64,000 bases of DNA from an uncultured archaeon (GTDB taxonomy: Archaea > Thermoproteota > Nitrososphaeria > JACIWG01). This document shows positions 1 to 64,000 of this stretch, piece after piece. Where the stretch lies: positions 4,907 to 68,906 of the forward strand of contig CALHLD010000014.1 in the NCBI GenBank assembly GCA_938034445.1, in the 5' to 3' direction. Below the pieces are notes generated by a model. It saw only the letters and a list, made by a program, of their open reading frames with translations, was not told where the DNA came from and did not search any database. Position 1 is the first letter of the stretch. Every line of letters starts with the position of its first letter. The translations under genes were made by a program, and so were the position numbers.

Positions 1-1210
1 CCTCTCTGACCGGCATTCCATTAAATGGCCCACAATTTTCTTTCATTATCCCCGTATGAAATTCTTTACTATACACTATTTCTGTAGCCTTTTCAGCTTC
101 TCTATCATTCTGATCTCTTACCCTCATCTGCTCCACTATCTCAATAGCTGGATATTCTCCGAACCCTTCAACTTTAATTATTGAAATTGGTTTTATTTTG
201 TCAACTATTTTCTTTAAATTTTCGTTTGAACTTTTTTGTAAATCTCTTAACGCTAACCAATCATATGGTGCATGTGCTGGTACACTGTATACTACTCCTG
301 TACCGTATGCTGGATCAATAAATGTTGCAGGTAAAATTGGTACTTTATGGCCTGATAATGGGACAATACATTCCCTTCCTACAAGTTCTTTTCCATAAAA
401 GAACTCAATTATTTCAATTTTTCTTTCTTGTTCGACAAATTTAGTTAATGTTTCTTTGCTAACTATAAGATTCTTATCTCCCACTTTCACCTTTGCATAT
501 TCTCCATCCGGAAGTATCCAAACATTTGTAGCACCATAAATTGTTTCCGGTCTGAAGGTTGCTGCTGCTAAAAACGCATCATCAATTTTAAAAAACACAA
601 GATAAAATTCTTCAGGAGAAACTCCTTCTCCTTCTAGTCTATCATGATCCCCTGTAGGGCTTTGATCGAAGGGGCACCATACAACTGGATGGGATCCCCT
701 TATAACATACTTTTTATCCCTTAGTTTAAGATACTGCCATTCTATGAATTTACTGAATCCCTTATTATAACTTGTTGTAAAAAATTCTCTGCGCCAGTCT
801 ATAGAAAGTCCAAGTTCATATAAGGCTTCCTTGCTTACTTTTGTATAGTATTCTGCCAAGTTATAAGGTGACGTAAACTTCTCAACTTCATTAAGTGGTA
901 TTCCATCAATTTCTACGAATGCTCTAATTACTGCTGGGTCACCCTTTTTTAATCGAACTGATTGTCCAGCCACTGCTTCACCTGTCCAATGCCATGCAAA
1001 AGGAAATAAAACATTATAACCCTTCATTCTCTTGTATCTTGCAAAAGCATCTAATCTTGTGTAAGTAAATGCGTGACCAATATGTAATGGTCCATTCATG
1101 TATGGAAAAGGAGCGTTTACAAAAATTTTTTCTTTAGAATAATCTCTATCAGCTTCAAATACCTTGTCCTTTTTCCAAGCCTCTATCCATTTTTTTTCAT
1201 ATTGTAACAT
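1..1210 (-). CDS. leuS: Leucyl-tRNA synthetase, N-terminal ~400 codons (5' end of gene in window; ORF runs off the left edge)
   Basis: Own translation of the minus strand from ATG (1210..1208) is open to position 1: MLQYEKKWIEAWKKDKVFEADRDYSKEKIFVNAPFPYMNGPLHIGHAFTYTRLDAFARYKRMKGYNVLFPFAWHWTGE... Class I HIGH motif plus DWRREF, VVWCPFD, TFRPETIYGATNVW and SVPAHAPYDW blocks typical of archaeal-type LeuRS. Absent from ORF track because it is edge-truncated. Confidence 0.85.
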   Translation of the reverse strand, partial: MLQYEKKWIEAWKKDKVFEADRDYSKEKIFVNAPFPYMNGPLHIGHAFTYTRLDAFARYKRMKGYNVLFPFAWHWTGEAVAGQSVRLKKGDPAVIRAFVEIDGIPLNEVEKFTSPYNLAEYYTKVSKEALYELGLSIDWRREFFTTSYNKGFSKFIEWQYLKLRDKKYVIRGSHPVVWCPFDQSPTGDHDRLEGEGVSPEEFYLVFFKIDDAFLAAATFRPETIYGATNVWILPDGEYAKVKVGDKNLIVSKETLTKFVEQERKIEIIEFFYGKELVGRECIVPLSGHKVPILPATFIDPAYGTGVVYSVPAHAPYDWLALRDLQKSSNENLKKIVDKIKPISIIKVEGFGEYPAIEIVEQMRVRDQNDREAEKATEIVYSKEFHTGIMKENCGPFNGMPVRE

Positions 1211-3975
1211 TAACTGTTCACACTCTTCTCCTTTAAATACTCTATTAGTTTATCTTTTACTAGATTTAATTTATCAATATTTCTTCCTCCCCCTCTACCA
1301 AACCTCTTATCTCCACCAGCTGCTCCATTAAGTATCTTCGCTATAAAATTTGCAGTGTCTCTTGCGATAATATTTTTTTCCTGAGCCTGTTTGCCTGAAA
1401 ATACTACAACTTGAACAACATTGTTTAAAGGAATTAGTGCACAATAGAGTAAATCCTGTATTTCCTCTATCGCAGCACTACCGATTTCAATATGTGTGCT
1501 CTCATCTAAATCACTATCTACTATATAATACAATCTTATTCCTGAAAATGTTTCCGATTTTTCTCTAATGTAGGGTAACGAGTATTCAGATAATCTTTTT
1601 GAATACCTTTTTACCCTTTTCCTTGTCTCCTCATTTTCTCTAATAATTTTTTCAAGAGCTTCTGCTACTTTCTCTGTAGGTGTCTGCATTTTCCTTGATA
1701 TATCCTTTAATATTCCAAAAGCCTCCTGAACCTTTTCAAGAGCCGCTTTACCAGCCGCAAACACTATTCTTTCAATACCATCTTGAATATGCTCCACTTT
1801 AACTATCTTAATAAATCCAATTTCACCTGTGTTTAAAACATGTGTTCCTCCACATGCTTCCACATCATGATCTCCTATCTTTATTACCCTTATTTCTTTT
1901 CCTGGTACAACTCCACCCTGGTAAAGTCTGTAACCATACTTTCTTTCTGCCTCTAATCTAGGTAAATTATAAATTTCTACTTGAATATTCTTTCTTACTA
2001 TTTCATTAGCTATTTCCTCTATTCTTTTAATTTCTTCATCTGTAATATTTGTATAATGTGTAATGTCTAAACGTGCCTCTTTAACATCCTTTTGCGCTCC
2101 CGCTTGCCAAACATGTTCCCCTAAAACTTTCCTAGCAGCACCATTAATTATGTGTGTTGCAGTATGATGTATTGACAATTGCTCCCTCCTATCTTTATCG
2201 ACATATCCTGTAATTTCCGTGTTAGGAGGTGGCGTATACTCAACCTCATGCACAATTACCCCCCCAATCTTTTTAACATATCTGACAGCAGTCTCCCCGT
2301 CTTTCCAGGTGATTTTTCCGATATCAGACAGTTGTCCTCCACTTTCTGCATAAAATGCTGTTTTATCTAAAATCACATTATTCTTATGTACGTATATTAC
2401 TCTTGCATTAAACTGTAAAAGTTTCGGGTTTTCATAAAAAAGTTTTTCAGTAGGAGGAACCTTTTTTTCTAAAATTATTGTCTCAAGCTCATCTTTTTCT
2501 TCCACTTCTATTGTCTTTCTAGTATGCATTTTTATTATTGAAGAGAAAAAATCTTGTGGAATATTGCTGGTAAGTCCTAATCTCATTGCCTGCTCCTTGA
2601 GCTGCATAGGATGTATTCCATGTGACTCATATGCTTCGACAATCATTTCCTTAGGTACTTCCCTTTTTCCTTCTTTTAGTAAATTATTCAACTTTTTTGT
2701 AAGTATTTCCAACTCTCTCTCTAGTGTCCTCTTATATTTTTCAATTTCTATTTGCGCTAGTTTAAGTATCTCATTCCTATTAATTTCTATGTTCCTAAAA
2801 TATTTTCCCCAATAATCTATTTGATATTCTAGTAATTCAATAAGTTGGTTTTCTCGTTCAAATTCGGATAATATTCGATAAATTCTTCTTAACAACATTC
2901 TTGCCAAATATCCTGTTTTGACATTTGAAGGAACAACACCCTCAGCTAATAAGAAAATTAATGCTTTACTATGATCTAGAAGTGTACAAACTTTTTCAAA
3001 TGGCTCTATCCTCTTTATGTATTCGTTAACTGAAAAGCCAAGTCTTTTTGCTATCAACTCTCTAGTCTGCCTTGATAAGTTAGGTTTCTCCACATTTAAT
3101 GCTCCTGAAAGTTTTCCTGTTTCCACTAAAATTCTATTTTCACATTCCACTTCCATTATTTTCATAAATTTTGGTAAAAGATGTCCATATATTGCATGAA
3201 ATGCTGTTGGTGTTCCTAAACTGAGCCAAGCCCATCTCTCTAATCCATATCCTGTATCGACTGTCCGGACGATTGTGGGTACCCACTCTCCATTTTCCAT
3301 TTTATAGGACATAAAAACTAAAGTTGAGATTTCAAGCCCATCAACGACAGCTTCAACGGCTGGCCCTGCATTCCCCCCTCCTGACCAAAGGTGTTCTTTA
3401 TAGGAAATTTTATCACTTTTAACTCCGAAAACCTTTGTAATAAGTTCATGATGATATTCTACTGTTTTATCTTTCCAGTAGACTTCCTTTTCTGGGTAGT
3501 TGAATGCATGTGCTCCCCCCATTTCAAATATTGTTAGGTGTCTTCCTGAGGTGATACCTACATTATCTATGTCCTCAAATCGTAGACAAGGTTGGCTAAC
3601 AACTAAGGGGTTTGCTGGTGGCGGAATCTCACCATTTGTTACATATGGTTGAAAATCTACTATACTTGCGATTGTAACTAGAAGGTCATCTCTCCATCTA
3701 CAGACTACAGGGTAAGGTTCAATTATAGTATGCCCGTTTTTATTGAAAAAGCTGATGAATGCTTCTCTAACTCCATTTAAGTCTAGATGAAGAATTGTTG
3801 GAGCATTTCCTATAAACGTGTTTTCAACACATGGGCTTTCTCCACAAACATCAGAAATTCTTTGTGACCAAAAGTATGTACCACAAACTTTACACTTTTG
3901 CCTAATAAACCCATTCTTTTTAAAGTACTCTAACTCAAATTCTTTTGGATCAACAGCCATTACGTTGATACCCAC
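1210..3975 (-). CDS. alaS: Alanyl-tRNA synthetase
   Basis: 921-aa ORF. Class II catalytic core. Editing-domain zinc motifs HxxxH (HTATHI) and CxxxH (CGGTHV). C-terminal Gly-rich DHHA1-like tail. Length and architecture match archaeal AlaRS. Confidence 0.93.
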   Translation of the reverse strand: MGINVMAVDPKEFELEYFKKNGFIRQKCKVCGTYFWSQRISDVCGESPCVENTFIGNAPTILHLDLNGVREAFISFFNKNGHTIIEPYPVVCRWRDDLLVTIASIVDFQPYVTNGEIPPPANPLVVSQPCLRFEDIDNVGITSGRHLTIFEMGGAHAFNYPEKEVYWKDKTVEYHHELITKVFGVKSDKISYKEHLWSGGGNAGPAVEAVVDGLEISTLVFMSYKMENGEWVPTIVRTVDTGYGLERWAWLSLGTPTAFHAIYGHLLPKFMKIMEVECENRILVETGKLSGALNVEKPNLSRQTRELIAKRLGFSVNEYIKRIEPFEKVCTLLDHSKALIFLLAEGVVPSNVKTGYLARMLLRRIYRILSEFERENQLIELLEYQIDYWGKYFRNIEINRNEILKLAQIEIEKYKRTLERELEILTKKLNNLLKEGKREVPKEMIVEAYESHGIHPMQLKEQAMRLGLTSNIPQDFFSSIIKMHTRKTIEVEEKDELETIILEKKVPPTEKLFYENPKLLQFNARVIYVHKNNVILDKTAFYAESGGQLSDIGKITWKDGETAVRYVKKIGGVIVHEVEYTPPPNTEITGYVDKDRREQLSIHHTATHIINGAARKVLGEHVWQAGAQKDVKEARLDITHYTNITDEEIKRIEEIANEIVRKNIQVEIYNLPRLEAERKYGYRLYQGGVVPGKEIRVIKIGDHDVEACGGTHVLNTGEIGFIKIVKVEHIQDGIERIVFAAGKAALEKVQEAFGILKDISRKMQTPTEKVAEALEKIIRENEETRKRVKRYSKRLSEYSLPYIREKSETFSGIRLYYIVDSDLDESTHIEIGSAAIEEIQDLLYCALIPLNNVVQVVVFSGKQAQEKNIIARDTANFIAKILNGAAGGDKRFGRGGGRNIDKLNLVKDKLIEYLKEKSVNS

Positions 3976-4064
3976 ATCAACATACTAATATAGTCTTTTC
4001 TCTTTAAAAAAGGAAAATCTTTTAAATACTAGTCCATTAAGCAGTTATGCAGAGCTGATTAAAA

Positions 4065-4379
4065 ATGGAATACGTATATGCTGCATTAATATTGCATAGG
4101 CTTGGTAAGGAAATAAATGAAGAAAATGTTGCTAAAATCATTTCTGCCGCAGGAGTTGAACCTAATCAAGTAAAAATAAAAGCGCTTATTGCTGCCTTAA
4201 GTGAAGTCAATATCGATGATGCACTAAAGTCTGTCTCCTCAATTCCAATTGCGTCTGTTAGTGTAACGTCTACTACACAAGCACAGCCTAGTGAGGAAAA
4301 GAAGGAGAAAGAGAAGGAAAAGGAAAAAGAAGCCGCTCAAGAAGAGGCTGTAGAAGGACTAGCTGCCTTATTCGGGTAA
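4065..4379 (+). CDS. rpl12: Ribosomal stalk protein P1 (aL12)
   Basis: 104 aa. N-terminal [11 protein letters not shown] dimerisation helix, Ala/Ser-rich hinge, KEKEKE acidic region and terminal GLAALFG, the canonical archaeal P1 tail. Confidence 0.92.
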
Positions 4380-4380
4380 A

Positions 4381-5244
4381 TCAATTATATCCTTTTTCTT
4401 TCAATTTTTCATAAATTTGTCTCCCTATTACCTCATATTTTTGTAATAAGGTTGAAGCATTTTCTTTTGTAATATATTCTGCATTCAATGCTAGGTTATA
4501 TGCTTGCTGATGCGCTCTGTATAATATTTCTGAAATAGTTTCTTTTATAAAATAGTTTGAATTTATAGAAAGGTTTTTTGCTTCTAAGTAAGCTGACTGT
4601 ATTTCGTTTCTGATTTTGTCTAGGTCGAGTATAAGGTTATCCTCTGATAATATAATACCATCCATGAATGCAAAGGATATAGTTAGTCCTGCTTTTATTG
4701 GCTTAATGTTAAGCTTGCTCAGTAAACCTGCCAGCTTAGGTGATATTGTATCACCCTTTTTTGCTACTATGGTATCTTTTGTAATCCATATGCTTCCACT
4801 GTCAATCTTTGTTGGCACACCAACTTCCTTAAATTCACTGAGTATTGGCCCCGGTTGTAATCCTGTATTTCCCGCTGGTATTACTATATCGTCTGTAGCA
4901 ATATCTCCTGCTTTTGCAGGCAGGGGAACCTTATTTTTAGATAATAATATTGAAAGCTTAAATGGGTTCTGATTTGTGAAAATTAATAAATTTTGTCCCT
5001 TAAATTTTTCCTCTAATTTTAAATCAAAGCCAAACTTTGTTCCCATTAATGCTTTTAAAGCTATCTTATTTTTTACAACAAAAAATTTTGCATCATTCCT
5101 TAACATTTTCCTTAACATCATTAACTGTACTGAACGTACTTTCTCTAATCTAGAAATACATAAGTAACTATAATTTTGCGCATATGTTCTTATCTGAGAA
5201 AACATTTTTTCCTTCTTTAACGGGTATGTGCTTCGGCCACTCAT
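4381..5244 (-). CDS. rpl10: Ribosomal stalk protein P0 (uL10)
   Basis: 287 aa with L10 N-domain and repeated P1-binding helices. Ends ...KLKEKGYN without the acidic GLxALFG tail usually shared with P1. Confidence 0.85.
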   Translation of the reverse strand: MSGRSTYPLKKEKMFSQIRTYAQNYSYLCISRLEKVRSVQLMMLRKMLRNDAKFFVVKNKIALKALMGTKFGFDLKLEEKFKGQNLLIFTNQNPFKLSILLSKNKVPLPAKAGDIATDDIVIPAGNTGLQPGPILSEFKEVGVPTKIDSGSIWITKDTIVAKKGDTISPKLAGLLSKLNIKPIKAGLTISFAFMDGIILSEDNLILDLDKIRNEIQSAYLEAKNLSINSNYFIKETISEILYRAHQQAYNLALNAEYITKENASTLLQKYEVIGRQIYEKLKEKGYN

Positions 5245-5900
5245 TCTCTAACACCTACCAACATTTCAATCGGCTTTGACATAGTAAGTTTCAAATAAAT
5301 CTTTTTAATATTTCTTTCTCCCTCAGGTAATTTTCTTTCTATAGCATTATAGACTGCAAGTGCATTTTCAGCAATTTGCTCTTCTGTAAGTGATTCATCA
5401 CCAATTTTAGCTGCTACCGAAAGTTGTGCGCGTGTTCTTACTCTAATTGAATTCCTATGTTTTTGGATTATATCTTCTAAGGGAGTAGCTGGTGCTACTG
5501 GGATAGGCATCTTACCACTAGGTCCTAAAAATTGGCCTAAAACTTTTCCAACTCTACTCATAAGCGTTGGGTCTGCAAAAAAGAAGTCGTATTCTTTAGC
5601 TAATTTCTTAGCCTCCTTTTTATTACCTTGAAGTTTATCTAATTGTTCAGGTTCTAATACCAAATCTGCTCCTGCATTTTTAGCCTTTAATGCAAGTTCA
5701 CCTGTTCCAATAAAACATATCTTTTTAGGTGTACCTGAATAGTACGGCAATTGTATAATCTCATTGATTGTCACATTCTGTTTCTTAAAATCTATGTCTT
5801 TTAATGCGATTATAAGTTCATAGGATTGTTTAAAATTTCTTCTAGCAGCATTATTCTTTACTGTTTTTACCAATGAAATCATTTGGTTTTTTGTAATCAA
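5241..5900 (-). CDS. rpl1: Ribosomal protein uL1
   Basis: 219 aa. Overlaps P0 start by 4 nt. L1 family similarity and position in the L11-L1-L10 cluster. Confidence 0.9.
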   Translation of the reverse strand: MITKNQMISLVKTVKNNAARRNFKQSYELIIALKDIDFKKQNVTINEIIQLPYYSGTPKKICFIGTGELALKAKNAGADLVLEPEQLDKLQGNKKEAKKLAKEYDFFFADPTLMSRVGKVLGQFLGPSGKMPIPVAPATPLEDIIQKHRNSIRVRTRAQLSVAAKIGDESLTEEQIAENALAVYNAIERKLPEGERNIKKIYLKLTMSKPIEMLVGVRE

Positions 5901-5939
5901 GGTTATTCACGACAACCTTCATCCAAAGGTTCCCCATTT

Positions 5940-6449
5940 TTAAAATTTTGCTTTTTGCAACCACCTATCTATTTCATTATCGTATTTTCCTTCTTTAATT
6001 TCTTTGAGAACCTGCTTCGGTGGCTTATTATCCACTTTAATACCCATACTAACACAGGATCCAAGAATCTCGCATGCTGCTGATTTTAATGTGGAAGAGT
6101 ATGATTTTTGCATGCATATACCCGCTATTTTAAGTAATTGTTCGAATGTTATGTTTCCGACAAAATCTCTTCCAGGTGTACCAGAACCTTTTTCTATTTT
6201 CGCCTCCTTTGCAAGTAAAGCTGAAATTGTAGGTATTCCTACTTTTATATTATAGGATTTCGTTTCTATATCCACTTCTATAGTTACTGGTACACGCATT
6301 CCAGCATATTCCTTAGTCATTTCATTTATTTCTTTAACAATTGCTACTACATTAACTCCTAAAGGTCCAAGTGCAGGTCCTATTGGCGGACCAGCTGTCG
6401 CCTCTCCTCCCGTTATTAAAACATTTACTGTTTTCTTTTCACCCAACAT
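5940..6449 (-). CDS. rpl11: Ribosomal protein uL11
   Basis: 169 aa. TGGEATAGPPIGPALGPLGVN motif typical of L11 N-domain. Confidence 0.92.
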   Translation of the reverse strand: MLGEKKTVNVLITGGEATAGPPIGPALGPLGVNVVAIVKEINEMTKEYAGMRVPVTIEVDIETKSYNIKVGIPTISALLAKEAKIEKGSGTPGRDFVGNITFEQLLKIAGICMQKSYSSTLKSAACEILGSCVSMGIKVDNKPPKQVLKEIKEGKYDNEIDRWLQKAKF

Positions 6450-6452
6450 TAA

Positions 6453-6899
6453 TCACCCTTTTTTAGTTGATTTTAAATAGCTTGCGTCCACAGTCAATGT
6501 AAGTGGATATGGTGCATCTAAAAGCATTACTGTAACCTCCATCTTTGTTAAATCTATTTTAGTTATTTTTGCTTTCATTCCCTTAAACGGTCCCATAACT
6601 ATATCAACAACTTCTCCTATTGTATATTCTGCTATCGCAGGCTTTTTAATTAGAAGCTTATCGAAATCTTCTAACTTAAGTAATCCTGGGACAAGTTCCT
6701 TTATGTGTTTTACTCCCGATATTGCCTCTCTCACCTCCTGTCCGCTCTTGGCCTCAATAATTAGGTATCCCTTCTGTGAAGGTATATGTATTATGCAATA
6801 TATTTCATTCTTGTTAAAAACGGCGTTCTTGTAGATAAACTCTGCAACATTATCTTCTTGGCCGCCTGTGGTTCTGACTGCAAAAAACTGGCTTTCCAT
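6453..6899 (-). CDS. spt5: Transcription elongation factor Spt5 (NusG)
   Basis: 148 aa. NGN domain followed by KOW motif (GEVVDIVMGPFKGMKAKI). Conserved secE-nusG-L11 context. Confidence 0.88.
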   Translation of the reverse strand: MESQFFAVRTTGGQEDNVAEFIYKNAVFNKNEIYCIIHIPSQKGYLIIEAKSGQEVREAISGVKHIKELVPGLLKLEDFDKLLIKKPAIAEYTIGEVVDIVMGPFKGMKAKITKIDLTKMEVTVMLLDAPYPLTLTVDASYLKSTKKG

Positions 6900-6908
6900 A
6901 AATCCTTT

Positions 6909-7085
6909 TTACCTCCTCCCAAGGGTTAAAAAGCTTGCCACAACCTTTATTATAAAACCTATTCCTCCAACAACACCTATTCCAATAAGTATTAATTTAA
7001 GATAAAGTTTAAATTCTTCGAATGTTGTCTTTTTTGTTAAACGTAAAGTGTTTATAACAGAGTTTATAAATTCTCTAATGCTCAT
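6909..7085 (-). CDS. secE: Preprotein translocase subunit SecE (Sec61 gamma)
   Basis: 58-aa ORF below the track's 60-aa cutoff, found by own translation: MSIREFINSVINTLRLTKKTTFEEFKLYLKLILIGIGVVGGIGFIIKVVASFLTLGRR. Basic amphipathic N-terminus plus a single C-terminal TM helix. Sits immediately upstream of nusG as in most archaea. Confidence 0.8.
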   Translation of the reverse strand: MSIREFINSVINTLRLTKKTTFEEFKLYLKLILIGIGVVGGIGFIIKVVASFLTLGRR

Positions 7086-7122
7086 CAATCATCACTCATA
7101 AACCCCCTATTTTTACATATTA

Positions 7123-7938
7123 TTATACCTTTAAAAATTCTATAGAATATTTATCAAAGAATGAGATAAGTTCAGCCAATTTTTTTGACGATATACCTTT
7201 TTTATCTACAAGTGCTCTTGGTTTATTTAATAAGCTCTTTTTAAAAAGTTCAAATAAAAGCTCTTGATCAATATGTTCAAGCGCATATTTTGGAACCATA
7301 TGTCCTATAGCAACATTCTCTTTTCTTATATAATATGAGAATGCTGGCGCATAATGTCCCCCTCCAAAGCCCACAAAAGCCTCTTTTTTTGTAACTTCAT
7401 TTTGGGCCAATGTAATGTAAAGTGCTTCCGCGATCTTTTCACCCAATCTTTTATCTGACCAATGCTTTATATCACTCCCAATCTCTACAAAGAAAAGTGG
7501 AACCTCAATTTCAGTTGGTCCATGATGTGTGACCTCCAATGATACATGTAACCTCTCTTCCCACTTCCCTAGAATGTTAAATAAATTTAGAAAATATTCA
7601 GACATATACCATGGATTAGTGTATGAAATATGCTTAGCTTCTCCACCATATTTTATTTCATTTGATAAATTTCCTGTGGGGTGAACTGTTAATGAACTTA
7701 ACCCTTTGCTGCTTGTATGCTTTGACAATATAATAAGAAGATCAGCATCATATTTTATGTTTAATTTGTCTAAAAATATAGTTTCTATATCCACATAAAT
7801 AAGCTTAATTTTCTTTCTTTCAAACACCTTAAATTCTGTATCCACAGTTTTCTCAGATAATTGAAATTTTTCTATTACATTTTCTGCAATATTTAGGCTG
7901 GCTGGATCCTTATTTGATGCAACAAAAATTATTCTCAA
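7123..7938 (-). CDS. dtdA: D-aminoacyl-tRNA deacylase, archaeal type (DtdA)
   Basis: 271 aa. EVTHHGPTEIEVPLFFVEIGS and GGGHYAP blocks match the archaeal DTD family (PF04414). Confidence 0.8.
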   Translation of the reverse strand: MRIIFVASNKDPASLNIAENVIEKFQLSEKTVDTEFKVFERKKIKLIYVDIETIFLDKLNIKYDADLLIILSKHTSSKGLSSLTVHPTGNLSNEIKYGGEAKHISYTNPWYMSEYFLNLFNILGKWEERLHVSLEVTHHGPTEIEVPLFFVEIGSDIKHWSDKRLGEKIAEALYITLAQNEVTKKEAFVGFGGGHYAPAFSYYIRKENVAIGHMVPKYALEHIDQELLFELFKKSLLNKPRALVDKKGISSKKLAELISFFDKYSIEFLKV

Positions 7939-8885
7939 ATTTTGATTTCACTTTCTTCTAGAAGCAGTAAACATAATAGTCCCTTCTGCACATGTAATCT
8001 GTTTTCTGCTTGGTCAAATACTACTGAGTTTATGCTATCTATCACATCATCTGTAACCTCTTGGTTTCTATGGGCTGGTAAACAGTGCATAAAAATAAAA
8101 TTGCTTTTTGCTTGTTCAACTAACTTTCTGTTAATCTGATATTTTGGCAAAAAAATTTTAAGTCTTCTTTCTTCTTCCTTCTCTTGCCCCATGGAAATAA
8201 ATGTATCTGTGTAGATTATATCCACATCCTTTACAGCTTCCTTAGGCTCGTCAAAAAAGACTATCCTGCTTCCATTATTTTCTGCAACTTTTAAAGCAAA
8301 ATTTATCACATCAGCTGATGGCATATATTCTTTAGGACATGCAATATTAACGTCTATTCCAACATGAGCACAGCCAATAATTAATGTATTACATACATTG
8401 TTTCCATCACCAACGTATGCGAGTTTCAATCCCTTAAATTTCCCTTTTTTTTCTTTAATTGTAAAAAGGTCTGCCAATATCTGACATGGGTGATACTTAT
8501 CAGATAAACTGTTTATAACTGGCACAGATGCTGCACTTGAAAGTCTTATAATATGATCGTGAGAAAATACTCTTGCTGCAATCACATCACAATATCTTGA
8601 AAGTACTCTTGCTGTATCCTCTATTGTTTCACCCCTTCCAAGTTGTAGTTCATTTGATGTCACATCTATGCAATGTCCTCCTAGTTCATGCATCGCTTCA
8701 TTAAAGCTTATCCTTGTTCGTGTACTTGGCTTCATAAATATTGAAACCAGCGTTTTTTCTTTCAAAAGTTTAGGATATTTTCCTTTTTTCCTTTTTTCCT
8801 TCAATTTTGCAGAAATGTCAAGTATCTTTAGTATTTCATTTTGATTTAACTCCATTAAAGATAATATCGATTTTCCTTTTAACAT
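7935..8885 (-). CDS. argF: Ornithine carbamoyltransferase
   Basis: 316 aa. STRTR carbamoyl-phosphate motif and HCLP (ornithine-type, not the HPLP of ATCase). Overlaps dtdA start by 4 nt. Confidence 0.85.
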   Translation of the reverse strand: MLKGKSILSLMELNQNEILKILDISAKLKEKRKKGKYPKLLKEKTLVSIFMKPSTRTRISFNEAMHELGGHCIDVTSNELQLGRGETIEDTARVLSRYCDVIAARVFSHDHIIRLSSAASVPVINSLSDKYHPCQILADLFTIKEKKGKFKGLKLAYVGDGNNVCNTLIIGCAHVGIDVNIACPKEYMPSADVINFALKVAENNGSRIVFFDEPKEAVKDVDIIYTDTFISMGQEKEEERRLKIFLPKYQINRKLVEQAKSNFIFMHCLPAHRNQEVTDDVIDSINSVVFDQAENRLHVQKGLLCLLLLEESEIKI

Positions 8886-8924
8886 CTAATTCATAAACAC
8901 TAAAAATAAACCTTTAAAAAAGTT

Positions 8925-9833
8925 TTACTCCCTTAAAAGCATATTGTCCACTAGTTTCTCTGGAATAAATTCTTCGAGATCATCATAATTTTGTCCTGTT
9001 CCTATAAATAGAATTGGTTTTCTCGTAGCATGAACTATAGAAATTGCACTTCCACCCTTTACGTCAGCATCCATCTTAGTTAATATGACGCCATCAAAAC
9101 TTGTATACTTTAAAAACTCTTTACTTTGTGACACTGCATCATTTCCTGCAAGTGCATCGCCTACAAAAATTTTTATGTCAGGCGATACTACCCTAACAAT
9201 CTTCAGGAGTTCGTCCATCAAATTTTTGTCTGTCTGTATTCTGCCAGCGGAATCTATTAACACAACATCAATTTTATGTGTTTTAGCGTAAATAACTCCG
9301 TCCCTGGCGACAGCCGCTGGATCTGCCCCATACTTTTGTTCAATTGTTTTAAGTCCTAATTTTATGGCATGTTGCTTTAGTTGTTCTATTGACCCTGCTC
9401 TATGTGTATCTCCACATACAAGGACAACAGAATAGCCTTTTTTCTTTAATAAATATGCAACTTTTGCCAAAGTTGTGGTTTTACCTGTTCCATTAATTCC
9501 TAGAAACAGCATTACAAATGGTAAATTTAATTTCTTTTTTTCATTTATCCTTTCTATAATATCAATTTTAGGTGTATCATAAAATATCTTAAGAAGAATT
9601 TGTCTAAGATTTTCTTTAATAATACCCTTTAATTCGGAGGTAGACGCTTTTTTACCCAATAACATGTTTTTAAGACTTTCACTAATTTCTACAGCAACCT
9701 CATAGGCTACATCGCATTCAACTAACGATAATATCATCTCCTCTAATACTTTATTTATTTCTTTTTCTGAAAGTTCATGTCTTGATAAGGTAGAAATTAT
9801 ATGGGTAAATGTATTTCTTAACTTTTCAAACAA
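8925..9833 (-). CDS. ftsY: Signal recognition particle receptor FtsY
   Basis: 302 aa. SRP-GTPase NG domain with GINGTGKTTT P-loop, DTHRAG and TKMD motifs. Confidence 0.9.
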   Translation of the reverse strand: MFEKLRNTFTHIISTLSRHELSEKEINKVLEEMILSLVECDVAYEVAVEISESLKNMLLGKKASTSELKGIIKENLRQILLKIFYDTPKIDIIERINEKKKLNLPFVMLFLGINGTGKTTTLAKVAYLLKKKGYSVVLVCGDTHRAGSIEQLKQHAIKLGLKTIEQKYGADPAAVARDGVIYAKTHKIDVVLIDSAGRIQTDKNLMDELLKIVRVVSPDIKIFVGDALAGNDAVSQSKEFLKYTSFDGVILTKMDADVKGGSAISIVHATRKPILFIGTGQNYDDLEEFIPEKLVDNMLLRE

Positions 9834-9836
9834 TCT

Positions 9837-10268
9837 TTAACCACTTGTTTGCCTTTTTCTTATGCTATTTTCAACATCCTCTCTTAACTTTTGAATGACT
9901 AATGCTGTTTGCTGTTTTTGCTGATTTATATCATTCAATATACGCTTAATTTCCTCTTTTTTTCCATGAATAAATGCTAGTGCATCATTTAATCTTTTTT
10001 CCATAACCACATTGGCTCCAATATTAACCAGAACTTTGTCTGTTGCATTTATACAACCTGCTATGTACATGCCCCCACCAATATAGACTAATGTTTCAAA
10101 ACCCTTTCTCTTAGACAGTTCATTAATGGTCTCTTCAGCATTTTCAATATCATTGTAACTTGAAACTAGCAAATTTTCTCTTGCAAGTAAATCTTGGAAA
10201 TAATCTTCCAAATACTTTAACTGTACCACTTTTATCTGCAATTCTTGTTCAAGATCTTTTTCTGCCAT
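9837..10268 (-). CDS. pfdA: Prefoldin alpha subunit
   Basis: 143 aa. Coiled-coil termini flanking a central double beta-hairpin (ETLVYIGGGMYIAGCIN...VLVNIGANVVMEK). Length fits the alpha class. Confidence 0.8.
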   Translation of the reverse strand: MAEKDLEQELQIKVVQLKYLEDYFQDLLARENLLVSSYNDIENAEETINELSKRKGFETLVYIGGGMYIAGCINATDKVLVNIGANVVMEKRLNDALAFIHGKKEEIKRILNDINQQKQQTALVIQKLREDVENSIRKRQTSG

Positions 10269-10362
10269 CTTTGATGCACAATTTCAGCCTAACATTGTTT
10301 GGGTTAAAAGTGTTTTGTATTAACAATGCTTTAATGTTTACCTTTTTATATTGTAATAACTT

Positions 10363-11037
10363 TTATTTAAAGGCCATTGAGAGCGTCATAAGCTCTGTTC
10401 CGTTAGTGAGATTTCCTACAACAATTCCTTTCGAATTACCTATGATGCCTGATGAAACAAATGGTACTCCGTCGTTTACTGTGCAATGCGTTACCTCTGT
10501 TTTCAGAATTGACCTTATCTTCTCTACCTCTTTATCTGAAGTAAGTGGATGTACTATTGTTCCAACGTTTGTTGCAAAAATCAACGAACCTACTGTACTA
10601 TATCCTGCAATATTCATTCTTTCTGTTGGAACATCAAGTATGTCTTGGATCACTCTTATTTGTGCTGAGGAAAATAAGTTTGAAGCTATTGCTCCTTTAT
10701 CATTTACAGAAATTAAATTTCCAACAGCGGTATAATTTGATGGAAAACGTTCTACAGGTAATCCTGTTTCATTTTTCAAATTTTTTAATTCTTCTTCTTC
10801 GATATATTTTGAAACAAGAATTCCATTGCTATTCATTGCAACTAAAGGTCCTAAAAGTCTTAATCCTGACACAGATGTTCGTATGTATGGTATTTTAAGA
10901 TAATTGGATAGCTTTTCTGCTTTTGTTGGTGCAATGTTTTTAGGAACCAAGACAAATTTTTCATTACACTTCAAAAATATTCCGATGTTACAAGATCTGA
11001 ATAAAGTAAACATGTTTATTTCCATTTTAACCAACAA
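10363..11037 (-). CDS. eif6: Translation initiation factor 6 (aIF6)
   Basis: 224 aa. Pentameric pseudo-repeat of IGxF/IGNLxxxND-like segments typical of eIF6. Confidence 0.8.
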   Translation of the reverse strand: MLVKMEINMFTLFRSCNIGIFLKCNEKFVLVPKNIAPTKAEKLSNYLKIPYIRTSVSGLRLLGPLVAMNSNGILVSKYIEEEELKNLKNETGLPVERFPSNYTAVGNLISVNDKGAIASNLFSSAQIRVIQDILDVPTERMNIAGYSTVGSLIFATNVGTIVHPLTSDKEVEKIRSILKTEVTHCTVNDGVPFVSSGIIGNSKGIVVGNLTNGTELMTLSMAFK

Positions 11038-11040
11038 CCA

Positions 11041-11334
11041 TTATAGCTCAAGTTTTATTCCAGTGACTTTTTCTATTAATTTCACTACATCCTCTAACTG
11101 ACTTTCCTTATATTCTTTTTTGGGTGACTGCACTGTTATGATTAGAGGCTTTGCTTTTTCAGAAATATGCTTGCTGATAAGGTCTTCCATCCATGAAGCT
11201 ATCTCCCTTTCAACTATAAGAAGTGTTGCGTCCTCCCTTTCTATTAGCTCATTAAGTATTCTTCTTGCATCCTCTTGCGTTTTAGGTACAAAAGTTTTTT
11301 CAGCACCTACCACATTAAAAAATTCTGTTACCAT
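11041..11334 (-). CDS. atpF: A/V-type ATP synthase subunit F-like
   Basis: 97 aa, acidic. TLLIVEREIAS...PLIITVQSPKK resembles the V-ATPase F subunit core (gIIlITErlae...PvIveIP). Too acidic to be L31e. Confidence 0.55.
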   Translation of the reverse strand: MVTEFFNVVGAEKTFVPKTQEDARRILNELIEREDATLLIVEREIASWMEDLISKHISEKAKPLIITVQSPKKEYKESQLEDVVKLIEKVTGIKLEL

Positions 11335-11370
11335 TTCATCCCCTATAACATAGACTTTTCCTATATCTAA

Positions 11371-12015
11371 TCACCTTGTCCTTTCAAATACTTTTTCATT
11401 AAGTACCCTTTTTATTAAATCCTCATCTTTTGCAACTAGTTCCCTAAATGAGCAGTTTACTTTTAATTTTCCATCAAGTGCCTCTATAATAGCCCCCTCA
11501 TCAATATTATCATCGTTTTTAAAACTTATCTTCATTTTAATTCCATCCGCTTTTAACTTTTCCTTTAATTCCCTTTTATCCACCAACTTGCTTGTCTTAT
11601 TACTAACTCTTATATTACATTTTTCCACATTTAATACTTTTAGAGTTCTATAAAGGTGCCAGAAGAAAATTTCTTTACTAATATTTGAATATGTTTGTTC
11701 ATAAACTTCTTCTAAAAACCTATTTATAATATAATGGAATGCTTCCTCTTTTTCTTTAAGTAGTATCCATTTAGCGTTCAGTTCTGCCTCCGATACTTTT
11801 TTTCTTAATATAAGGTCAGCCTTTCTCTTTGCATCTTCGATTATCTTTTCTGCTTCTTCTTCACCTTTATTTTCTGCTTCTCTTCTATATTTTTCCAAAG
11901 TTTTTTCATATTCAACCTTTGCTTCCTCTATAATCTTTTTCTTTTTCATCTCATATTCTTTTTCTAAATTTTCTAAAAGAATCTCTAAGTTTATAATTTT
12001 ATTCATTCCCTCCAC
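11371..12015 (-). CDS. atpE: A/V-type ATP synthase subunit E
   Basis: 214 aa. Long N-terminal coiled coil. C-terminal globular domain EGAIIEALDGKLKVNCSFRELV...VLNEKVF aligns to GGVIVETEDGRIRIDNTFEARL...VLF of archaeal subunit E. Confidence 0.75.
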   Translation of the reverse strand: MEGMNKIINLEILLENLEKEYEMKKKKIIEEAKVEYEKTLEKYRREAENKGEEEAEKIIEDAKRKADLILRKKVSEAELNAKWILLKEKEEAFHYIINRFLEEVYEQTYSNISKEIFFWHLYRTLKVLNVEKCNIRVSNKTSKLVDKRELKEKLKADGIKMKISFKNDDNIDEGAIIEALDGKLKVNCSFRELVAKDEDLIKRVLNEKVFERTR

Positions 12016-12341
12016 CTCGCTAAAAGCGTTTCCAGAATTTCTTTTATCGCGTCCTTTTCATAAACTTTTATATTCTCTTTTATCTTTTCCCTTTCCTCTT
12101 CTGCCTTACGCATTATTTTTTTATGTTCCTCTTCCCCTCTTTTTTCAGCCTCTAGTATGATTTTTTTTGCCTCCTCCTTTCCTGCCTCTATCTTCTTTTT
12201 TACAATTTCTTCGTAAACCTTTTTTCCATCAATTTCAGCCATTTTTTTTATCTTTTCTGCTTCCTTTATTATCTCTTCTACTTCTATCTTTTTTCTATTT
12301 TCTAATTCTATAATGGCTTTAAATGCTTTTTTTTCCATCAT
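12003..12341 (-). CDS. atpH: A/V-type ATP synthase subunit H-like (peripheral stalk coiled-coil protein)
   Basis: 112 aa, entirely K/E-rich coiled coil. Sits immediately upstream of atpE, overlapping its start, as atpH does in archaeal operons. Confidence 0.5.
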   Translation of the reverse strand: MMEKKAFKAIIELENRKKIEVEEIIKEAEKIKKMAEIDGKKVYEEIVKKKIEAGKEEAKKIILEAEKRGEEEHKKIMRKAEEEREKIKENIKVYEKDAIKEILETLLARWRE

Positions 12342-12796
12342 TATATCACCTCATTAGATGAATATATTCTTCCACAGTATCTGCATCTAAGTAGTGGAGG
12401 CTCCTTTGAAGTTAAATAAAATTTTGTTTCTATAGGCTCATTGGAATTTGTTATGCAATTTGGATTAGGGCACTTAAATAGTCCTATGAACTCTTCTGGC
12501 AATTCTAAAGGTCTCTTTTCAATAACTTCATATTCCTTAATAATATTTACTGTAGCATGTGGTGTAATTAACGAAATTTTATTTGTAATCTCAGGAGATA
12601 GGTATGTGTTCTCGATCTTAATAATGTCTTTTCTACCATACTTTCTACTAGGCACGTTCATGGCAACAGTTATAGTTTTTCCCTCTGAACCACTAACACC
12701 TAATATTGAAAGTACTTGAAGTGCCTTTCCTGCAACTATATGGTCTATAACCGTCCCATTTCTTATCTTCTGTACTAATAGTTCTTTTTCAGTCAT
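12341..12796 (-). CDS. pyrI: Aspartate carbamoyltransferase regulatory subunit
   Basis: IRNGTVIDHIVAGKALQVL allosteric domain. C-terminal zinc domain CPNPNC...CRYC. Start taken at MTEKEL (the track ORF extends 10 codons further upstream). Stop overlaps atpH start (TAATG). Confidence 0.88.
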   Translation of the reverse strand: MTEKELLVQKIRNGTVIDHIVAGKALQVLSILGVSGSEGKTITVAMNVPSRKYGRKDIIKIENTYLSPEITNKISLITPHATVNIIKEYEVIEKRPLELPEEFIGLFKCPNPNCITNSNEPIETKFYLTSKEPPLLRCRYCGRIYSSNEVI

Positions 12797-12870
12797 AACA
12801 TCGATCACTCCTATCAACCTACACATATATTTTTATTTTAAAGGTTTATATGTTATAAGGGTGCTAAATA

Positions 12871-13797
12871 ATGAACCCCTTTAAAAATAGGGATATCGTT
12901 TCCATAAAAGATTTCTCTAGAAACGATTTTCTCTTCCTGTTTGATTCAGCTAATAGGATAGAAAGTTTACAGGAAAAAGAACGTAACCATATTCTTGAAG
13001 GAAAAATACTTGGTTATCTATTTTTTGAACCAAGTACCAGAACCCGATTAAGTTTTGAGGCTGCAATGCTATGGCTTGGTGGACGATGCTTAGGTTTTGC
13101 GGAACCGAAAGTTTCATCAGTAGAAAAAGGAGAAAATTTAGCTGACACAATAAGAACTGTAGAAAATTATGTTGACATTATCGTCATGCGCCATTATAAG
13201 GATGGTGCAGCTAAATTTGCAGCTGAAATTTCGAATAAGCCTATAATAAATGGTGGTAGTGGTACAGAAGAACATCCTACGCAAGCGATGACGGACCTTT
13301 ACACGATAGTTAAAGAAAAGGGTGGAATTGATGGATTAAGGGTAGGAATCTTAGGTGATTTAAAATACGGTCGTACAGTATATTCACTTTTATATGCTCT
13401 CTCACAATTTAATGTTAAAGTGGATCTCATATCTCATCCAATGTTAAGAGTTAGAAGGGAAGTTTTCTTTGATCTAGAAAAGAAGATAGAACTTTCTGAG
13501 CATGAAAACGTGGAAGAAGTTTTACCTGAACTTGACGTTCTGTATGTGACAAGAGTGCAGAAAGAACGTTTTCCAGACCCAGCTGAATATGAGAAAGTAA
13601 AGAGCTCCTATATAGTAAATTTAAAACTTTTAGAGAAGGCAAAAAAGGATCTCATAATATTACATCCTCTACCCAGAATAGACGAAATCTCTTATGATGT
13701 TGATAATTCAAAATATGCAAAATATTTTAAACAGACATTATATGGTAAAATATTACGTTCAGCCCTTTTAGCACTTATATTGGATGCAGATTTCTAA
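12871..13797 (+). CDS. pyrB: Aspartate carbamoyltransferase catalytic subunit
   Basis: 308 aa. STRTR motif and HPLPR (aspartate-type) motif. Divergent from pyrI. Confidence 0.9.
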   Translation: MNPFKNRDIVSIKDFSRNDFLFLFDSANRIESLQEKERNHILEGKILGYLFFEPSTRTRLSFEAAMLWLGGRCLGFAEPKVSSVEKGENLADTIRTVENYVDIIVMRHYKDGAAKFAAEISNKPIINGGSGTEEHPTQAMTDLYTIVKEKGGIDGLRVGILGDLKYGRTVYSLLYALSQFNVKVDLISHPMLRVRREVFFDLEKKIELSEHENVEEVLPELDVLYVTRVQKERFPDPAEYEKVKSSYIVNLKLLEKAKKDLIILHPLPRIDEISYDVDNSKYAKYFKQTLYGKILRSALLALILDADF

Positions 13798-13868
13798 CAA
13801 AAATAATAATCTAGTTAACTTTAAAGCAATAGAAACATAAATATACATCAAAAATTAATGAAAAGTTG

Positions 13869-13930
13869 GTGATGACACTAATCTGCACAGAGGGTTGGAC
13901 ACGCCCTATGAAGAAATGCATCTCACCTGA
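13869..13930 (+). ncRNA. Candidate C/D-box sRNA (2'-O-methylation guide)
   Basis: C box GTGATGA at 13869-13875. 12-nt guide, then CAGA (D'-like) at 13888-13891. GC stem-capable spacer. UGAAGA (C'-like) at 13909-13914. 12-nt guide AATGCATCTCAC, then D box CTGA at 13927-13930. Lies in the intergenic region upstream of tRNA-Leu. Confidence 0.35.
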
Positions 13931-14119
13931 AATTAAGTATACAAACATAATGAATAGATTTTAACACTAATCCTTCTCTACAAGCTAACATTATAAATTA
14001 AACCTTTTATAAGGACCTATTCTTTTAAATTTTATTGCAATAATAAAATTTAAAAGTATTGTTTTCTCCATTTAGAAAACTTTAAATCACAAACATTAAA
14101 ACTCAATAAAACGAGGACT

Positions 14120-14204
14120 GCAGGGGTTGCCAAGCCAGGTCAAAGGCGCAGGGCTTAGAACCCTGTCCCGTAGGGGTTCGTGGGTTCAAATCCCACCCCC
14201 TGCA
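14120..14204 (+). tRNA. tRNA-Leu (anticodon TAG), type II with long variable arm
   Basis: Cloverleaf folded by hand: acceptor GCAGGGG/CCCCTGC, anticodon stem CAGGG/CCCTG with loop CTTAGAA, variable arm CCC-GTA-GGG, T arm GTGGG-TTCAAAT-CCCAC, discriminator A. Confidence 0.88.
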
Positions 14205-14538
14205 TTTTATCCCTTTTTTCATGTGCGTCTTCTTCATATTGTCAGATAATGGTTTAATATTATGTTATAATCACAGTAATTTTTGTTTTGAATAAAAAAT
14301 TTGTATGTTAATATGATTTTATATTGACATTTTGCCAATATTTGTTTTGTAAAGTTTGGTTTGGTTTGCAGATTGTTTATGTAGAATCTTTTTGGTTATC
14401 AGAAAGTTTGATTTTTGCAGATAAAATTTATTTATGGAAATATTTGGCGCTGTTTCAGCGGTTTGAATATGGTCTATAGTACTTGTATCCAACTAAGGTA
14501 TTGGCCAGTTGATCTTGTAGATATGAAGGTGATTCATA

Positions 14539-16320
14539 TTGCTTATTAGGCAGAATGATATTACAATTCAAGGGTTTAAAGATTTATTTTTTAAAATTAT
14601 TAGGCTTAAAGAGAATGCTGGTTTGAAGGCGATATTAGATAACCCTCCTGACCTTTTTGAACGTGCTAAATTATATGGTATACGTTTCAAAAATGGTTCA
14701 TGGGGGTGGGCTTCAAACATATGGCATAGGTCTGCTAATGGAACTGTTGTTGTAGAAGATGATAGTGAACTTTTGCCTGAATACAAGTTTTTGATGATGA
14801 GGGTTTTAGAACATATTCTAGCTCAAGGTCCATTGATCCAAGTTGATTGTTATCTTGGTTCTGAAGGTTCTCCGGTAAGAATGCATGCAAGATTATATTG
14901 TGATCCACAGTTTCCAGATATTGCCTACCGCTGGTCTCAAATAAATTTTCCTGCACCTTCAAATGAGGAACCAGATGTAATGTTATTTGAAGTTCCACAT
15001 TATCTAGGAAATCCTAATATTCCAGGAACAAACCAAATGTTGAGGGTATTACGTTTTCCATATCACAATTATACAATAGTTACTTGCAGTTCCTATCAAG
15101 GTGAGGTTAAGAAAGGTTTTCTCTCGCACTGGATCTATTTTGTTTATAAAAAAGGTGGATGTGGTGAGCATGCTGCTTTAAGAGAGTTCAATGTAAAAAC
15201 TGTCGAAGGAAAAGTTAAGAGAATAATTATGTGCGTGTGGGGTTTGACAGGTACGGGGAAATCCACTCATGGCATGTATGTTTTTGGTGAGCATAATAAA
15301 CATCTGTTCATAAAACAGTTTGGTGTAGATCCGACATTATATGTGTCTGAGCAGGTGATAAGGAATGATGATGTGGTTGCAATTTTTGAGGATAGAGTTT
15401 ATGGTTCTGAAAGAGGTTCGTGGACAAAAACTGAGGATGTAAATGAATATCAACTTCCAATATTAAAGGCTGCAATGTCCCCTAAAGCTTTACATGAAAA
15501 CACGGAATTTGATGCTGAAGGTAACCCATGTTTAGATGGAAAACTTTTCCAATACTGTGGCTCCCCTAACAAAAATGCTAGAAGTGTGTTTGATTTAGCT
15601 GATACAGGATACTTTGACGGTAAAATTGACTCTAGTGGGCCATTAAATACAATTGTATTTATTAGCCCAGGTAATCTTTGTGATTATGCTTGGGTTAAAA
15701 TTGAAGATATAGCTTTTGCTGCAAAGGTTCTAGCTGATGGGCGTACAGTAGGGCATCCAGCACAATCCCTTTCAGTAGTAGGAAAGGAAATTTATGAGAC
15801 AAGATATTGTCTGCCATTTACCATGGGTGTTAAAAGTACAATGCATGTGATAAGATTTTACGAAATTTTAAAGAAGTTTAGAGAAAAGGGCCACCATTTT
15901 GAAATATATATGTTAAACACTGTAGGTAGAATTGGTGCAAGGTACGAATGGGTTGAAGAAAGGTTAGGTGAAAAGACTTTTAAGATGCCAGTTACAAAAC
16001 TTGAATTAAATTCTAACGGTATTCCTAAGCCTATAGGAGGCACAAGTCCAACAATAGAGGAAACAGAACTTTTTCTCCTTCAAGCAGTTAGAGGCGCAGT
16101 TAAATACGACTTACACCCTATTTGGGGAAATAAGGTTCTTGTTCCTGTAAAGGTTGAAGGTCTTTCTGGAGAAAGGTTAAAAGAATTGAATCCTCTATCT
16201 TATCGCACTTTAAATGAACTAGAAGAACTTGTCAAAGCTCAAATCATAAAAAGTAAATATTTCTTGAATGTACAATGTCCAGGATTGCCCGAAGAAATAT
16301 TGAATTCAATGGACTTCTAG
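14539..16320 (+). CDS. pckA: Phosphoenolpyruvate carboxykinase (ATP)-type, divergent
   Basis: 593 aa. Kinase-1a P-loop GLTGTGKSTHG (cf GLSGTGKTTLS). SSYQGEVKKGF (cf GGTSYAGEMKKG). ERGSWTKTEDV (cf EGGCYAKTIKL). NARSVFDL (cf NTRVSYPI). IYMLNTVGRIGARY (cf AYLVNTGWNGTGKR). TTG start. Confidence 0.7.
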   Translation: MLIRQNDITIQGFKDLFFKIIRLKENAGLKAILDNPPDLFERAKLYGIRFKNGSWGWASNIWHRSANGTVVVEDDSELLPEYKFLMMRVLEHILAQGPLIQVDCYLGSEGSPVRMHARLYCDPQFPDIAYRWSQINFPAPSNEEPDVMLFEVPHYLGNPNIPGTNQMLRVLRFPYHNYTIVTCSSYQGEVKKGFLSHWIYFVYKKGGCGEHAALREFNVKTVEGKVKRIIMCVWGLTGTGKSTHGMYVFGEHNKHLFIKQFGVDPTLYVSEQVIRNDDVVAIFEDRVYGSERGSWTKTEDVNEYQLPILKAAMSPKALHENTEFDAEGNPCLDGKLFQYCGSPNKNARSVFDLADTGYFDGKIDSSGPLNTIVFISPGNLCDYAWVKIEDIAFAAKVLADGRTVGHPAQSLSVVGKEIYETRYCLPFTMGVKSTMHVIRFYEILKKFREKGHHFEIYMLNTVGRIGARYEWVEERLGEKTFKMPVTKLELNSNGIPKPIGGTSPTIEETELFLLQAVRGAVKYDLHPIWGNKVLVPVKVEGLSGERLKELNPLSYRTLNELEELVKAQIIKSKYFLNVQCPGLPEEILNSMDF

Positions 16321-16378
16321 TAACTCTCTTTAATTAACTTTAACTATAAATCTATAATTTGAACATCTTATTGTTGTC

Positions 16379-17509
16379 ATGAACTATCTAGTTGAAGAAA
16401 AATTTGAATTGGGTCCACTTGTAACATTTGTTCCTAACAAGAAGTATCCTGTTTATAATTGGTTCCATTTTAAGGAAGGTTTTTCAAGAAATTTTGTTAT
16501 GATGATGTTTGATCAGTTTAAATTGAAAGAAGGTAGTTGGGTTCTTGATCCATTTTGTGGTTCTGGAACTACTCTTTTAGCCTCTAAAGAGAGGGGCATA
16601 AACTCTGTTGGTGTAGATGTTATGCCTTTAGCTGTATTTGTATCACAGGTTAAAACGCTGGACTACGATGTCGATTGTTTGAAAAGTGTAGCAAGAGACA
16701 TCTTTAGTCGAAAATTTGTCCCTCTTTCCTTGAAGGGTTTAAGTCCATTAGTTAAGCAAGCGTTCACAAAATTCGCTCTTGAGGACATACTATTCTTTAA
16801 ACAAGTTATAAGTGAAATACGAGATCCAGTGGTAAAAAATTTTTTCACTTTAGCTCTTATTACAGCCTCAAACAAGGTTTCAATGGCATACAAAGATGGT
16901 TCTGTTATAAAAATTAGAAAAAGGAACCATATTCCTCCCCTTAGGCCTATCTTTAAAAGGATTGTTAAAAAGATGCTTAATGATCTTAAAACATTTCAAA
17001 CAAAAAAGTCGACAATCAAAGTTTATCTAGGCGACGCTCGGCATCTAAATTTCTTAGAAGACTCCACATTCGATGCAATTATAACTTCTCCACCATACTT
17101 AAACATAATAGATTATATAAAAGTTTATGCGATTGAAAATGAACTTTTTTTTGGTCAAACAAAATATGATGGCTTAAGATCCTATATTGGGTTAGATGTT
17201 GAAAAAGATTATAGTGAATTCGATTATCTTGACATTCCGCCTATAGGCAAAGCATATTTTAGGGATATGAAAGATGTTTTGTCAGAAATGCATAGAGTTC
17301 TCTCTCCTAATGGAGATGCTGTGATCGTTGTCGGTGAAGGAGTATTTCCAAATAAAATTGTACCCGTCCCATTTATCTTATCGGATATTGCAAAAAGTAT
17401 TGGATTTAAAGTTAAAAAGATTGTTCATGCAAATAAGCGAATTGTCACAGATCAAGATAGGAAAAAAATAGGTATCGCTCGAGAAAGTATTGTTTTTTTA
17501 AAAAAATAG
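16379..17509 (+). CDS. SAM-dependent DNA methyltransferase, N4-cytosine/N6-adenine family (SPPY type)
   Basis: 376 aa. Motif I VLDPFCGSGTT near the N-terminus and motif IV ITSPPY about 170 aa downstream (PF01555-like blocks in permuted order). No THUMP or other RNA-binding domain. No adjacent restriction endonuclease. Confidence 0.65.
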   Translation: MNYLVEEKFELGPLVTFVPNKKYPVYNWFHFKEGFSRNFVMMMFDQFKLKEGSWVLDPFCGSGTTLLASKERGINSVGVDVMPLAVFVSQVKTLDYDVDCLKSVARDIFSRKFVPLSLKGLSPLVKQAFTKFALEDILFFKQVISEIRDPVVKNFFTLALITASNKVSMAYKDGSVIKIRKRNHIPPLRPIFKRIVKKMLNDLKTFQTKKSTIKVYLGDARHLNFLEDSTFDAIITSPPYLNIIDYIKVYAIENELFFGQTKYDGLRSYIGLDVEKDYSEFDYLDIPPIGKAYFRDMKDVLSEMHRVLSPNGDAVIVVGEGVFPNKIVPVPFILSDIAKSIGFKVKKIVHANKRIVTDQDRKKIGIARESIVFLKK

Positions 17510-17609
17510 TTATGATAAAGTATAATTTAGTTAATAATTTTTTAATAAAACTTTGAAATTGTAAAAGTAAAGTTAATATATTGGATATAATACTTTGCTG
17601 TGGATTGAT

Positions 17610-18386
17610 ATGGGCTTTGATATCTTTTTAGAAAATGGGCGGTCAATAATACTTGCTTATGATCATGGTATAGAGCACGGTCCTACGGATTTTAATGAAA
17701 AAAGTGTCGACCCCGCTTTTGTAATGGAAATTGCTGAAAAAGGAAAGTTTAATGGGATCGCCTTACAAAAGGGGTTAGCGGAAAAATACTATAATGGAAA
17801 GGTTCCTCTTATACTAAAGCTTAATGGGAAAACGAATATAGTTAAAGGGGATCCAATATCTAGACAAAATTGTTCCGTCGAATATGCTGTAAGCTTGGGC
17901 GCAAAAGCTGTGGGATACACAATATATCCAGGAAGTATTCATGAAAATATAATGTTTCAAGAGTTTGGAAGAATCCAGGAGGAGGCTAGAAAGCACGGTC
18001 TAGCTGTTATTGCATGGGTTTATCCTAGAGGTGAAGCGGTCAAAGATGACACAAGTAAAGAAATGGTTGCATATGCTGCAAGAATAGGTCTCGAACTTGG
18101 AGCTGATGCAGTAAAAATCAAGTACACAGGTGATCCTAGCACGTTCAGGTGGGCTGTAAAGTCGGCTGGAAAAGCTAAGGTTCTGATGTCTGGTGGTCCT
18201 AAGGCTCCAACTGAAGAAGCTTTCTTGCAGCAGGTGAAAGGTGTGTTAGATGCAGGAGGAATCGGTTTAGCTGTTGGAAGGAATGTATGGCAGCATGAAG
18301 AGCCTTTGAAGATGGCTCAAGCTCTAAGGGCTCTGGTTATTGAAGAAAAAAGTTTAGAAGATGTAATTAGAATATTGAAAGGGTAG
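17610..18386 (+). CDS. fba: Fructose-bisphosphate aldolase, archaeal class I (DhnA family)
   Basis: Track ORF starts at a TTG 5 codons upstream of my ATG. RSIILAYDHGIEHGP, YTIYPGS and AVKIKYTGD blocks typical of DhnA-type aldolase. Start set at the first ATG (MGFDIF...). Confidence 0.78.
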   Translation: MGFDIFLENGRSIILAYDHGIEHGPTDFNEKSVDPAFVMEIAEKGKFNGIALQKGLAEKYYNGKVPLILKLNGKTNIVKGDPISRQNCSVEYAVSLGAKAVGYTIYPGSIHENIMFQEFGRIQEEARKHGLAVIAWVYPRGEAVKDDTSKEMVAYAARIGLELGADAVKIKYTGDPSTFRWAVKSAGKAKVLMSGGPKAPTEEAFLQQVKGVLDAGGIGLAVGRNVWQHEEPLKMAQALRALVIEEKSLEDVIRILKG

Positions 18387-18394
18387 ACGCCTTA

Positions 18395-19423
18395 ATGAAA
18401 ATTGGTATATTAACTGGCGGCGGAGACTGTGCAGGACTTAACGCTGTAATAAGGGCTGTAGTTAAGCGTTCTGAAGAATATGGTTGGGAAGTTTTAGGCA
18501 TAAGATATGGTTGGCGTGGGTTAATGGATAGTGATGTTGTAAAACTTTCTTTTAAAGATGTAGCTAACATTCACAGAATTGGTGGTACAATACTAAAAAC
18601 TTCTCGAACTAATCCCTTTAAACATGCTGGCGCTCCTGAAAAGATACTTGAAAATGTTAAACGACTTGGTTTGGATGCCATCATAGCTGTAGGCGGTGAT
18701 GACACATTAGGTGTCGCTGCAAAACTATTTAAAATGGGCTTAAATGTTGTCGGTGTCCCAAAGACCATGGACAATGATATTTCTGCAACAGATTATACTT
18801 TTGGGTTTGATTCCGCAGTAAATGAGGCTATGCATGCCTTAGATAATCTTATGACAACCGGAGAATCCCATGATAGAGTTATGGTTGCTGAAGTTATGGG
18901 CAGGCATGCTGGATGGGTTGCTGCTTACGCTGGAATAGCCTCTGGCGCTCACTTAACACTGGTTCCTGAGGAACCATTTGACCTTGATGAAGTTATATCC
19001 TTTATAAAAAAGAGGTATGAAAGGGGCGAACGTTCTACACTCATAGTCGTAGCTGAAGGTGCAGTAATGAAAAACGTGTCTTCTACATTCGTTAAAGAAG
19101 GTAAAGTTGACGAATTTGGTCACATAAAACTTGGCGGTATCGGCCAATTTCTTGCAGAGGAAATTGAAAGAAGGACGGGATACGAAGTTCGGTCTGTAGT
19201 ACTTGGTCACACAATAAGAGGTGGTTCACCTACAGCCTTTGACAGAGTGCTATCAAGCAGATTTGGCTTAGCGGCTGTAGAGCTTGTGAAGGAAAGAAAA
19301 TTTGGTTTTATGGTCGCATTAAAGGGTACTAGTATCACATATGTAAGTTTAGACGATGCAGTCTCCAAAATGAAGTCCCTTGATCAAGAAACATATAATG
19401 CGCTTAAAGCTCTTTCTTATTAG
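18395..19423 (+). CDS. pfk: 6-phosphofructokinase, PfkA family (residue pattern suggests PPi-dependent)
   Basis: 342 aa. MKIGILTGGGDCAGLNAVIR. GGDDT (Asp where ATP-PFK has Gly). PKTMDNDI (Lys where ATP-PFK has Gly). MGRHAGW. Confidence 0.85.
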   Translation: MKIGILTGGGDCAGLNAVIRAVVKRSEEYGWEVLGIRYGWRGLMDSDVVKLSFKDVANIHRIGGTILKTSRTNPFKHAGAPEKILENVKRLGLDAIIAVGGDDTLGVAAKLFKMGLNVVGVPKTMDNDISATDYTFGFDSAVNEAMHALDNLMTTGESHDRVMVAEVMGRHAGWVAAYAGIASGAHLTLVPEEPFDLDEVISFIKKRYERGERSTLIVVAEGAVMKNVSSTFVKEGKVDEFGHIKLGGIGQFLAEEIERRTGYEVRSVVLGHTIRGGSPTAFDRVLSSRFGLAAVELVKERKFGFMVALKGTSITYVSLDDAVSKMKSLDQETYNALKALSY

Positions 19424-19451
19424 TTTAAATGCCAGTATAGGTTAAATGGAT

Positions 19452-19757
19452 TTAATAGGAAATGACATCTATAATCTTTTTCCCCTCTAGTAGTTTACTT
19501 AATTTCTGCTGCATCTCATGAGTGCTAGAGAAAATAAGGTTCTCCTCTTTTCCCTTGTCGTAGACTATTGTTAGCACATACTCTAAACCTGTTTTGTTGG
19601 CAAAAAATTTTGCTCTATTTCCATCCAAATCTTCAATTTCTATCCTTAATCCTTCATCACTTCTCAGTTGGTTAATGAGTTTCATGAGTTCTTTTTCATT
19701 CTCCCTTTTTTTCCATGGGATATAATTTGTGTAACATTCGTTTGACATATTATGCAC
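19452..19757 (-). CDS. Hypothetical protein (101 aa)
   Basis: Clean ORF with good coding periodicity. No motif I recognise. Confidence 0.4.
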   Translation of the reverse strand: MHNMSNECYTNYIPWKKRENEKELMKLINQLRSDEGLRIEIEDLDGNRAKFFANKTGLEYVLTIVYDKGKEENLIFSSTHEMQQKLSKLLEGKKIIDVISY

Positions 19758-19794
19758 ATATACTTATATATAATCAATTTTTTAAGCTTTAATT

Positions 19795-20964
19795 ATGTTA
19801 CTCTACACTACCAATCTTCGGAAATTAACAAAGATTAGACCACGTTCAAGGCGTGCAATTAGTATTCAAGTTTGTGGTCCAACAGTTTATGATGGATTAC
19901 ACATTGGTCATCTAAAAACCTTCTTTTTCTTTGACATATTAGTTCGTTTTCTAAGGCACTTAAATTATGACGTTAAATTTTGTCTAAATTTTACAGATAT
20001 AGACGAAAGTGTATTTGAAAAGGCTGAGAGAGAAGGTTGCCCGTTTAATGTTATATCAGAAAAATTCTCTTCGCTTATCTTATATACCTTAAAAAAGTTG
20101 AATATAAATACACCAAACTTCTTTCCAAGGTCATCTGCCTACATAAACCATTATATCTTGCAGATAAAGAAACTCCTATCACAAGGTTTTGCTTACAATG
20201 TTAATGGCAACATTTTCTTTGAATTTGAAAAAATATATGATAGGGGACCTGTCTCAGGTTTTGATAAATCAACTTTATATGAATTAAGATTCGACTCCTA
20301 TGCAGGTAAAAGGTCTCCCATAGATTTTCTTCTCTGGTTTAAAAGTAATTTGAAGCCAAATTGGGACTCTCCTTGGGGTATTGGTCGACCAGGATGGCAT
20401 TTACAAGATGTAGTAATAGCTCATGAAATATTTAATGGGCCTCATGATGTTCACGGAGGTGCAATTGAACTTGTTTATCCTCATCACGACTTTATTGAAT
20501 GTTTAGGTGCTGCTATCGAGAATGTTAAACCTTATGTACCTTATTGGGTGCACACTTGTATCTTAACAATTAAGGGGAAAAAGATGTCAAAATCCTTTGG
20601 CAATATCGTTTATGCTGAAGATGTATTGAAAAAGTTTTCTCCAGAATCTCTTAGAATCTATTTTCTTTCAACACCAAGAGATAAAGTTACAGAATTTTCA
20701 ATGGATTCCCTTGAGCATTTTGAAAATGTTGTTAAAGAAATAAAATCTAGGCTTTCTAACTTAAGCATGTCCTATTCTAAGCCTCCAAATCATTTAATAG
20801 GAATAAAAAAACAGTTTTTTAAAAATTTATCAAATAATATGCAAACATATAATGTAATAGAATTACTCATATCTCTGATAAGGGATTGCTCAAGGTATAA
20901 TGTAAATCCAATATTTTTAGCTGACATCTTCAAAGTTTTAGGTTTAGAAACACTCCAAAACTAA
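19795..20964 (+). CDS. Cysteinyl-tRNA synthetase-like class I paralog
   Basis: 389 aa. VCGPTVYDGLHIGH (HIGH motif, cf CysRS VCGITVYDLCHIGH). FTDIDE. WDSPWGIGRPGWH. PHH. KMSKS at 263-267. Helical anticodon-binding-like tail but about 70 aa shorter than bacterial CysRS. The Cys209-equivalent in WHIEC reads WHLQD. Confidence 0.7.
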   Translation: MLLYTTNLRKLTKIRPRSRRAISIQVCGPTVYDGLHIGHLKTFFFFDILVRFLRHLNYDVKFCLNFTDIDESVFEKAEREGCPFNVISEKFSSLILYTLKKLNINTPNFFPRSSAYINHYILQIKKLLSQGFAYNVNGNIFFEFEKIYDRGPVSGFDKSTLYELRFDSYAGKRSPIDFLLWFKSNLKPNWDSPWGIGRPGWHLQDVVIAHEIFNGPHDVHGGAIELVYPHHDFIECLGAAIENVKPYVPYWVHTCILTIKGKKMSKSFGNIVYAEDVLKKFSPESLRIYFLSTPRDKVTEFSMDSLEHFENVVKEIKSRLSNLSMSYSKPPNHLIGIKKQFFKNLSNNMQTYNVIELLISLIRDCSRYNVNPIFLADIFKVLGLETLQN

Positions 20965-20969
20965 ATTTA

Positions 20970-21377
20970 CTATATGCCATAAACTTCTCTTAACTTCTGT
21001 CCCAAAATATCCTTGCTAACCGCGCCTACAATTTTTTCAACCACTTTACCTGACTTAAAAAAAATGATCGTAGGCACTCCCATGATAAAGAATTTCTCAG
21101 CAACTTCTGGACTTTGGTCAACATTTAATTTTGCAAATTTAATAGATGGCGAAACCTCCTTAGCGAGCTGCTCGAATATAGGCTTCATCATTTTACATGG
21201 TCCGCACCATTCAGCAAAAAAGTCTACAACAACATTTTCATTTTCGTTTATGAATCTTTCAAAATTTGTAAAATCTAAAGTATATACTAAATTTTCTTCA
21301 ACACCTTCTTTACTGCTTTTTTTAATTATATCCAAATACTTTTTTCTCAGTATTTTTTCTATCTCGTTGTCTTCCAT
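20970..21377 (-). CDS. trx: Thioredoxin
   Basis: 135 aa. WCGPCK active site in thioredoxin fold context. Confidence 0.9.
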   Translation of the reverse strand: MEDNEIEKILRKKYLDIIKKSSKEGVEENLVYTLDFTNFERFINENENVVVDFFAEWCGPCKMMKPIFEQLAKEVSPSIKFAKLNVDQSPEVAEKFFIMGVPTIIFFKSGKVVEKIVGAVSKDILGQKLREVYGI

Positions 21378-21563
21378 TATCTCCTCTTACCTAACGATCC
21401 AAATATAAGATTTATTGTTTTATTTATACTCTTAATTATTTCAATTTATGAGTTTGATTAAATTGTTCATAAGTTTTTTGTTTATTTAAAGAAATTTTTT
21501 AGAATAAAATCTATTAAGTCTACTGTTAATAAATATATTGGATACGGTTTAAGGTGAATTAGT

Positions 21564-22463
21564 GTGAAGAAATATTTTAGACTTTGTTATGTAACAAGTG
21601 TAGGACAGGATGGTTTACAGTCTTTTTCTTATGCTCTTCCATCTCTTTCTAAAAAACAATTCTATGACATAGTTAATGAACTTACTTACAATGGCTTTCA
21701 CCTTAAAACTCTATTTCTTAAACCTGGGGTTAGATTAAAGGGTACTATTGCTCTTAATTGGTTAAAGGATCATAAAACAAATTTTCCACCCTACTCTGCT
21801 ACGCTATACTTTAGGTCCCGTTATAGAAGTTATATCAAACTTTATAGTAGTGGAAAGATTATATCCTTTTTCCCACTAGAATCGTATATAGTTAATTTTT
21901 TGAAAAATGTCATGCGTTATGAAAGAGTGTTAAGGTTCTATGAACTTAAACCAATTAATAGGTATTTTGAAAACAGTTACTTCATACTAAATTGGTTTAA
22001 TGATGAACTAAAAATTTTTCTTAAAAGTAGATTCGAGTTACCGAGGTCAGCTTGGCTTAATAATAGAAAAACTGAGTACTATTATATTCTTGAAGATGAA
22101 CTTATAATTTTAATGAAATTATGCAAAATTCTTAAGCCAGAAAGAATCGAATGTCTTTTCAATTTTCCGATCGAAGAGGTCTCCATTCCAATCATAAAAC
22201 CTGGCTCAAGACCAATGTTTAAGACTGAAACTTCATTCCACAAATTCCTTAATCTAATAGAGGACCTTTTATCAAATTACGAATTTCCCATAAACTTAAA
22301 GAATAGAAAATCTTTTATTACTTTCGATGACTCGAGTATAATTTTCAAAAAATTGAACTCAGAACTGGATTATGAAGGACTATTATCTATATTTGGGGAA
22401 TTAAAAAATCATTGCTTTGACTCATTTCACATATTTAGCTCCTATCATGAAATAAAAATTTAA
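21564..22463 (+). CDS. Hypothetical protein, aromatic-rich (299 aa)
   Basis: Long uninterrupted ORF. Very high F/Y/W/K/N content. No recognisable catalytic or binding motif. Confidence 0.45.
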   Translation: MKKYFRLCYVTSVGQDGLQSFSYALPSLSKKQFYDIVNELTYNGFHLKTLFLKPGVRLKGTIALNWLKDHKTNFPPYSATLYFRSRYRSYIKLYSSGKIISFFPLESYIVNFLKNVMRYERVLRFYELKPINRYFENSYFILNWFNDELKIFLKSRFELPRSAWLNNRKTEYYYILEDELIILMKLCKILKPERIECLFNFPIEEVSIPIIKPGSRPMFKTETSFHKFLNLIEDLLSNYEFPINLKNRKSFITFDDSSIIFKKLNSELDYEGLLSIFGELKNHCFDSFHIFSSYHEIKI

Positions 22464-22526
22464 ATTCCTTTTAGAAGGATAGTATGATTGAGAAGGAAGA
22501 TGGTTAATATAACCGAATTAAATACC

Positions 22527-22616
22527 ATGCTTCTTTCATCAATAACTTCCGCTCTAATAATTTTAGCCTTTGCTATAATATTACTAGCAGTAATAGAGCT
22601 AAAACTTTCTTCGTAA
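22527..22616 (+). CDS. Possible small membrane peptide (29 aa)
   Basis: MLLSSITSALIILAFAIILLAVIELKLSS: a single hydrophobic helix in the 218-nt gap before tRNA-Glu. Below the track's size cutoff. Confidence 0.15.
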   Translation: MLLSSITSALIILAFAIILLAVIELKLSS

Positions 22617-22681
22617 CCTTATTATCTTTCATTAAAAGTACAAAAACATTAATAAACTCGCTAAAAATCCACTGTAAATGC

Positions 22682-22763
<82 letters not shown>

Positions 22764-22811
22764 ATGGCTAAAACTTTATGTAGATTGGAAATTAAACCTT
22801 AGTGAAGTTAT

Positions 22812-24101
22812 ATGTCTGCATCTAATAAAGAATTATATGAAAGAGCTGTTAAAGTGATTCCTGCTGGTGTTACTAGGCCTTTTAGATTTTTTGAGCCTTA
22901 TCCGTTTTATGCTAGGAGGGCTTATGGTTGTAAGCTTGTTGACGTAGAAGGCAAGGAGTATGTCGACTATTGGATGGGTCACGGTGCACTAGTTTTAGGT
23001 CATATGCCAAAATGTGTTGTTGATGCTGTGAGGGAGCAGCTTGAACTAGGTTTCCATTTTGGAGTGTGTAATGAATGGGAAGTCAAGCTTGCTGAAGAGA
23101 TTTGCAGGCTTGTTCCAAGTGTTGAAATGATAAGATTCAATAATAGTGGTACAGAAGCGAATATGCACGCTATAAGGCTTGCAAGAGCCTATACAAAAAG
23201 AATGAAGATTGGCAAGTTTGCAGGACATTTTCACGGTGTTTTAGATCCACTTTATGTTGCAATAAACTGGCCATGGGCTGAACCAGAAAGTGCTGGAATG
23301 GATCCACTGGCAACAAAAAACACTGTAGTCCTACCTTTCAATGACCTTGATGCTACAGAAAAGGTTCTTAAAAGTGAAGAGCTTGCATGCGTTTTCTTCG
23401 AGCCTGTACAAGGTGCAACATGTGTACCAGCTGAAAAAGAGTTTGCTAAAGGTTTAAGAGAAGTTTGTGATAAGACAGGAACACTGCTTATTGCTGATGA
23501 AGTAATAACAGGATTTAGGCTTGCACCAGGTGGCGGTCAAGAGGTTTTGGATATTAAGCCGGATTTAACAACATTTGGTAAGGCAATAGGTGGTGGAGAA
23601 TTTCCAGTAGGCGCAGTTGGTGGTAGAGTTGAAATTATGGAGTTAATGGATCATATTAAGTATCCAAAAAGGTCTGAAAATGTTATTCAAGGAGGAACAT
23701 ACAGTGGTAACCCTCTAGTGATGAGAGCCGGCTATGAAGCAATGAAAGAATACAAAAGGGGTGTTGTCTACAATCACATAAACAAGTTGGGCGAAAGATT
23801 AAAGAAGAGTTTACAGGAAATCTTAGCAAAATATAGCATTAAAGGGTACGTAGCCGGTCTTGGGTCAATGATTAAATTACATTTTCTTAAGGAGCAGGTT
23901 AAACAGTATAATTTACAAACACTGCTCTCTAAATCAGATAAAGAAGTTGAGAAAAAATATTTCTATCATTTAATATCAAATAGTATATTGGCAATGGCGC
24001 CAGGTAAAGTGCACTTTTTCATATCTCTTCCTCACACCACCGAAGACATAGACAATCTTATAATCGTGACTGAAAATTTCATCAAAACAATAAAGCAATA
24101 A
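22812..24101 (+). CDS. hemL: Glutamate-1-semialdehyde 2,1-aminomutase
   Basis: 429 aa class III aminotransferase. NNSGTEANMHAIRLARAYT. ADEVITGFRLAPGGGQE. PLP-lysine in TTFGKAIGGG. Confidence 0.85.
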   Translation: MSASNKELYERAVKVIPAGVTRPFRFFEPYPFYARRAYGCKLVDVEGKEYVDYWMGHGALVLGHMPKCVVDAVREQLELGFHFGVCNEWEVKLAEEICRLVPSVEMIRFNNSGTEANMHAIRLARAYTKRMKIGKFAGHFHGVLDPLYVAINWPWAEPESAGMDPLATKNTVVLPFNDLDATEKVLKSEELACVFFEPVQGATCVPAEKEFAKGLREVCDKTGTLLIADEVITGFRLAPGGGQEVLDIKPDLTTFGKAIGGGEFPVGAVGGRVEIMELMDHIKYPKRSENVIQGGTYSGNPLVMRAGYEAMKEYKRGVVYNHINKLGERLKKSLQEILAKYSIKGYVAGLGSMIKLHFLKEQVKQYNLQTLLSKSDKEVEKKYFYHLISNSILAMAPGKVHFFISLPHTTEDIDNLIIVTENFIKTIKQ

Positions 24102-24107
24102 TATACC

Positions 24108-24473
24108 CTATTCTTCAATCGCCCTCTTTAATTTCTCTTGAAATGAAATAAATTTTCCATCTTCGTAGAAGGTTATCTTAGTCTCTATAGGTACATGTAA
24201 TCCAAGTATTCTAAGAAGACTGAGTAACTGTCCTCCAGTTATAGTTGAAATTTCACCACTTTTTATTAGTTCAGCTAATTTTTCTTCTATGATCTTCATT
24301 TCCCTGGGATAAAGTTCTTCTGCTTTTATTAAAACTTCATCCCCTCTATCAACTAGGTGTTCTAAAACAATTTCTTTTGACGTTTTTTCTTTACTCTTAA
24401 TCTGCATCCTTTTAGCTAGTTCAGCCATCTTTTTTGCCTTAATCAATCGGAGTTCAATGTCTTCTTCGCTCAT
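24108..24473 (-). CDS. PDCD5/TFAR19-like dsDNA-binding protein
   Basis: 121 aa. Helical protein with the RLAELAKRMQ...EELYPREMKIIEEKLAELIKSGEI pattern of the archaeal PDCD5 family (PF01984). Confidence 0.6.
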   Translation of the reverse strand: MSEEDIELRLIKAKKMAELAKRMQIKSKEKTSKEIVLEHLVDRGDEVLIKAEELYPREMKIIEEKLAELIKSGEISTITGGQLLSLLRILGLHVPIETKITFYEDGKFISFQEKLKRAIEE

Positions 24474-24540
24474 ATATCCTCACCCATTATGCCTATTATC
24501 TAAAATATTTATCTATTGGCCACTATGGAATTGATGTTCG

Positions 24541-25377
24541 ATGTCCATTTCAATATTTTTACCAGATTCATTATTGTGTGAGGATAAAAGTTTAAGGGAT
24601 AAAACTGTAAAATTGGGTTTTATTGCTAGGGCTTGTGCAATTTTTAAAGTCGAAAAAATCTACATTTACACTGATGAAGGAGGGATTCATGAGGATGATT
24701 TTAGACTGATAAAATTGATTCTTGAATACATTGAAACTCCACAGTATCTTAGGAAAAGGCTTTTCCCGTTATCAGAAAAGTTAAAGGAAGTTGGTGTCTT
24801 ACCGCCATTAAGAACACCACATCATAAGGTTTGGATTCCATTAAGTGAACTTAAGATAGGTGATGTTAGGGAAGGTATGATATTTAGAAGTGGTGGCTCT
24901 CTCTGGGCTGATTTAGGTTTAGATAAGCCAATAAAGTTTAATGGTTCTGCTTACGAAGGTGAACGTGTTACCTGTGTTATTGAAAAATTGGAACCTTATC
25001 CAATATGTCGTAGGGCAAAAGGTGATGAAGTAAAAGAATATTGGGGTTATAAAGTACTTAGAATTGGCCCAATAGGCAAGTTTCTAAAAAGCGGTTTTAG
25101 TGGTTTAAAAATAATTACTTCTAGACTTGGTTCTCCAATAAATGCATGCTTTAAGGAAGTAAAATCCGCTATAAAATCTTCCTCGAATATAGCTTTAATA
25201 TTCGGTTCACCCAAAAGAGGTTTATATGATATATTGAAAGATGAACATTTAAAGCCTGAAGATGTCTCTGACTTTGTGCTCAATTTTGTGCCTAACCAGG
25301 GAACAGCGTCTATCAGGACAGAAGAAGCGATTTTTATTTCCCTTTCTACAATCAATATTATGAATTTGATCCCCTAA
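24541..25377 (+). CDS. SPOUT-class RNA methyltransferase, C9orf114/SPOUT1-like (PF02598)
   Basis: 278 aa. N-terminal SIFLPDSLL...KLGFIARACAIFKVEKIYIY matches the conserved GQIARAxAIFxVDEIVV block of the family. Confidence 0.6.
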   Translation: MSISIFLPDSLLCEDKSLRDKTVKLGFIARACAIFKVEKIYIYTDEGGIHEDDFRLIKLILEYIETPQYLRKRLFPLSEKLKEVGVLPPLRTPHHKVWIPLSELKIGDVREGMIFRSGGSLWADLGLDKPIKFNGSAYEGERVTCVIEKLEPYPICRRAKGDEVKEYWGYKVLRIGPIGKFLKSGFSGLKIITSRLGSPINACFKEVKSAIKSSSNIALIFGSPKRGLYDILKDEHLKPEDVSDFVLNFVPNQGTASIRTEEAIFISLSTINIMNLIP

Positions 25378-25496
25378 CTTCCTTAATTATTGTCATTAAA
25401 CAATATCTGATTTTAAATATTTGAAATATTATAGAATTAAAAAAGTAAAGCTTTAAAAATAGTATAGGTTTTGGTAAGGTACGCAAGTGATCAAAT

Positions 25497-26519
25497 TTGG
25501 GTCATAGGAAAAAGAATGCTCCTAGGCATGGGTCGTTAGCTTTTAGACCTAGAGTTAGGGCTGATGATATAGTCCCACGTGTTAGATATTGGGGTGGACT
25601 AGACAATCCTAGGCCCACTCTGCTAGGCTTTATAGGATTTAAGGCTGGTATGATGCATACCATTATTTCTGGAGAAAATCCACGTTCTCCAACTTTTGGA
25701 AAACCTGTTTTCCGTGCCTCAACTGTTTTAGTCTGTCCACCAATTAGAATATGTGGAATTAGATTGTATGGTGAAAATGTAGAAGGTGAATATTCTCTTA
25801 CTGAAGTTTATTCTGATAAATTGCCTAAGTTTTATGAACGTGCTTTACCTAAAGGGTGCTTAGCTAAAAAATATGATGTTAATGCGTTAGACAAATTTAT
25901 AGAAGATGTAAAACGCGTTGTCGCTATTGTTGGAGCCGAACCCTATGAAGCAAAACTTCCTCAAAAAAAGCCGATTATTCTAGAAGTGGAAATTGGCGGA
26001 GGTAAATCAGTTAAAGATAGGGTGGAATATGCAAAATCAATCTTAGGCTTAACTATAAGAGTTAAAGATGTTTTCAAGGCAGGTGACTTTGTCGACACAA
26101 TTGGTATAACAAAAGGTAAAGGTTTCCAAGGTCCTGTTAAAAGGTTCGGTATAAAGAGGAAGCAACACAAGTCAAGGAAGAGTGTAAGAGCCGTAGGCTG
26201 TCTTGGTGCTTGGCATCCAGCTGCTGTAACATATACTGTTCCTAGAGCTGGTCAAATGGGTTTCCATCAGAGAACATCTTATAACAAAAGGATTCTAATC
26301 TGTTCCTCGACCAAAGAAGGTATGGTTTTTAATCCTAATGGTGGTTTCAAACATTTTGGTATAGTAAAAGGTGACTATCTTGTGGTTGATGGTAGTGTGC
26401 AAGGTCCTCCAAAACGCCCCATTGTGTTACGGTTTGCAGTAAGGAGTAAAGTGGAAAAACCTGTTCCTCCAAAGATTATTTACACAAGTGTTTCTTCAAT
26501 CCCTGTTAAAGGTGATTGA
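25497..26519 (+). CDS. rpl3: Ribosomal protein uL3
   Basis: 340 aa. (M)GHRKKNAPRHGSLAFRPR N-terminus. TTG start. Confidence 0.93.
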   Translation: MGHRKKNAPRHGSLAFRPRVRADDIVPRVRYWGGLDNPRPTLLGFIGFKAGMMHTIISGENPRSPTFGKPVFRASTVLVCPPIRICGIRLYGENVEGEYSLTEVYSDKLPKFYERALPKGCLAKKYDVNALDKFIEDVKRVVAIVGAEPYEAKLPQKKPIILEVEIGGGKSVKDRVEYAKSILGLTIRVKDVFKAGDFVDTIGITKGKGFQGPVKRFGIKRKQHKSRKSVRAVGCLGAWHPAAVTYTVPRAGQMGFHQRTSYNKRILICSSTKEGMVFNPNGGFKHFGIVKGDYLVVDGSVQGPPKRPIVLRFAVRSKVEKPVPPKIIYTSVSSIPVKGD

Positions 26520-27319
26520 TTATGAGCATGGTTCCAGTATATGGTTTAGATGGGTTGGAGAAATCAAAAATCACTTTACCCAAAATATTCTCCTTACCCT
26601 ATAGACCGGATGTAATTCATAGAGTTTATGTTGCAATGTGGACTCATAAGCTTCAGCCTAAAGGTCGCGATCCTATGGCAGGTGAAAGAACTTCTGCTCA
26701 ATCTTGGCAAACGGGTCATGGTGTAGCAAGAGTTCCACGTGTCAAAGGAGAGAGATACAGTAGAGCTGGAATGGCTGCTGGTGTTGCTGGTGTAGTAAAA
26801 GGTCGTGTTGCTCACCCGCCAAAAGCAGAGAAGAGGATCTATAAAAGGGTGAACAAAAAAGAGCGGCTTCTTGCATTGGCTTCTGCAATAGCTGCAACTT
26901 CATTAAAAAAGGTTGTTGAAGAAAGAGGCCATCGTGTGCAAAATGTTCCATCATTTCCATTCATTGTGTCATCAGAATTTGAAAATGTTACAAAAGTTAA
27001 GGACATCGTAAACGCTTTTAAACTTTGGGGTATAGAAGAGGAGCTAGAACGCATAAAAGAGGGTATTAAAAGAAGAAGTGGGAAAGCTGAGAGAAGAGGT
27101 AGAACAAAACGTGTTCCAGTAGGTCCACTTATTGTCACATCCTCTCCAAGTAATAGTCTAAAAAAAATTGCCGAAAATATACCTGGAGTTAATGTAACTG
27201 ACGTCAATTCCCTTTCAGTACTAGACCTTGTTCCAGGCGGCCATCCTGTTCGGTTTGTTATTTGGATAGAGGATGCTATTAAATGCTTAGATGAAAGATT
27301 TAAGGGTGTTATATTATGA
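26516..27319 (+). CDS. rpl4: Ribosomal protein uL4
   Basis: 267 aa. L4/L1e family. 4-nt overlap with L3. Confidence 0.92.
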   Translation: MIMSMVPVYGLDGLEKSKITLPKIFSLPYRPDVIHRVYVAMWTHKLQPKGRDPMAGERTSAQSWQTGHGVARVPRVKGERYSRAGMAAGVAGVVKGRVAHPPKAEKRIYKRVNKKERLLALASAIAATSLKKVVEERGHRVQNVPSFPFIVSSEFENVTKVKDIVNAFKLWGIEEELERIKEGIKRRSGKAERRGRTKRVPVGPLIVTSSPSNSLKKIAENIPGVNVTDVNSLSVLDLVPGGHPVRFVIWIEDAIKCLDERFKGVIL

Positions 27320-27582
27320 ATCAGATGGATGCCTTAAAAATTATAAAGTACCCTCACGTGACAGAAAAAGCTTCAATGCTTATTTCTAGAAATAATACCT
27401 TAACATTTATTGTAGACAGTAAGGCTAACAAAAGAAAGATAAAACAAGCTGTTGAAACACTTTATAATGTTAAAGTTGATAAAGTTAACGTACTTATATG
27501 CAAGGAAGGGAAAAAAGCTTATGTCCGCCTTTCTAAAGAATATTCAGCAACAGACTTGGCTTCTAAAATTGGTATTATGTGA
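27316..27582 (+). CDS. rpl23: Ribosomal protein uL23
   Basis: 88 aa. L23 family. Operon position. Confidence 0.9.
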   Translation: MNQMDALKIIKYPHVTEKASMLISRNNTLTFIVDSKANKRKIKQAVETLYNVKVDKVNVLICKEGKKAYVRLSKEYSATDLASKIGIM

Positions 27583-27593
27583 GTGTGAAAAAT

Positions 27594-28328
27594 ATGGGTA
27601 AATCACTTATTCAACAAAGGAGAGGTATGGGGCACATACAGTATTTAGCCCCTAAAAAAGGCAGAATCTCTCCAGTAGCCTATCCTCCATTAACTGAAGA
27701 AAAGATGACAGGTGTCGTTGAAAGAATATTACATGAACGAGGACGAATCGCCCCATTGGCGCAGATAAAGGTTGGGACTACCCATTACTATCTTCCAGCT
27801 GTAAAAGGATTAGAAGTCGGTTCTATAATAGAGTTTGGGCCACAAGCTACCCAAAAAAACGGAAATGTACTTATGTTAAAGGATATAACAGAAGGTTCTG
27901 TAATCTGTAATATAGAAAGGCGTCCTGGCGACGGAGGTAAGCTAGTGAGGTCAGCAGGTTCTTCGGCAATACTATTCTCACAGACTACTGAAGGGAGTAT
28001 CGTTAAACTTCCAAGTGGAAAAATGGTTCTAATAAATGGAAGATGTAGGGCAACAATAGGTGTTGTTGCTGGAGGTGGCTTTGAAGAAAAGCCGCTTCTT
28101 AAAGCTGGTGCTAACTTTTATAAAATGAAAGCTAAAAGAAAACTTTATCCAAGGGTTAGAGGAGTTGCAATGGCTGTAGTGCATCATCCATTTGGGGGAG
28201 GTCGTCATCAGCATCCAGGAAAGTCTACGTCAACTTCAAGGAACGCTCCACCAGGTAGGAAGGTTGGGCACATTGCGCCAAGGAAAACTGGGAGAAAGCG
28301 TGTTAGGAAGACTATGGAGGTGAAGTAA
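27594..28328 (+). CDS. rpl2: Ribosomal protein uL2
   Basis: MGKSLIQQRRG... Start chosen at the ATG matching the archaeal L2 N-terminus (track ORF starts 5 codons earlier). C-terminal GRNAPPG/basic tail. Confidence 0.92.
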   Translation: MGKSLIQQRRGMGHIQYLAPKKGRISPVAYPPLTEEKMTGVVERILHERGRIAPLAQIKVGTTHYYLPAVKGLEVGSIIEFGPQATQKNGNVLMLKDITEGSVICNIERRPGDGGKLVRSAGSSAILFSQTTEGSIVKLPSGKMVLINGRCRATIGVVAGGGFEEKPLLKAGANFYKMKAKRKLYPRVRGVAMAVVHHPFGGGRHQHPGKSTSTSRNAPPGRKVGHIAPRKTGRKRVRKTMEVK

Positions 28329-28331
28329 AAT

Positions 28332-28727
28332 ATGGTTAAAGAATTCAAGTATAGGGGCTATACATTGGAACAATTACAGACAATGTCGTATGAAACATTT
28401 ATCTCCCTACTGCCCTCTAGAATGCGTCGATCACTTAACAGAGGTTTAAGTCGAGAAAAAATGAAACTTTTAGAAGAAGTTCGTAAGCTTAAAGAGGGCC
28501 TAATAAAAGCGCCATTAAGGACGCATGCAAGAGATATGATCATTCTTCCAGTAATGGTAGGTCTCACAATACATGTGCACAATGGTAAAGAATTTGTTCC
28601 AGTTGAAATAAAACCAGAAATGATAGGCCATTATTTAGGCGAATTCGCTATCACTAATAAAAAAGTTGTACATGGTACACCAGGTATTGGTGCATCACGC
28701 TCTAGTCTTTATGTTCCACTGAAATAA
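28332..28727 (+). CDS. rps19: Ribosomal protein uS19
   Basis: 131 aa. S19 family. [12 protein letters not shown]. Confidence 0.92.
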
Positions 28728-29027
28728 TATCGGGTATTGACTTAAACGCTTATTGTATGAAGCTCCTCCATTATTAATAGATAATGAACTTACAAATTAG
28801 TAAATCATACCAGATAAAAACAGTTTAGAACCCCTTAACCTTGAAATACTATATATGGTATCCACTGCCCGCATAATTTCTATCATTGCAAAACAACTTT
28901 TTTATAATAATCATTAACCCCATATAAGTTATCTTTCTCGTCTCAAGATAGCAAAAAATTTTTGGGTCATCTTGAAGATTGGTACATTAAAGTATTTATT
29001 CTATTAAATTTGGGGTTAATTTACTCG

Positions 29028-29501
29028 GTGTCATATTTGCCTAAGTTTGGATATAGTTTCCAAGTGGAGGATCCACTACTATATGTTAGAGCTAGTGCTA
29101 GAGAAGTTAATATTTCCCCAAAGCATGCAAGAGAAATATGTGCTACTATAAAAGGCTTAACTATTTCCAAGGCCAGAAAGTTACTTGAAAATGTTATCGA
29201 AAAAAAGGTTGCAATACCTTATAGGAGATATCATCGTAAAGTTCCACATAAGTCCTCTACTAAAGGTTATCCTGCTGGAGGCTACCCTATAAAGGCCTCT
29301 AAAGTTTTTCTTAAACTTTTAGACAATTTAGAAAATAATGCTTCATTCAAGGGTATGAATGTTGAAAATGTGGTCATAGTTCATGCAAGCGCATATAAGG
29401 GAATTGTCATAAAAGATTATATTCCACGAGCTTTTGGGCGTTCTTCGCCGAACTTTCATGTATTAGTTCATATAGAACTTGTTGGAAGGGAGATGACGTA
29501 G
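29028..29501 (+). CDS. rpl22: Ribosomal protein uL22
   Basis: L22 core (YSFQVED...ISPKHAREICATIKG). Start placed at in-frame GTG 29028. The track ORF (TTG 28962) adds a hydrophobic, non-L22 N-terminus and is probably over-extended. Confidence 0.8.
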   Translation: MSYLPKFGYSFQVEDPLLYVRASAREVNISPKHAREICATIKGLTISKARKLLENVIEKKVAIPYRRYHRKVPHKSSTKGYPAGGYPIKASKVFLKLLDNLENNASFKGMNVENVVIVHASAYKGIVIKDYIPRAFGRSSPNFHVLVHIELVGREMT

Positions 29502-29505
29502 GAAT

Positions 29506-30171
29506 ATGTCCACCCAGATAGAGCGTTCTCCTGTCAAAAAGATATTAAGTAAGCAGTTGATGTTCGCTAACTTAGACGAGTTTCTAGAAGAAACTTTAAA
29601 GGATGCAGGCTATGGTGGTGTTGAAATCTCAGAGGGTCCATTAGGTGTTAGACTCACAATATATGTTACACGACCTGGACTTGTTATTGGAAGGAAAGGT
29701 ATGGGGATTAAAGATTTAACTGATAAGCTTTCTTCAAAATTCAATCTTGATAATGTTCAAATTTCTGTTGCAGAAATTGAAGTTCCTGAACTTAATCCAA
29801 GAGTTATTTGTGAACGAATAGCTAGTTCAATGGAGAAAGGAACTCCCTTTAGGAGAACTGCTGTTTGGGCTCTCAATCAAATAATGAATGCCGGTGCCTT
29901 TGGTGCAGAAATCATAATTTCTGGTAAAATTAGGAGTGAACGTGCACATTACCAAAAGTTTGTTGCTGGTGTTGTGCCAAAAAGTGGTGAAGTTTCAAGG
30001 GTAGCTGTTTTAAAGGCTACTCGAAGTGTGCTCTTAAAGGCAGGTTTGTTTGGTGTTAAGGTTAAAATAGCCTTAAAAGAGAAGATTATTCCAGAATATG
30101 TTTTAAAGGAAGAAGGTGAATTAAAGGAGGGTGAGGCAATTGAAAAGGTTGAAGGTGAAGGAGCTGCTTAA
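29506..30171 (+). CDS. rps3: Ribosomal protein uS3
   Basis: 221 aa. KH domain (GLVIGRKGMGIKDL). Acidic C-tail. Confidence 0.93.
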   Translation: MSTQIERSPVKKILSKQLMFANLDEFLEETLKDAGYGGVEISEGPLGVRLTIYVTRPGLVIGRKGMGIKDLTDKLSSKFNLDNVQISVAEIEVPELNPRVICERIASSMEKGTPFRRTAVWALNQIMNAGAFGAEIIISGKIRSERAHYQKFVAGVVPKSGEVSRVAVLKATRSVLLKAGLFGVKVKIALKEKIIPEYVLKEEGELKEGEAIEKVEGEGAA

Positions 30172-30367
30172 TCTTTCTATGGAAGAGTTAGATAAGCGTA
30201 TTATTGAGCTTAAAAGTGAGTATCATAGACTCATAGGTTTATCTAGAAGAGGATTGCTTAAAAAAGAAACAGGTTCCATAAAAAGTATTAGAAGGAATAT
30301 TGCGAGGCTTGAAACTGCTAAAAGATTGAAGCAGCTAAATTTAGTTAAAGGTGAGAAAGTGAAATGA
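30131..30367 (+). CDS. rpl29: Ribosomal protein uL29
   Basis: 78 aa. KELLNLSMEELDKRIIELKSEY helix typical of L29. Overlaps S3 3' end. Confidence 0.85.
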   Translation: MRQLKRLKVKELLNLSMEELDKRIIELKSEYHRLIGLSRRGLLKKETGSIKSIRRNIARLETAKRLKQLNLVKGEKVK

Positions 30368-30633
30368 TAAATTTAACAAACATAATTTATCATGAGCTAA
30401 TATGTTTGGAAGCGAAAGTTGTTGATTCGAAAATTAGAAGTTTAGTTGGACTAAATGGGAAGGTTGTTATGGAGACAAGGAATATGCTGTATTTATATGA
30501 TGATAAAAAAGTTCGTGCAGTACCTAAGAAAGTAAGTTTATTCGAGTTCACATTACCTTCAGGGCAGACAATAAAACTTTCTGGCACATCTATTATTGGT
30601 CGTCCTGAAAATCGTTTATCTAAGATGAGGTGA
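30364..30633 (+). CDS. rnp1: RNase P protein component 1 (Rpp29/Pop4)
   Basis: 89 aa. GLNGKVVMETRNML...GRPENRL matches Rpp29. Conserved position between L29 and S17. Confidence 0.8.
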   Translation: MINLTNIIYHELICLEAKVVDSKIRSLVGLNGKVVMETRNMLYLYDDKKVRAVPKKVSLFEFTLPSGQTIKLSGTSIIGRPENRLSKMR

Positions 30634-30965
30634 TCTTGTTGAAAAATATTGGTCTCCCAGTTAAACCTCCTGAAAGAACATGTAACGATCCACTCTGCCC
30701 ATTCCATGGAAGCTTACCTGTTAGAGGAATTCTTCAAGAAGGGAAAGTGGTTAGTTGTAAAGCTAAAAATATGGTTGTTATTGAAAAGGAGATCATTCGC
30801 TTTTCTAAAAAATATAATAGGTATTATAGGGTGAGGAAGAAGATTCACGCTAGACTCCCAGATTGTTTGCATGCTGAACCTGGTGATAACGTTCTATTAG
30901 CTGAATGTAGACCATTATCAAAAACAGTTTCCTTTGTTGTTATAGAAAATAGGGGTAGTAAATAA
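30630..30965 (+). CDS. rps17: Ribosomal protein uS17
   Basis: 111 aa. PVKPPERTCNDPLCPFHGSLPVRG. GTG start overlapping rnp1 stop. Confidence 0.9.
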   Translation: MILLKNIGLPVKPPERTCNDPLCPFHGSLPVRGILQEGKVVSCKAKNMVVIEKEIIRFSKKYNRYYRVRKKIHARLPDCLHAEPGDNVLLAECRPLSKTVSFVVIENRGSK

Positions 30966-31399
30966 TGTCCACAAAATCTAGAGCTGTTTCAGCAAAGGGT
31001 GCACAAGAATTTAAACCCTATATAACTCGAGCTATTCCGGTAAATGCTGTAATAAATTGTGCAGACAATACGGGTGCAAAAACATTAAGAGTAGTCCAGG
31101 TTCTACAATATAAAGGTAGACTTGGAAGGTACCCTGCTGCATCAGTTGGCGATAAAATTAATGTTGTGGTTAAAAAAGGCCCTCCTGATATGAAGAAACA
31201 GGTTTTCCCCGCAGTTGTTATAAGACAGAAGTATCCGATAAGGAGATTTTCAGGTGTCAGAATATCCTTTGAGGATAATGCTGCAATACTGATAACTCCA
31301 GAAGGTGAGGTTAAAGGTACCGAAATAAAGGGACCTGTTGCTTCAGAGGCTGCTGAAAGATGGCCTAGAATTGCTAGTCTTTCGTCAATGATAATTTAA
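30965..31399 (+). CDS. rpl14: Ribosomal protein uL14
   Basis: 144 aa. L14 family. Confidence 0.92.
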   Translation: MSTKSRAVSAKGAQEFKPYITRAIPVNAVINCADNTGAKTLRVVQVLQYKGRLGRYPAASVGDKINVVVKKGPPDMKKQVFPAVVIRQKYPIRRFSGVRISFEDNAAILITPEGEVKGTEIKGPVASEAAERWPRIASLSSMII

Positions 31400-31410
31400 G
31401 GTGAAATTCT

Positions 31411-31788
31411 ATGTCTTCAACCAAGCCTTCTAAAGTTAGGAAAAGAGTGTTAAATGCACCATGGCATGTCAGGAATAAAATGTTAAATGCTCGTTTGTCT
31501 GATGAACTGCGCTCGAAGTATGGTGTTAAGACTGTGCGCGTTAGGAAGGGTGATTCTGTTAAAATTGTTAGAGGCGAATTTGCAGGAGTTGAAGGTAAAG
31601 TGACTTCTGTGGACCTTAAAACTGGAAGAATTACTGTGGAAGGTGTTTTTAGAGAAAATATTCGAGGAGAACAAGTTCCAGTAAAAATACATGCTTCTAA
31701 AGTCATTATCACATCATTAAATCTTGAAGACAAGCTTAGGAAAGAGAAGCTTGAAGCAAGAACTAGTAAAGTGGAGGTGGCCCAATAA
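31411..31788 (+). CDS. rpl24: Ribosomal protein uL24
   Basis: 125 aa. KOW motif (GDSVKIVRGEFAGVEGKV). Confidence 0.9.
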   Translation: MSSTKPSKVRKRVLNAPWHVRNKMLNARLSDELRSKYGVKTVRVRKGDSVKIVRGEFAGVEGKVTSVDLKTGRITVEGVFRENIRGEQVPVKIHASKVIITSLNLEDKLRKEKLEARTSKVEVAQ

Positions 31789-32519
31789 TGGGTAGTATGG
31801 GTTCCTCTAGGCATATGAAGAGAAGTGCAGCTCCATCCTTTTGGAAAATTCCCAGAAAACTTGGCCAATTCGCAGTTAAACCGTCTCCTGGCCCTCATCC
31901 TATTAGCGAAAGTTACTCTTTAGCAGTTCTTTTGAGAGACGTGCTGAAAGTTGTAAAAAATATGAGAGAAGCAAGATATGTAATAAATTCAGGAAAGGTT
32001 TTAGTCGATGGTGTTATTAGATACGATAAAAAATTCCCTGTTGGATTAATGGATGTAATACATATACCATCAATAAACAAATTTTATCGTATGCTTCCAT
32101 CTAAAAAAGCTGTGCTATTTCCTAAAGAAATAGATCCTGAATCAGCAAAATTCAAGCTATGTAAAGTAAAGTCTAAAAATAAGGTTAAATCAAATAAATT
32201 TTCCTATGGTTTACATGATGGTCGAACAATTTTATCTGAAAACGATTTAGGCCTTAACGTCGGCGATAGTGTTCTTATAACAATTCCTGAAGGAAAATTT
32301 GTTGACAAGGTAAAATTAGAAAAAGATTCCCTTGTTCTTTTCTTAAAAGGAAAACATATAGGCAAAATTGGAGTCGTAAAGGATATAATAAAGGGTACAT
32401 TTACTTCAGAAAAGTCTGCAGAAGTGTACGTGGAAGGAGAATCTGTTAAAGTTCCATTACGTATGATATTAGCAGTAGGTAAAGATAAGCCTATACTGTC
32501 TGTTGAAGTAGGTGAATAG
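31788..32519 (+). CDS. rps4e: Ribosomal protein eS4
   Basis: 243 aa. S4e family with KOW-like segment. Confidence 0.9.
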   Translation: MGSMGSSRHMKRSAAPSFWKIPRKLGQFAVKPSPGPHPISESYSLAVLLRDVLKVVKNMREARYVINSGKVLVDGVIRYDKKFPVGLMDVIHIPSINKFYRMLPSKKAVLFPKEIDPESAKFKLCKVKSKNKVKSNKFSYGLHDGRTILSENDLGLNVGDSVLITIPEGKFVDKVKLEKDSLVLFLKGKHIGKIGVVKDIIKGTFTSEKSAEVYVEGESVKVPLRMILAVGKDKPILSVEVGE

Positions 32520-32521
32520 GT

Positions 32522-33046
32522 ATGTCTCTTCAGCTCGCTGAAAATTCTATGAAGCGAATTTTTGTTCATAAAGTTGTCTTAAATATAGGGGTTGGACGTT
32601 CGGGAGAAGCTGTAGAAAAGGCTAAGGCTGTGCTTAAACAAATAAGTGGTCAAGAACCGAAATTAACTTATGCGAAGAAGACGATAAGGGATTTTGGGAT
32701 TAGAAAAGGTGAAGCTATTGGTGTAAAAGTTACGTTGATGAAGAAAAGAGCAGTAGATGTCTTAAAAAAGCTTTTACTTGCAAAAGGTCTAAAACTTTCG
32801 TCTTCCTCATTTGATAATGAAGGAAATGTTTCTTTTGGAATAAAGGAACATATTGAAATACCTGGCATAAAATATGATCCTGAGTTAGGTATATTTGGCC
32901 TAGATGTCTGTATAAAATTAGAACGTCCAGGGTATAGGGTTGAAAGGAGAAGACGATGTCCATCTAAGGTGGGCAAGTCTCACAGAGTTAATAAAGAAGA
33001 TGCTATCATGTTCATGAAGGAAATGTTTAATATAGAGGTGGTTTAG
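32522..33046 (+). CDS. rpl5: Ribosomal protein uL5
   Basis: 174 aa. L5 family. Confidence 0.9.
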   Translation: MSLQLAENSMKRIFVHKVVLNIGVGRSGEAVEKAKAVLKQISGQEPKLTYAKKTIRDFGIRKGEAIGVKVTLMKKRAVDVLKKLLLAKGLKLSSSSFDNEGNVSFGIKEHIEIPGIKYDPELGIFGLDVCIKLERPGYRVERRRRCPSKVGKSHRVNKEDAIMFMKEMFNIEVV

Positions 33047-33211
33047 TTGGTAAAAGTAAGGCATGGAAAACCTAGAAAGTTTGGAAAGGGTTCTAGAGTA
33101 TGTAGAAGGTGTGGTGCCTATGGGCCAGTAATACAAATGTATAATCTCTTTTACTGTCGTCAGTGTTTTAGAGAGATCGCTGAAAAACTTGGATTTAGAA
33201 AATATGAGTAG
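33047..33211 (+). CDS. rps14: Ribosomal protein uS14 (zinc type, S29e-like)
   Basis: 54-aa ORF below the track cutoff, by own translation: (L)[53 protein letters not shown]. CxxC...CxxC zinc ribbon. TTG start right after the L5 stop. Conserved L5-S14-S8 order. Confidence 0.85.
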
Positions 33212-33215
33212 GTGA

Positions 33216-33614
33216 ATGATAATGCCTGCAAAGAATGTGGTCGCAAACCTTTTTTCAACAATATACAATAATGAGCTTAGACGTAAAAAAGAATGCATAA
33301 TTTCTCCTACCTCAAATCTTGCAAGAGAAATTTTAAGAATACTTCAAAAATATGGGTATATAGGTGAATTTGAGCATATTGATGATGGGCGTGGTGGGAA
33401 ATTCAGGGTTCAGCTACTTGGGCGAATAGTGAAGTGTGGTGTTATTTCTCCAAGATTCAGTGTAAAAAAAGACGAATATGACCTTTGGGAAAGGAAGTAT
33501 CTTCCAGCATTTAACTATGGTATATTAATTGTGACAACACCTGAAGGTGTAATGTCGCAGGTTGAAGCCAAACAGAAAGGTTTGGGCGGAAAGCTTTTAG
33601 GCTATGTTTATTAA
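33216..33614 (+). CDS. rps8: Ribosomal protein uS8
   Basis: 132 aa. S8 family. Confidence 0.9.
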   Translation: MIMPAKNVVANLFSTIYNNELRRKKECIISPTSNLAREILRILQKYGYIGEFEHIDDGRGGKFRVQLLGRIVKCGVISPRFSVKKDEYDLWERKYLPAFNYGILIVTTPEGVMSQVEAKQKGLGGKLLGYVY

Positions 33615-33619
33615 GGTGA

Positions 33620-34147
33620 GTGTCTATGGCAGAACAGATAATTGAAGTACCAGAAAATTTGTCAGTTAAGTTTGAAAATAATATATTGTATGTGAAAGGT
33701 CCTTTAGGTCAGTTAAGTAAAGATTTTTCTAAAATAAAGGTTAACGTATCAGTTAATTCAAACAAGATAAAACTTTCCTCATATAGTGATAAAAGAAGAG
33801 ATATTTCGGTTTTAGGAACAGCCGCATCAATAATAAAAAATATGTTTCATGGTGTGACTAAAGGTTATACGTATAAACTTAAGGTTGTTTCAGCACACTT
33901 TCCTGTCTCTATTAAGGTCAAGGGGAATGAAGTTCATATTGAAAACTTTTATGGCGAAAAACATCCTAGGATTGCAAAGATTGTAGGCTCTTGTCAGGTT
34001 AGTTTTGAGGGTGATGACGTAATAGTTAAAGGAATATCTAAAGAAGATGTTGGTCAGACTGCAGCAAATATTGAGCGTGCAACAGTCGTAAAACGCAAGG
34101 ACCAGAGAGTCTTTTTGGATGGGGTGTACTTATATGAGCGAAGTTAA
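33620..34147 (+). CDS. rpl6: Ribosomal protein uL6
   Basis: 175 aa. Duplicated L6 domain. Confidence 0.9.
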
Positions 34148-34523
34148 TTTAAAGAAAAATTTTGTGAAAAGAAAGAAGCCTAAGTTTGTTAGGCCAGAAT
34201 CTTGGAGATATGTTCGTATAAAACCAAACTGGAGGAGGCCCAAAGGTATAGACCATAAGGTTAGAAAAGAGTATAAAGGTTGGCCTGCTAGGGTAAAAGT
34301 TGGCTACGGCTCTCCAAAAGCTATACGGGGTCTTCACCCTTCTGGCTTTAAAGAAGTGCTTATTCATAATGTACAAGAGCTTTTAAAGTTAGATCCAAAA
34401 ATCGAGGCAGCAAGAATAGCCCATACTGTGGGTACAAAAAAACGGATTGAAATATTCCAAAAGGCTAAGGAGTTGGGCATACATGTCCTTAATCCTGTGA
34501 GGTTGAAGAAAGTTGAATCTTAG
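34134..34523 (+). CDS. rpl32e: Ribosomal protein eL32
   Basis: [29 protein letters not shown]...IAHTVG matches L32e. Start set at the ATG overlapping the L6 stop. Confidence 0.88.
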
Positions 34524-34941
34524 AAACAAAAAAGAATTGGTTGCAAGAGTATTAGGCGTAGGTGTTTCTAGAGTGAGACTTATGCCAGAGGCCGCTGAAC
34601 GCATAAGTGATGCTATAACTAGAGATGAAATACGTTCACTTGTGGAACAAAAAGCTATTGTAATACTACAGAAAAAAGGTGTTTCTAGGTCACGTGTGAA
34701 GAAAGGTAAACGTTCTGGTCCTGGTTCTAGGAAAGGTTCTAAAGGTGCTAGGCAAGGTAAAAAGGAGTTATGGGTAAAAAAGGTTAGAGCCCTACGAGTT
34801 CATCTAAAATATCTATTGGAGCATGGAATTATAAGTAAGGAAAATTATAAGAAACTATATCTTTGGATTAAAGGAGGCCAAATTAGAACTGTCAAAAGAT
34901 TGGATGAAATTGCAAGGGAACTTGGTAGGAGAGGTGAATAA
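34513..34941 (+). CDS. rpl19e: Ribosomal protein eL19
   Basis: 142 aa. (M)[23 protein letters not shown]-terminus. TTG start. Confidence 0.88.
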
Positions 34942-34943
34942 GT

Positions 34944-35537
34944 TTGGCTAAACAATATGTTCAAATTTTTAGAAGAAAGCGTGAAGGAAAAACAAATTAT
35001 CATGTGCGAAAGAAGGTTCTCTTAAGCAGGCTCCCATTTCTCGTAGTTAGGATCACAAATAAAAATGCAATCCTACAGATCACCAAGGCTGAAATTGAAG
35101 GTGATCGAGTTATAGCATCAGTTCATACAAGACAGCTTATAAAATTTGGTTGGCCTTTTTCTAGAAAGAATACTCCTGCCTGCTATCTGGCTGGACTCAT
35201 GCTTGGGTTGAGGGCAAAATATAAAATTAATTCGGACATAATTGTTTATCTTGGAATTTCTCCATATGTTAATGGCTCAAGAGTAACTGCTGCCATCAAA
35301 GGTGTACTAGATGCGGGTTTGAATGTGAGAGTTGATCCTGAAACCTTTCCTAGCGAAGAAAGGATAAGGGGTGAACATATTATTGAATATGCAAGAAAGC
35401 TTAAGGCAACTGATTTTTCCCTTTACACTAAAAGATTTTCAAATTATGTTAGGGAAGGATTAAATGTTGAAGATATGGCTAAAATATTTGAGGAAGTTAA
35501 ACAAAAAATAGTTGAGAGTGGGGGTGTAATAAGATGA
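34944..35537 (+). CDS. rpl18: Ribosomal protein uL18 (L5e)
   Basis: 197 aa. L18/L5e family. TTG start. Confidence 0.88.
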   Translation: MAKQYVQIFRRKREGKTNYHVRKKVLLSRLPFLVVRITNKNAILQITKAEIEGDRVIASVHTRQLIKFGWPFSRKNTPACYLAGLMLGLRAKYKINSDIIVYLGISPYVNGSRVTAAIKGVLDAGLNVRVDPETFPSEERIRGEHIIEYARKLKATDFSLYTKRFSNYVREGLNVEDMAKIFEEVKQKIVESGGVIR

Positions 35538-36160
35538 GTGAACAAGAAAGTGTAAGGGATACACTAAAATCTTGGGTTCCAAAAACTAAGTTAGGTAAGC
35601 TAGTTGCAGAAGGTAAAATAACAGACCTACATGAAGTATTTGAGTTAGGCTATAAAATAAAGGAACCTGAAATTGTACGAAGTCTTGTAGCCGGTATTAC
35701 TACAGAGGTTGTTGGTGTTACAGTTGTACAAAAACAGACTGATGCAGGTGAAATTACAAAGTTTAGGGTTATACTTGCTGTAGGCGATAGAAGTGGATGG
35801 TTCGGTGTTGGCTCGGGTAAGGCATCCACTATGCGTGTAGCAGTGGATAAAGCTACTAATGACGCATTGCTTAAAATTATTCCTGTAACATTAGGTTGTG
35901 GAAGTTGGGAATGTAGATGTAATCAACCCCATTCGATTCCATTCAAAGTTTCTGGAAAATGTGGTAGTGTACGAATTGAACTTATTCCAGGTCCAAGGGG
36001 TCTTGGGCTTGTTGCGGGCGAAAATATTAAAAAACTTCTTTCACTTGCTGGTGTGAAGGATGCTTGGACAAGAACTTATGGTGCAACCAGTACTTACCCG
36101 TCTATAGCATATGCCATCTACGATGCTCTAAAAAATCTTCATAATTTTGTGATGAGGTGA
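35534..36160 (+). CDS. rps5: Ribosomal protein uS5
   Basis: 208 aa. S5 dsRBD-like N-domain and C-domain. Confidence 0.92.
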   Translation: MSEQESVRDTLKSWVPKTKLGKLVAEGKITDLHEVFELGYKIKEPEIVRSLVAGITTEVVGVTVVQKQTDAGEITKFRVILAVGDRSGWFGVGSGKASTMRVAVDKATNDALLKIIPVTLGCGSWECRCNQPHSIPFKVSGKCGSVRIELIPGPRGLGLVAGENIKKLLSLAGVKDAWTRTYGATSTYPSIAYAIYDALKNLHNFVMR

Positions 36161-36630
36161 AATCATTGTCCCAACTTTTAGTTGTTAGAATTAGAGGTAC
36201 GATAAATGTTAGACATGATATTAAAAAAACCCTTGAACTTCTAAGATTAAGAAGAAGGTATAGTGCAACCATTGTTCCAAAAAACGAGTATTATTTGGGT
36301 ATGCTCTCTAAGGCTAAAGATTTCATTGCCTGGGGTGAAATCGATTTTGAAACTGCAAAACAGCTTATATTGAAAAGAGGTAAAACTGTAGGCGGTAAAC
36401 CTGTTGACGATTCTATTGCAAAACTTGAAGGATTTAACAATGTAGATGAATTGGTTAAGGCTATAGTTGATGGTGTAAAAAAATTTTCAGAACTTAAAGT
36501 GATTAAACCTTACTTTAATCTTACTCCGCCGAAAGGAGGTTTTAAAAGGTCTACTAAGAAACCATATCAGTATAAGGGTGTTTTAGGTGAAAATAAAGAG
36601 ATATTGTCTATTGTTACAAGGATGATTTAA
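36157..36630 (+). CDS. rpl30: Ribosomal protein uL30
   Basis: 157 aa. L30/L7e family. GTG start overlapping S5 stop. Confidence 0.88.
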   Translation: MKSLSQLLVVRIRGTINVRHDIKKTLELLRLRRRYSATIVPKNEYYLGMLSKAKDFIAWGEIDFETAKQLILKRGKTVGGKPVDDSIAKLEGFNNVDELVKAIVDGVKKFSELKVIKPYFNLTPPKGGFKRSTKKPYQYKGVLGENKEILSIVTRMI

Positions 36631-36654
36631 TAATTTAATTTGGGGTGATATACG

Positions 36655-37143
36655 ATGAAGGATAAAGGGGATAAAAATAAAAAATGGTTTGATGTGTTTG
36701 ATGAATTTGAGAAAAAATTTGATGATCTTTTAGATGAGATGTCAAAATATTTGGATTCAATTGATGTAGAAAAAAAGGAACGTGAAATTGAAGGCCCTTA
36801 TATTTATGGTTTTTCGTTTATAATAGGTCCTGATGGTAAACCTGAAATTGGAAAATTTGGTCACATAAGGAAGGCTTATACAAGTAAAGGTGATCCCAAT
36901 ATTAGGGTTCCATTAACAGATATAATTGAAAGAAATAATGAAATCATCGTACTAGTTGAATTGCCTGGTGTAAATGAAGAAAACATACACATATTAATTA
37001 AAAGTGGTAAAATACATGTTTTAGCCTCTTCCGATAAAAGAAGATATAAAAAGGTTATACCATTACCTAAAACTGTTGACACAAGTTCCTTAAAAACTGA
37101 GTACAGGAATGGGATTCTTGAAATTAAGTTAAATAAAGTATGA
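36655..37143 (+). CDS. hsp20: Small heat shock protein (Hsp20/alpha-crystallin family)
   Basis: 162 aa. Alpha-crystallin domain PLTDIIERNNEIIVLVELPGVNEENIHILIKSG...LKTEYRNGILEIKL. Confidence 0.85.
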   Translation: MKDKGDKNKKWFDVFDEFEKKFDDLLDEMSKYLDSIDVEKKEREIEGPYIYGFSFIIGPDGKPEIGKFGHIRKAYTSKGDPNIRVPLTDIIERNNEIIVLVELPGVNEENIHILIKSGKIHVLASSDKRRYKKVIPLPKTVDTSSLKTEYRNGILEIKLNKV

Positions 37144-37164
37144 GTAGTAAAGGTGTGTGATGAT

Positions 37165-37602
37165 ATGCCTACAAGATTGAGAAAAGTTAGAAAAATGCGT
37201 GGTTCAAGAACTCATGGGTGGGGACAAGTCTCACAGCACAGGGCCTCTGGCCAAAAGGGAGGGGCTGGAAATGCTGGTCTTCATAAACATAAGTGGAGTT
37301 GGACTATAAAGTATGAACCTGATCATTTTGGAAAAGATGACATGCGCCCTCCAAGAACTTCTAAACCCAAACGCTGGATAAATGTTGGTTCACTTGACAA
37401 ACTATATACCTCTATTGCATCAACTTCTAGCTTGGAAACTGTTGAAGGAAGACCTGTATTAAATCTTTCATCACTTGGGTATGAAAAGCTTCTAGGAGCA
37501 GGCTCTGTTTCACGCGCCTATCATATTATTGTAGAAAAGTTTACAGAGTCTGCGAAGGAAAAGATTTTATCAGCGGGAGGTTTTATTGAAGGGTCGAAGT
37601 AG
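37165..37602 (+). CDS. rpl15: Ribosomal protein uL15
   Basis: MPTRLRKVRKMRGSRTHGWG N-terminus. Start at the ATG (track ORF begins 4 codons earlier at GTG). Confidence 0.9.
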   Translation: MPTRLRKVRKMRGSRTHGWGQVSQHRASGQKGGAGNAGLHKHKWSWTIKYEPDHFGKDDMRPPRTSKPKRWINVGSLDKLYTSIASTSSLETVEGRPVLNLSSLGYEKLLGAGSVSRAYHIIVEKFTESAKEKILSAGGFIEGSK

Positions 37603-37604
37603 TA

Positions 37605-39023
37605 TTGGGTGCTTTAACAAACTTCATAAAAAGCTTTTCAACAATAATACCTGAAGTCCCTAAGCCTATTAAAAAACTTTCCCTTAAAGAAAGATTGTTA
37701 TGGACTGCTGCTGTATTAATAGTATACTTTATAATGGTTGAAACCCCATTATACGGTGTAACTACAGGGAGTGATCCTTTAACTTATACCAGAATAATTT
37801 TTGCTTCAGCTCACGGTACTTTGATGGAACTCGGTATAGGTCCAATAGTAACGGCTGGTCTGATTGCCCAGCTTCTAAAAGGTGCAGATATAATTAAATT
37901 AGATTTATCCAAAAGTGAGGATAGAGCACTTTTTACTGCTACTACAAAGTTTTTGACAATCATTATTGCACTTATGGAATGTTCTGCATACATATTTGGT
38001 GGTGCATTTGGTTTAAATTTGACACCACAGGTTACAATAATTATACTCTTCCAACTCTTTTCTGCAACATTAATTGTAATGCTTCTCGATGAAATGGTTC
38101 AAAAAGGATGGGGTATAGGAAGCGGTATAAGTCTCTTCATTTTTGCAAATGCTGCTGTACAAATTGCTTGGGGTCTTTTTAGCCCCTATCCAGTTATGGA
38201 GGCAGAGAATGTTGTTTCCCCATACGGTTTTATTCCCTATGTTATAGCTAAAGCTTCTTCCTCAAGTTTTAATGATATATTTTACAGAACTTCTGGTTTT
38301 CCTTCCCTTTTTACCGTGATTTTGACACTGTTTGTAATACTTTTAATCGTCTATGTTGAAGGGTTAAGGGTCGAAATTCCAGTCACATCTGCAAGATATA
38401 GAGGTTTCAGCGGAGTTTACCCAATAAAATTTCTTTATGTGTCAAACATTCCAATAATATTGACTTCTGCGCTTTTAACAAACATAACCTTTTTCACTCA
38501 GCTTATTTGGGCAAGATTTAATTCAGATAACAGTAATATGATTTTGAACTTATTTGGAACGTTCAATAGGACTACAAATACACCAACTGGTGGTTTAGCA
38601 TATTATGTAACTGCACCTCGTGGTTTAGCAGCGGTTCAATCTGATCCATTGCATGCTATCATCTTCACACTGTTACTTGTAAGTTTCTCAGTTCTTTTTG
38701 CAAAAATTTGGGTTGAAATTGGAGGTCTTTCGGCAGATCAAGTGGCAAAAAGTCTTGTTGATGCAGGAGTTCAAGTTCCTGGATTTAGGAGGTCCGAACT
38801 AAGCATAAGCCAACTTTTAAATCGTTATATACCAACTTTAACAATTCTTGGAGGCATGTTTATTGGCTTATTGGCTGCATTCTCCGATCTTTTCTCTGTA
38901 CTAGGCTCTGGTATAGGTATTCTGTTAATGGTTGATATAGGCATACAATATTATCAGACACTAGTTAGGGAAGAGATTGAAATATTCATGCCTGCGCTTA
39001 GTAAAGTTCTTGGGCGAAAGTGA
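37605..39023 (+). CDS. secY: Preprotein translocase subunit SecY
   Basis: 472 aa. 10-TM SecY/Sec61alpha architecture. TTG start 2 nt after the L15 stop. Confidence 0.93.
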   Translation: MGALTNFIKSFSTIIPEVPKPIKKLSLKERLLWTAAVLIVYFIMVETPLYGVTTGSDPLTYTRIIFASAHGTLMELGIGPIVTAGLIAQLLKGADIIKLDLSKSEDRALFTATTKFLTIIIALMECSAYIFGGAFGLNLTPQVTIIILFQLFSATLIVMLLDEMVQKGWGIGSGISLFIFANAAVQIAWGLFSPYPVMEAENVVSPYGFIPYVIAKASSSSFNDIFYRTSGFPSLFTVILTLFVILLIVYVEGLRVEIPVTSARYRGFSGVYPIKFLYVSNIPIILTSALLTNITFFTQLIWARFNSDNSNMILNLFGTFNRTTNTPTGGLAYYVTAPRGLAAVQSDPLHAIIFTLLLVSFSVLFAKIWVEIGGLSADQVAKSLVDAGVQVPGFRRSELSISQLLNRYIPTLTILGGMFIGLLAAFSDLFSVLGSGIGILLMVDIGIQYYQTLVREEIEIFMPALSKVLGRK

Positions 39024-39089
39024 AATTTAATTATAAATATGCAAGAAGCATAATATATTAAAACTATAAAAGTAAATAAATATTTATGG

Positions 39090-39578
39090 TTGAAGTTGAT
39101 AGCATTCATGATATTCGAAATAGCCTGGAATCAAATTCCATATTCAACTATACTAATAATAATAACATCTATAGGGTTAAATTTGGTCTCCCAGATTGCA
39201 GTACGTTTTCTAGTTGATGTGGAAGAGGCTAGGCGTGTTGCGAGGGAGGCTAAAGCTTTTAGAAAAGAATTGTTAGATGCAATAAAAAGAGGTGACAAGG
39301 CTAAAGAAGAAAAGCTTAGGAAGAAAGAAAAAAGTATACAGCAGATGGAATTGAAGGCTTCAAATCAAAGGCTTAAAGCAACCTTTATTTTCATAATACC
39401 ATTCTGGTTCATATACATTTTTATCTCATCTCTTATAGGATTAAACACTACTGTGGCCGTCTCCCCTGTAACATTACCTTTCATAGGTAATGAATTACAA
39501 CTCTTCTGGTGGTATCTTATAACATCTTTTGCTTTCACAACAATTATAACAAAGTTGGTGGGGACAAGCATTGAATGA
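39090..39578 (+). CDS. DUF106 family membrane protein (archaeal YidC/Oxa1/EMC3-like)
   Basis: 162 aa. TM1, then a lysine/glutamate-rich coiled coil, then two TM helices. Sits between secY and cmk where archaea carry the Mj0480-type insertase homolog. Start may be the internal ATG at 39108. Confidence 0.65.
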   Translation: MKLIAFMIFEIAWNQIPYSTILIIITSIGLNLVSQIAVRFLVDVEEARRVAREAKAFRKELLDAIKRGDKAKEEKLRKKEKSIQQMELKASNQRLKATFIFIIPFWFIYIFISSLIGLNTTVAVSPVTLPFIGNELQLFWWYLITSFAFTTIITKLVGTSIE

Positions 39579-40143
39579 AAGAAGGAATATAGTCATAGCT
39601 ATTAGTGGTCTTCATGGAGTTGGGAAAACAGTTCAAGCTAAGCGTATTGCAGAAGCGTTTGGGCTTAGGCATGTCTCTGGTGGAGTTATCTTTAGAAGTT
39701 TAGCGAAAGAAAAAAATTTATCGATTGTAGAACTTTCTAAAAATGCAGAATATTCTGATGAAATCGATAAACTTATTGATGGTCGAATGGTGGAGGAAGG
39801 TAAGAAGGGTAATGTGGTTATCGATTCAATGCTTTGTGCTTGGTTTCTTAAAGATATTGCATTAATTAAAATCTTTCTTACAGCACCGGATAACGTTAGA
39901 GTTGAACGGATAGCTAAAAGGGATAAAAAATCTTTTGCGGAAGCCTATAATGAAACAGTAGCTAGAGAAGCAAGTGAAATAGCCCGTTTTAAAAAATATT
40001 ATGGTCTATCTATTTCTGATGTAAAGGATGCATGCCACCTTATTCTGTCCACAGAAGATCTTAGTGAAGATGACGTCTTTATAATACTTAAATCATATAT
40101 ACAACTTAGGCTGAAAAACGCTTTTGGTGTTCAGGGATGCTAG
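39571..40143 (+). CDS. cmk: Cytidylate kinase, archaeal type
   Basis: 190 aa. IAISGLHGVGKTVQAKRIAEAFGLRHVSGGVIFR P-loop/NMP-binding N-terminus. Confidence 0.85.
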   Translation: MNERRNIVIAISGLHGVGKTVQAKRIAEAFGLRHVSGGVIFRSLAKEKNLSIVELSKNAEYSDEIDKLIDGRMVEEGKKGNVVIDSMLCAWFLKDIALIKIFLTAPDNVRVERIAKRDKKSFAEAYNETVAREASEIARFKKYYGLSISDVKDACHLILSTEDLSEDDVFIILKSYIQLRLKNAFGVQGC

Positions 40144-41117
40144 ATGAAACTAAAAATGATGACTATATAGTATTATCTGATGAAGTAACAGACCCTAATT
40201 ATGGTTTTTTTCCAGATAAAAGGCCAATTAATGTACATCTTAACTATGGTTTTATACCATTAGATAAACCAAGGGGGCCATCAAGTCATGAGGTAGTAGC
40301 TTGGGTTAGAAGAATGTTACAAATTGAAAAAGCGGGTCATAGTGGTACCCTAGACCCGCCTGTTTCAGGTATTCTTCCTATTGCCTTAGGTTGTGCTACA
40401 AAGGCCTTAGGCCTTTTTCTACTCGGCCCCAAAGAATATGTAACAGTGGTAAGATTACATAATGATGTACAGGAACAAAAAATATTAGATGTTTTCAGAG
40501 AATTTACTGGAACAATATATCAGCGTCCCCCTCAAAGGTCTAGCGTTAAAAGAGTTAGTAGGACAAAAAAAATTTATCAAATAAGCTTGTTAGAAAAGTT
40601 TGGCCGTCTTCTAGTAGTAAAAGTTAATTGTGAAGCCGGTACCTATATTCGGAAGTTAATCTATGATATAGGTGAAGTTTTAGGTGTTGGTGCTACAATG
40701 GTTGAGCTTAGAAGAACAAAAGTCTTTAATTTGTATGAAGAGCAAGGCTTGGTTAGATTGCATGACCTTTCAGCTGCAGTACACAAGTGGAAAAGTGAAA
40801 ATGATGAAAACTTGCTCCGTAAGTTTGTTCAACCGATAGAAAATGTTTTAACACCATTTAAAAAGGTTTTTATCAAAGATTCGGCTGTTGACGCTATATG
40901 TCATGGTGCACAGGTTGCAGTACCTGGTATAGCTAAACTTTCATCAAGTATAGTTAAAGATGATCTTGTGTTAATATTATCTTTAAAAGGTGAACTTGTA
41001 GCCTTGGGTAAGGCATTATTATCTTCAGAGGAAATAGAAGAACTTTCAAAAGGTCTTGCTGTAAAGGTTGAAAGGGTAATAATGTCTAAGGGCACATATC
41101 CTAAGATGTGGAAATAA
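40137..41117 (+). CDS. cbf5: tRNA/rRNA pseudouridine synthase Cbf5 (TruB family, H/ACA RNP catalytic subunit)
   Basis: 326 aa. Catalytic HSGTLDP motif. C-terminal PUA domain. Confidence 0.9.
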   Translation: MLDETKNDDYIVLSDEVTDPNYGFFPDKRPINVHLNYGFIPLDKPRGPSSHEVVAWVRRMLQIEKAGHSGTLDPPVSGILPIALGCATKALGLFLLGPKEYVTVVRLHNDVQEQKILDVFREFTGTIYQRPPQRSSVKRVSRTKKIYQISLLEKFGRLLVVKVNCEAGTYIRKLIYDIGEVLGVGATMVELRRTKVFNLYEEQGLVRLHDLSAAVHKWKSENDENLLRKFVQPIENVLTPFKKVFIKDSAVDAICHGAQVAVPGIAKLSSSIVKDDLVLILSLKGELVALGKALLSSEEIEELSKGLAVKVERVIMSKGTYPKMWK

Positions 41118-41187
41118 CTTAAACCATATCTTCTAAAATTTTAAAATTTTTTAACAATTTTTTTATCACCTCTTTTGGTGGTCAAAC

Positions 41188-41397
41188 TTGAATCAAAGGA
41201 TAAGGCCGACAGTTTACTCACCAATATACAATAGGCCGAGAGAAGGTCGAGGTTTTTCTCTAAAGGAAATTAAAGAGGCGGGATTAACATTTTCTCTTGC
41301 AAAGAAACTTAATATTCCAATAGATAGACGTCGTAAAAGCTTACATAAGGAAAATGTGCAGAAAATAATGGAACTATTATCTAAGAGTTCAAAATAA
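41188..41397 (+). CDS. rpl13e: Ribosomal protein eL13
   Basis: 69 aa. REGRGFSLKEIKEAGL...IPIDRRRKS matches the L13e core (GRGFSLEEL...VDxRR). TTG start. Confidence 0.7.
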   Translation: MNQRIRPTVYSPIYNRPREGRGFSLKEIKEAGLTFSLAKKLNIPIDRRRKSLHKENVQKIMELLSKSSK

Positions 41398-41438
41398 AGA
41401 ATTTATATAAATTTTATCTACCCCCTTTCGAACAAGAA

Positions 41439-42452
41439 ATGGTTTATAGGATTGCTTGGATTAAGGGGGATGGTATAGGTCCAGAGATTTCTGAAGCTAC
41501 ACTAAATGTTATCGAAGCTTTAGAGTCAAAGCACAATTTAAATTTTAGTATAGTTTTTTATGAAGCTGGAGACCTTTGTCTTAGTAAAAGAGGGACTGCT
41601 TTACCCTCTGAAACTGTTGAAGGCTTTAGGAACGCTGACGCTGCAATAAAAGGTCCAGTGGGAGAAACTTCTATGGATGTAACAGTTAAGTTGAGACAAA
41701 TATTTGACTTATATGCAAACATAAGGCCCGTAAAAAACTTTCCCAACATCGAATGTGTTAAAAATATAGATGTTGTTATTGTTAGAGAAAATTCTGAAGA
41801 TCTGTATAAAGGGCTTGAATTCGAAATCGATAATATAGCTTTTGCCTTAAGAATAGTCTCAGATTATGCAACTAAAAGAATTGCAAGAGTTGCTGGAGAA
41901 ATAGCTTGTAAAAGGTCTGGTCTAGTTACGATTGTACACAAATCCAATGTTTTAAGAAAGACTTGCGGCCTTTTTTCAAGAGTTGCAAAGGAAGAACTTT
42001 CAAAATATCCTGTGAAAGTAAATGAAATGTATGTTGACGCTGCCTCAGCTGTGCTAATAAGGTCTCCTGAAAAATTTGATGTCATTTTAACAACAAACAT
42101 GTTCGGTGATATACTAAGTGATGAGGCTGCACAGATAGCTGGCAGTCTCGGTATAGGCCCTTCCGCTAACATCGGAGAAGAAAAAGCCTTCTTTGAACCA
42201 ATACATGGTGCCGCTCCCGATATAGCTGGAAAAAATATAGCAAATCCCTACGCTATGATTCTCTCATTTAAAATGTTAATGGAATGGTTAAGTGAAAAGA
42301 AAAATGACCAAAGGCTTAAAGAAGCCGCTTACACACTTGAATCTGCTGTAGTAGAAGCTCTGAAAATGGGGTATAAAACACCTGACATAGGTGGAAATAA
42401 AAAAACTGATGAAATAGGACACCTTCTTCATAAACTAATAGAAAATTTATAA
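41439..42452 (+). CDS. Isocitrate/3-isopropylmalate dehydrogenase family protein (LeuB/homoisocitrate DH-like)
   Basis: 337 aa. N-terminal IAWIKGDGIGPEI. Metal-binding NMFGDILSDEAA. IHGAAPDIAGKNIANP. Length favours IPMDH/HICDH over ICDH. Confidence 0.8.
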   Translation: MVYRIAWIKGDGIGPEISEATLNVIEALESKHNLNFSIVFYEAGDLCLSKRGTALPSETVEGFRNADAAIKGPVGETSMDVTVKLRQIFDLYANIRPVKNFPNIECVKNIDVVIVRENSEDLYKGLEFEIDNIAFALRIVSDYATKRIARVAGEIACKRSGLVTIVHKSNVLRKTCGLFSRVAKEELSKYPVKVNEMYVDAASAVLIRSPEKFDVILTTNMFGDILSDEAAQIAGSLGIGPSANIGEEKAFFEPIHGAAPDIAGKNIANPYAMILSFKMLMEWLSEKKNDQRLKEAAYTLESAVVEALKMGYKTPDIGGNKKTDEIGHLLHKLIENL

Positions 42453-42501
42453 AGACAAGTTTTTAAGGAAATTCACAATAATAAGAAAGGAACATATGTG
42501 A

Positions 42502-42601
42502 GCCGGGATCGCCTAGCCTGGTAGGGCGATGGCCTGGAGCCGTTTAGACTGAAAGCCATTGACTCGAAAGAGTCTTGGGGGTTCAAATCCCCCTCCCGGC
42601 G
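42502..42601 (+). tRNA. tRNA-Ser with ~14-nt intron in anticodon loop (mature loop CUGGAAA, anticodon GGA most likely)
   Basis: Acceptor GCCGGGA/TCCCGGC with discriminator G. Anticodon stem ATGGC/GCCAT enclosing 21 nt. Long variable arm GACTC-GAAA-GAGTC. T arm GGGGG-TTCAAAT-CCCCC. 100 nt total, so about 14 nt must be spliced. Confidence 0.7.
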
Positions 42602-42614
42602 CTATAATTTTATC

Positions 42615-43709
42615 CTATGGTATTATCTCAATAGAATTATTATATGTTGGATATATTAAATCATCTAATTGTATCCTACCATTTTTTGTCATCCCAATAA
42701 TTTTTGGTTTTAATCTTCTAATTTTCTCTATTAACCAAAAATTTAACTCACATATTTCTTTAAAGCCTTCTTCACCCCAAAGTTTTTCCATATAAGCATA
42801 TAAACATCTTCCACCACACTCTCTAGAAACAGAACAAGATTTACATGGTTCACCTATTAATGTATTTTCTGGCCTTCTAAAGCTCTTTAAATCTTCGGAC
42901 AATACAGCCCATTTTTCTTCAACAGCAATTGGGCAAGCTAATATTCTTCCATCAGTTGTTATTGTGACAGAATCTATACCTGAACCACATGGTGGCATGG
43001 TACCACCATATAAGTTTCTTTTAAGTATCCCTTGAAATGGTGCAATTCCTAAGATCACTTTTTCCTGAATACTTTTGAACCAGAGATTAAGAAGTTTTTC
43101 AAGATTTGGTAAATAGTTATTTTTCACCCACCCTTCAAAATTCCCCCATCTCTCACTCCATATTACATTAAGTTGCCAATGTACATGGTCAAATAATCTT
43201 GTTGAGAGTAAGTGTAAAACATCTCTGTAAATATTTCCTTCTTCTGTTAAGGTCATGCGTGCAATAAGGTCTCCCTTAAAACCCTTCTTCCTTAACAATT
43301 TTGCATTCTCTAAAACTTTATCATAAACTCCTTTTCCACGGTACATATCATTCACTTCTTTAACACCATCTATAGAAAGTAAAATAGCATCAAATTTGTT
43401 TAAAAGCTCAAACTCGGCATCTTTTATCAGAAGACCATTGGTTTGTAAAACAAATTTTTTTGCAGGTATTTCTTTAACAATCCTCTTTATGTAGCTTGAA
43501 TTTAGGATGGGTTCCCCCCCATAGAAGCAAATGTAGCATTCCTTATCCTTTTGTAAGAGTTTTTTTAAATCGTCAAACTTATACTTTATTTCCCACGGCA
43601 TCTTTTCCTTGCTAAAGCTTCCTCCACAATATCTGCAATTAAGATTACATTTCCCTGTTGTATAAATTATGTAGAGCATAGTGTTGTGATTAAACGATTT
43701 TATAGCCAA
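42615..43709 (-). CDS. Radical SAM enzyme with C-terminal SPASM domain
   Basis: 364 aa. CNLNCRYC (CxxxCxxC) SAM cluster motif at residues 21-28. C-terminal Cys-rich SPASM region CGSG...C(x)PI...CKSCSVSRECGGRCLYA. Confidence 0.8.
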   Translation of the reverse strand: MAIKSFNHNTMLYIIYTTGKCNLNCRYCGGSFSKEKMPWEIKYKFDDLKKLLQKDKECYICFYGGEPILNSSYIKRIVKEIPAKKFVLQTNGLLIKDAEFELLNKFDAILLSIDGVKEVNDMYRGKGVYDKVLENAKLLRKKGFKGDLIARMTLTEEGNIYRDVLHLLSTRLFDHVHWQLNVIWSERWGNFEGWVKNNYLPNLEKLLNLWFKSIQEKVILGIAPFQGILKRNLYGGTMPPCGSGIDSVTITTDGRILACPIAVEEKWAVLSEDLKSFRRPENTLIGEPCKSCSVSRECGGRCLYAYMEKLWGEEGFKEICELNFWLIEKIRRLKPKIIGMTKNGRIQLDDLIYPTYNNSIEIIP

Positions 43710-44088
43710 TATTTTTTAATTTCATATCCATTAAGCCATTTATTAATTCTCTAATTTTTTCTATTTTCCCCCTCACAACTAATGTTTCAAAACATTTTTC
43801 AACATCTAAATGTATGTGTAAAGTTGAAATTATTTCATGTGAATACTCGTGTTGAAGGTCTAGGAGTCTGTCCAGAAGTTCCTTTTTATGTTCAAAGATA
43901 TAACTTATTGTACCTACACATTCCTCCTCCCCCCTTCTTGATAGCATCTTATTTTCTTCTATGAACAATTCTACAGCTTTTGTGATCGCATTAGACCTTT
44001 TCCTTATACCTTTTTCTTTCATTATATTTTCTAATGTGTTTAAAACATCTTTTGGAATTGTTACACTAATTCTTTCAACCCCTTTCAA
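43690..44088 (-). CDS. nikR: NikR-family nickel-responsive transcriptional regulator
   Basis: 132 aa. N-terminal ribbon-helix-helix (ERISVTIPKDVLNTLENIMKEKGIRKRSNAITKAVELFI). C-terminal ACT-like domain with HIHLDVEKC (cf NikR HVHLDHDNC metal site). Overlaps the radical SAM start by 20 nt. Confidence 0.75.
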   Translation of the reverse strand: MKGVERISVTIPKDVLNTLENIMKEKGIRKRSNAITKAVELFIEENKMLSRRGEEECVGTISYIFEHKKELLDRLLDLQHEYSHEIISTLHIHLDVEKCFETLVVRGKIEKIRELINGLMDMKLKNIGYKIV

Positions 44089-44113
44089 ATAGGGTACATC
44101 TCCTTTTCTTTCC

Positions 44114-44142
44114 TATTAAACTTCCTGATGCTTATTAAACTT
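44114..44142. promoter_or_regulatory. Direct repeat TATTAAACTT x2 (19-bp register) in the nikR / regulator divergent promoter, a candidate operator
   Basis: Two exact 10-mers at 44114-44123 and 44133-44142, centred in the 85-nt divergent intergenic region. Confidence 0.3.
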
Positions 44143-44173
44143 TTTTAATAACTTTTCTCCCTAAAATGATAAC

Positions 44174-45118
44174 ATGTTCACTTTCTGCGAAGTTGTAGTT
44201 GAGGAACTGTTGCCTCCATTGAGGGCATTAGTGGCTCATAGGCTTAAAGAAAAAGGATACACTCAAACTCATATTTCATCTATCCTTGGGAAAACTCAAC
44301 CCTTGATAAGCCATTATTTAGATTATGACATAAAATATTGGGAAGATAAGCTTAAACAATTTGGTTTTGAAGCTGAAGTACTAGAAAGTTACATTCAGAC
44401 AATAATAAACAATATCTCCTCTGAACCCATTTTAGTAATAAAAACCTTTAACCTCATACTAATAGATATATTAAAAAGTGGTAAAATTTGTCATGTTCAT
44501 AGGCAAAAATTTCCAACACTAAACAACTGTAATATATGTGTTGAATTATTTTCTCAACATAAATTAGAGTTAAATGAAGAAAGGGAAAATCTTTTAAAGT
44601 CCTTAGAAAAGGCTGTCAAAGCAATCGAGGAATCACCATATTTTGCATCAATTGTTCCCGAAGTATATGTCAATATAGCCGCCTCACTTGACACCTGTTA
44701 TACCTTCGAGGATATTGCGACTATACCTGGTAGGATTGTGAAAGTTAAAAATAGGGTTAAAGCCCTTATGCCTCCAGAATTTGGAATAGTAAGTCATTTG
44801 ACAAAGCTTCTTTTAGATGTTAAAAAAATTGATCCATCAGTAAATGTTGTTATTAACATAAAATATGATAAAAAACTTGCTCGCATCATTTCTGACTCAA
44901 AAATTTCTTTTACAAAAACTGAGCATGAAATGGTGTATAATGAGGATGATATAATAAATTATATAAGACGTGCCATTATAAAATTTGGTACTACTCCACA
45001 GATAGTTTTTGATGAGGGAGGATTCGGTCTTGAGCCAATAACATATGTTTTTGGAAAGTCTATAGAAGAAACCATAGATCTCGTTTTAAATTTGGCAAAA
45101 ATGTATGTTCTAAAATAA
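44174..45118 (+). CDS. HTH-domain transcriptional regulator with large uncharacterised C-terminal domain (possibly ThiN-like ligand-binding domain)
   Basis: 314 aa. N-terminal XRE-like HTH (KEKGYTQTHISSILGKTQPLISHYL). About 200-aa alpha/beta C-domain without motifs I can name confidently. Confidence 0.5.
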   Translation: MFTFCEVVVEELLPPLRALVAHRLKEKGYTQTHISSILGKTQPLISHYLDYDIKYWEDKLKQFGFEAEVLESYIQTIINNISSEPILVIKTFNLILIDILKSGKICHVHRQKFPTLNNCNICVELFSQHKLELNEERENLLKSLEKAVKAIEESPYFASIVPEVYVNIAASLDTCYTFEDIATIPGRIVKVKNRVKALMPPEFGIVSHLTKLLLDVKKIDPSVNVVINIKYDKKLARIISDSKISFTKTEHEMVYNEDDIINYIRRAIIKFGTTPQIVFDEGGFGLEPITYVFGKSIEETIDLVLNLAKMYVLK

Positions 45119-45176
45119 TGTATTTATTAAAAAATTTATTAATTTCAAAGTTTATTGTGGAAGGCGGTGTAATAAT

Positions 45177-46388
45177 TTGAGTTCACCAACAGACAATCTT
45201 AAGCCAATAATCCCAGAACTGCTAGGTGAGGCAGCATTTGTTTATGTAGCTAAAGCAAATGAATTAACTAAGAAAGGCTACAATGTTATTTCCTTTGGTG
45301 TAGGGCAACCAGATATACCAACATTCCCACATATAATAGAAGCTGGTAAAGAAGCTTTAGATAAGCGCTTCACAGGATATACTGAAACTGCTGGAATATA
45401 TGAACTTAGGGAAGCTATCTCAAACTATCTTAATTCAAGATATTCTACTGACGTTAAACCTACAGAGGTTATTGTAACACCCGGTGCTAAGGGTGCAATA
45501 TTTCTAGCAATTGCCTCATATATTGATCAAGGTGATGAAGTAATTGTACCTGAACCCTCCTTTCCAGCTTATCCAGAGGTAACTAGATTTATAGGCGGTA
45601 AACCTGTTTTTGTTCCATTGAAATGGTTAGGTTCAGAAAAAGGTTTTGCTTTAGATATAGAAAAAATAGAATCTTCTATTACGAACAGAACAAAAATGAT
45701 AATTTTAAATAATCCACATAATCCAACTGGCGCCCTTTTCCCAGAACAAGAAGTTATGAAACTTTATGAACTTGCAAGAGAACATAAACTTATAATACTA
45801 GCTGACGAAATATATGACAACTTTGTCTACGATAATCTTAAGTTTAAAGGATTATTGTCAGAAGAAGATTGGAGAAATTATATACTCTATATCAACGGTT
45901 TTAGTAAAACTTTCTCTATGACAGGATGGCGACTTGGATACCTTGTTATCAAAGAAGACTTGGCTCAAAAACTTACGAGATTTGCTGTGAACATATATTC
46001 TTGTCCAACAAGCTTTGCTCAAAGGGCTGCGATTAAGGCGATGACAGGCCCTTGGGAGCCTGTTAAAGAAATGATAAGCCTTTTCCAAAAACGGAGAGAT
46101 CTAGCGGCAAAACTTCTTTCAAAAATTCCGGGGTTCGAAGTTTGGCCAAGTAAAGGTGCATTCTATATGTTTCCTAACATTTCAAAATTTTTGGATCAGG
46201 CAAGGCTTTCAGTAGAGGAGTTTGTAGAATACCTAATAAATAATCATCAAGTTATAACATTACCGGGGACGGTTTTCCCTGATAAGGCTGGTTCTAAATA
46301 TATTCGCTTTTCGTTTGCCTCAAGCTTTGAAGCGATAGAAGAGGGTGTTAAGAGAATAAACAATGCTGTTAATGAACTGCTCAAGTAA
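45177..46388 (+). CDS. Class I/II (aspartate-type) PLP-dependent aminotransferase
   Basis: 403 aa. NNPHNPTG. PLP-lysine in FSKTFSMTGWRLGY. Confidence 0.85.
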   Translation: MSSPTDNLKPIIPELLGEAAFVYVAKANELTKKGYNVISFGVGQPDIPTFPHIIEAGKEALDKRFTGYTETAGIYELREAISNYLNSRYSTDVKPTEVIVTPGAKGAIFLAIASYIDQGDEVIVPEPSFPAYPEVTRFIGGKPVFVPLKWLGSEKGFALDIEKIESSITNRTKMIILNNPHNPTGALFPEQEVMKLYELAREHKLIILADEIYDNFVYDNLKFKGLLSEEDWRNYILYINGFSKTFSMTGWRLGYLVIKEDLAQKLTRFAVNIYSCPTSFAQRAAIKAMTGPWEPVKEMISLFQKRRDLAAKLLSKIPGFEVWPSKGAFYMFPNISKFLDQARLSVEEFVEYLINNHQVITLPGTVFPDKAGSKYIRFSFASSFEAIEEGVKRINNAVNELLK

Positions 46389-46400
46389 TAGTTTAGGAGT

Positions 46401-47399
46401 GTGCCGTGTTTGCTAAAGGAAGTGGTAGGTGGAATACTGTGTGGTGGAATGGGGAAAAGGTTAAGGCCTATAACAGACTCTATACCAAAATCTTTAATAG
46501 AAATAAAGGATAACTATACTATTCTAGATCGCCAACTTTTTCAGATGAAACATGCTGGTATATCTAAAGTTTATCTTCTAGCTGGATATTTATATGAAAA
46601 AATAAAGGAAAGATATAATAGCTACTGGAATGGTCTTGAGATAGAATATTATGTAGAGGATAGGCCTAGAGGTACACTTTTTGCAATTAACAATTTACTT
46701 AAAATCTCGGATTCGAAATATTATCTTGTAATGAACGGTGATATTGTAACAGATTTAAACCTTCGACTTTTGATAAACCAATCTTTAGAAAATGCTGTCA
46801 CAATAGCTGTTACAAAGCTTGTTTCACCATATGGTATAGTTGAACTTTCTAACGGTAAAATCATTGGCTTTAAAGAAAAACCAACATTACCATATTATAT
46901 AAATGCAGGCATATATTTAATTGATGCAAGATTAAAAGAATACTTTTTCGCATATGAGGAAGGGGATGTTGAGAAAACAGTCTTTCCCTATTTAGCCAAA
47001 AACGGTCTCTTAAACTATTATATGGAAGAGGATACATTCTGGCAATCTATAGATTCACAAAAGGATCTTGAATTCGTAAGGAAGGAATTCGTTAACAGAA
47101 CTGACAGGCCATGGGGTTACGAAAAAATAATAGCGGAAACAGAAAACTATCTTACAGTACAGTATTATATAATGAAGGATTCAATTTTACCATTACACCA
47201 TCATGAAAAAAGGGATGAAACACTACATATACTTTCAGGTGAAGGGTACCTTTATATTGAAAATGAAAAGATAAAGCTTTCAAAAGATGATGTCATACGT
47301 GTACTCCCAAAACAGAAGCATAAGATAGTCGCGTTAGAAGCATTAAAAATACTTTCATATTCTACATCATGTCCAGATGATTATATACAGGATGAATAA
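46401..47399 (+). CDS. Sugar-phosphate nucleotidyltransferase fused to C-terminal cupin (mannose-6-P isomerase type II-like)
   Basis: 332 aa. GGILCGGMGKRLRPITDSIPKSL NTP-transferase motif. C-terminal cupin HHHEKRDETLHILSGEGYLYIENE. GTG start (may start a few codons downstream). Confidence 0.7.
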   Translation: MPCLLKEVVGGILCGGMGKRLRPITDSIPKSLIEIKDNYTILDRQLFQMKHAGISKVYLLAGYLYEKIKERYNSYWNGLEIEYYVEDRPRGTLFAINNLLKISDSKYYLVMNGDIVTDLNLRLLINQSLENAVTIAVTKLVSPYGIVELSNGKIIGFKEKPTLPYYINAGIYLIDARLKEYFFAYEEGDVEKTVFPYLAKNGLLNYYMEEDTFWQSIDSQKDLEFVRKEFVNRTDRPWGYEKIIAETENYLTVQYYIMKDSILPLHHHEKRDETLHILSGEGYLYIENEKIKLSKDDVIRVLPKQKHKIVALEALKILSYSTSCPDDYIQDE

Positions 47400-47407
47400 A
47401 GTTGACC

Positions 47408-48115
47408 CTAGAAAGGCGGTGGTGGTGGAAGAACTTTTTCCGGTTGAACTCCCTCCGCAGTGCCTATTACCTCATCCAAAATACTTCCTAAGGATCTCGC
47501 TACAAAAACTCCAATAATAAGGTCAATTATTGCTCCTATAATCCATAAAGCTCCACTTATTGCAGCACCTATTAATGAAATAATAAACACTAAAACCAGC
47601 CAAATAAGATACTTAACAAAACCAATCCTATTTATTATACTCCAATTTTCACTAAATGCAAAGATTTTCATAAAATTGTTTGTTTTTATCATGTTTCCTA
47701 CAGCAATAACACCAACTATCATGAAAGCAAATAATAAGATAATCGCTAAAATCACGGGAACAAACAAAAACCCTCTAAACAAAATTCCAGGCGAAAATAT
47801 TTGCCCCATTTCCCACGACTCTAATGGCGCAAACATTAGAAGAGATATGCTGAGTAAAATGATTGGAATAAGCGCGTAAACTATTACAGCAACAATAATC
47901 TTTAATCCTTCAAAAAACAATTTACCATAATCTGAAACTATTGGTGGCTCACTAATTTTCCTCCCTTCCCTTATTATTCTTCCTAAGTACCCTACTACAA
48001 TAAAGTTGACAATAGGAATAATGCTTAAGATTATTAAAATTATAAGATTTCCAATTTTTGAAAAAAGTTTACCAGTAAACCTTCCAGCTTCATCAAAATT
48101 TTCCACAATTTCCAT
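47408..48115 (-). CDS. Polytopic membrane protein, DUF4013-like
   Basis: 235 aa. About 6 TM helices. Short cytosolic N-terminus. Ends PPPPPF. Confidence 0.45.
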   Translation of the reverse strand: MEIVENFDEAGRFTGKLFSKIGNLIILIILSIIPIVNFIVVGYLGRIIREGRKISEPPIVSDYGKLFFEGLKIIVAVIVYALIPIILLSISLLMFAPLESWEMGQIFSPGILFRGFLFVPVILAIILLFAFMIVGVIAVGNMIKTNNFMKIFAFSENWSIINRIGFVKYLIWLVLVFIISLIGAAISGALWIIGAIIDLIIGVFVARSLGSILDEVIGTAEGVQPEKVLPPPPPF

Positions 48116-48190
48116 ACTATATTGTTAATCATTGATATATATAAACATTAAAAAAATATTTATAAAGTGTAAGGCAACAAGAAAATTTAT

Positions 48191-48814
48191 ATGTCGTTAA
48201 TTAATGAATTAAAAAGTTTCATGATAAAAAAATATGCGGGCCCGCAAGAATATTTTAATCATGTACATGTAGCCTTACTAATATATTGTCTTGGAGAAAA
48301 TGCTCCAAAAAGTAGGTTCGAACTCTCTCAATTCTTGGGTCTTGGTGAAGGCTCTGTAAGAACTGTTCTTAAAAGGCTAAAAGCTAACTCTATAATTTAT
48401 ATAACAAAAAAGGGTGTTTACTTAAGCGAAAAAGGTTTAACCTTTTATAATGAATTCAAAAAGGTATTTCCCTTAATAATCGAAGATAAAATTTATTCAC
48501 TTGCACCATGCAAATATAATGTAATTGTTTTAGCAAAAAAATTAATGAATAAAGTGTCTCAAGGGATAGAGCAAAGGGATCAAGCAATAAAATATGGTGC
48601 TAATGGCGCGATTACATTAGTTTATGAAAAAGAAAGTTTCAAGTTTCCGAACACTAAGGAAAACGTAGAACAACTTTATCCAAGTGAATTTTGGAGTAAA
48701 ATAAGGTCTTTAGGGCAGCCTGAAGATGGGGATGTATTAATAATATGTTTTGCAGAAGATAGGCAAAAGGCGTATATTGGATGTTTTGCAGCTGCTTTAT
48801 CCCTTTTCTCATAA
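48191..48814 (+). CDS. Putative winged-helix DNA-binding regulator (hypothetical, DUF4443-like)
   Basis: 207 aa. wHTH-like N-terminus (SRFELSQFLGLGEGSVRTVLKRLKANSIIYITKKGVYLSEKG). Uncharacterised C-domain. Immediately upstream of the CDF transporter. Confidence 0.4.
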   Translation: MSLINELKSFMIKKYAGPQEYFNHVHVALLIYCLGENAPKSRFELSQFLGLGEGSVRTVLKRLKANSIIYITKKGVYLSEKGLTFYNEFKKVFPLIIEDKIYSLAPCKYNVIVLAKKLMNKVSQGIEQRDQAIKYGANGAITLVYEKESFKFPNTKENVEQLYPSEFWSKIRSLGQPEDGDVLIICFAEDRQKAYIGCFAAALSLFS

Positions 48815-48885
48815 ATAATTTGCTTTCAATAAAGTTATATTTGGTGGCAATACCTATATCCTCCAATAAAATATAGTGTGGTCTG

Positions 48886-50229
48886 ATGTATGACTCTAAA
48901 ATCAAGACATTAAAATTATCATTATATGCAATATTATCTGTGGTTTTAGTGGAATTTTTGGGTGGTTTATTAGCGAATAGCATGGCTGTTCTAAGCGATT
49001 CTGCTCACGCTCTATTTGATGCTTTAACAACTTTCTGGTTAATGTATGCGGTGAAACTTTCACTTAAACCTCCAGATGAGGAACACACCTATGGTCATTC
49101 GAAAATTGAAACACTAGGCAGCCTGTTTGGGGGATTATCTCTTATGGGAATAAGTTTATTCATTTTATATGAAGCCACAATAAGGTTTTTAATAGGAACA
49201 AAGGTGTCTTTAGATTTTGCTCCAATTGCAATATTTTCAGTACTATATACGATGTTTGTTGATGTATACAGAGTTTTTATCCTTTCAAAAAATGATACCA
49301 CTGTAATTAGAGCAAATCTTTTACATGCGGTAGCCGATTTTTCTTCAACAATAATCGCGCTTTTAGGCATTTCTGCAGCGTGGATGGGTTTTAGTCACTT
49401 TGACTCTATAGCCTCCATTATTCTATCTATCCTTTTAGGCTTTCTTAGCATAAGATTAATTTATACAAGTGCAGTTGAACTAAGTGATGTTGCGCCAAAA
49501 AAGGATTATCAAAAAATCAAGTCTATTATAGAAGATATGCATGATATTAAAGGCTTTAAATCTTTTAGGATGAGAAAAGTTGGCGAGCAATATTTTGTTG
49601 AAATGACTGTTCTATTATCTTCAAAGATTGATGTTGATAAAGCTCATGAAATAATATCAAAGGTTGAAAAAAGGATCGGTGACGCTATCAAAAACGTAAC
49701 TGCAACTATACACTATGAGCCTGTTGAAGAAGAGCTATCATTAACGGAGAAGATTGAAAAAATTGCTTTAAAAAATGGTTATGTGAAAGGTGTACATCAA
49801 ATTATAGTAACAAAAACCAAAGATGGTTACATATTAACCCTTCATATTGAAATGGATCCGAATATGTCCCTTTCTAAAGCTCATCAAATTTCAGAAAAAA
49901 TAGAAGAAGAAATTAAAACAGTGTTTCCACTACTACAGAAAACAACTATACACATTGAAAGCTATCCTAGAACAGATGATGGGGAAATAATATATGATGA
50001 AAGTTTAACAAATCAAATACTAAAAATACTTAATTTAAATCAAAAGGTTAAAAAAGTTTCATCAATAAGAGTGTACAGAAGCTCAGGAAACAAGTATATC
50101 GACATATCATGTTCGTTCCCAGAAAATTTGAAAATTGAAGAAGTCCATAAAGAAATAAGTTACATCGAAGGCGTGATTAAAACAACATTAGGTGAATACA
50201 TTGTTACGATACATCCTGAACCTGTATAG
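48886..50229 (+). CDS. Cation diffusion facilitator (CDF) metal efflux transporter with triplicated C-terminal domain
   Basis: 447 aa. 6-TM CDF core with metal-site motifs (SDSAHALFD in TM2, HAVADF in TM5). Followed by three tandem about 70-aa CDF C-terminal-domain-like repeats, each carrying xAHxI and an IH(Y/I/P)EP ending. Confidence 0.85.
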   Translation: MYDSKIKTLKLSLYAILSVVLVEFLGGLLANSMAVLSDSAHALFDALTTFWLMYAVKLSLKPPDEEHTYGHSKIETLGSLFGGLSLMGISLFILYEATIRFLIGTKVSLDFAPIAIFSVLYTMFVDVYRVFILSKNDTTVIRANLLHAVADFSSTIIALLGISAAWMGFSHFDSIASIILSILLGFLSIRLIYTSAVELSDVAPKKDYQKIKSIIEDMHDIKGFKSFRMRKVGEQYFVEMTVLLSSKIDVDKAHEIISKVEKRIGDAIKNVTATIHYEPVEEELSLTEKIEKIALKNGYVKGVHQIIVTKTKDGYILTLHIEMDPNMSLSKAHQISEKIEEEIKTVFPLLQKTTIHIESYPRTDDGEIIYDESLTNQILKILNLNQKVKKVSSIRVYRSSGNKYIDISCSFPENLKIEEVHKEISYIEGVIKTTLGEYIVTIHPEPV

Positions 50230-50267
50230 TTTCTGTGAATGTGTTTAAGTAAAGTTTATTAAATTGG

Positions 50268-50798
50268 TTGGATTATCCATCCAAGATGGAAAGTAGAAAA
50301 CTTGCCCTAATAACAATATTAACCGCAACCACAGTCGTATCAAGAATACTACTTGCACCACTTCCAAATATCAAACCAGTTTCCTTCTTCACACTATTTT
50401 CTGGGCTCTTAGCCGGTCCTATTGTAGGCTTTCTTGTAGGCTTCCTTTCAATGATTATAACTGACATTCTATTCTTTGGTTCAGGTGTTTGGACAATGGT
50501 CACTGCTTCAGCTATGGGGCTTGTTGGTGTTTTGGGCTCCCTGTTTATAAAATTTAATGGTGGAATTTCACGGTTTAATCTATTTCTTCTTGGATTTTTT
50601 GCGACACTTTTCTATGATCTACTTACCTCCATTACTCTAGCATATATTTTTAATTATTCTATTGTCATTGCTTTGATTATGCTCTTTTTTCCTTCGCCTT
50701 ATCCGTTCGGCCCTGTTCATGAATTTGTTAATGCAATGTTGTCTTCTCTAGCCATTCCAGAAATTTTTTCTAGGTTGAGGGGTGTTAAGGTTGGATAA
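50268..50798 (+). CDS. Small polytopic membrane protein, ECF-transporter S-component-like
   Basis: 176 aa. 5-6 TM helices. No soluble domains. Overlaps the downstream DUF4430 gene. Confidence 0.4.
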   Translation: MDYPSKMESRKLALITILTATTVVSRILLAPLPNIKPVSFFTLFSGLLAGPIVGFLVGFLSMIITDILFFGSGVWTMVTASAMGLVGVLGSLFIKFNGGISRFNLFLLGFFATLFYDLLTSITLAYIFNYSIVIALIMLFFPSPYPFGPVHEFVNAMLSSLAIPEIFSRLRGVKVG

Positions 50799-51243
50799 GC
50801 TTAAGTTGCTTGTCATATTTTTGCTTTTCTGGGCTACTTTTGCCTCTGTTTTTGCTGCCTCATACTTTAATCGTGTTGAACTTTTAGAAAAGGAGGTTTC
50901 TTCTCTAAAAGATTTTAAAGAATCTTTGCAAAAAAATGCTACTGTTGTAGTTGTAATAAATTTTGGGAACGGTACTGTTTTTGCTAAAGCAGTGTACTTT
51001 AATCTTGATACCAGTTTTTCTGTTCTTAATGCGACATTATCTGCTGTAAGTGGAAGAATGGAGTACACTTATTCTGAAAAATTTGGTGATGTTTTTGTAA
51101 CTAGAATTTTTGGTGTGGAAAATGATGTTAATGCCTCAAAATATTGGATGTTTTATGTTAATGGTGAGCTATCACAGACTGGTGCTTTAAAGACTAAGGT
51201 TTCCCATAATGATGTTATAGAATGGCGTTATGAAAAATTCTAA
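50782..51243 (+). CDS. DUF4430 domain secreted protein (BtuG/transcobalamin-like fold)
   Basis: 153 aa. N-terminal signal/anchor. VVVINFGNGTVFAKAVYF...KFGDVFVTRIFGVEN...KYWMFYVNGELSQTGA...NDVIEWRYE matches the DUF4430 signature. Confidence 0.6.
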   Translation: MLRLDKLKLLVIFLLFWATFASVFAASYFNRVELLEKEVSSLKDFKESLQKNATVVVVINFGNGTVFAKAVYFNLDTSFSVLNATLSAVSGRMEYTYSEKFGDVFVTRIFGVENDVNASKYWMFYVNGELSQTGALKTKVSHNDVIEWRYEKF

Positions 51244-51314
51244 CTAGATTATTTTTGTTAAAAATAAAAACTATTAATAAGGGTGTTCATAGGGAGTTTG
51301 TAAGGAAGAGTGGT

Positions 51315-51806
51315 ATGTCTTCGTCTGAATTTAGGCATGTTGTAAGGTTGGGTGGTAGGGACTTAAACGGTAAAAAGAAGCTCATGGCAGCTTTAGCTGA
51401 TATAAAGGGTATTGGTTTTACTACTGCAAATGCTATAATCAATAAGCTTAACCTTGACCCAAATGTTAGGCTTGGTTCACTGTCTGAAACTGATTTGAAA
51501 AAGGTTGATGATTGTGTGAAGGCTTTAAATTCCTTTATTGAATTACCATATCTTTTGAATAGGAGAAAAGATCCTTCTTCTGGGTCAAATGTTCATTTGA
51601 TAGGCTCTGATCTAGAATTTATGGTAAAAGAGGATATTAGAAGAGAGAAGGAGATTATGAGCTGGAGGGGTGTAAGACACTCTCTAGGCCTTAAGGTTCG
51701 CGGTCAAAGGACTAGAACTACTGGAAGAAAGGGTATGACTGTTGGTGTTAGGAAGGGTGCTGCTAAAACTCAGCCTTCCGGCGGTCAAGAAAAAGGTAAA
51801 AAGTGA
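51315..51806 (+). CDS. rps13: Ribosomal protein uS13
   Basis: MSSSEFRHVVRLGGRDLNGKKKLMAALADIKGIG. Start chosen at the ATG matching the S13 N-terminus (track ORF is 20 codons longer). Confidence 0.9.
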   Translation: MSSSEFRHVVRLGGRDLNGKKKLMAALADIKGIGFTTANAIINKLNLDPNVRLGSLSETDLKKVDDCVKALNSFIELPYLLNRRKDPSSGSNVHLIGSDLEFMVKEDIRREKEIMSWRGVRHSLGLKVRGQRTRTTGRKGMTVGVRKGAAKTQPSGGQEKGKK

Positions 51807-51894
51807 AATTACCATGAATTATCCTATTTTAAAAATCTTTATAACGGGATTGTTTATTAGGCGGGCGCGGAGGCTGTTGTAGAGGTGCTAATTT

Positions 51895-52404
51895 ATGGGA
51901 GACCCTAAAAAGCCTAGAAAAAAATATACTTCTCCAAAAATGCCCTGGAGAAGTGATATTCTTGCATCTGAGCTCCAACTGTTGGGCACCTATGGTTTAA
52001 GAAATAAGCGTGAACTTTGGAAAGCTAAGACTATTCTATCAAAAATTAGGGGTCAGGCTAGGCTACTTTTGGCCATGTCAGAAAATGAGAGGAAGGTTAA
52101 AGAAAGTATTTTGTTGAAAAAGCTTTTGAGATATGGTTTTGTTCATGAAGGTTCGACTTTAGATGATATTTTGAACTTGACGGTTGAAGATATATTAGAG
52201 AGAAGGCTTCAGACTATTGTTTGGAGGAAAGGTTTAGCTAAGTCCCCCTATCAAGCAAGGCAGTTTATTGTACATGGTCACATAGTTATGAATGGTCGTG
52301 TTGTCAGACGACCTGGAATGTTTGTTATGGTTGAAGATGAAGACTCCATTAGGTTAAGAGACGATAGTCCATTAAAGGTTGTCTTGGAGGCTCGAAAGGG
52401 TTGA
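51895..52404 (+). CDS. rps4: Ribosomal protein uS4
   Basis: 169 aa. MGDPKKPRKKYTSP N-terminus. S4 RNA-binding domain. Confidence 0.92.
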   Translation: MGDPKKPRKKYTSPKMPWRSDILASELQLLGTYGLRNKRELWKAKTILSKIRGQARLLLAMSENERKVKESILLKKLLRYGFVHEGSTLDDILNLTVEDILERRLQTIVWRKGLAKSPYQARQFIVHGHIVMNGRVVRRPGMFVMVEDEDSIRLRDDSPLKVVLEARKG

Positions 52405-52409
52405 TTTAA

Positions 52410-52817
52410 ATGTCTACACCAACTTCTTCCCAAGAGGAAAGGTGGGCTGTTGTACACATTTACAGCTCATACAACAACACAATAGTCCACTTCACGGACC
52501 TTTCCGGTGCAGAAACTATTGCAATAAGCTCAGGCGGCCGCCATGTTAAAGCAGACAGGTTTGAGTCTTCACCTTATGCTGCCATTAAGTCTGCAATGGC
52601 ATGTGCTGAAGAAGCAAAAAGGAAGGGTATAACCTCTATTATAATAAAGGTTCGTGCTGTTGGTGGTACTGGTCCTAGAGTTCCTGGTCCAGGTCTTAAT
52701 GCAGCTTTAAGGGCTCTTGCCAGAGCAGGTTTCAAGATAGCAAGAATTGAAGATGTAACACCTATACCTCATGATACAACACGTAAGCCTGGTGGAAGAA
52801 GGGGTAGGAGAGCATAG
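52410..52817 (+). CDS. rps11: Ribosomal protein uS11
   Basis: 135 aa. S11 family. Confidence 0.92.
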
Positions 52818-52818
52818 T

Positions 52819-53649
52819 ATGCCAGTTAAGGTTCTTGAAGAATCTTATGATAAAATTAAGGTTCTATTCGAAGGCTATCCACGAATATATGTGAATGCGA
52901 TTAGAAGAGCTGCTCTCTCTCTTGTGCCAGTAATGGCTATTGATGACGTTGTTATCTTAGAAAACTCATCCTCTTTCTATGATGAAGTTATAGCTCACAG
53001 ACTCGCTATGCTCCCATTAAAGACTCCTGTTGGAAAATACGTTCTTCCAGCGGAATGCGATTGTAAAAGCTCTCTAGGCTGTCCAAGATGCCGTGTTCTT
53101 CTTGTTCTGGACGTGGAAGCTGGTGATAGAGTTCGAACAGTTTACTCTGGAGAACTCGTGTCTGAAGACGAGGATGTGAAGCCAATTTCACCTAACATCC
53201 CTATACTGAAACTTTCTCCGGGACAGAAGGTTAAGCTTGAAGCTTACGCGAAACTGGGTAGAGGGAAGGACCATTCAAAATGGCAGGCTGCAACTATTTC
53301 TGTACTTAAGTCGTATCCAATAATAGTTAAAGGTAAATCTTGTGATAATTGTGGCTTATGTGTTGATGCATGTGTTAAAAACGTTTTTTCTATAAAAGAC
53401 GGTCTTCTCCAGATTGAGAATCCCTTAAACTGTAGCCTTTGTATGCAATGTGTTAAAGTCTGTAAGTCTGATCCGAAGGGTATAAGTGTGGAAGAAGCTG
53501 ATGACAAATTTATCTTGATTATTGAAAGTGTTGGTTCAATGTCTGCTAGAGAAATATTACTTGGTGCAATTAAAGAGATAATGTCACAAGTTGATAAAAT
53601 GATTGATAATATCTCTAATGTGGTGGTTGAAGTTGAAAAGAAGAGCTAA
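52819..53649 (+). CDS. rpoD: DNA-directed RNA polymerase subunit D (Rpb3 homolog) with 4Fe-4S ferredoxin-like insertion
   Basis: MPVKVLEES start right after the S11 stop. Two Cys clusters: CDNCGLCVDACV and CSLCMQCVKVCK. Confidence 0.88.
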   Translation: MPVKVLEESYDKIKVLFEGYPRIYVNAIRRAALSLVPVMAIDDVVILENSSSFYDEVIAHRLAMLPLKTPVGKYVLPAECDCKSSLGCPRCRVLLVLDVEAGDRVRTVYSGELVSEDEDVKPISPNIPILKLSPGQKVKLEAYAKLGRGKDHSKWQAATISVLKSYPIIVKGKSCDNCGLCVDACVKNVFSIKDGLLQIENPLNCSLCMQCVKVCKSDPKGISVEEADDKFILIIESVGSMSAREILLGAIKEIMSQVDKMIDNISNVVVEVEKKS

Positions 53650-53995
53650 CAATCCTATAATAAAAGAGGCTGTTAAAAAAATTAGAAGTGTATCTAAAAC
53701 TGGAAATGAAAAATTTTGGTCTAGTGTTGAGGAGATGATACTTAGGCCGAGGTCTAGGCGTCCTGAAGTTAATGTTGGTAAAATTTCTAAGTTGACTAAA
53801 GAAAATGATGTTGTTCTTGTGCCTGGAAAGCTTTTAGGTGACGGGCTAATAGATCATCCTATTACAATAGGAGCCCTTTTTGCATCAAAAAGTGCTATAA
53901 AAAAGATTGTGGAAGCCGGCGGCACCTTCTTGTCTTTAACAGAATTTATAGAACGCTTTCCTGACGGCTCTAACGTTAAATTATTTGGTGGTTGA
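53618..53995 (+). CDS. rpl18e: Ribosomal protein eL18
   Basis: KRRANNPIIKEAVKKIRSVS...FWSSVEEMILRPRSRRPEVNVGKISKL matches L18e. Start overlaps the rpoD 3' end. Confidence 0.85.
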   Translation: MWWLKLKRRANNPIIKEAVKKIRSVSKTGNEKFWSSVEEMILRPRSRRPEVNVGKISKLTKENDVVLVPGKLLGDGLIDHPITIGALFASKSAIKKIVEAGGTFLSLTEFIERFPDGSNVKLFGG

Positions 53996-54438
53996 AGATG
54001 GTTGGGCAGGAAAAGATTATTGTGGTTGATGGAACAGGACATATTCTTGGACGTCTTGCTTCAAAGGTCGCTAAGCTTCTTTTGGAAGGAAACCGAGTAG
54101 TTATAGTGAATTCGGAGAAGATTCTGCTTTCTGGTTCTAGAAAGTCTAAAATTAATGAATTTCTTTCATACTTAGAGATTAAAAGTAGAGTTAATCCAGA
54201 ATATGGGCCATATCATCCTAGACGTCCGGAAAATATTGTCTCAAGAACAGTTAGGGGCATGCTTCCTATAAGGAAAAGCAAGGGTGCGTTAGCATATGAT
54301 CGTTTAAAAGTGTTTCGTGGAGTCCCCAAAGAATATGAAAATGTTGAAAAAGTGGTCTTTCCTGAGGCTATGGCAAAAAAACCAATATCATTTTATATTA
54401 GTGTTGGTGAGGTTTCACAGCATTTAGAAAGCAGGTGA
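53992..54438 (+). CDS. rpl13: Ribosomal protein uL13
   Basis: 148 aa. IVVDGTGHILGRLASKVAKLLLEGNRVVIVN. Confidence 0.9.
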   Translation: MKMVGQEKIIVVDGTGHILGRLASKVAKLLLEGNRVVIVNSEKILLSGSRKSKINEFLSYLEIKSRVNPEYGPYHPRRPENIVSRTVRGMLPIRKSKGALAYDRLKVFRGVPKEYENVEKVVFPEAMAKKPISFYISVGEVSQHLESR

Positions 54439-54445
54439 AGGTCTG

Positions 54446-54850
54446 ATGGCTAAAAAGATAGTGCAGTCGGATGGATGGCGTAAGACAGCTTACGCTCAAG
54501 CTACTGTAACATCCGGTCAAGGAAGAGTTTGGATAAACAATGTTCCAGTTGAAATACTTCAACCTGAGTTTGCAAGGTTAAGAATAATGACCCCCCTGCT
54601 TTTGGCTAAAGAAATATCGAATAAAGTTGATATTAATGTAAAGGTTAGCGGTGGTGGTTTTATGAGTAGGGCTGAAGCCTGCGCGATGGCAATATCACGT
54701 GCTCTTGTTAAATGGAGTGGCTCTGAAGAATTGAAGAAACGTTTTCTTGAATATGATAGATATCTTATTGTAGGCGACCCCCGACAGGCTGAACCAAAGA
54801 AGTTTGGTGGTCCAGGTCCAAGGAGAAGACGTCAGAAGTCCTATAGGTGA
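54446..54850 (+). CDS. rps9: Ribosomal protein uS9
   Basis: 134 aa. Ends with the basic [13 protein letters not shown] tail. Confidence 0.92.
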
Positions 54851-54857
54851 AAATGCT

Positions 54858-55091
54858 ATGATGTTTCCTGTTAGATGTTTCACATGCGGTTCCCTTATAG
54901 GGGATAAATACGAAGAGTTCAAGAAACGTGTTGGAATGGGCGAGGATCCTGGAAAGGTTTTAGACGATCTCGGTATTAAAAGATACTGCTGTAGAAGAAT
55001 GTTCATCACAAATGTTGACATAATAGACCAAATTCTACCATATGAGGAGTCAGTGTATAGAAAGGGTAAAGAATATCAAGTTACAAGGTGA
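54858..55091 (+). CDS. rpoN: DNA-directed RNA polymerase subunit N (Rpb10 homolog)
   Basis: [21 protein letters not shown]...YCCRRM zinc-bundle motif. Carries a C-terminal extension of about 12 aa. Confidence 0.85.
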
Positions 55092-55095
55092 TTGT

Positions 55096-56340
55096 ATGGG
55101 GACTGAAATTAAGGAAGTTAAAGCTAGGATAATATTCAACAGCCGAGGCGAAAAGGCGTTTGAAGTAGACGTGCTTATAGACGGTTTCATTGGACGCGCC
55201 TGTGCTCCAGCGGGCGCAAGCACGGGTGCAGCAGAAGCTGTAGCATTCCCTCCATCAGGGCCGGAAGGAGCTCTTCAAATTTTTAAGGAATATTCAACTA
55301 AACTTATAGGGTTTAAAGCTGACGATATAGTTGGCTTATCAAAATTGTTGCATGAGATTGATAAAACACCTAATTTTAGCAAAATTGGAGGTGCAGCTGC
55401 TTTTGCAATTACTGTTGCATCTGCTGACGCTGCTGCAAAATCTCTTGGAATACCAATGTTTAAGGTTATAGGAGGATCGAGGAGATACGCTCACCCCTAT
55501 CCTTTAGGAAATGTTCTTGGTGGTGGAAAACATGCCGGTCCAGGCTCTCCCGACATTCAAGAATTTCTTTCTCTTCCTGTTGGTGCAAAGAAGATATATG
55601 ATGCAGTATATGCTAACATTCTAGTACATAGGGAAGTGAGGAGGTTGATTGAAAAAAGAGATCCATCATTTTCTGGTGGAAAAGGTGATGAAGGTGCTTG
55701 GGCTCCAAATTTAACTGACTTAGACGCCTTGGAAACGGTTTATGAGGCTGTAAACAATGTTAGTGATAAGGTTGGTTTTAAGGTTAAGATGGGCATAGAT
55801 TTTGCCTCTTCCTCACTATATAATCCAGAAACAAAATCTTATGAGTATGCACGCAGAAACAAGGTTTTCTCAAGAGAAGATCAAATAAACTTTGTGCTTA
55901 CGATAATAGATAAATATTCTCCAATTTACATTGAAGATCCACTATTTGAAGACGATTTTGAAGGCTTTGCGATGTTGACGAAGCAAGCAAAGAACACTTA
56001 CATTGTTGGAGACGACCTGTTTGTAACAAATACAAAAAGGCTTTTAGATGGTGTGAAAATTGGTGCAGGAAACGGTGTTATATTGAAGGTTAACCAGGTG
56101 GGTACATTAGGTGATGCTATAGAATTTGCAAATTCGGCGAAAGCTAACAGGTATATTGTTGCGGTTTCACATAGGTCTGGTGAAAGTGTTGATTCCCATC
56201 TTGCGCATATTGCTCTTGGTGTCTCAGGCGAAATTATTAAGTCTGGTGTTGTTGGAGGCGAACGTATCGCAAAGCTTAATGAACTTATTAGAGTAGATGA
56301 AACTTATGGCCCATTTGATATGATGAAATTGGTTTGGTGA
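55096..56340 (+). CDS. eno: Enolase
   Basis: MGTEIKEVKARIIFNSRGE start. Enolase signatures including VSHRSGE. Track ORF is extended 18 codons upstream into rpoN. Confidence 0.9.
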   Translation: MGTEIKEVKARIIFNSRGEKAFEVDVLIDGFIGRACAPAGASTGAAEAVAFPPSGPEGALQIFKEYSTKLIGFKADDIVGLSKLLHEIDKTPNFSKIGGAAAFAITVASADAAAKSLGIPMFKVIGGSRRYAHPYPLGNVLGGGKHAGPGSPDIQEFLSLPVGAKKIYDAVYANILVHREVRRLIEKRDPSFSGGKGDEGAWAPNLTDLDALETVYEAVNNVSDKVGFKVKMGIDFASSSLYNPETKSYEYARRNKVFSREDQINFVLTIIDKYSPIYIEDPLFEDDFEGFAMLTKQAKNTYIVGDDLFVTNTKRLLDGVKIGAGNGVILKVNQVGTLGDAIEFANSAKANRYIVAVSHRSGESVDSHLAHIALGVSGEIIKSGVVGGERIAKLNELIRVDETYGPFDMMKLVW

Positions 56341-56346
56341 AAAATT

Positions 56347-57003
56347 ATGTTAGAAGAAAATGAATCTGTTGACGAAGAAGGTTCTGCTGAAAGAATGGTT
56401 ACAACTGAGGTGACCGAAAAAGCTCTTTTCTCTTCAGGTATAAGAATTGGTAGTGTAGCAAAAACATCTTACATGCGTAAATTTATTGCAACCACAAGAC
56501 AGGGTGGCTTAAACATAATAGACATAAACAAAACGCTTGAAAGGATCGATATCGCTGCTAAAATGATAGCTCGAGTTGGTCCAAAAAATGTTATCGTTTA
56601 CTCGAGGAAACCATATGCTCAGAAGCCTGTAGAAAAGTTTTGTGAACTTACTGGAGCAACACCTGTTTTGAAAAGATTTCTTCCAGGAACTATTACAAAC
56701 CCTCTTCTAAAAAACTATTTTGAGCCTGAAATAGTGTTAGTTTCTGACCCCTTTTATGACAAACAGGCTATAGATGAAGCCTCAAGTTTAGGTATACCTG
56801 TAATCGCCATATGTAATACTGACAACGTAGTTTCAAACGTTGACCTTATTATTCCAGCTAACAATAATGGGAGGAAAGCGTTGGCTGCAGTATATTGGCT
56901 TCTTGCAAGAAGCGTTTTAATTGCTTTAAAACTTCTTCAGCCTAATGAGCCCATGAAATATTCGATAGACGATTTTGAAACTAAGCCGGAAGAAGAATCT
57001 TAA
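56347..57003 (+). CDS. rps2: Ribosomal protein uS2
   Basis: 218 aa. S2 family. Conserved eno-S2 order. Confidence 0.9.
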   Translation: MLEENESVDEEGSAERMVTTEVTEKALFSSGIRIGSVAKTSYMRKFIATTRQGGLNIIDINKTLERIDIAAKMIARVGPKNVIVYSRKPYAQKPVEKFCELTGATPVLKRFLPGTITNPLLKNYFEPEIVLVSDPFYDKQAIDEASSLGIPVIAICNTDNVVSNVDLIIPANNNGRKALAAVYWLLARSVLIALKLLQPNEPMKYSIDDFETKPEEES

Positions 57004-57042
57004 ACTTATAAACTTCCTTTTACAACATTTTGTAGATGGCCT

Positions 57043-57888
57043 TTGGCTAGTATAAGACGTCCAGCGGTATCTGGAACATTTTATCCAAGTAATCTAGGAG
57101 AATTAAAAAGTTTACTTGAACAGCTTTTCTCATCAAGTAAAGCTAAAGTTTCACAACTTCCACAATTTTCAAAAATTGTAGGTGTTGTTTCCCCTCATGC
57201 TGGATACGAATATTCTGGATATGTTGCTGCAAAAGGCTACTCTATTCTGAAATCTTATGTCCCCTTGTTGTCAAGGGTGATAATTTTAGGCCCAAATCAT
57301 AGGGGTGTGGGAAGTATAATTTCTTCTTCTACCAAAGAATATTGGGCAACCCCTCTTGGGAATGTTAAAGTAGATGTTGATGGTGTTAAGCAACTTCTAA
57401 AATTTTCTAATATTATTGACTTAGATGATTTTTCGCATGCTTATGAACATTCTATAGAAGTTCAGCTCCCCTTTCTACAGTATCTTTATGGAAACAGCTT
57501 CAAGATTATTCCAATATGTATGATGGAGCAAGATAAACATTTTGCTCTAGAAGTAGCCAAAGCTTTACTGAATATTTTTGACCCTGAAAAGGATATTATT
57601 GTCGCCTCATCCGATTTCACACATTATGAGTCGCAGGATAGTGCACGGAAAAAGGACTTGACGCTTATAAGCTACATTGAAAACCTTGATATTGATGGCT
57701 TCTACAACTGCCTCTATAATATGAATATTACTGCTTGCGGTTTTGGACCTATTGCAGTCCTGATGGCTGTCTCAAAAAATTTGGGTATGATTGGTTCAAG
57801 ACTTGTATCTTATATGACTAGTGGAGATGTTATAGGTGACTACGATCAAGTTGTAGGATATGCTTCTATCGTCTTTGGTAAGTGGTAG
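57043..57888 (+). CDS. MEMO1-family protein (AmmeMemoRadiSam system protein B)
   Basis: 281 aa. GTFYP, SPHAGY and HSIEVQLPFL motifs. TTG start. Confidence 0.8.
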   Translation: MASIRRPAVSGTFYPSNLGELKSLLEQLFSSSKAKVSQLPQFSKIVGVVSPHAGYEYSGYVAAKGYSILKSYVPLLSRVIILGPNHRGVGSIISSSTKEYWATPLGNVKVDVDGVKQLLKFSNIIDLDDFSHAYEHSIEVQLPFLQYLYGNSFKIIPICMMEQDKHFALEVAKALLNIFDPEKDIIVASSDFTHYESQDSARKKDLTLISYIENLDIDGFYNCLYNMNITACGFGPIAVLMAVSKNLGMIGSRLVSYMTSGDVIGDYDQVVGYASIVFGKW

Positions 57889-57891
57889 TTT

Positions 57892-58830
57892 TTGAAAGCT
57901 TGTGCTTTCTCTCCTGGAAAGGCTATTCTACTAGGTGAACATTTTGTTGTTCACGGTGCTTACGCTCTTGTTGCCGCCATCCAGCAAGGTTCATTTGCTT
58001 TCACATGCTTTTCGGACACAGATGAAATAGTAAGCGAGTCTTTGAATGTTGCTTGGAGAGATGGTTCCATTGTTCCTATGCAGTTGCTTCCATACAAGAA
58101 AGCTTTGGATAAAATTAGGGAACAGTATAATTTTTCTAAAAAAATTAGGTCAGTACTTTCTACTAACCTTCCAATATCGGCTGGGCTTGGATCATCAAGT
58201 TCCACTTCTGTAGCATTTTCAGCCTCTGTTCTAAAGCTTATCTCAGGGGAGGTCGACTATAGCATGCTCTATAACATGTCAATGGAGTCGGAACGTGTTA
58301 CTCATGGTAATCCTTCGGGTGCTGACGTTTTTATCGGAATAAGAGGCGGTATTCATCTTTTTAAAAAAGATAGTTTCTCAAAAGAAATTACCCTTCCGAA
58401 TAAGGTGAAAATTCTTTTGATAAACACTGGCCAAGTTAGACAGACTTCCAAGCTCATCTCAAAATTTTCTAATTTTAAAGACCTGTATCCCTCGTATTTT
58501 AAAATGCTTGTTGAAGCATCCTCACACCTTACTCTAATTGGCTCCGAATATTTGAGTAAAGGTTCTCTAGAAGAGTTCGGTCTTTTAATGTGCTATCAGC
58601 ATGCCATACTCTCACATTTTGGAGTGTCCACTGAGATCCTGGATAAGATTGTAGAGTTGGCGATGTACTCTGGTGCCCTTGGTGCGAAGCTTACAGGTGC
58701 AGGTGGAGGTGGCTGTGCTATTGTTTTACCTAAACAGTCGATGGTTGAAGAGGTTTTAAACAGTTTTAAAAATTTTGAAGTCTATGTTTCTGAAATTCCT
58801 GCAGGAGGTTTAAGAGTTTGGATGGAATAG
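57892..58830 (+). CDS. mvk: Mevalonate kinase
   Basis: 312 aa. GHMP kinase. SPGKAILLGEHFVVHG N-terminus. ATP motif PISAGLGSSSSTSVAF. TTG start. Confidence 0.85.
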   Translation: MKACAFSPGKAILLGEHFVVHGAYALVAAIQQGSFAFTCFSDTDEIVSESLNVAWRDGSIVPMQLLPYKKALDKIREQYNFSKKIRSVLSTNLPISAGLGSSSSTSVAFSASVLKLISGEVDYSMLYNMSMESERVTHGNPSGADVFIGIRGGIHLFKKDSFSKEITLPNKVKILLINTGQVRQTSKLISKFSNFKDLYPSYFKMLVEASSHLTLIGSEYLSKGSLEEFGLLMCYQHAILSHFGVSTEILDKIVELAMYSGALGAKLTGAGGGGCAIVLPKQSMVEEVLNSFKNFEVYVSEIPAGGLRVWME

Positions 58831-59585
58831 GAGCGCTTGTTATAGTAAAGTTTGGGGGTTCAGTTATAACCGACAAGAATCACCCCCTTTCACTTAATCA
58901 AGTAGCATTAGATTCGCTGTCGAAGACACTTTCTATGCACCCTTCTAAGAAGGTTATAGTTCATGGTGGAGGCTCCTTTGGACATCATTATGCTAAAATG
59001 GCCGGATTAAATACTAGATGTAAATTTGTTGATGATATTAAACAGATTGCATTAATCAGGAAGAGTATGCTAGAGCTTAATGCTCATGTAATAAACTCGC
59101 TTTATTTGTATGGCTTAAATCCTTACACGATAGCCCCATTCTATTGGAGTAAAAGTTTGAACGGTTTGAAGGCTTTACTCTATAAACTTTTGTCCCAGAA
59201 CGTCTGTCCCGTGTTCTTTGGAGACGTGTTGCCATGTAATAGAGGATTTAAAATTCTTTCTGGAGATGATATTTCATACTTCCTTTGTAGGATGCTAAAA
59301 CCTTCCCGCATGATATTCTGTATTAATGTAGACGGCATTTTTCCTTCATCAAATATGAAAGGTCCAATCATAAGGGAACTGGATCCTAAAGTTGTTGAAA
59401 AAATAATGGCAAAGAAGTCTTCTATAGATGTTACTGGTGGCATTGTAAGAAAGATTAAAATTGCTTATAAGATCTCGAAATTGGGTGTTGACGTATTTTT
59501 TGTTAATGGTTCGAAACCAGACGATTTTTTCAAAGCTTTAAATGGAGAATATGGTGTGGGAACTTGTATGAGGGGTATGAAATGA
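58818..59585 (+). CDS. ipk: Isopentenyl phosphate kinase
   Basis: 255 aa. Amino-acid-kinase fold. VKFGGSVITDK. VHGGGSFGHH (catalytic His). Confidence 0.8.
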   Translation: MDGIGALVIVKFGGSVITDKNHPLSLNQVALDSLSKTLSMHPSKKVIVHGGGSFGHHYAKMAGLNTRCKFVDDIKQIALIRKSMLELNAHVINSLYLYGLNPYTIAPFYWSKSLNGLKALLYKLLSQNVCPVFFGDVLPCNRGFKILSGDDISYFLCRMLKPSRMIFCINVDGIFPSSNMKGPIIRELDPKVVEKIMAKKSSIDVTGGIVRKIKIAYKISKLGVDVFFVNGSKPDDFFKALNGEYGVGTCMRGMK

Positions 59586-60640
59586 GCGATCAGATTAGAA
59601 AGAGAAAGGTTGACCATCTTTCTATATGCCTTAAAAAGGATGTAGAATGTAAGAATATTACAACAGGTTTAGAGTATGTGTATATTGTTCACAATGCTCT
59701 TCCAGAAATAGATCTAGATGATGTCAACACTTCGTCCGACTTTTTCGGATACAAACTTTCTTTCCCCCTCCTATTTGATTCGATTACTGGGGGCTCTAAA
59801 GAATCAAAGCAAGTAAACAAAACTATCGCTGAAGTGGCAAAGGATAAGGGTTTAGGCATGTTTCTTGGAAGCATTCGCCCAGCTCTTGAAGACCCAAATA
59901 CGCTTGATTCCTATACTATTGCAAGGGATACCGCTCCAGACATATTTATTGGATTAAATATTGGTGCCTCACAACTTTCTAGAGGTTTTGATCTTGACAG
60001 ACTAAAATCCATTCTAAATGATATGAAGGCTAACGCCTTATCTATACACTTAAATCCATTGCAAGAATCTATTCAAGTTGAAGGTGAACCATTCTTTAAG
60101 TCTGTTCTCGAAAGAATAAGTTTCCTTGTTAAAAATTTAAATGTTCCAATAATTGTTAAAGAAGTAGGATGTGGGATTTCTCGTGAAGTCGCTACAAAGC
60201 TTGAGCTTGCAGGTGTTTCCGCCATCAACGTCGCTGGCCTAGGTGGCACAAATTGGGCTGTAGTAGAGTCTATTAGAGCTAGAATGTTAGGACACAATTA
60301 TAAAGCTGAACTAGGTGGCCTATTCTCCTCCTGGGGTATACCAACATCCATCTCGATTATTGAATGTGTTCAAAGTGTAAAAATTCCTATTATAGCCTCT
60401 GGTGGTATAAGAAATGGTTTAGACATGTTTAAGGCTATGGTTTTGGGGGCAAGATATTGTTCAATAGCCCTTCCAGTATTAAGAGCGTCTAAGTCTCTTC
60501 AAGAGCTTTCTAGGTTAGCTGACCTGTTTTTAGTCGAATTTAAAACTGCCATGTTTTTGGCTGGTTGTAAGTCTGTAAATGATCTTAAGTCAGTAAGATA
60601 CTATTTAGGCCCCCAGCTTAAAGGTTTGCTTTCAAGGTGA
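59582..60640 (+). CDS. fni: Isopentenyl-diphosphate delta-isomerase, type 2 (FMN-dependent)
   Basis: MSDQIRKRKVDHL start overlapping the ipk stop. AGLGGTNWAVVE and GGIRNGLD blocks of IDI-2. Confidence 0.85.
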   Translation: MSDQIRKRKVDHLSICLKKDVECKNITTGLEYVYIVHNALPEIDLDDVNTSSDFFGYKLSFPLLFDSITGGSKESKQVNKTIAEVAKDKGLGMFLGSIRPALEDPNTLDSYTIARDTAPDIFIGLNIGASQLSRGFDLDRLKSILNDMKANALSIHLNPLQESIQVEGEPFFKSVLERISFLVKNLNVPIIVKEVGCGISREVATKLELAGVSAINVAGLGGTNWAVVESIRARMLGHNYKAELGGLFSSWGIPTSISIIECVQSVKIPIIASGGIRNGLDMFKAMVLGARYCSIALPVLRASKSLQELSRLADLFLVEFKTAMFLAGCKSVNDLKSVRYYLGPQLKGLLSR

Positions 60641-61638
60641 TAATCTTGTCAATATACGATGAAATAAAATATTTTTCTTCAAAGGTTGACGAATATCTTG
60701 TAACCTATTTTATAAAAGAGCCACAGTTTTTGTACGATGCCTCCTATTATCTTATAAGACATGGTGGAAAAAGACAGAGGCCCTTTATACTAATAAATTC
60801 TGGCATGATGTTTGGAGCGAACCTTAATGAACTGCTTCCCGCTGCAGCTGCGGTAGAAATTTTGCACAACTTTACCCTTGTACATGATGATATAATGGAT
60901 AATGATGAAGAAAGGAGGGGTGTTCCTACTGTTCATGTTAAGTTTGGTGTTCCTATGGCTATTCTCGCTGGAGACCTTCTTTTCGCAAAATCCTTTGAAG
61001 CTGCATTAAACCTCTTGAAATATTCCTACAATCACAGTCAAGTGGTTAATGTTATAGCAGCCCTTGTTAATGCATCTATTGAAGTTTGTGAAGGCCAGGC
61101 TCTTGACCTCAAAATTGCAGAGTCAAAACAATTTCCTTCTAAAGAAGAATACTATCGTCTTATAGAATTGAAAACTTCTTCCTTGTTTAAAGCTTGTACA
61201 GCAATAGGCGCTATCTTAGGCGGTGCTGACGCATCTTCCATGGAAAAATTGAAGGAATTCGGTAGACTCTATGGCCTCTGTTTCCAATTAGTTGATGACG
61301 TTCTCTCTATAACTGGAGACCCTTCAATAACAGGTAAACCTGTTGGAAACGATATAAGAGAGGGAAAGAAAACCTTGGTAATAAGGTACGTTCTAGAAAG
61401 TGCCTCTGAAAGTGAAAAGTCTAAGCTCTTATCAGTCTTGGGCAATCGTATGGCATCAAATGCGGAAATAAATGATGTTCTATCCATAATTATATCGTCT
61501 GGTGCCCCTGAAAGAGTTAGGTTAGAGGCTAAGCTTCTATCAGAGAAGGCAATATCCATTCTCCAAACTTTTCCAAAGTCCAGAGCAAGAGACATGTTAA
61601 TAAATTTGACAATGGAGGCTTCAAGCAGGAGTAGGTAA
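60637..61638 (+). CDS. idsA: Geranylgeranyl diphosphate synthase (short-chain trans-prenyltransferase)
   Basis: 333 aa. First Asp-rich motif LVHDDIMD. Second FQLVDDVLS. Confidence 0.85.
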   Translation: MIILSIYDEIKYFSSKVDEYLVTYFIKEPQFLYDASYYLIRHGGKRQRPFILINSGMMFGANLNELLPAAAAVEILHNFTLVHDDIMDNDEERRGVPTVHVKFGVPMAILAGDLLFAKSFEAALNLLKYSYNHSQVVNVIAALVNASIEVCEGQALDLKIAESKQFPSKEEYYRLIELKTSSLFKACTAIGAILGGADASSMEKLKEFGRLYGLCFQLVDDVLSITGDPSITGKPVGNDIREGKKTLVIRYVLESASESEKSKLLSVLGNRMASNAEINDVLSIIISSGAPERVRLEAKLLSEKAISILQTFPKSRARDMLINLTMEASSRSR

Positions 61639-61639
61639 A

Positions 61640-63385
61640 TTGTTCTCGGAAAAGGAAGTTGAAGAACTTATAAGAAAGTATGCTCTAGAAAATGCTGTAA
61701 AGTTTGGGGGCAAGTGTAATCCTCAAGCTGTCTTAGGTAAAGTTTTAGGTGAAAGGCCTGAATTAAAGTCCAGAGCTAAGGATCTTGCTAAACTAGTGGA
61801 GGAAATCTCTGATCAAATAAATAGTATGAGTTTAGATAGTCAAAAAAATCTTTTATCCCAATATTCTTTTGGAGAAAGGCAGCCTCAACAAAGGAAGGAG
61901 GAAAAATTTTTACCTCCACTTCCTGATGTTGAAAAGTATGGTAAAGTTGTTACACGTTTCGCTCCAAACCCGGACTGTGTGCTTCATCTTGGTTCTGCAA
62001 GGGCAATAATATTATCGCATGACTATGCAAGAATGTATGATGGTAAGTTTATTTTAAGGTTTGAAGACACTGACCCAAGACTGAAAAAGGCTTCACTTCA
62101 ATTCTATGATTCAATTAAGGAGGATCTGAAATGGTTAAAATGTGAATGGGACGAAGAATATGTTCAAAGTGACCGTTTACCAATATACTATGAATTTGCT
62201 AGAAAACTTATTGACGTTGGAGGTGCATACGTTTGTACATGCGAAAGTGAAATGTTTAAGAAACTTTTGATAGAAAAAATGCCTTGTCCTTGTAGAAATC
62301 TTTCTATAAAAGAGAATCTCGAACGTTTTGACAAGATGTTAGATGGAACCTTTGATGAAGGGGAAGCTGTTCTTCGAATAAAGACTGACTTAAACCATCC
62401 TAATCCAGCGGTAAGGGATTGGCCTGCATTAAGAATAGTGGACACAAGTAGGTATCCTCATCCACGTGTTGGCTCAAAGTTTAGGGTTTGGCCTCTCTAC
62501 AATTTTTCAGCAGGCCTCGACGATCATCTGATGGGGGTAACACATATTATTAGGGGAAAGGAACATTATACTAACATGGTTCGTCAAAAATATATGTACT
62601 CTTACCTTGGATGGTCTTATCCTACAGCCATACATTATGGTAGACTTAAAATCGAGGGAGGTGTTTTAAGTAAGTCTAAGATTATGCAAGGAATAGCTAA
62701 AGGCTTATACAGTGGTTTCGACGATCCAAGACTTGCAACCTTTAAAGCCCTTAGAAAGCGTGGCGTTCTTCCTGAAACTATAAGACAGATTATTTATGAG
62801 GTAAACATTAAACCTGTTGATGCAACTATAAGTTGGTCAACTTTATTTTCTATAAATAAAAAGCTTGTTGACCCTATAGCTCCCAGATATTTTGCAGTAT
62901 TCAATCCACTAATTTTGGCTATAAAAGGTTTTGATGAAGAACGGCAAATAGTTTTGAGAAAGCATCCTAATGTTGAATCTATGGGCTACAGAAGTATTCA
63001 TCTCACTCCAGAAGATGGTGTATTAAAAGTCTATATTAGTGGAAATGATCTTGAATTGATCAAAAAATGTAATGTCTTTAGACTAATGGGTTTAGCCAAC
63101 ATTACAGAATTCGATTTAAAGTTTTCTCATGCAGAAGCTAAAGTGCACAGTTTTGATATTGAAACCGCAAAAAAGTTAAATGCGCCACTAATACATTGGG
63201 TTCCAGTAACGGACTGTGTAAAGGTTCAGATGATTACCTCTGATGGAAACTTGATTGAAGGTTTTGGGGAAAAGAGTTTGGCTGATGCACCTATTGATTC
63301 AATAGTACAATTAGAACGTGAAGGTTTTGCTAGAATTGATAGTAAGAAAGATAATACGGTTAAATTATATTTTTCTACAAGATAG
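61640..63385 (+). CDS. gltX: Glutamyl-tRNA synthetase, archaeal type
   Basis: 581 aa. HLGSAR (HIGH). VLSKSK (KMSKS). Archaeal/eukaryal GluRS N-terminus. TTG start. Confidence 0.88.
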
Positions 63386-63446
63386 GTTAGAAATTTTTTT
63401 AAAGGTTATGTTTATATTCTGGTTAAATGGAGGTTTTAGGGACTTG

Positions 63447-63854
63447 ATGACTATGTCAACCAGAAAGGATGAATCTAGTCGGAAGGCGTACTATGTGAAA
63501 TTTGAAACTCCAAAGGAAATTATGGATTCTGTTTACGAAATATTAAGAAGGGCTTCTGAATCAGGTAAGGTTAAGAAGGGTACAAACGAAGTTACAAAGA
63601 GTATAGAACGTGGTGTCGCTAAACTAGTAGTTATAGCTGAAGATGTTGATCCACCTGAAATTGTAGCACATCTCCCAATATTATGTGAAGAAAAAAGGAT
63701 ACCGTATGTTTACGTTTCAAGTAAAAGTCAGCTCGGTGCGGCTGTCGGAATAGATGTTCCAGCTGCATCAGTTTGCATAATCGAACCAGGTGAAACCGCA
63801 CAACTTTTAGACGATCTAATAAAATCTGTTTCAAAGCTTAAACCTCAATCATAA
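63447..63854 (+). CDS. rpl7ae: Ribosomal protein eL8/L7Ae (K-turn binding)
   Basis: [10 protein letters not shown]...[46 protein letters not shown], near-canonical L7Ae. Start set at the internal ATG. Confidence 0.9.
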
Positions 63855-63876
63855 AACCTTTTTTCAGGTGTCTAAA

Positions 63877-64000
63877 ATGTCTGTAAAAAGTGAAGAAAAG
63901 CCGACGCCTGCTGAGGTTGTTCAAATAGTTGGCAGGACTGGTGTTGCTGGGGAAGTTACACAGGTGAGAGTTAAAATTTTAGAGGGTAGAGACAAAAATA
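63877..64000 (+). CDS. rps28e: Ribosomal protein eS28 (3' end of gene truncated at window edge)
   Basis: Own translation: [41 protein letters not shown]... matches the S28e core. Conserved L7Ae-S28e order. Confidence 0.85.

Follow-up and report, generated by a model that had tools for sequence, protein, structure and literature searches.

The stalk locus of the Nitrososphaeria very probably carries an inherited, class-wide variant of the archaeal P0/P1 system, in which the anchor protein P0 (uL10) ends without hinge and acidic tail and the gene of the tailed stalk protein P1 converges on it from the opposite strand. A probability of about 85% is given to this reading as a whole, including the view that the short P0 of the window (the whole stretch of 64,000 nucleotides that was analysed) is a complete, functional anchor protein and that P1 was flipped anciently. 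The locus of the window would be an ordinary member of its lineage, with nothing broken or rearranged locally. The trait is a variant of a known stalk system, and its wider significance is real, though modest. The genes concerned, delineated from the open reading frames and Pfam, are as follows:

1210-3975, minus strand: alaS (alanyl-tRNA synthetase), on the P0 strand and divergent from P1
4065-4379, plus strand: P1 (aP1) stalk gene, 104 amino acids, with a Lys/Glu hinge and the tail EE..GL..LFG, converging on P0
4380, no strand: the one nucleotide, read from the raw sequence, by which TAA, the P1 stop at 4377-4379, is separated from TGA, the P0 stop at 4383-4381
4381-5244, minus strand: uL10/P0 gene, 287 amino acids, without hinge or acidic tail
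5241-5900, minus strand: L1, overlapping the P0 start in ATGA
5940-6449, minus strand: L11
6453-6899, minus strand: nusG/Spt5
6909-7088, minus strand: secE

P0 is the final gene of the secE-nusG-L11-L1-P0 run, and a D-aminoacyl-tRNA deacylase (DTD) gene is also located upstream of it on the minus strand. The classical collinear order L11-L1-P0-P1 is not observed here: L11, L1 and P0 lie on the minus strand and P1 on the plus strand. This opposition of strands at 4065-4379, with stops 1 nt apart, had been noted from the sequence alone, and the ORF list, the raw sequence and Pfam all agree with it. The P1 product matches PF00428 (E=3.9e-12, residues 16-103) and exhibits all the features of an archaeal P1: an N-terminal dimerisation domain, a Lys/Glu/Ala hinge and the C-terminal EE..GL..LFG. 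It is the sole ORF of the window that ends in an acidic-tail motif. An Rfam analysis of the window identifies only three tRNAs and no known cis-regulatory RNA near the stalk locus.

The P0 protein ends in YEKLKEKGYN. It possesses both the rRNA-binding L10 domain (PF00466, E=4.8e-20, residues 9-104) and the archaea/eukaryote-specific insertion domain II (PF17777, E=5e-24, residues 110-180), and its residues 12-267 align with residues 9-269 of P. horikoshii aP0 (3a1y_G, a construct of 284 amino acids); the PDB entries of full-length archaeal P0s have 339-348 amino acids. A structural model predicted with AlphaFold2 from 13 homologues (mean pLDDT 85) agrees in fold with P0/uL10 structures, the top Foldseek matches being the P0s of M. 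jannaschii and yeast. At the C-terminal end, spine helices are predicted at residues 208-228, 237-254 and 263-283, with block pLDDT values of 80-91 over residues 201-287:

4396-4623, minus strand: coding region of the three P0 spine helices, from the AlphaFold2 model and the alignment to aP0; presumed sites for three P1 dimers

The three helices presumed to bind the P1 dimers are intact in the model, and both model and alignment place the end of the protein four residues past the third. Tailed P0s from Asgard and other lineages run about 50 residues beyond helix 3, through a hinge, an acidic run and a G-L-x-x-L-F-G motif, whereas the tail-less P0s aligned with them stop at the end of this helix or within about 10 residues of it. 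The hinge and the acidic/hydrophobic tail common to P0 and P1 are absent from the P0 of the window, with no hinge remnant, and a six-frame motif scan of the window for a hidden P0 tail retrieves the acidic tail motif only at the end of P1. Judged from the alignment, the missing portion of P0 is exactly the hinge and the tail, removed at the domain boundary. ORF, alignment and motif scan are thereby in accord with the sequence-only reading as far as the protein itself is concerned, namely 287 residues ending in KLKEKGYN without an acidic tail.

The distribution of this arrangement was established from public genomes. The nearest public P0 is 93% identical to that of the window. None of the 120 best P0 homologues (43-93% identity, 268-314 amino acids), labelled Nitrososphaeria, Nitrosocaldus and Nitrososphaerales and with hot-spring Nitrososphaeria among them, has an acidic tail, and the ending K(E/Q)KGY(N/S/T) is common among P0 homologues. 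Eighty P0 loci were fetched with their flanks, one genome per species, covering Nitrosocaldus, Nitrososphaeraceae, Nitrosocosmicus, Nitrosopumilus, Nitrosotalea and hot-spring Nitrososphaeria. The P0 stop lies inside the fetched DNA in 79 of the 80, and none of these 79 P0s has a tail. In all 70 loci with a P1 within the fetched flank, P0 and P1 occupy opposite strands; the other 10 loci end shortly past P0 or have a more distant P1. Every intact P1 ends in EE..GL..LFG, two copies (L032 and L049) being frameshifted, and in 30 related loci alaS follows P1 on the P0 strand.

The spacing between the two stop codons varies along the class. A gap of 1-5 nt recurs in six relatives with P0 identities of 61-88% (L001-L006) and in L053. 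In view of this recurrence at such sequence distances, the tight convergent junction of the window is not a product of chance. The window shares its layout with L001-L006, including an invariant TATA and a conserved leader. In many other lineages the gap ranges from -4 nt (L039 and L076) to about 150 nt, and the P0 and P1 genes of Nitrosopumilaceae and Nitrosocaldus are some 700 nt apart and have one ORF inserted between them. By sequence comparison, a Nitrososphaeria-type stalk locus is recognisable, composed of a tail-less P0 of ~281-300 amino acids, a convergent tailed P1 with a TATA and often alaS, and the window fits this type. A literature search, with most subscription journals outside its coverage, returned no account of a class-wide tail-less P0 or inverted P1; the matches on the archaeal stalk were general reviews only (PMC9932298).

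Outgroups bear on the order of events. In Ca. Bathyarchaeum CP070820 (1.56 Mb; L081) and in a second Bathyarchaeota contig, the genes DTD-mscL-secE-nusG-L11-L1-P0-P1-alaS are all on one strand. The synteny DTD-secE-nusG-L11-L1-P0-P1-alaS, the tail-less P0 (292-297 amino acids, 297 in CP070820) and the tailed P1 are as in the window, but P1 lies on the P0 strand, 35 nt downstream, mscL is found between DTD and secE, and alaS is shorter, at about 600 amino acids. Aligned with that of the window, the Bathyarchaeum P0 stops at nearly the same place, 9-10 residues further on, without hinge or tail. Because P0 is tail-less there and yet P1 is collinear in the same synteny, the loss of the tail is, by this comparison, not caused by the inversion of P1. 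The tail was lost independently of the inversion and probably before it. The argument for this order is parsimony together with a single Bathyarchaeia genus in which P1 is collinear, in a comparison of loci labelled Nitrososphaeria and Bathyarchaeia, with none labelled Aigarchaeota/Caldarchaeales, Korarchaeia or Thermoprotei.

Tail-less P0s are found beyond these loci. An exhaustive search yields, among 50%-identity representatives, many tail-less P0 clusters of ~275-300 amino acids, one of them from Bathyarchaeota, while the closest tailed P0s belong to Asgard (Odin/Baldr and an Asgardarchaeia/Heimdall-related cluster) at 36-39% identity. A profile search started from further tail-less clusters returns only proteins of 277-314 amino acids (Bathyarchaeia, Nitrososphaerota, Conexivisphaerales, Nitrososphaerales), and on four of their contigs the 5 kb around P0 contain no P1. 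Outside the 80 loci, other Bathyarchaeia, a Conexivisphaerales contig and a Nitrososphaerota MAG harbor a tail-less P0 of 281-289 amino acids and a non-adjacent P1. A tail-less P0 co-occurs, then, with a collinear P1, with a P1 located elsewhere and with a convergent P1. The C-termini of P0 are evidently labile, and sequence comparison clearly points to tail loss more than once in archaea: Woesearchaeota P0s of about 500 amino acids end in KKGTLRKK, some Bathyarchaeia P0s of 371-407 amino acids carry Lys/Pro-rich basic tails, and the Hydrothermarchaeales P0 has a Lys-rich tail. About 140 P0 representatives give a neighbour-joining tree that is star-like and poorly resolved, and tail losses are not countable on it.

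Several other explanations of the locus have been weighed. The sequence-only reading had proposed a local inversion, taken here as a recent one, that flipped P1, its breakpoint clipping the 3' end of P0. The opposite strand of P1, the 1 nt between the stops and the tail-less P0 would all be accounted for in this way. Close relatives, compared for P0 length and tail, share the length of this P0, its ..KEKGYN ending and the 1-5 nt junction, even at a P0 identity as low as 61%. Both the convergent genes and the tail-less P0 are found throughout the class, P0 ends cleanly past spine helix 3 with no hinge remnant, and Bathyarchaeum has a tail-less P0 without any inversion. The clipping of P0 by a local breakpoint is abandoned on this evidence and retains a negligible probability. 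What stands of the claim is that P1, located between P0 and alaS, is inverted relative to the collinear order of Bathyarchaeum and of classical archaea; this inversion is ancient, not local. An assembly artefact that inverted a small segment at the P0/P1 junction, which had been put forward as something to exclude, is just as remote: it has the unusually tight junction in its favor and nothing else, and P1 is opposite to P0 in 70 independent assemblies from many projects and technologies, complete Nitrosopumilus chromosomes included (OZ253671, OZ244033 and OZ241981). Against an artefact stand also the conserved promoter elements in the alaS-P1 spacer.

Alternatively, one ancient inversion at the root of the Nitrososphaeria could have turned P1 around and deleted the tail of P0 in the same event, Bathyarchaeia having lost theirs separately. 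Independent loss is made conceivable by the tail-less or modified P0 C-termini of unrelated Woesearchaeota, Hydrothermarchaeales and some Bathyarchaeia. Nevertheless, this scenario is unlikely: one earlier tail loss is more parsimonious, given that Bathyarchaeum has the full synteny with a P0 ending at about the same position without hinge or tail, and that the P0 tail is missing as well from a range of Bathyarchaeia and Nitrososphaerota in which P1 is not next to P0. Moreover, a breakpoint is not expected to trim a protein exactly at a domain boundary.

In the preferred reading, a class-wide inherited tail-less P0 facing an anciently flipped P1, P1 would be transcribed on its own. The 89 nt spacer between alaS and P1 contains three conserved elements:

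3987-4000, minus strand: conserved alaS-side element; its CTATATT, ~27 nt upstream of the ATG at 3960, is probably the TATA box of alaS
4015-4028, plus strand: putative P1 promoter AAATCTTTTAAATA, BRE/TATA-like, its 3' end 36 nt upstream of the P1 ATG
4040-4057, plus strand: conserved P1 leader block AGCAGTTATGCAGAGCTG / AGCAGnTATGCAGAGCTG, 18 nt, from the spacer alignment

In the spacer alignment of the window with L001-L006, AAATnTTTTAAATA (4015-4028) is invariant, including TTTTAAATA (4020-4028), whose end is 36 nt from the P1 ATG. The same holds on the alaS side for ATATAGTCTTTTC (3988-4000), the CTATATT of which is a likely promoter element of alaS. Around these elements the sequence diverges among the same genomes. 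More widely, 66 of the 68 Nitrososphaeria loci compared have a TATA-like heptamer whose start is 30-46 nt ahead of the P1 ATG, and the two remaining ones have it at about -48, whereas 1.3% of random 23-nt windows contain one. The P1 TATA consensus of the ammonia oxidisers is AGTTTTATATTA, and the box is kept there even with a conserved 168-residue ORF of the same orientation immediately upstream. A promoter belonging to P1 itself is very probable, as had been proposed from the motif TTTAAATA, which TTTTAAATA contains; both the frequency of the box across the class and the invariance of TTTTAAATA in the clade of the window argue for it.

The leader block is invariant at 17 of its 18 positions across the 7 genomes, with P0 identity down to 61%, and overlaps the Shine-Dalgarno-like GAGCTGAT (4052-4059). 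Two candidate features of this leader were rejected. A hairpin (CAGUU/AGCUG) is disrupted by a single substitution, U to G in L004, without compensation, and an upstream mini-ORF, ATG CAG AGC TGA (4047-4058), is not conserved, as L006 reads through it in frame.

With stops 1 nt apart, each of the two transcripts would have to end within the partner gene. Oligo-T runs are located on both sides of the junction:

4318-4328, minus strand: T5 and T4 runs on the strand complementary to the Lys/Glu hinge codons of P1, 56-66 nt past the P0 stop; possible P0-operon terminator
4393-4409, plus strand: two T5 runs, 14-30 nt past the P1 stop, in the last P0 codons; possible oligo-T terminator for P1

The T5 runs past the P1 stop are the antisense of Lys/Glu codons at the end of P0. 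In L001-L006 a T5 run is kept 13-25 nt past the P1 stop, and its presence in other lineages is inconsistent; oligo-T termination of P1 inside P0 is accordingly a weak suggestion, made at the level of the clade. The proposed P0-operon terminator is weakly backed too, since T5 runs occur at a background rate of ~4 per kb. Embedded oligo-T terminators as a class-wide feature were discarded, the runs past the P1 stop being kept only in the clade of the window.

The convergent overlap could itself be functional, transcripts terminating in the partner gene or running antisense into it and so helping to set the P1:P0 ratio. The gaps of 1-5 nt (-4 nt in L039 and L076) are indeed kept over long divergence, and in the window and L001-L006 the T5 runs 13-25 nt past the P1 stop fall inside the conserved P0 end. 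Conversely, the ~700 nt and the additional ORF between the genes of Nitrosopumilaceae and Nitrosocaldus, and the lack of T runs in many short-gap lineages, indicate that an overlap is not required class-wide. A regulatory role of the overlap is considered improbable.

The history and architecture that best fit the locus are the following. P0 of the Nitrososphaeria lineage would never have carried the hinge and acidic tail, these having been lost earlier or independently. P1 alone would then have been inverted between P0 and alaS in the ancestor of the Nitrososphaeria, together with the 168-residue ORF in the ammonia oxidisers, and would now be transcribed from its own TATA-box promoter. A separate promoter may uncouple P1, needed at 6:1, from the L11-L1-P0 transcript. 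From the predicted spine helices and an end point of P0 close to that of the engineered aP0-deltaC58, we infer that the stalk is most likely P0(P1)2(P1)2(P1)2, with six factor-recruiting tails all provided by P1. A bolder proposal is that Nitrososphaeria, and probably Bathyarchaeia, have a bacterial-style stalk, with a tail-less anchor P0 and recruitment entirely through six P1 tails, in which P1 dosage is adjusted through its own promoter, the leader block at 4040-4057 and, in some lineages, the 3' overlap. This is regarded as speculative and rather unlikely; if true, the control by promoter, leader and overlap would constitute a new autoregulatory circuit for stalk stoichiometry.

The archaeal stalk with seven identical tails, one of them on P0, is a textbook description derived from Pyrococcus. 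It fails for Nitrososphaeria, which include globally abundant ammonia-oxidising archaea, and for Bathyarchaeia, as well as for several lineages whose P0 ends early or bears an unrelated basic extension. Archaea with a tail-less P0 are natural equivalents of aP0-deltaC58, and in them the P0 tail is dispensable in vivo. Nitrososphaeria would also provide a natural case of P1 expression uncoupled from the L1-regulated operon.

In Pyrococcus, the stalk genes are collinear in a classical operon. The heptameric stalk of P. horikoshii, aP0(aP1)2(aP1)2(aP1)2 (PDB 3A1Y), shares with that of the window the L10 domain, domain II and three spine helices of P0, and the dimerisation domain, hinge and EE..GL..LFG tail of P1. 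The Pyrococcus aP0 is 342 amino acids long, and its own hinge and tail bring the number of factor-binding sites to seven (PMC7768734), whereas P0 of the window stops past helix 3 and at most six tails are expected. In hybrid-ribosome assays, activity drops only slightly when P. horikoshii aP0-deltaC58 (residues 1-284) is combined with wild-type aP1, while deletion of the aP1 tail causes a marked loss, abolishing most of the activity (PMC6125642). The end point of this engineered protein is nearly that of the natural 287-residue P0. However, aP0-deltaC58 was engineered in the laboratory and belongs to a euryarchaeal system, whereas the P0 of the window is natural and lineage-wide, with a K(E/Q)KGY ending in many members.

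The bacterial stalk bL10(bL12)4-6 resembles the one proposed here by architecture only: an anchor without a factor-binding domain of its own receives the recruiting domains from dimers bound along its C-terminal helix. The proteins themselves differ, as bL12 is not homologous to P1 and bL10 lacks insertion domain II, and the bacterial rplJ-rplL genes are collinear and co-transcribed.

The intergenic spacer upstream of the P1 start carries a short conserved element, and a second, promoter-like element precedes alaS on the opposite strand. Both are listed here.

4040-4057, + strand: P1 5' leader block, 18 nt, AGCAGTTATGCAGAGCTG, from the spacer alignment of seven genomes
3993-3987, - strand: TATA-like CTATATT, invariant, about 27 nt ahead of the probable alaS start, the ATG at 3960

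In the alignment, 17 of the 18 positions of the leader block are unchanged in the seven genomes, with P0 identity down to 61%, and the block overlaps the Shine-Dalgarno-like GAGCTGAT. It could be an operator controlling P1 dosage. A hairpin and a uORF in the block were also considered; the variation observed among the seven genomes supports neither. On the other strand, the true alaS start is probably the ATG at 3960-3958 and not the upstream GTG (3975) of the longest ORF, and the distance of the TATA-like element from this ATG suggests a leaderless alaS mRNA. The P1 frame is disrupted in two of the related loci (L032 and L049, both from long-read MAGs), where it continues into nonsense; these breaks are most likely assembly indel errors rather than biology.

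The immediate surroundings of P0 and P1 vary among lineages. In ammonia-oxidising lineages (42 of the 80 related loci), P1 is directly preceded, on its own strand, by a conserved ORF of ~168 amino acids; this ORF has no match in Pfam, and the window holds no homologue of it. In Nitrosopumilaceae, a gene for a PF03458-family membrane protein (glycine transporter/UPF0126) is inserted between P0 and P1. In Nitrosocaldus this interval holds a different ORF, 136 amino acids long. Examples from the related loci L055 and L007 are the following.

L055 7955-8464, - strand: ~168-aa ORF
L007 8015-8521, - strand: ~168-aa ORF
L055 7010-7498, - strand: PF03458 membrane protein gene

Across archaea, P0 C-termini are very diverse. 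Woesearchaeota-type P0s (P0233, P0221, P0258; about 500-580 residues) bear a Lys-rich extension of ~220 residues ending in KKGTLRKK, certain Bathyarchaeia P0s (P0132, P0137; 382-407 residues) a basic tail rich in Lys/Pro, and a Hydrothermarchaeales P0 (P0190; 350 residues) a Lys-rich tail. The acidic LFG tail is absent from all of these.

The window also contains three tRNA genes (14120-14204, 22682-22757 and 42502-42601), the last of which, 100 nt long, probably has an intron.

Comparison with the two Ca. Bathyarchaeum/Bathyarchaeota contigs, L081 and L082, involves the following genes.

L081 7468-9276: Ca. Bathyarchaeum alaS
L082 8309-10102: Ca. Bathyarchaeum alaS
Window 7123-7938, - strand: D-aminoacyl-tRNA deacylase gene
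Window 7935-8885, - strand: ornithine-carbamoyltransferase-like gene

The alaS adjoining P1 in Ca. Bathyarchaeum encodes ~600 residues, versus 921 in the window, and retains both PF01411 and PF07973. The deacylase and ornithine-carbamoyltransferase-like genes of the window overlap by 4 nt. In both the window and Bathyarchaeum, the deacylase gene precedes the secE-led cluster and shares its strand; this linkage is therefore old.

Follow-up and report, generated by a model that had tools for sequence, protein, structure and literature searches.

A short cysteinyl-tRNA synthetase homolog with the domain architecture of MshC is a candidate cysteine ligase of an archaeal clade

The stretch of archaeal DNA analyzed here (64,000 nucleotides of contig CALHLD010000014.1 from an uncultured member of the Nitrososphaeria; hereafter the window) encodes a 389-aa protein related to cysteinyl-tRNA synthetase (CysRS) at 19795..20964 on the forward strand. 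We consider it an even call that the gene has diverged within an archaeal family of CysRS paralogs that share the architecture of MshC, and we give about the same weight to the idea that its product is a cysteine-activating ligase that works like MshC on an acceptor other than tRNA in thiol or redox metabolism. We read the protein as non-housekeeping because it has lost the residue equivalent to E. coli Glu238, lacks an anticodon-binding domain, and scores below the cysS threshold, and because the wider family has a conserved non-translational gene context. The first-pass annotation of this gene had also held that it is not a housekeeping CysRS and may be an MshC-type ligase. That reading is tentatively favored here, but its main argument, an aspartate at the position of E. 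coli Cys209, was wrong.

The open reading frame begins with an ATG codon, which is supported by the shared length of the homologs (389-397 aa). Direct reading and alignments located VCGPTVYD with C27, H36-I-G-H39, W190-DSPWGIGRPGWH202, P229-H230-H231, and K263-MSKS267, so that every motif listed in the first-pass annotation (the zinc Cys, HIGH, WxSPWGxGRPGWH, PHH, and KMSKS) was accounted for. The protein matched the Pfam family tRNA-synt_1e (6e-76), and the adenylation motifs HIGH and KMSKS were invariant or nearly so across the alignments. Structure prediction, which the annotation had proposed as a check, gave an AF2 model with a pLDDT of 95 and a CysRS/MshC fold, comprising a Rossmann catalytic core with HIGH and KMSKS, a CP domain, a stem-contact fold, and a helical bundle. 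In Foldseek comparisons, the TMq was 0.89 for MshC (8HFN) and also 0.89 for CysRS. E. coli CysRS, as reportedly described by Newberry et al. in 2002, binds zinc through C28, C209, H234, and E238 and contacts cysteine through the Gly29 carbonyl, Thr68, Trp205, and three of the zinc ligands. The cysteine-pocket residues retained in the window protein are Gly28, Thr67, Trp201, and the zinc ligands C27, D205, and H230.

HMMER pairwise alignments with three solved CysRS structures and a MAFFT alignment of 127 sequences both placed Asp205 opposite E. coli Cys209, in agreement with the first-pass annotation. Neither alignment placed a cysteine there, which the annotation had regarded as half of the case for an ordinary CysRS. 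However, the aspartate is not a remodeling peculiar to the window protein. Among the 89 full-length archaeal CysRS (~470 aa) that are closest to it, the majority carry WHIED and PHHEAEIAQ and only about 10 are of the WHIEC type, and the Asp-type set includes proteins of Bathyarchaeia, Korarchaeum, and Thaumarchaeota that PGAP names cysteine--tRNA ligase. Since aspartate is usual in the closest full-length archaeal CysRS, it is unremarkable at this position, and we dropped it as a mark of a remodeled site.

The residue equivalent to Glu238 is Ile234 (PHHDFIECL). Because the stretch from PHH to YW has 18 residues in both the window protein and its closest full-length relatives, this alignment is ungapped. 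The HMMER pairwise alignment with E. coli CysRS, in which the same stretch is one residue shorter, inserted a gap and paired Glu235 with Glu238, so that Ile234 is assigned here by comparison with the closest relatives. By that comparison the claim that Glu238 is not conserved was borne out. The 238 position is occupied by Ile or Leu in 22 of 22 members of the window clade and by Glu in all 89 full-length proteins and all 11 other short forms. The clade has fixed substitutions in the helix after PHH (E236D, E238I/L, I239E, and Q241L) and beside the Asp ligand (I207L, E208Q, and A211V). In the alignments, the loss of Glu238 together with the rebuilt post-PHH helix was unique to this clade. While C27, D205, and H230 of the four CysRS-type protein ligands are kept, the fourth position is Ile234, and the site predicted from sequence is left with three protein zinc ligands, the same number as in MshC. 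Since that number remains, a zinc-independent variant, one of the possibilities raised in the first-pass annotation, is not indicated.

The window protein stops just past the helical-bundle motif VLGLE and is without the last ~58 residues of the full-length forms, a C-terminal domain present in 89 of 89 full-length relatives. The truncation noticed in the first-pass annotation, there put at about 70 aa, is thus real. The C-terminal alpha/beta anticodon-binding domain that reads GCA is absent, and no Pfam match of the protein to DALR_2 or CysS_C was recorded. With the cysS model (NCBIfam TIGR00435), the window protein scored 288.4 bits, under the cut-off of 340, compared with 500.8 bits for the full-length P0083 and 375-408 bits for the other short forms. 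With the MshC model (NCBIfam TIGR03447), it scored 194.5 bits against a cut-off of 485.1. The window clade has kept 70% of 88 near-invariant CysRS positions, whereas the other short forms have kept 88%; from E. coli residue 201 on, the clade has kept 65% and MshC 80%. The motifs HYR and DDDFNTP are gone from the window protein, and MshC retains both (there HYR and DDLDTP).

At least 22 sequences, with identities as low as 51%, form the clade in which these features are fixed; the assemblies that carry it include GCA_026413865.1, GCA_029776065.1, GCA_038874315.1, GCA_038830645.1, GCA_038888175.1, and GCA_038865805.1. The locus of the gene is constant over all clade genomes seen, and the gene is under purifying selection (dN/dS, 0.12-0.15). 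The fixation and the purifying selection together indicate that the clade features did not arise by chance. As judged from the same dN/dS and the conservation of the pocket and of HIGH and KMSKS in its sequence, the protein remains functional. Its dN/dS is 3-4 times that of the neighboring PFK and aldolase genes. The ligase gene, the small partner gene, the thioredoxin gene, and hyp299 (the last three described below) are among the fastest real genes of the region, with 68-83% amino acid identity, while most neighboring genes have 89-98%. One clade member, P0018, has a frameshift within KMSKS that shortens the gene; because it is located in an A-run, it may be an assembly error.

The closest sequence relatives of the window protein are archaeal CysRS, with 31-39% identity over the catalytic core. 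Eleven other short archaeal homologs were identified (P0052, P0056, P0070, P0099, P0101, P0106, P0108, P0112, P0026, P0074, and P0116). Other short forms occur in GCA_038733605.1, GCA_037025365.1, Marsarchaeota G2 MAGs, and contigs of more than 1 Mb with P0135; relatives of Marsarchaeota have been cultured (PMC12542729). In a neighbor-joining tree of the catalytic core, the clade joined ten of the other short forms with a bootstrap value of 75%, or 60% when P0116 was added, a moderate support for a single short family in which long-branch attraction is possible. The short forms of different classes clustered together, apart from the full-length CysRS of their own lineages, and have partner genes in common. 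A paralog or a mobile module would give such a pattern.

The immediate neighbors were as the first-pass annotation had described them, a thioredoxin gene and two hypothetical genes without Pfam matches. The first hypothetical gene (19452..19757, reverse strand) encodes the small partner, a stand-alone family of 98-101 aa with no Pfam match, and is divergent from the CysRS-like gene. The 37 bp between the two start codons (19758..19794; 46 bp if the ATG of P0128 is used, and 31-38 bp in other clade members) probably serve as a common bidirectional promoter region. Asp33, Gly35, and the C-terminal Tyr are invariant in the partner family; in the model, this Tyr ends a beta-strand and is not part of a flexible tail. 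The window partner (101 aa) is homologous to those at loci L001, L005, L006, L007, L090, L092, L093, and L097. A word-index search with the partner alone found four close relatives, and an alignment search reached further. No similarity in sequence or fold was found between the partner and the CysRS anticodon-binding domain.

On the other side, the thioredoxin gene (20970..21377, reverse strand; 135 aa, WCGPC active site, Pfam Thioredoxin 1e-30) is convergent with the CysRS-like gene, with coding ends 5 bp apart, and has the same position in all clade loci. It is followed by hyp299 (21564..22463, forward strand), which encodes a 299-aa hypothetical protein with no Pfam or NCBIfam match. This gene lies next to the thioredoxin gene throughout the clade and has an ortholog in L001 (38-39% identity), and its membership of the module is uncertain. 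We considered hyp299 as a diverged GNAT and rejected it (hhalign probability of 0.2% against the sister-lineage GNAT and no BLAST match). The wider surroundings are housekeeping and include genes for AlaRS, LeuRS, GluRS, and a D-aminoacyl-tRNA deacylase as well as ribosomal protein operons. A Pfam scan of open reading frames of the window, with all immediate neighbors among them, detected no GNAT, glycosyltransferase, or deacetylase, and a tblastn search of the window and the clade loci for homologs of the sister-lineage GNAT was negative. The housekeeping neighborhood and the lack of these three enzyme types near the clade gene count against the ligase reading.

The window gene apparently belongs to a wider and seemingly undescribed family of short CysRS homologs of TACK archaea; literature searches for short archaeal CysRS, for the assemblies involved, and for low-molecular-weight thiol or CysRS genes in Marsarchaeota found nothing. 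A GNAT acetyltransferase gene is translationally coupled to most family members, and several have a thioredoxin-fold protein as a neighbor. The family partner, a protein of about 100 aa, is encoded head-to-head with the ligase wherever the context was readable and always ends in Tyr. In four other lineages (loci L006, L007, L090, L092, and L093), a GNAT gene overlaps the 3' end of the ligase gene; neither the window nor any clade locus has this overlapping gene. In two of the four lineages, a CPHC thioredoxin-fold gene then follows the GNAT module. The WCPHC protein, found in L090, L092, and L093, is unrelated to the WCGPC thioredoxin of the window. Because no such gene is present in L006 or L007, a thioredoxin-fold neighbor is frequent but not universal. 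The GNATs matched ordinary acetyl-CoA-type Pfam families at or over gathering scores, had no match to MshD in NCBIfam, and in some lineages are fused to an HExxH domain. A PTPS/QueD gene adjoins the module in two sister lineages, one of which also has a GTP cyclohydrolase FolE2-type gene, whereas both are missing from the window clade and two other lineages. As would be expected of true CysRS, the other short forms exceed the cysS cut-off and keep most CysRS-invariant positions, which counts against the ligase reading.

Among described systems, MshC shares its architecture with the window protein. In actinobacteria, MshC (NCBIfam TIGR03447; PDB 3C8Z and 8HFM) ligates L-cysteine to GlcN-Ins in the synthesis of mycothiol; like the window protein, it derives from CysRS and has the class I motifs HIGH and KMSKS. 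The two have an identical domain set and end just past (L/I)LG(V/L), with ...ALLGVDL-COOH in M. smegmatis and ...VLGLETLQN in the window protein. MshC has PHHEYSAAH, with Ser at the 238 position where the window protein has Ile234, and only C43, C231, and H256 as ligands. In the sister lineages, the translationally coupled GNAT gene after the ligase gene mirrors the MshC-to-MshD order of cysteine ligation followed by N-acetylation. However, the window protein is not an MshC ortholog. Its sequence is nearer to archaeal CysRS, and since its TIGR03447 score is far under threshold (194 versus 485), the resemblance is one of analogy. The second zinc ligand is Asp in the window protein and Cys in MshC; HYR and DDLDTP have no counterpart in the window protein; mshA-, mshB-, and mshD-like genes are absent near the clade gene; and the dedicated partner of about 100 aa has no place in the described MshA-D pathway. 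A 2020 review reported that neither MshC homologs nor mycothiol or its genes were found in archaea (PMC7278568).

The closest relatives, the Asp-type archaeal CysRS (TIGR00435; P0083 of a Thaumarchaeota MAG, P0025 of Bathyarchaeia, and P0064 of Korarchaeum), share with the window protein the Asp ligand in WH(I/L)(E/Q)D, the CP domain, the stem-contact fold, and the helical bundle, but they have the anticodon-binding domain, Glu238, the near-invariant positions, and the full cysS score that it lacks. The other short archaeal forms have the same truncation point and, wherever the context was readable, the same divergent partner. They differ in their canonical PHHEAEIAQ with Glu238, their above-threshold cysS scores, and, at the loci with a readable context, the overlapping downstream GNAT. 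GluQRS/YadB and EpmA/PoxA, which derive from other parent synthetases, are likewise synthetase cores without an anticodon-binding domain that have been redirected to a non-canonical acceptor, and EpmA acts on a protein partner.

In the ligase reading, L-cysteine would be bound through the three-ligand zinc site and converted to Cys-AMP, and the cysteinyl group would then be handed to some nucleophile that is not the 3' end of a tRNA chosen by its anticodon. On the model of MshC, the acceptor would most likely be a small-molecule amine. The product would probably enter thiol or redox metabolism along with the adjacent thioredoxin, and the head-to-head partner would probably be a subunit or a substrate-presenting factor. 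Because the GNAT neighbor has been lost and the post-PHH helix remodeled, the acceptor or product of the window clade probably differs from that of the sister lineages. We tentatively propose, as a possibility held with low confidence, that the short CysRS homologs, the Tyr-ended partner, the GNAT, and the thioredoxin-fold protein together constitute a so far undescribed system for cysteine ligation in TACK archaea that makes a new N-acyl-cysteinyl low-molecular-weight thiol or cysteinylates a dedicated acceptor. The window clade would be a neofunctionalized branch in which the GNAT step was dropped and the zinc site rebuilt for another acceptor or product. A module of an MshC-architecture CysRS paralog, a GNAT, and thioredoxin-fold proteins is a concrete candidate for a pathway to the major low-molecular-weight thiols of TACK archaea and would bear on the redox biology of these organisms.

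On the other hand, the window protein could be the sole CysRS of the genomes that carry it, which counts against the paralog reading. It would then be a minimal housekeeping CysRS that has lost the anticodon-binding domain and picks tRNA-Cys by the discriminator U73 and the acceptor and core, an explanation we regard as possible but doubtful. The small partner may then aid tRNA binding in trans, and Glu238 would be dispensable, as the substrate thiolate and three ligands are enough for tetrahedral coordination of the zinc. U73 alone confers cysteine identity on minihelices (PMC9976931), so that an anticodon-blind CysRS is conceivable in archaea. In keeping with this explanation, all catalytic and cysteine-pocket residues are retained, the AF2 model includes the stem-contact fold and helical bundle, the locus is constant and its surroundings housekeeping, and JGI calls two members cysteinyl-tRNA synthetase. 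In addition, tblastn found no second CysRS in the 64-kb window, the only weak class I match being the LeuRS N terminus, and the full-length candidates that were traced came from other organisms. These three candidates were rejected as the cysS of the window genome: P0082 (another organism, GC 48%), P0115 (another organism, bacterial context), and P0019 (GC 27.5%, tetranucleotide r of 0.90 versus 0.95-0.99 for window self-comparisons). The explanation is opposed by the score below the cysS equivalog threshold, the loss of HYR and DDDFNTP and of more CysRS-invariant positions than in MshC, and the elevated dN/dS relative to PFK and aldolase. It is also opposed by the clustering of short forms across classes with shared partners, by the tight GNAT and thioredoxin-fold context of the sister lineages, which is unusual for a housekeeping synthetase, and by a partner unlike the CysRS anticodon-binding domain. 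If the protein is the sole CysRS, it would be a naturally occurring CysRS that does not read the anticodon and whose zinc site has three ligands, and it would bear on cysteine identity and on cysteine/serine discrimination with reduced machinery.

A tRNA substrate outside bulk translation is an unlikely explanation. The protein would then be a tRNA modifier like GluQRS/YadB, a truncated GluRS that glutamylates queuosine, or would supply Cys-tRNA to a GNAT-fold aminoacyl transferase. There are precedents in GluQRS, an established case of a truncated synthetase paralog that modifies tRNA and has no anticodon-binding domain, and in GNAT-fold enzymes with aminoacyl-tRNA as a substrate. QueD and FolE2-type enzymes act in 7-deazaguanine and pterin synthesis, and their genes adjoin the module in two sister lineages and one, respectively; the other short forms also retain almost all CysRS-invariant positions. 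However, these neighbors are missing from the window clade and two other lineages, no tRNA-Cys gene was found near any module, the GNATs match ordinary acetyl-CoA-type families, and nothing points to a specific tRNA target.

A changed amino acid specificity, for instance for another thiol amino acid, is in our view improbable. Glu238, Glu236, Glu208, and Gln241 are replaced, and the fixed substitutions cluster on the post-PHH helix and beside the Asp ligand, as such a change would predict, but the counterparts of the cysteine-contacting residues of E. coli CysRS are invariant in the window protein, and L-cysteine is the specific substrate of MshC, where this Glu is missing too. A remnant of a CysRS paralog that is decaying or has lost its catalytic activity, as the reduced HMM score, the rate above that of the neighbors, and the P0018 frameshift might suggest, is very improbable given the dN/dS of 0.12-0.15, the full length of at least 20 sequences, the conservation of HIGH, KMSKS, zinc ligands, and cysteine pocket down to 51% identity, the pLDDT of 95, and the location of that frameshift in an A-run.

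The family also bears on gene annotation. While the short forms with a canonical site are named cysteine--tRNA ligase by PGAP, members of the diverged window clade receive no more than the label class I tRNA ligase family protein, and cysS counts in archaeal MAGs may err in both directions.

The window protein is encoded by an ATG-initiated open reading frame at 19795..20964 (+ strand) and has 389 amino acids. Residues 16-308 matched the CysRS catalytic family tRNA-synt_1e (E = 6e-76), and the ORF call, Pfam and alignments confirmed every class I CysRS motif listed in the first-pass annotation: C27 within VCGPTVYD, H36-IGH39, the block WDSPWGIGRPGWH at residues 190-202, P229-HH231 and K263-MSKS267. 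The shortened C-terminus described there is also real, but about 58 residues rather than about 70 are missing relative to all 89 full-length relatives, and the protein stops past the helical bundle. The AlphaFold model was confident (pLDDT 95, pTM 0.93). HIGH, KMSKS, Gly28, Thr67, Trp201, C27, D205 and H230 were invariant in the alignments, and the gene had a dN/dS of 0.12-0.14 against two orthologs. Judged from the invariant catalytic and pocket residues, the low dN/dS and the confident model, the predicted protein is still functional.

The zinc ligands of E. coli CysRS, as Newberry and colleagues reportedly described in 2002, are C28, C209, H234 and E238. Asp205 of the window protein (in WHLQD) aligned with E. 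coli Cys209 in HMMER comparisons with three solved CysRS and again in a 127-sequence alignment, as the first-pass annotation had read it. The idea that this Asp marks a remodelled site was not upheld. Among the 120 best database matches, WHIED with PHHEAEIAQ occurred in nearly every archaeal CysRS of full length (~460-485 aa), including proteins named cysteine--tRNA ligase by PGAP from Bathyarchaeia, Korarchaeum and Thaumarchaeota MAGs (e.g., P0025, P0064 and P0083, respectively), while WHIEC with PHHENEIAQ occurred in E. coli and only about 10 listed matches, one traced to a bacterial contig. By sequence comparison, Asp at position 209 is a normal variant within a large archaeal CysRS subfamily, and thus provides no evidence of a remodelled site in the window protein. 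Among the full-length archaeal relatives within P0019-P0120, most had Asp, which always came with PHHEAEIAQ, and a minority had WHIEC; the CysRS alignments inspected from the PDB search all had Cys at this position.

The other suspected change, loss of the Glu238 equivalent, was confirmed. In the 1LI5 alignment, H234 is the first His in PHH and E238 the second Glu in ENE, and the equivalent of E238 in the window protein was Ile234. The PHH-to-YW distance is 18 residues in the window protein and its nearest full-length relatives alike, so that this comparison is gap-free; the E. coli distance is one residue shorter, and a gap in the HMMER pairwise alignment can pair Glu235 with Glu238. Aligned with CysRS and MshC (the L-cysteine:GlcN-Ins ligase of mycothiol synthesis), the window protein retained C27, D205 and H230 and had Ile at the E238 position.

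This loss is shared by the whole clade of close relatives (P0001-P0018 and P0121-P0124 among the listed matches; 389-397 aa, 51-100% identity), which come from hot-spring MAGs labelled "Nitrososphaeria archaeon" and from metagenomes. Beyond the clade, the next matches fell to 31-39% identity. The active-site helix is PHH-D-[F/C]-[I/L]-E-[C/T]-L in all clade members and PHH-E-[A/N/S]-E-I-[A/T]-Q in all full-length CysRS as well as all the remaining short forms (CysRS homologs without the anticodon-binding domain), which amounts to Glu238 to Ile/Leu, Glu236 to Asp, Ile239 to Glu and Gln241 to Leu. I207L, E208Q and A211V are also fixed beside the Asp ligand. Conservation of at least 95% across 89 full-length CysRS was seen at 88 positions; the clade retained 70% of these and the other short forms 88%. 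With the NCBIfam cysS model (TIGR00435) the window protein reached 288 bits, below the cut-off of 340, which is why PGAP labels it a "class I tRNA ligase family protein." One clade member, P0018 (285 aa), is cut short by a frameshift within KMSKS (GGKKCRNQ...); the shift falls in an A-run, so that the gene could be a true pseudogene or the break an error of long-read assembly.

For the comparison with MshC, residues 224-413 of the M. smegmatis protein were taken from PDB search output. MshC has WHVEC and PHHEYSAAH, and thus Ser at the E238 position, where the clade has Ile/Leu. Its zinc is held solely by C43, C231, H256 and the substrate thiol (PMC9736012), and the clade likewise has three protein zinc ligands. 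The C-terminal ends also coincide (...ALLGVDL-COOH in MshC and ...VLGLETLQN in the window protein), and all other short archaeal forms end at the same point (e.g., ...ILGVDLT). At 41 near-invariant CysRS positions counted from E. coli residue 201 onward, retention was 92% in the other short forms, 80% in MshC and 65% in the clade; over this part the clade is further from CysRS than MshC, a proven non-tRNA ligase. Foldseek searches of the PDB with the model fitted CysRS (1U0B and 8QHP, TMq 0.88-0.89) and MshC (8HFN, TMq 0.89) equally. The zinc site, end point, divergence and fold match support the view that the window protein works like MshC. The MshC-type analogy drawn earlier holds for end point, number of zinc ligands and fold, but not for family membership, since the MshC model (TIGR03447) gave a score of 194 against a cut-off of 485. 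According to a 2020 review, archaea lack both MshC homologs and mycothiol (PMC7278568).

Eleven other matches of 374-412 aa share the truncation point and keep the canonical active site, and all three that were scanned passed the cysS threshold. Neighbor-joining bootstrapping used the catalytic core alone, so that the tree is independent of the truncation. It recovered the clade at 100%, eight other short forms at 92%, and the clade with ten other short forms as one group at 75% (60% with the eleventh, P0116). Gene context supports the family independently of the tree. Most likely, the short forms make up an undescribed archaeal family of which the window clade is the most diverged branch. The short form P0099 (8585..9808, - strand, of locus L093) has HMGN for HIGH and GWPGWH for GRPGWH and nevertheless scores above the cysS threshold.

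In every readable locus (the window, L001/L002, L005, L097-L099, L006, L007-L009, L090/L091, L092 and L093/L094), the short CysRS homolog has, immediately upstream and in divergent orientation, a gene for a protein of 92-103 aa, and these small partners are homologous to one another. Grouped at 90% identity the family has 94 clusters, and at 50% identity about 99 representatives; every member stands alone, unfused and without a match in Pfam. Among the named sources are Marsarchaeota G2, Thermoprotei, and MAGs of Nitrososphaeria or Thaumarchaeota. Across 68 aligned sequences, Asp33, Gly35 and the Tyr that ends the protein do not vary. This Tyr completes a beta-strand instead of lying on a flexible tail, which argues against a ubiquitin-like carrier role; a role at an interface is possible. 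A detached anticodon-binding domain was ruled out (hhalign probability of 0.2% against the C-terminal domain profile). P0135, the partner of the L093 short form, is identical on contigs in 38 collection blocks, 11 of which hold contigs of >1 Mb, indicating a widespread source organism (GC 42%).

In four lineages outside the clade, a GNAT acetyltransferase gene follows the CysRS homolog, its start overlapping the latter's stop or lying almost against it. The products (Pfam Acetyltransf_10, _7 and _1, mostly at or above the gathering score) are 248-251 aa long, or 437-438 aa where they carry a C-terminal extension of about 180 aa containing a conserved HELVHVKQF (HExxH), as in L090 (9554..10870, +), L092 (3044..4357, +) and L093 (7279..8595, -). 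The extension matched the putative metallopeptidase families DUF6782 and Peptidase_M78 weakly. The extended product may combine acetyltransferase and amidase functions. A 109-aa WCPHC protein of thioredoxin fold follows GNAT in two of the four lineages. Cysteine ligase followed by GNAT in these sister lineages repeats the logic of MshC followed by the acetyltransferase MshD. The clade loci have the small partner; GNAT was found neither locally in the clade nor across the 64-kb window. The thioredoxin neighbor noted earlier proved constant across clade loci: it is a canonical WCGPC type, always convergent with the ligase gene, and is followed by a clade-specific 299-aa hypothetical protein.

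Rates were compared between the window and its orthologous counterparts, loci L005 and L097. Of the region's real genes, the fastest-evolving included those for the ligase (82-83% amino acid identity), partner (68-73%), thioredoxin (81-83%) and 299-aa protein (76-77%), these four having dN/dS of 0.12-0.22 versus 0.02-0.11 for most others; PFK, aldolase, PEPCK, the carbamoyltransferase homolog at 12871-13797 and ribosomal proteins were 89-98% identical. These rates fit an accessory module modestly better than an essential synthetase, the comparison set being non-synthetase genes, as the overlapping stretch contains no bona fide synthetases. The ORFs at 10545..10898 (+) and 18953..19210 (-), antisense to the eIF-6 or PFK gene, were rejected as non-coding frames shadowing real genes by their signature (dN/dS >1.5, very low dS).

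The anatomy, conservation, family and module of the ligase are direct observations. In our judgement the leading reading, with about even chances, is that it is a cysteine-activating ligase with MshC-like architecture and zinc site, serving thiol/redox metabolism: it would form Cys-AMP, pass cysteine to an acceptor other than tRNA, and be tied to redox metabolism. It would extend a known kind, the MshC-like synthetase paralog, and there is a genuine possibility that a new pathway is encoded by the wider module. The next reading, possible but doubtful, is a minimal housekeeping CysRS that does not read the anticodon. U73 alone can confer cysteine identity on minihelices (PMC9976931), and the window holds neither another CysRS nor SepRS plus SepCysS, the sole other class I match being the N-terminus of LeuRS. 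The gene also lies among many translation genes, with archaeal LeuRS (N-terminal part, 1..1150, -, running off the window start), AlaRS (1210..3975, -), a DTD2-type D-aminoacyl-tRNA deacylase (7123..7938, -), GluRS (61640..63385, +) and ribosomal protein operons. Against this stands the fast evolution of the ligase, which suits an accessory module modestly better. Three plausible full-length cysS candidates were traced to other organisms and rejected. A tRNA-directed but non-translational role is unlikely, an altered amino acid specificity quite improbable, and a decaying remnant scarcely credible.

Some neighbors vary among loci. In L006 (6705..9564) and L007 (7387..9085), genes for DUF1464, an actin-like ATPase family, and a PTPS/QueD-type protein precede the module, joined in L006 by a FolE2-type GTP cyclohydrolase; a pterin or 7-deazaguanine link is possible in these loci and absent in other lineages. 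In L001/L002, from the relatives at 54% identity, an IS200/IS605 element (Y1 transposase and TnpB/OrfB-like gene; 13461..14970) sits immediately downstream of the module; it is absent from the window. The window also has two paralogous aspartate/ornithine carbamoyltransferase-family genes 4 kb apart, at 7935..8885 (-) and 12871..13797 (+). Because a PyrI regulatory chain gene follows the L097 ortholog of the latter, the pair probably consists of an ATCase and an OTCase.

Follow-up and report, generated by a model that had tools for sequence, protein, structure and literature searches.

Does a gene for a NikR-family regulator, followed at once by a gene for a radical SAM/SPASM enzyme, mark a dedicated regulator–enzyme system with a nickel- or heme-linked function, or do two ordinary genes stand side by side by chance? 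The pair lies in the 64-kb stretch of archaeal DNA analysed here (the window), between a tRNA-Ser gene and a divergent HTH-ThiN gene (Table 1). The DNA is from a low-GC archaeon (about 35%), and its closest relatives in the databases carry the Nitrososphaeria label.

Table 1. Features of the nikR–radical SAM locus, with positions numbered from the first letter of the window
Feature	Coordinates	Strand	Description
tRNA-Ser(GGA)	42502–42602	+	14-nt intron at ~42538–42551; Rfam tRNA 46.1 bits; ARAGORN with intron option
Radical SAM/SPASM gene, TIGR04084 (rSAM_AF0577)	42615–43679	-	354 aa from ATG 43679 (predicted start)
Spacer TCACAACACT (coding strand)	43680–43689	-	10 nt, nikR stop to radical SAM ATG; no Shine-Dalgarno-like sequence
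nikR-like gene	43690–44088	-	TTG start, 132 aa; N-terminal ribbon-helix-helix and C-terminal NikR_C; predicted ligands H80, H91, H93, C99
GGAG within AAGGAGATG	44101–44104	-	Putative Shine-Dalgarno-like element, 12 nt upstream of nikR TTG
Proximal TATTAAACTT copy	44114–44123	+	19 bp from distal copy; between predicted nikR TATA box and start codon
Inverted repeat TTATTAAA-N4-TTTAATAA	44132–44151	.	Perfect; read as back-to-back TATA-like boxes
Distal TATTAAACTT copy (AAGTTTAATA on nikR strand)	44133–44142	+	Inside conserved TATA palindrome
HTH-ThiN gene, divergent neighbour	44174–45118	+	314 aa; N-terminal HTH-like and C-terminal ThiN; ThiR-like architecture

Family assignment of the two proteins

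Profile searches and alignments indicate that the product of the nikR-like gene is a genuine NikR-family protein with a complete predicted His3Cys square-planar metal site, in agreement with a preliminary description of the locus, which had recognized a ribbon-helix-helix (RHH) domain, an ACT domain and an HxHxxxxxC metal motif. The Pfam model of the ACT-like domain NikR_C (PF08753) matches the 132-aa ORF with 78.8 bits (cut-off 22) and the NCBIfam NikR model NF002815 with 87.9 bits, above its cut-off of 83; four other NCBIfam NikR models score below their cut-offs (104 vs. 111, 98 vs. 105, 77 vs. 175 and 72 vs. 119). Alignment with Pyrococcus horikoshii NikR (2bj1) covers residues 6–123 (E = 3.6e-21), and the motif QH80..H91-I-H93-x5-C99 corresponds residue for residue to H78/H89/H91/C97 of that protein. 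In Escherichia coli NikR, the high-affinity ligands are H76′, H87, H89 and C95. All four ligand positions are invariant in an alignment of NikR from ten relatives. Residues 6–50 fall on the RHH domain of the P. horikoshii protein in that alignment; the Pfam RHH_1 model falls short of E = 0.01 for the window protein and is recorded in its relatives P0154, P0155 and P0157. Upstream of nikR, a Shine-Dalgarno-like GAGGATG or GGAGATG is kept in the related loci L081, L082, L088 and L089. Homologs in close relatives are named NikR by PGAP. For some NikR homologs of archaea, a response to metals other than nickel has been suggested (PMC3087415). On NikR together with archaeal radical SAM enzymes, the literature searched yielded only a general note about NikR paralogs in archaea.

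The adjacent gene is predicted to encode a radical SAM/SPASM enzyme of the uncharacterised archaeal family TIGR04084, whose NCBIfam model scores 441.3 bits (cut-off 225) with all model positions covered (1–347 of 347). In the numbering of a 364-aa ORF, an alignment of 24 sequences shows an invariant CxxxCxxC motif (C21/C25/C28) and seven invariant SPASM cysteines (C241-x12-G254-x4-C259, C289-x2-C292-x5-C298-x3-C302 and C320), which fit the motif C-x9-15-G-x4-C / C-x2-C-x5-C-x3-C / C. The radical SAM motif and the Cys-rich SPASM domain noted earlier are both borne out by this careful alignment, in which no SPASM cysteine is missing; the Pfam SPASM model itself falls short of E = 0.01. The AF2 model has a pLDDT of 88.6, with residues 1–7 of the long ORF below 50, and its best Foldseek matches are CteB and anSME (TM 0.61–0.69), the alignment with CteB beginning at CteB residue 102, past the CteB RRE. 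By homology, the enzyme would carry three [4Fe-4S] clusters and use a 5′-deoxyadenosyl radical to abstract a hydrogen atom from a substrate, most probably a protein or peptide, whose gene would lie elsewhere.

Membership among the SPASM enzymes was correctly foreseen in the preliminary description; the AhbD/NirJ and anSME subfamilies that it named were not borne out, TIGR04084 taking their place. Identity as an anSME was rejected on the TIGR03942 score (55.8 bits, cut-off 349.45), and the model for the CteB-type SCIFF maturase gives 67 against a cut-off of 425. GMGT synthase (Gms), a SPASM lipid enzyme of anaerobic archaea, was set apart by description: Gms carries an N-terminal six-helix domain (PMC11186832), and in TIGR04084 proteins nothing precedes the radical SAM motif.

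TIGR04084 comprises about 214 representatives (50% identity clusters, profile E ≤ 1e-30) and occurs in at least 500 species genomes; we found no characterised member in the literature. The window enzyme is 50–57% identical to members from other phyla. The family is small and highly conserved and consists of stand-alone archaeal enzymes of ~355 aa, with a predicted anSME/CteB-like fold and no N-terminal RRE, the peptide-recognition domain. A fusion of an APH kinase to a TIGR04084 protein (P0169) was a single case, with no support in other loci.

Gene start, spacing and conservation of gene order

The enzyme had been described as a 364-aa protein whose gene overlaps nikR by 20 nt and is translationally coupled to it. 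The overlap is a start-codon artefact that arose because the longest ORF was called; coupling through it is not supported, and the 364-aa length is not confirmed. All of the aligned homologs (23/23) start at the Met matching ATG 43679; in L081, 86% identical, no start codon precedes that Met in frame, and in four other relatives a stop codon lies one codon before it. Homology thus places the predicted start of the 354-aa protein 10 nt past the nikR stop codon. Because this gap leaves no room for a promoter, co-transcription of nikR and the enzyme gene is plausible, indeed likely, in the window lineage. The spacer is identical in L087 and 11 nt long in L081; it measures 101–107 nt in the sister lineages L082, L088 and L089, where it holds a conserved TATA-like element, and 221 nt in L085. 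The sub-lineage of the window, L081 and L087 would have lost this spacer, and the nikR promoter would therefore now drive both genes, the enzyme probably being translated by re-initiation past the nikR stop codon.

The pairing of nikR with TIGR04084 is restricted to one lineage. No nikR was found within 6 kb of the TIGR04084 gene at 80 loci of other archaea (0/80; the best 80 of >500 genomes), which span Bathyarchaeia, Korarchaeia, Methanomethylicia, Thermofilaceae, Thermoplasmata/DHVE2, Archaeoglobi and Njordarchaeia. Conversely, none of 80 NikR loci (the best 80 of >590) has a TIGR04084 enzyme within 4 kb of nikR (0/80, with L092 ending at a contig edge). At 20 of these 80 NikR loci the usual transporter gene CbiM (NikM) is present, with CbiM/CbiQ directly downstream of nikR; CbiQ occurs at 14 loci and an ABC ATPase at 14. 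No CbiM, CbiQ or Nik gene was found within ~5 kb of nikR in the window. The TIGR04084 genes have no conserved neighbour common to more than 9/80 loci by neighbour clustering. Clade-specific neighbours are an FAD-linked oxidase (8 loci), a SAM synthetase with an ArsR-like wHTH protein (6–7) and Lrp (3), and the neighbours in Thermofilum pendens and Korarchaeia are confined to their own families.

Within the clade, nikR and the radical SAM gene stay adjacent no better than the surrounding eight-gene synteny is kept, the whole block from a CDF transporter gene to the radical SAM gene being syntenic. The divergent HTH-ThiN gene (ThiN domain, 143.9 bits, Pfam) heads the clade-syntenic block of aminotransferase, NTP-transferase/cupin, DUF4013, DUF4443 regulator and CDF transporter genes. 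The order of nikR and the radical SAM gene holds down to 49–51% NikR and 56% radical SAM identity (L085). L083 and L084 keep the ThiN and radical SAM genes and lack nikR, and no nikR remnant was found in either. A dedicated regulator–enzyme system is not supported by this distribution.

At the other end of the pair, the intron-containing tRNA-Ser gene reported earlier was recovered by both Rfam and ARAGORN, the latter missing it when run without the intron option. It runs towards the radical SAM gene, and 12 nt separate it from the stop codon of that gene.

The divergent promoter and the decamer repeat

The intergenic region between nikR and the HTH-ThiN gene contains a perfect inverted repeat, which we infer to be two TATA-like boxes, one serving nikR leftwards and the other the HTH-ThiN gene rightwards, because of its position ~45 nt upstream of the nikR TTG and ~27 nt upstream of the thiN-like ATG. 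The block AAAAAAGTTTAATAAG is kept in L081, L082, L087, L088 and L089, and the equivalent in L085 is TTATAAA-N3-TTTATAG; in L083, which has no nikR, the nikR-side arm is degenerate. The nikR promoter would then be the TATA-like TTTAATAA at 44132–44139, half of a bidirectional TATA palindrome.

Two exact copies of the decamer TATTAAACTT had been proposed as a tandem operator for RHH dimers. The copies are real, and they occur exactly twice in the 64-kb window, starting at 44114 and 44133; the operator reading fares less well. Conservation is limited to the distal copy, which falls within the TATA palindrome; of the relatives, a 95%-identical one alone keeps the proximal copy, which is degenerate in the others (GAGTTT-ATGTG in L081, GATTCAAATGG in L082, unrelated sequence in L088/L089). 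A direct repeat of at least 10 nt appears in 57/5000 dinucleotide shuffles of the 85-bp spacer (p ~0.011 locally) and in 21/1598 overlapping 85-bp segments of the 64 kb, at ~17 distinct places; the decamer pair is not beyond chance. Exact copies are found in nikR promoters only, and copies with one mismatch turn up roughly every 3.8 kb, including one in the nikR–radical SAM spacer of L088 and of L089. A search of six orthologous promoters for a NikR-type palindrome (6–7-bp half-sites, 11–16-bp spacer) found none conserved; the only conserved palindrome there is the TATA-like TATTAAA-N4-TTTAATA. A further repeat, AATAGG-N18-CCTATT, is window-specific and within chance. The apparent direct repeat would consist of a TATA/BRE element and a TATA-like second copy that lacks conservation and lies close to the predicted transcription start; this second copy could serve as an alternative TATA box or an accidental regulator site. 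A role of the decamers as a NikR operator is not supported by these sequence comparisons.

Alternative readings and comparison with known systems

Two readings start from the enzyme. One proposal places it among the tetrapyrrole radical SAM enzymes of AhbD/NirJ type and ties it to hemL in an alternative heme pathway. This proposal drew on the SPASM domain and on a hemL gene ~18 kb away, which is indeed present in the window (22812–24101); it is effectively refuted by the HMM classification. The NirJ model TIGR04051 gives 48.5 bits against a cut-off of 515.45, compared with 441 for TIGR04084, and the best 25 NCBIfam matches include no AhbD model. The nearest solved relatives, CteB and anSME, modify peptides or proteins, hemL lies 18.5 kb off and beyond a ribosomal-protein gene cluster, and ahbA/B/C-like or nir genes were not seen flanking the locus, nor does any recur among the neighbours of the 80 TIGR04084 loci. 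A RiPP maturase with a short unannotated precursor ORF nearby would agree with the next-best NCBIfam matches, the peptide maturases PapB, SCIFF and CcpM, and with CteB as the best solved homolog, but we give it only a very slight chance: with the radical SAM motif at its very start, the protein has no RRE domain, the free space in the window is just 10 nt upstream and 12 nt downstream, and RiPP enzymes do not usually keep ~50% identity across phyla. The earlier remark that no precursor-peptide ORF is nearby holds more widely, no small ORF being conserved within 500 nt across the 80 loci, where the search returned only antisense artefacts in the closely related L034, L036, L043, L049 and L053.

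Other readings start from the promoter. A NikR tetramer might bind both TATTAAACTT sites, overlapping the TATA box and transcription start, and repress nikR and the radical SAM gene when nickel or another metal is plentiful, the enzyme being metal-linked through maturation of a metalloenzyme or cofactor. The intact metal site, the probable co-transcription across 10 nt, the absence of further decamers from the 64 kb, a position that would be typical for archaeal repressors, the near-copies in the L088 and L089 spacers and the usual status of the gene downstream of nikR as a NikR target all speak for such control. We nevertheless consider it unlikely. The proximal copy is not conserved in L081, whose NikR is 90% identical, or in L082, L088 and L089, although the strand that reads the DNA (RISVTIP / RVSVTIP) has hardly changed; known NikR operators, as in the E. 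coli NikR–DNA structure, are two-fold symmetric, whereas the decamers form a direct repeat that is statistically unremarkable; L083 and L084 manage without nikR; and the enzyme family has no nickel-related context in 80 other genomes. Improbable, too, is the more specific version in which, within this sub-lineage of Nitrososphaeria, loss of a promoter-bearing spacer of ~90–210 bp captured the TIGR04084 enzyme, otherwise a stand-alone protein of many archaeal lineages, into a NikR-autoregulated unit, with the decamers as operator and the enzyme under nickel control. If true, it would give a first physiological clue to TIGR04084 function, for example in modifying a nickel enzyme or a metal-handling protein. 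The palindrome and decamers might instead be operators of the ThiR-like HTH-ThiN regulator, controlling its own gene and the nikR–radical SAM unit. Its gene holds the divergent position in the whole clade, the nikR-less L083 and L084 among them, and the palindrome is conserved. In Thermofilum pendens, too, a gene for an HTH_3+ThiN protein is found near the TIGR04084 gene, at a distance of 3.2 kb, and in L038 one lies within 6 kb of it. Against this, 78 of the 80 other TIGR04084 loci have no nearby ThiN gene, and the palindrome arms are plain TATA-like sequences spaced as expected for two divergent promoters; we regard this assignment as quite improbable.

We favour, with a probability of about 0.65, the reading that two ordinary genes are neighbours by chance in one clade. 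Any nickel control of the enzyme would be a recent by-product of gene order and would give no evidence for a nickel- or heme-related function; a dedicated function of either kind is not supported. Some points weigh against this reading. Persistence of the gene order down to L085 could reflect selection rather than inertia. By analogy with canonical loci, where the gene just downstream of nikR is a NikR target, the enzyme could be a true target. In known NikR sites of E. coli and Helicobacter pylori, half-sites lie 18–22 bp apart centre to centre, and the decamer spacing of 19 bp falls within that range; the one-mismatch copies in the L088 and L089 spacers point the same way. On the chance reading, the locus is ordinary and gives no lead to alternative heme synthesis or a new regulator–enzyme system. 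The clade illustrates how a gene of its own standing can become joined to a regulator gene once the promoter between them is lost, and it is a reminder that close spacing in a single genome speaks only weakly for a common function. TIGR04084 is a strongly conserved, context-free archaeal SPASM family with no known substrate, so any regulatory hint is worth noting.

The window NikR has the two-domain architecture and size of P. horikoshii NikR (2bj1) and of the family at large (E. coli 1q5v/2hzv, H. pylori 2ca9), and the LLDLQHEY...H-x-H-x5-C motif around the ligands is identical in the P. horikoshii protein. Unlike 20/80 of its relatives, the window gene has no adjoining Ni/Co uptake genes. 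As in the canonical nikR-nikMNQO (cbiMNQO) locus, a co-oriented gene directly follows nikR, but it encodes a radical SAM enzyme where the canonical locus has a transporter.

Among solved structures, CteB (the SCIFF thioether maturase, 5wgg) and anSME (4k36) are the best matches in both sequence and fold, sharing the radical SAM core, the SPASM domain and the same Cys pattern, although their identity to the window enzyme is only 19–24%. Like anSME, the window enzyme lacks an N-terminal RRE; it has seven auxiliary-cluster cysteines compared with eight in anSME, and from the alignment and what is known of CteB, an auxiliary site may be left open, as it is in CteB. Unlike both, it carries an additional C-terminal helix of 45 residues and an invariant tail. 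With its own family, of which the Thermofilum pendens protein (A1RWA3 / WP_011751748) is an example, the window enzyme shares all invariant residues, including DHVHWQL and the C-terminal YPxFNNxxEIIP tail. Compared with TIGR04084 as a whole, the enzyme itself is no different; what is unusual is only that nikR lies next to its gene and that this gene no longer has an upstream spacer of its own.

The nikR gene pair and its start codons

HMM classification and alignment bear out the NikR family call and the HxHx5C metal motif of the preliminary description, and the regulator is a new member of this family. The protein scores 78.8 bits against Pfam NikR_C (cut-off 22). Five NCBIfam NikR models match as well, and NF002815 alone passes its cut-off (87.9 vs 83). 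Among solved structures, the protein is closest to Pyrococcus horikoshii NikR (2bj1; E = 3.6e-21, residues 6–123). Counted off the alignment, H80, H91, H93, and C99 pair with H78, H89, H91, and C97 of 2bj1, matching the His3Cys high-affinity nickel site of NikR structures, and all four are invariant among ten relatives, down to 29% identity. The gene pair ends against a tRNA-Ser that does contain an intron, detected by ARAGORN only with introns permitted. The window has a G+C content of ~35%, and its closest database proteins are labelled as Nitrososphaeria archaeon MAGs.

Features of the nikR–radical SAM (rSAM) locus and of related loci
Feature	Sequence	Position	Strand	Remark
tRNA-Glu(UUC)	window	22682-22759		same strand as hemL
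hemL	window	22812-24101		
tRNA-Ser(GGA)	window	42502-42602	+	14-nt intron; Rfam 46.1 bits
rSAM, long ORF	window	42615-43709	-	longest-ORF call
rSAM, from ATG 43679	window	42615-43679	-	354 aa
nikR	window	43690-44088	-	132 aa; stop codon 43690-43692
TATA-like CTATAAAA	window	43698-43705	-	
Inverted repeat arms	window	44113-44118, 44089-44094		
Decamers TATTAAACTT	window	44114, 44133		first positions
Palindrome	window	44132-44151		
HTH-ThiN	window	44174-45118	+	314 aa
CDF transporter and preceding DUF4443 regulator	window	48191-50229		4-6 kb from nikR
nikR–rSAM spacer	L082	5899-6001		
nikR–rSAM spacer	L088	5815-5923		
nikR–rSAM spacer	L089	5819-5923		
HTH_3+ThiN	L090	10302-11264		Thermofilum pendens
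HTH_3+ThiN	L038	11762-12652		Thermofilaceae

The 20-nt overlap of the two genes and the 364-aa enzyme reported earlier are artefacts of longest-ORF calling. The start Met of most homologs corresponds to residue 11 of the long ORF (MLYI...). The frame of L081 (a relative with 86% enzyme identity), which has no in-frame start codon upstream of that Met, the stop codon one codon 5′ of the start Met in four other relatives, and the confinement of AlphaFold pLDDT <50 to residues 1–7 identify ATG 43679 as the true start codon. The gene therefore encodes 354 aa and begins 10 nt past the nikR stop codon.

A lineage-restricted arrangement

From at least 502 positive species genomes, 80 loci of the enzyme family, TIGR04084, were taken from Bathyarchaeia, Korarchaeia, Methanomethylicia, Thermofilaceae, Caldarchaeales, Thermoplasmata/DHVE2, Archaeoglobi, and Njordarchaeia. 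No NikR homolog lies within 6 kb of the enzyme gene at any of them. The most frequent neighbour family occurs at no more than 9 of the 80, and recurring neighbours are clade-specific (L014, L022, L034, L036, L043, L044, L048, L053; L041, L051, L054, L070–L072, L080). No conserved small ORF adjoins the gene in these 80 loci, in agreement with the earlier report of no precursor-peptide ORF. In one Caldarchaeales/Wolframiiraptor group, the TIGR04084 gene follows a FAD-linked oxidase gene on the same strand after 16–40 nt; in a second Thermoproteota group, it is divergent from an archaeal SAM synthetase gene, and an ArsR-like wHTH gene follows it 4–13 nt downstream. In the reciprocal survey of 80 NikR-related loci from metagenomes, none carries the enzyme within 4 kb of the NikR gene (L092 is cut at a contig edge), while a CbiM/NikM gene is present at 20, mostly directly downstream, and CbiQ and an ABC ATPase at 14 each.

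The nikR–rSAM order is confined to relatives of the window whose enzymes are 95% (L087), 86% (L081), 71–73% (L082, L088, L089), and 56% (L085, L086) identical to its own, within a syntenic block of CDF transporter, DUF4443 regulator, DUF4013, NTP-transferase/cupin, aminotransferase, HTH-ThiN, NikR, and rSAM genes. Block and enzyme are retained in L083 and L084 (57%), in which no nikR or nikR remnant was found. The placement of nikR beside the enzyme gene is thus restricted to one lineage; the earlier observation was largely right and its interpretation overreaching. Genuine capture of the enzyme gene by NikR is improbable in our estimate (roughly one chance in eight) and, if true, would provide the first functional clue for TIGR04084.

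The CDF-type cation efflux transporter (Cation_efflux + ZT_dimer) of this block, preceded by the PH0730-like_N/DUF4443 putative regulator, forms with it a second metal-homeostasis module.

The nikR–rSAM spacer measures 10–11 nt in the window, L087, and L081, 101–107 nt in L082, L088, and L089, and 221 nt in L085. In L082, L088, and L089 it contains a conserved TATA-like AAAGATTAAAATAAA and, immediately 5′ of the enzyme ATG, a conserved CCTTGCGTGGTTTGAT, which look like the gene's putative own promoter and ribosome-binding region; the window has neither. The simplest reading is that the enzyme gene would normally be under a promoter of its own, and that loss of the promoter-bearing spacer in the window's sub-lineage would make co-transcription with nikR probable there. 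An internal promoter for the enzyme gene, inside the end of nikR, is conceivable, as the final nikR codons GGC TAT AAA ATC GTT make the TATA-like CTATAAAA at −26 to −19 of the enzyme ATG, probably a few bases too near for a leaderless transcript including that ATG. Co-transcription of nikR and the enzyme gene is, in our reading, a recent, local state.

The putative divergent promoter

The two exact TATTAAACTT copies previously noted in the 85-bp nikR/HTH-ThiN spacer are the only ones in the 64 kb, and had been proposed as a tandem operator for the ribbon-helix-helix regulator. Their 19-bp spacing is near that of known NikR half-sites, and the nikR-proximal copy sits at the kind of site where archaeal repressors often bind. 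However, a direct repeat of ≥10 nt arises in 1.1% of dinucleotide shuffles of the spacer, and ~17 places in the window have such a repeat within 85 bp. The distal copy, on the nikR strand, sits within AAAAAAGTTTAATAAG, a block identical across L081, L082, L087, L088, and L089 that forms the perfect palindrome TTATTAAA-N4-TTTAATAA. The right arm lies ~27 nt 5′ of the HTH-ThiN ATG and the left arm ~45 nt 5′ of the nikR TTG, followed by GGAG; by position, the arms fit a bidirectional promoter with two putative archaeal TATA boxes placed back to back. As this assignment predicts, L083, a locus lacking nikR, has a degenerate nikR-side arm and retains the other. The proximal copy is preserved only in the 95% relative; it is altered by three substitutions and one deletion in L081 (NikR identity 90%), and unrecognisable in the 70% relatives, while the presumed DNA-reading β-strand of NikR is nearly constant in relatives without it. 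Because the repeat is near chance, the distal copy TATA-like, and the proximal copy not conserved, the decamers are not supported as a NikR operator, a role that they may have with low probability. No other conserved palindrome was found in the six orthologous promoters.

The sequence AATAGG-N18-CCTATT, a perfect inverted repeat with 6-bp arms, is arranged much like a NikR operator, and its CCTATT directly abuts the nikR TTG. L081 has no such repeat, the 95% relative shows a single mismatch, and the repeat is no more than chance would give. The divergent neighbour combines HTH and ThiN domains, the ThiR-like regulator architecture (reportedly described by Rodionov et al. 2017). L090 likewise carries an HTH_3+ThiN gene, 3.2 kb away from its TIGR04084 gene and beside an ABC_cobalt/ECF-type transporter gene; in L038 such a gene lies <6 kb from the enzyme gene.

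The enzyme family and its relatives

The long ORF spans the entire NCBIfam model TIGR04084 (rSAM_AF0577) and scores 441.3 bits (cut-off 225). Other models stay far below their cut-offs: PapB comes next at 91 (cut-off 340), and SCIFF maturase, anSME, and NirJ score 67, 56, and 48.5 (cut-offs 425, 349, and 515). Across the enzyme and 23 homologs from several phyla (49–86% identity), C21/C25/C28 and a full seven-Cys SPASM motif (C241-x12-G-x4-C259, C289-x2-C292-x5-C298-x3-C302, C320) are invariant, which confirms the radical SAM protein with a Cys-rich SPASM domain described earlier. Judged from its sequence, the enzyme is a new member of a catalogued, uncharacterised family, and searches found no characterised TIGR04084 member.

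These scores exclude AhbD/NirJ, and the AhbD-like, alternative-heme role once suggested is not supported. The hemL cited in its favour is present (NF000818, 399.8 bits, cut-off 398), but lies 18.5 kb from the gene pair, across a ribosomal-protein cluster. A tRNA-Glu(UUC) gene is found 53 nt upstream of hemL. Glu-tRNA is the starting point of the C5 pathway, so the closeness of the two genes may be significant or fortuitous.

In the family alignment, DHVHWQL between the radical SAM core and SPASM domain (residues 173–179 of the window protein) and a far C-terminal tail, YPxFNNxxEIIP-COOH (353–364), are invariant. One 692-aa database protein, P0169, joins an APH/choline-kinase-like phosphotransferase domain (36–230) to a TIGR04084-type enzyme (333–692, 368 bits); an APH gene near the enzyme is absent from all other fetched loci, so P0169 could be either an uncommon fusion or an artefact of gene calling.

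Compared by architecture, the archaeal SPASM enzyme GMGT synthase differs in having an additional N-terminal domain (PMC11186832). The AlphaFold model of the enzyme is confident (pLDDT 88.6, pTM 0.91), with CteB and anSME as its top structural matches (TM 0.61–0.69), and sequence search agrees that these are nearest among solved structures. The alignment with CteB, a thioether-forming SCIFF maturase, begins at CteB residue 102, past its peptide-recognition domain. Unlike CteB, TIGR04084 proteins lead from their first residues straight into the radical SAM motif, and the 150 matches listed from a search of 1.84 billion proteins are nearly all single-domain, ~350–375 aa, or shorter partial sequences. 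The enzyme resembles CteB in having only seven invariant non-core cysteines, in the CteB pattern, so one of its auxiliary clusters may have an open site, as reportedly in CteB.
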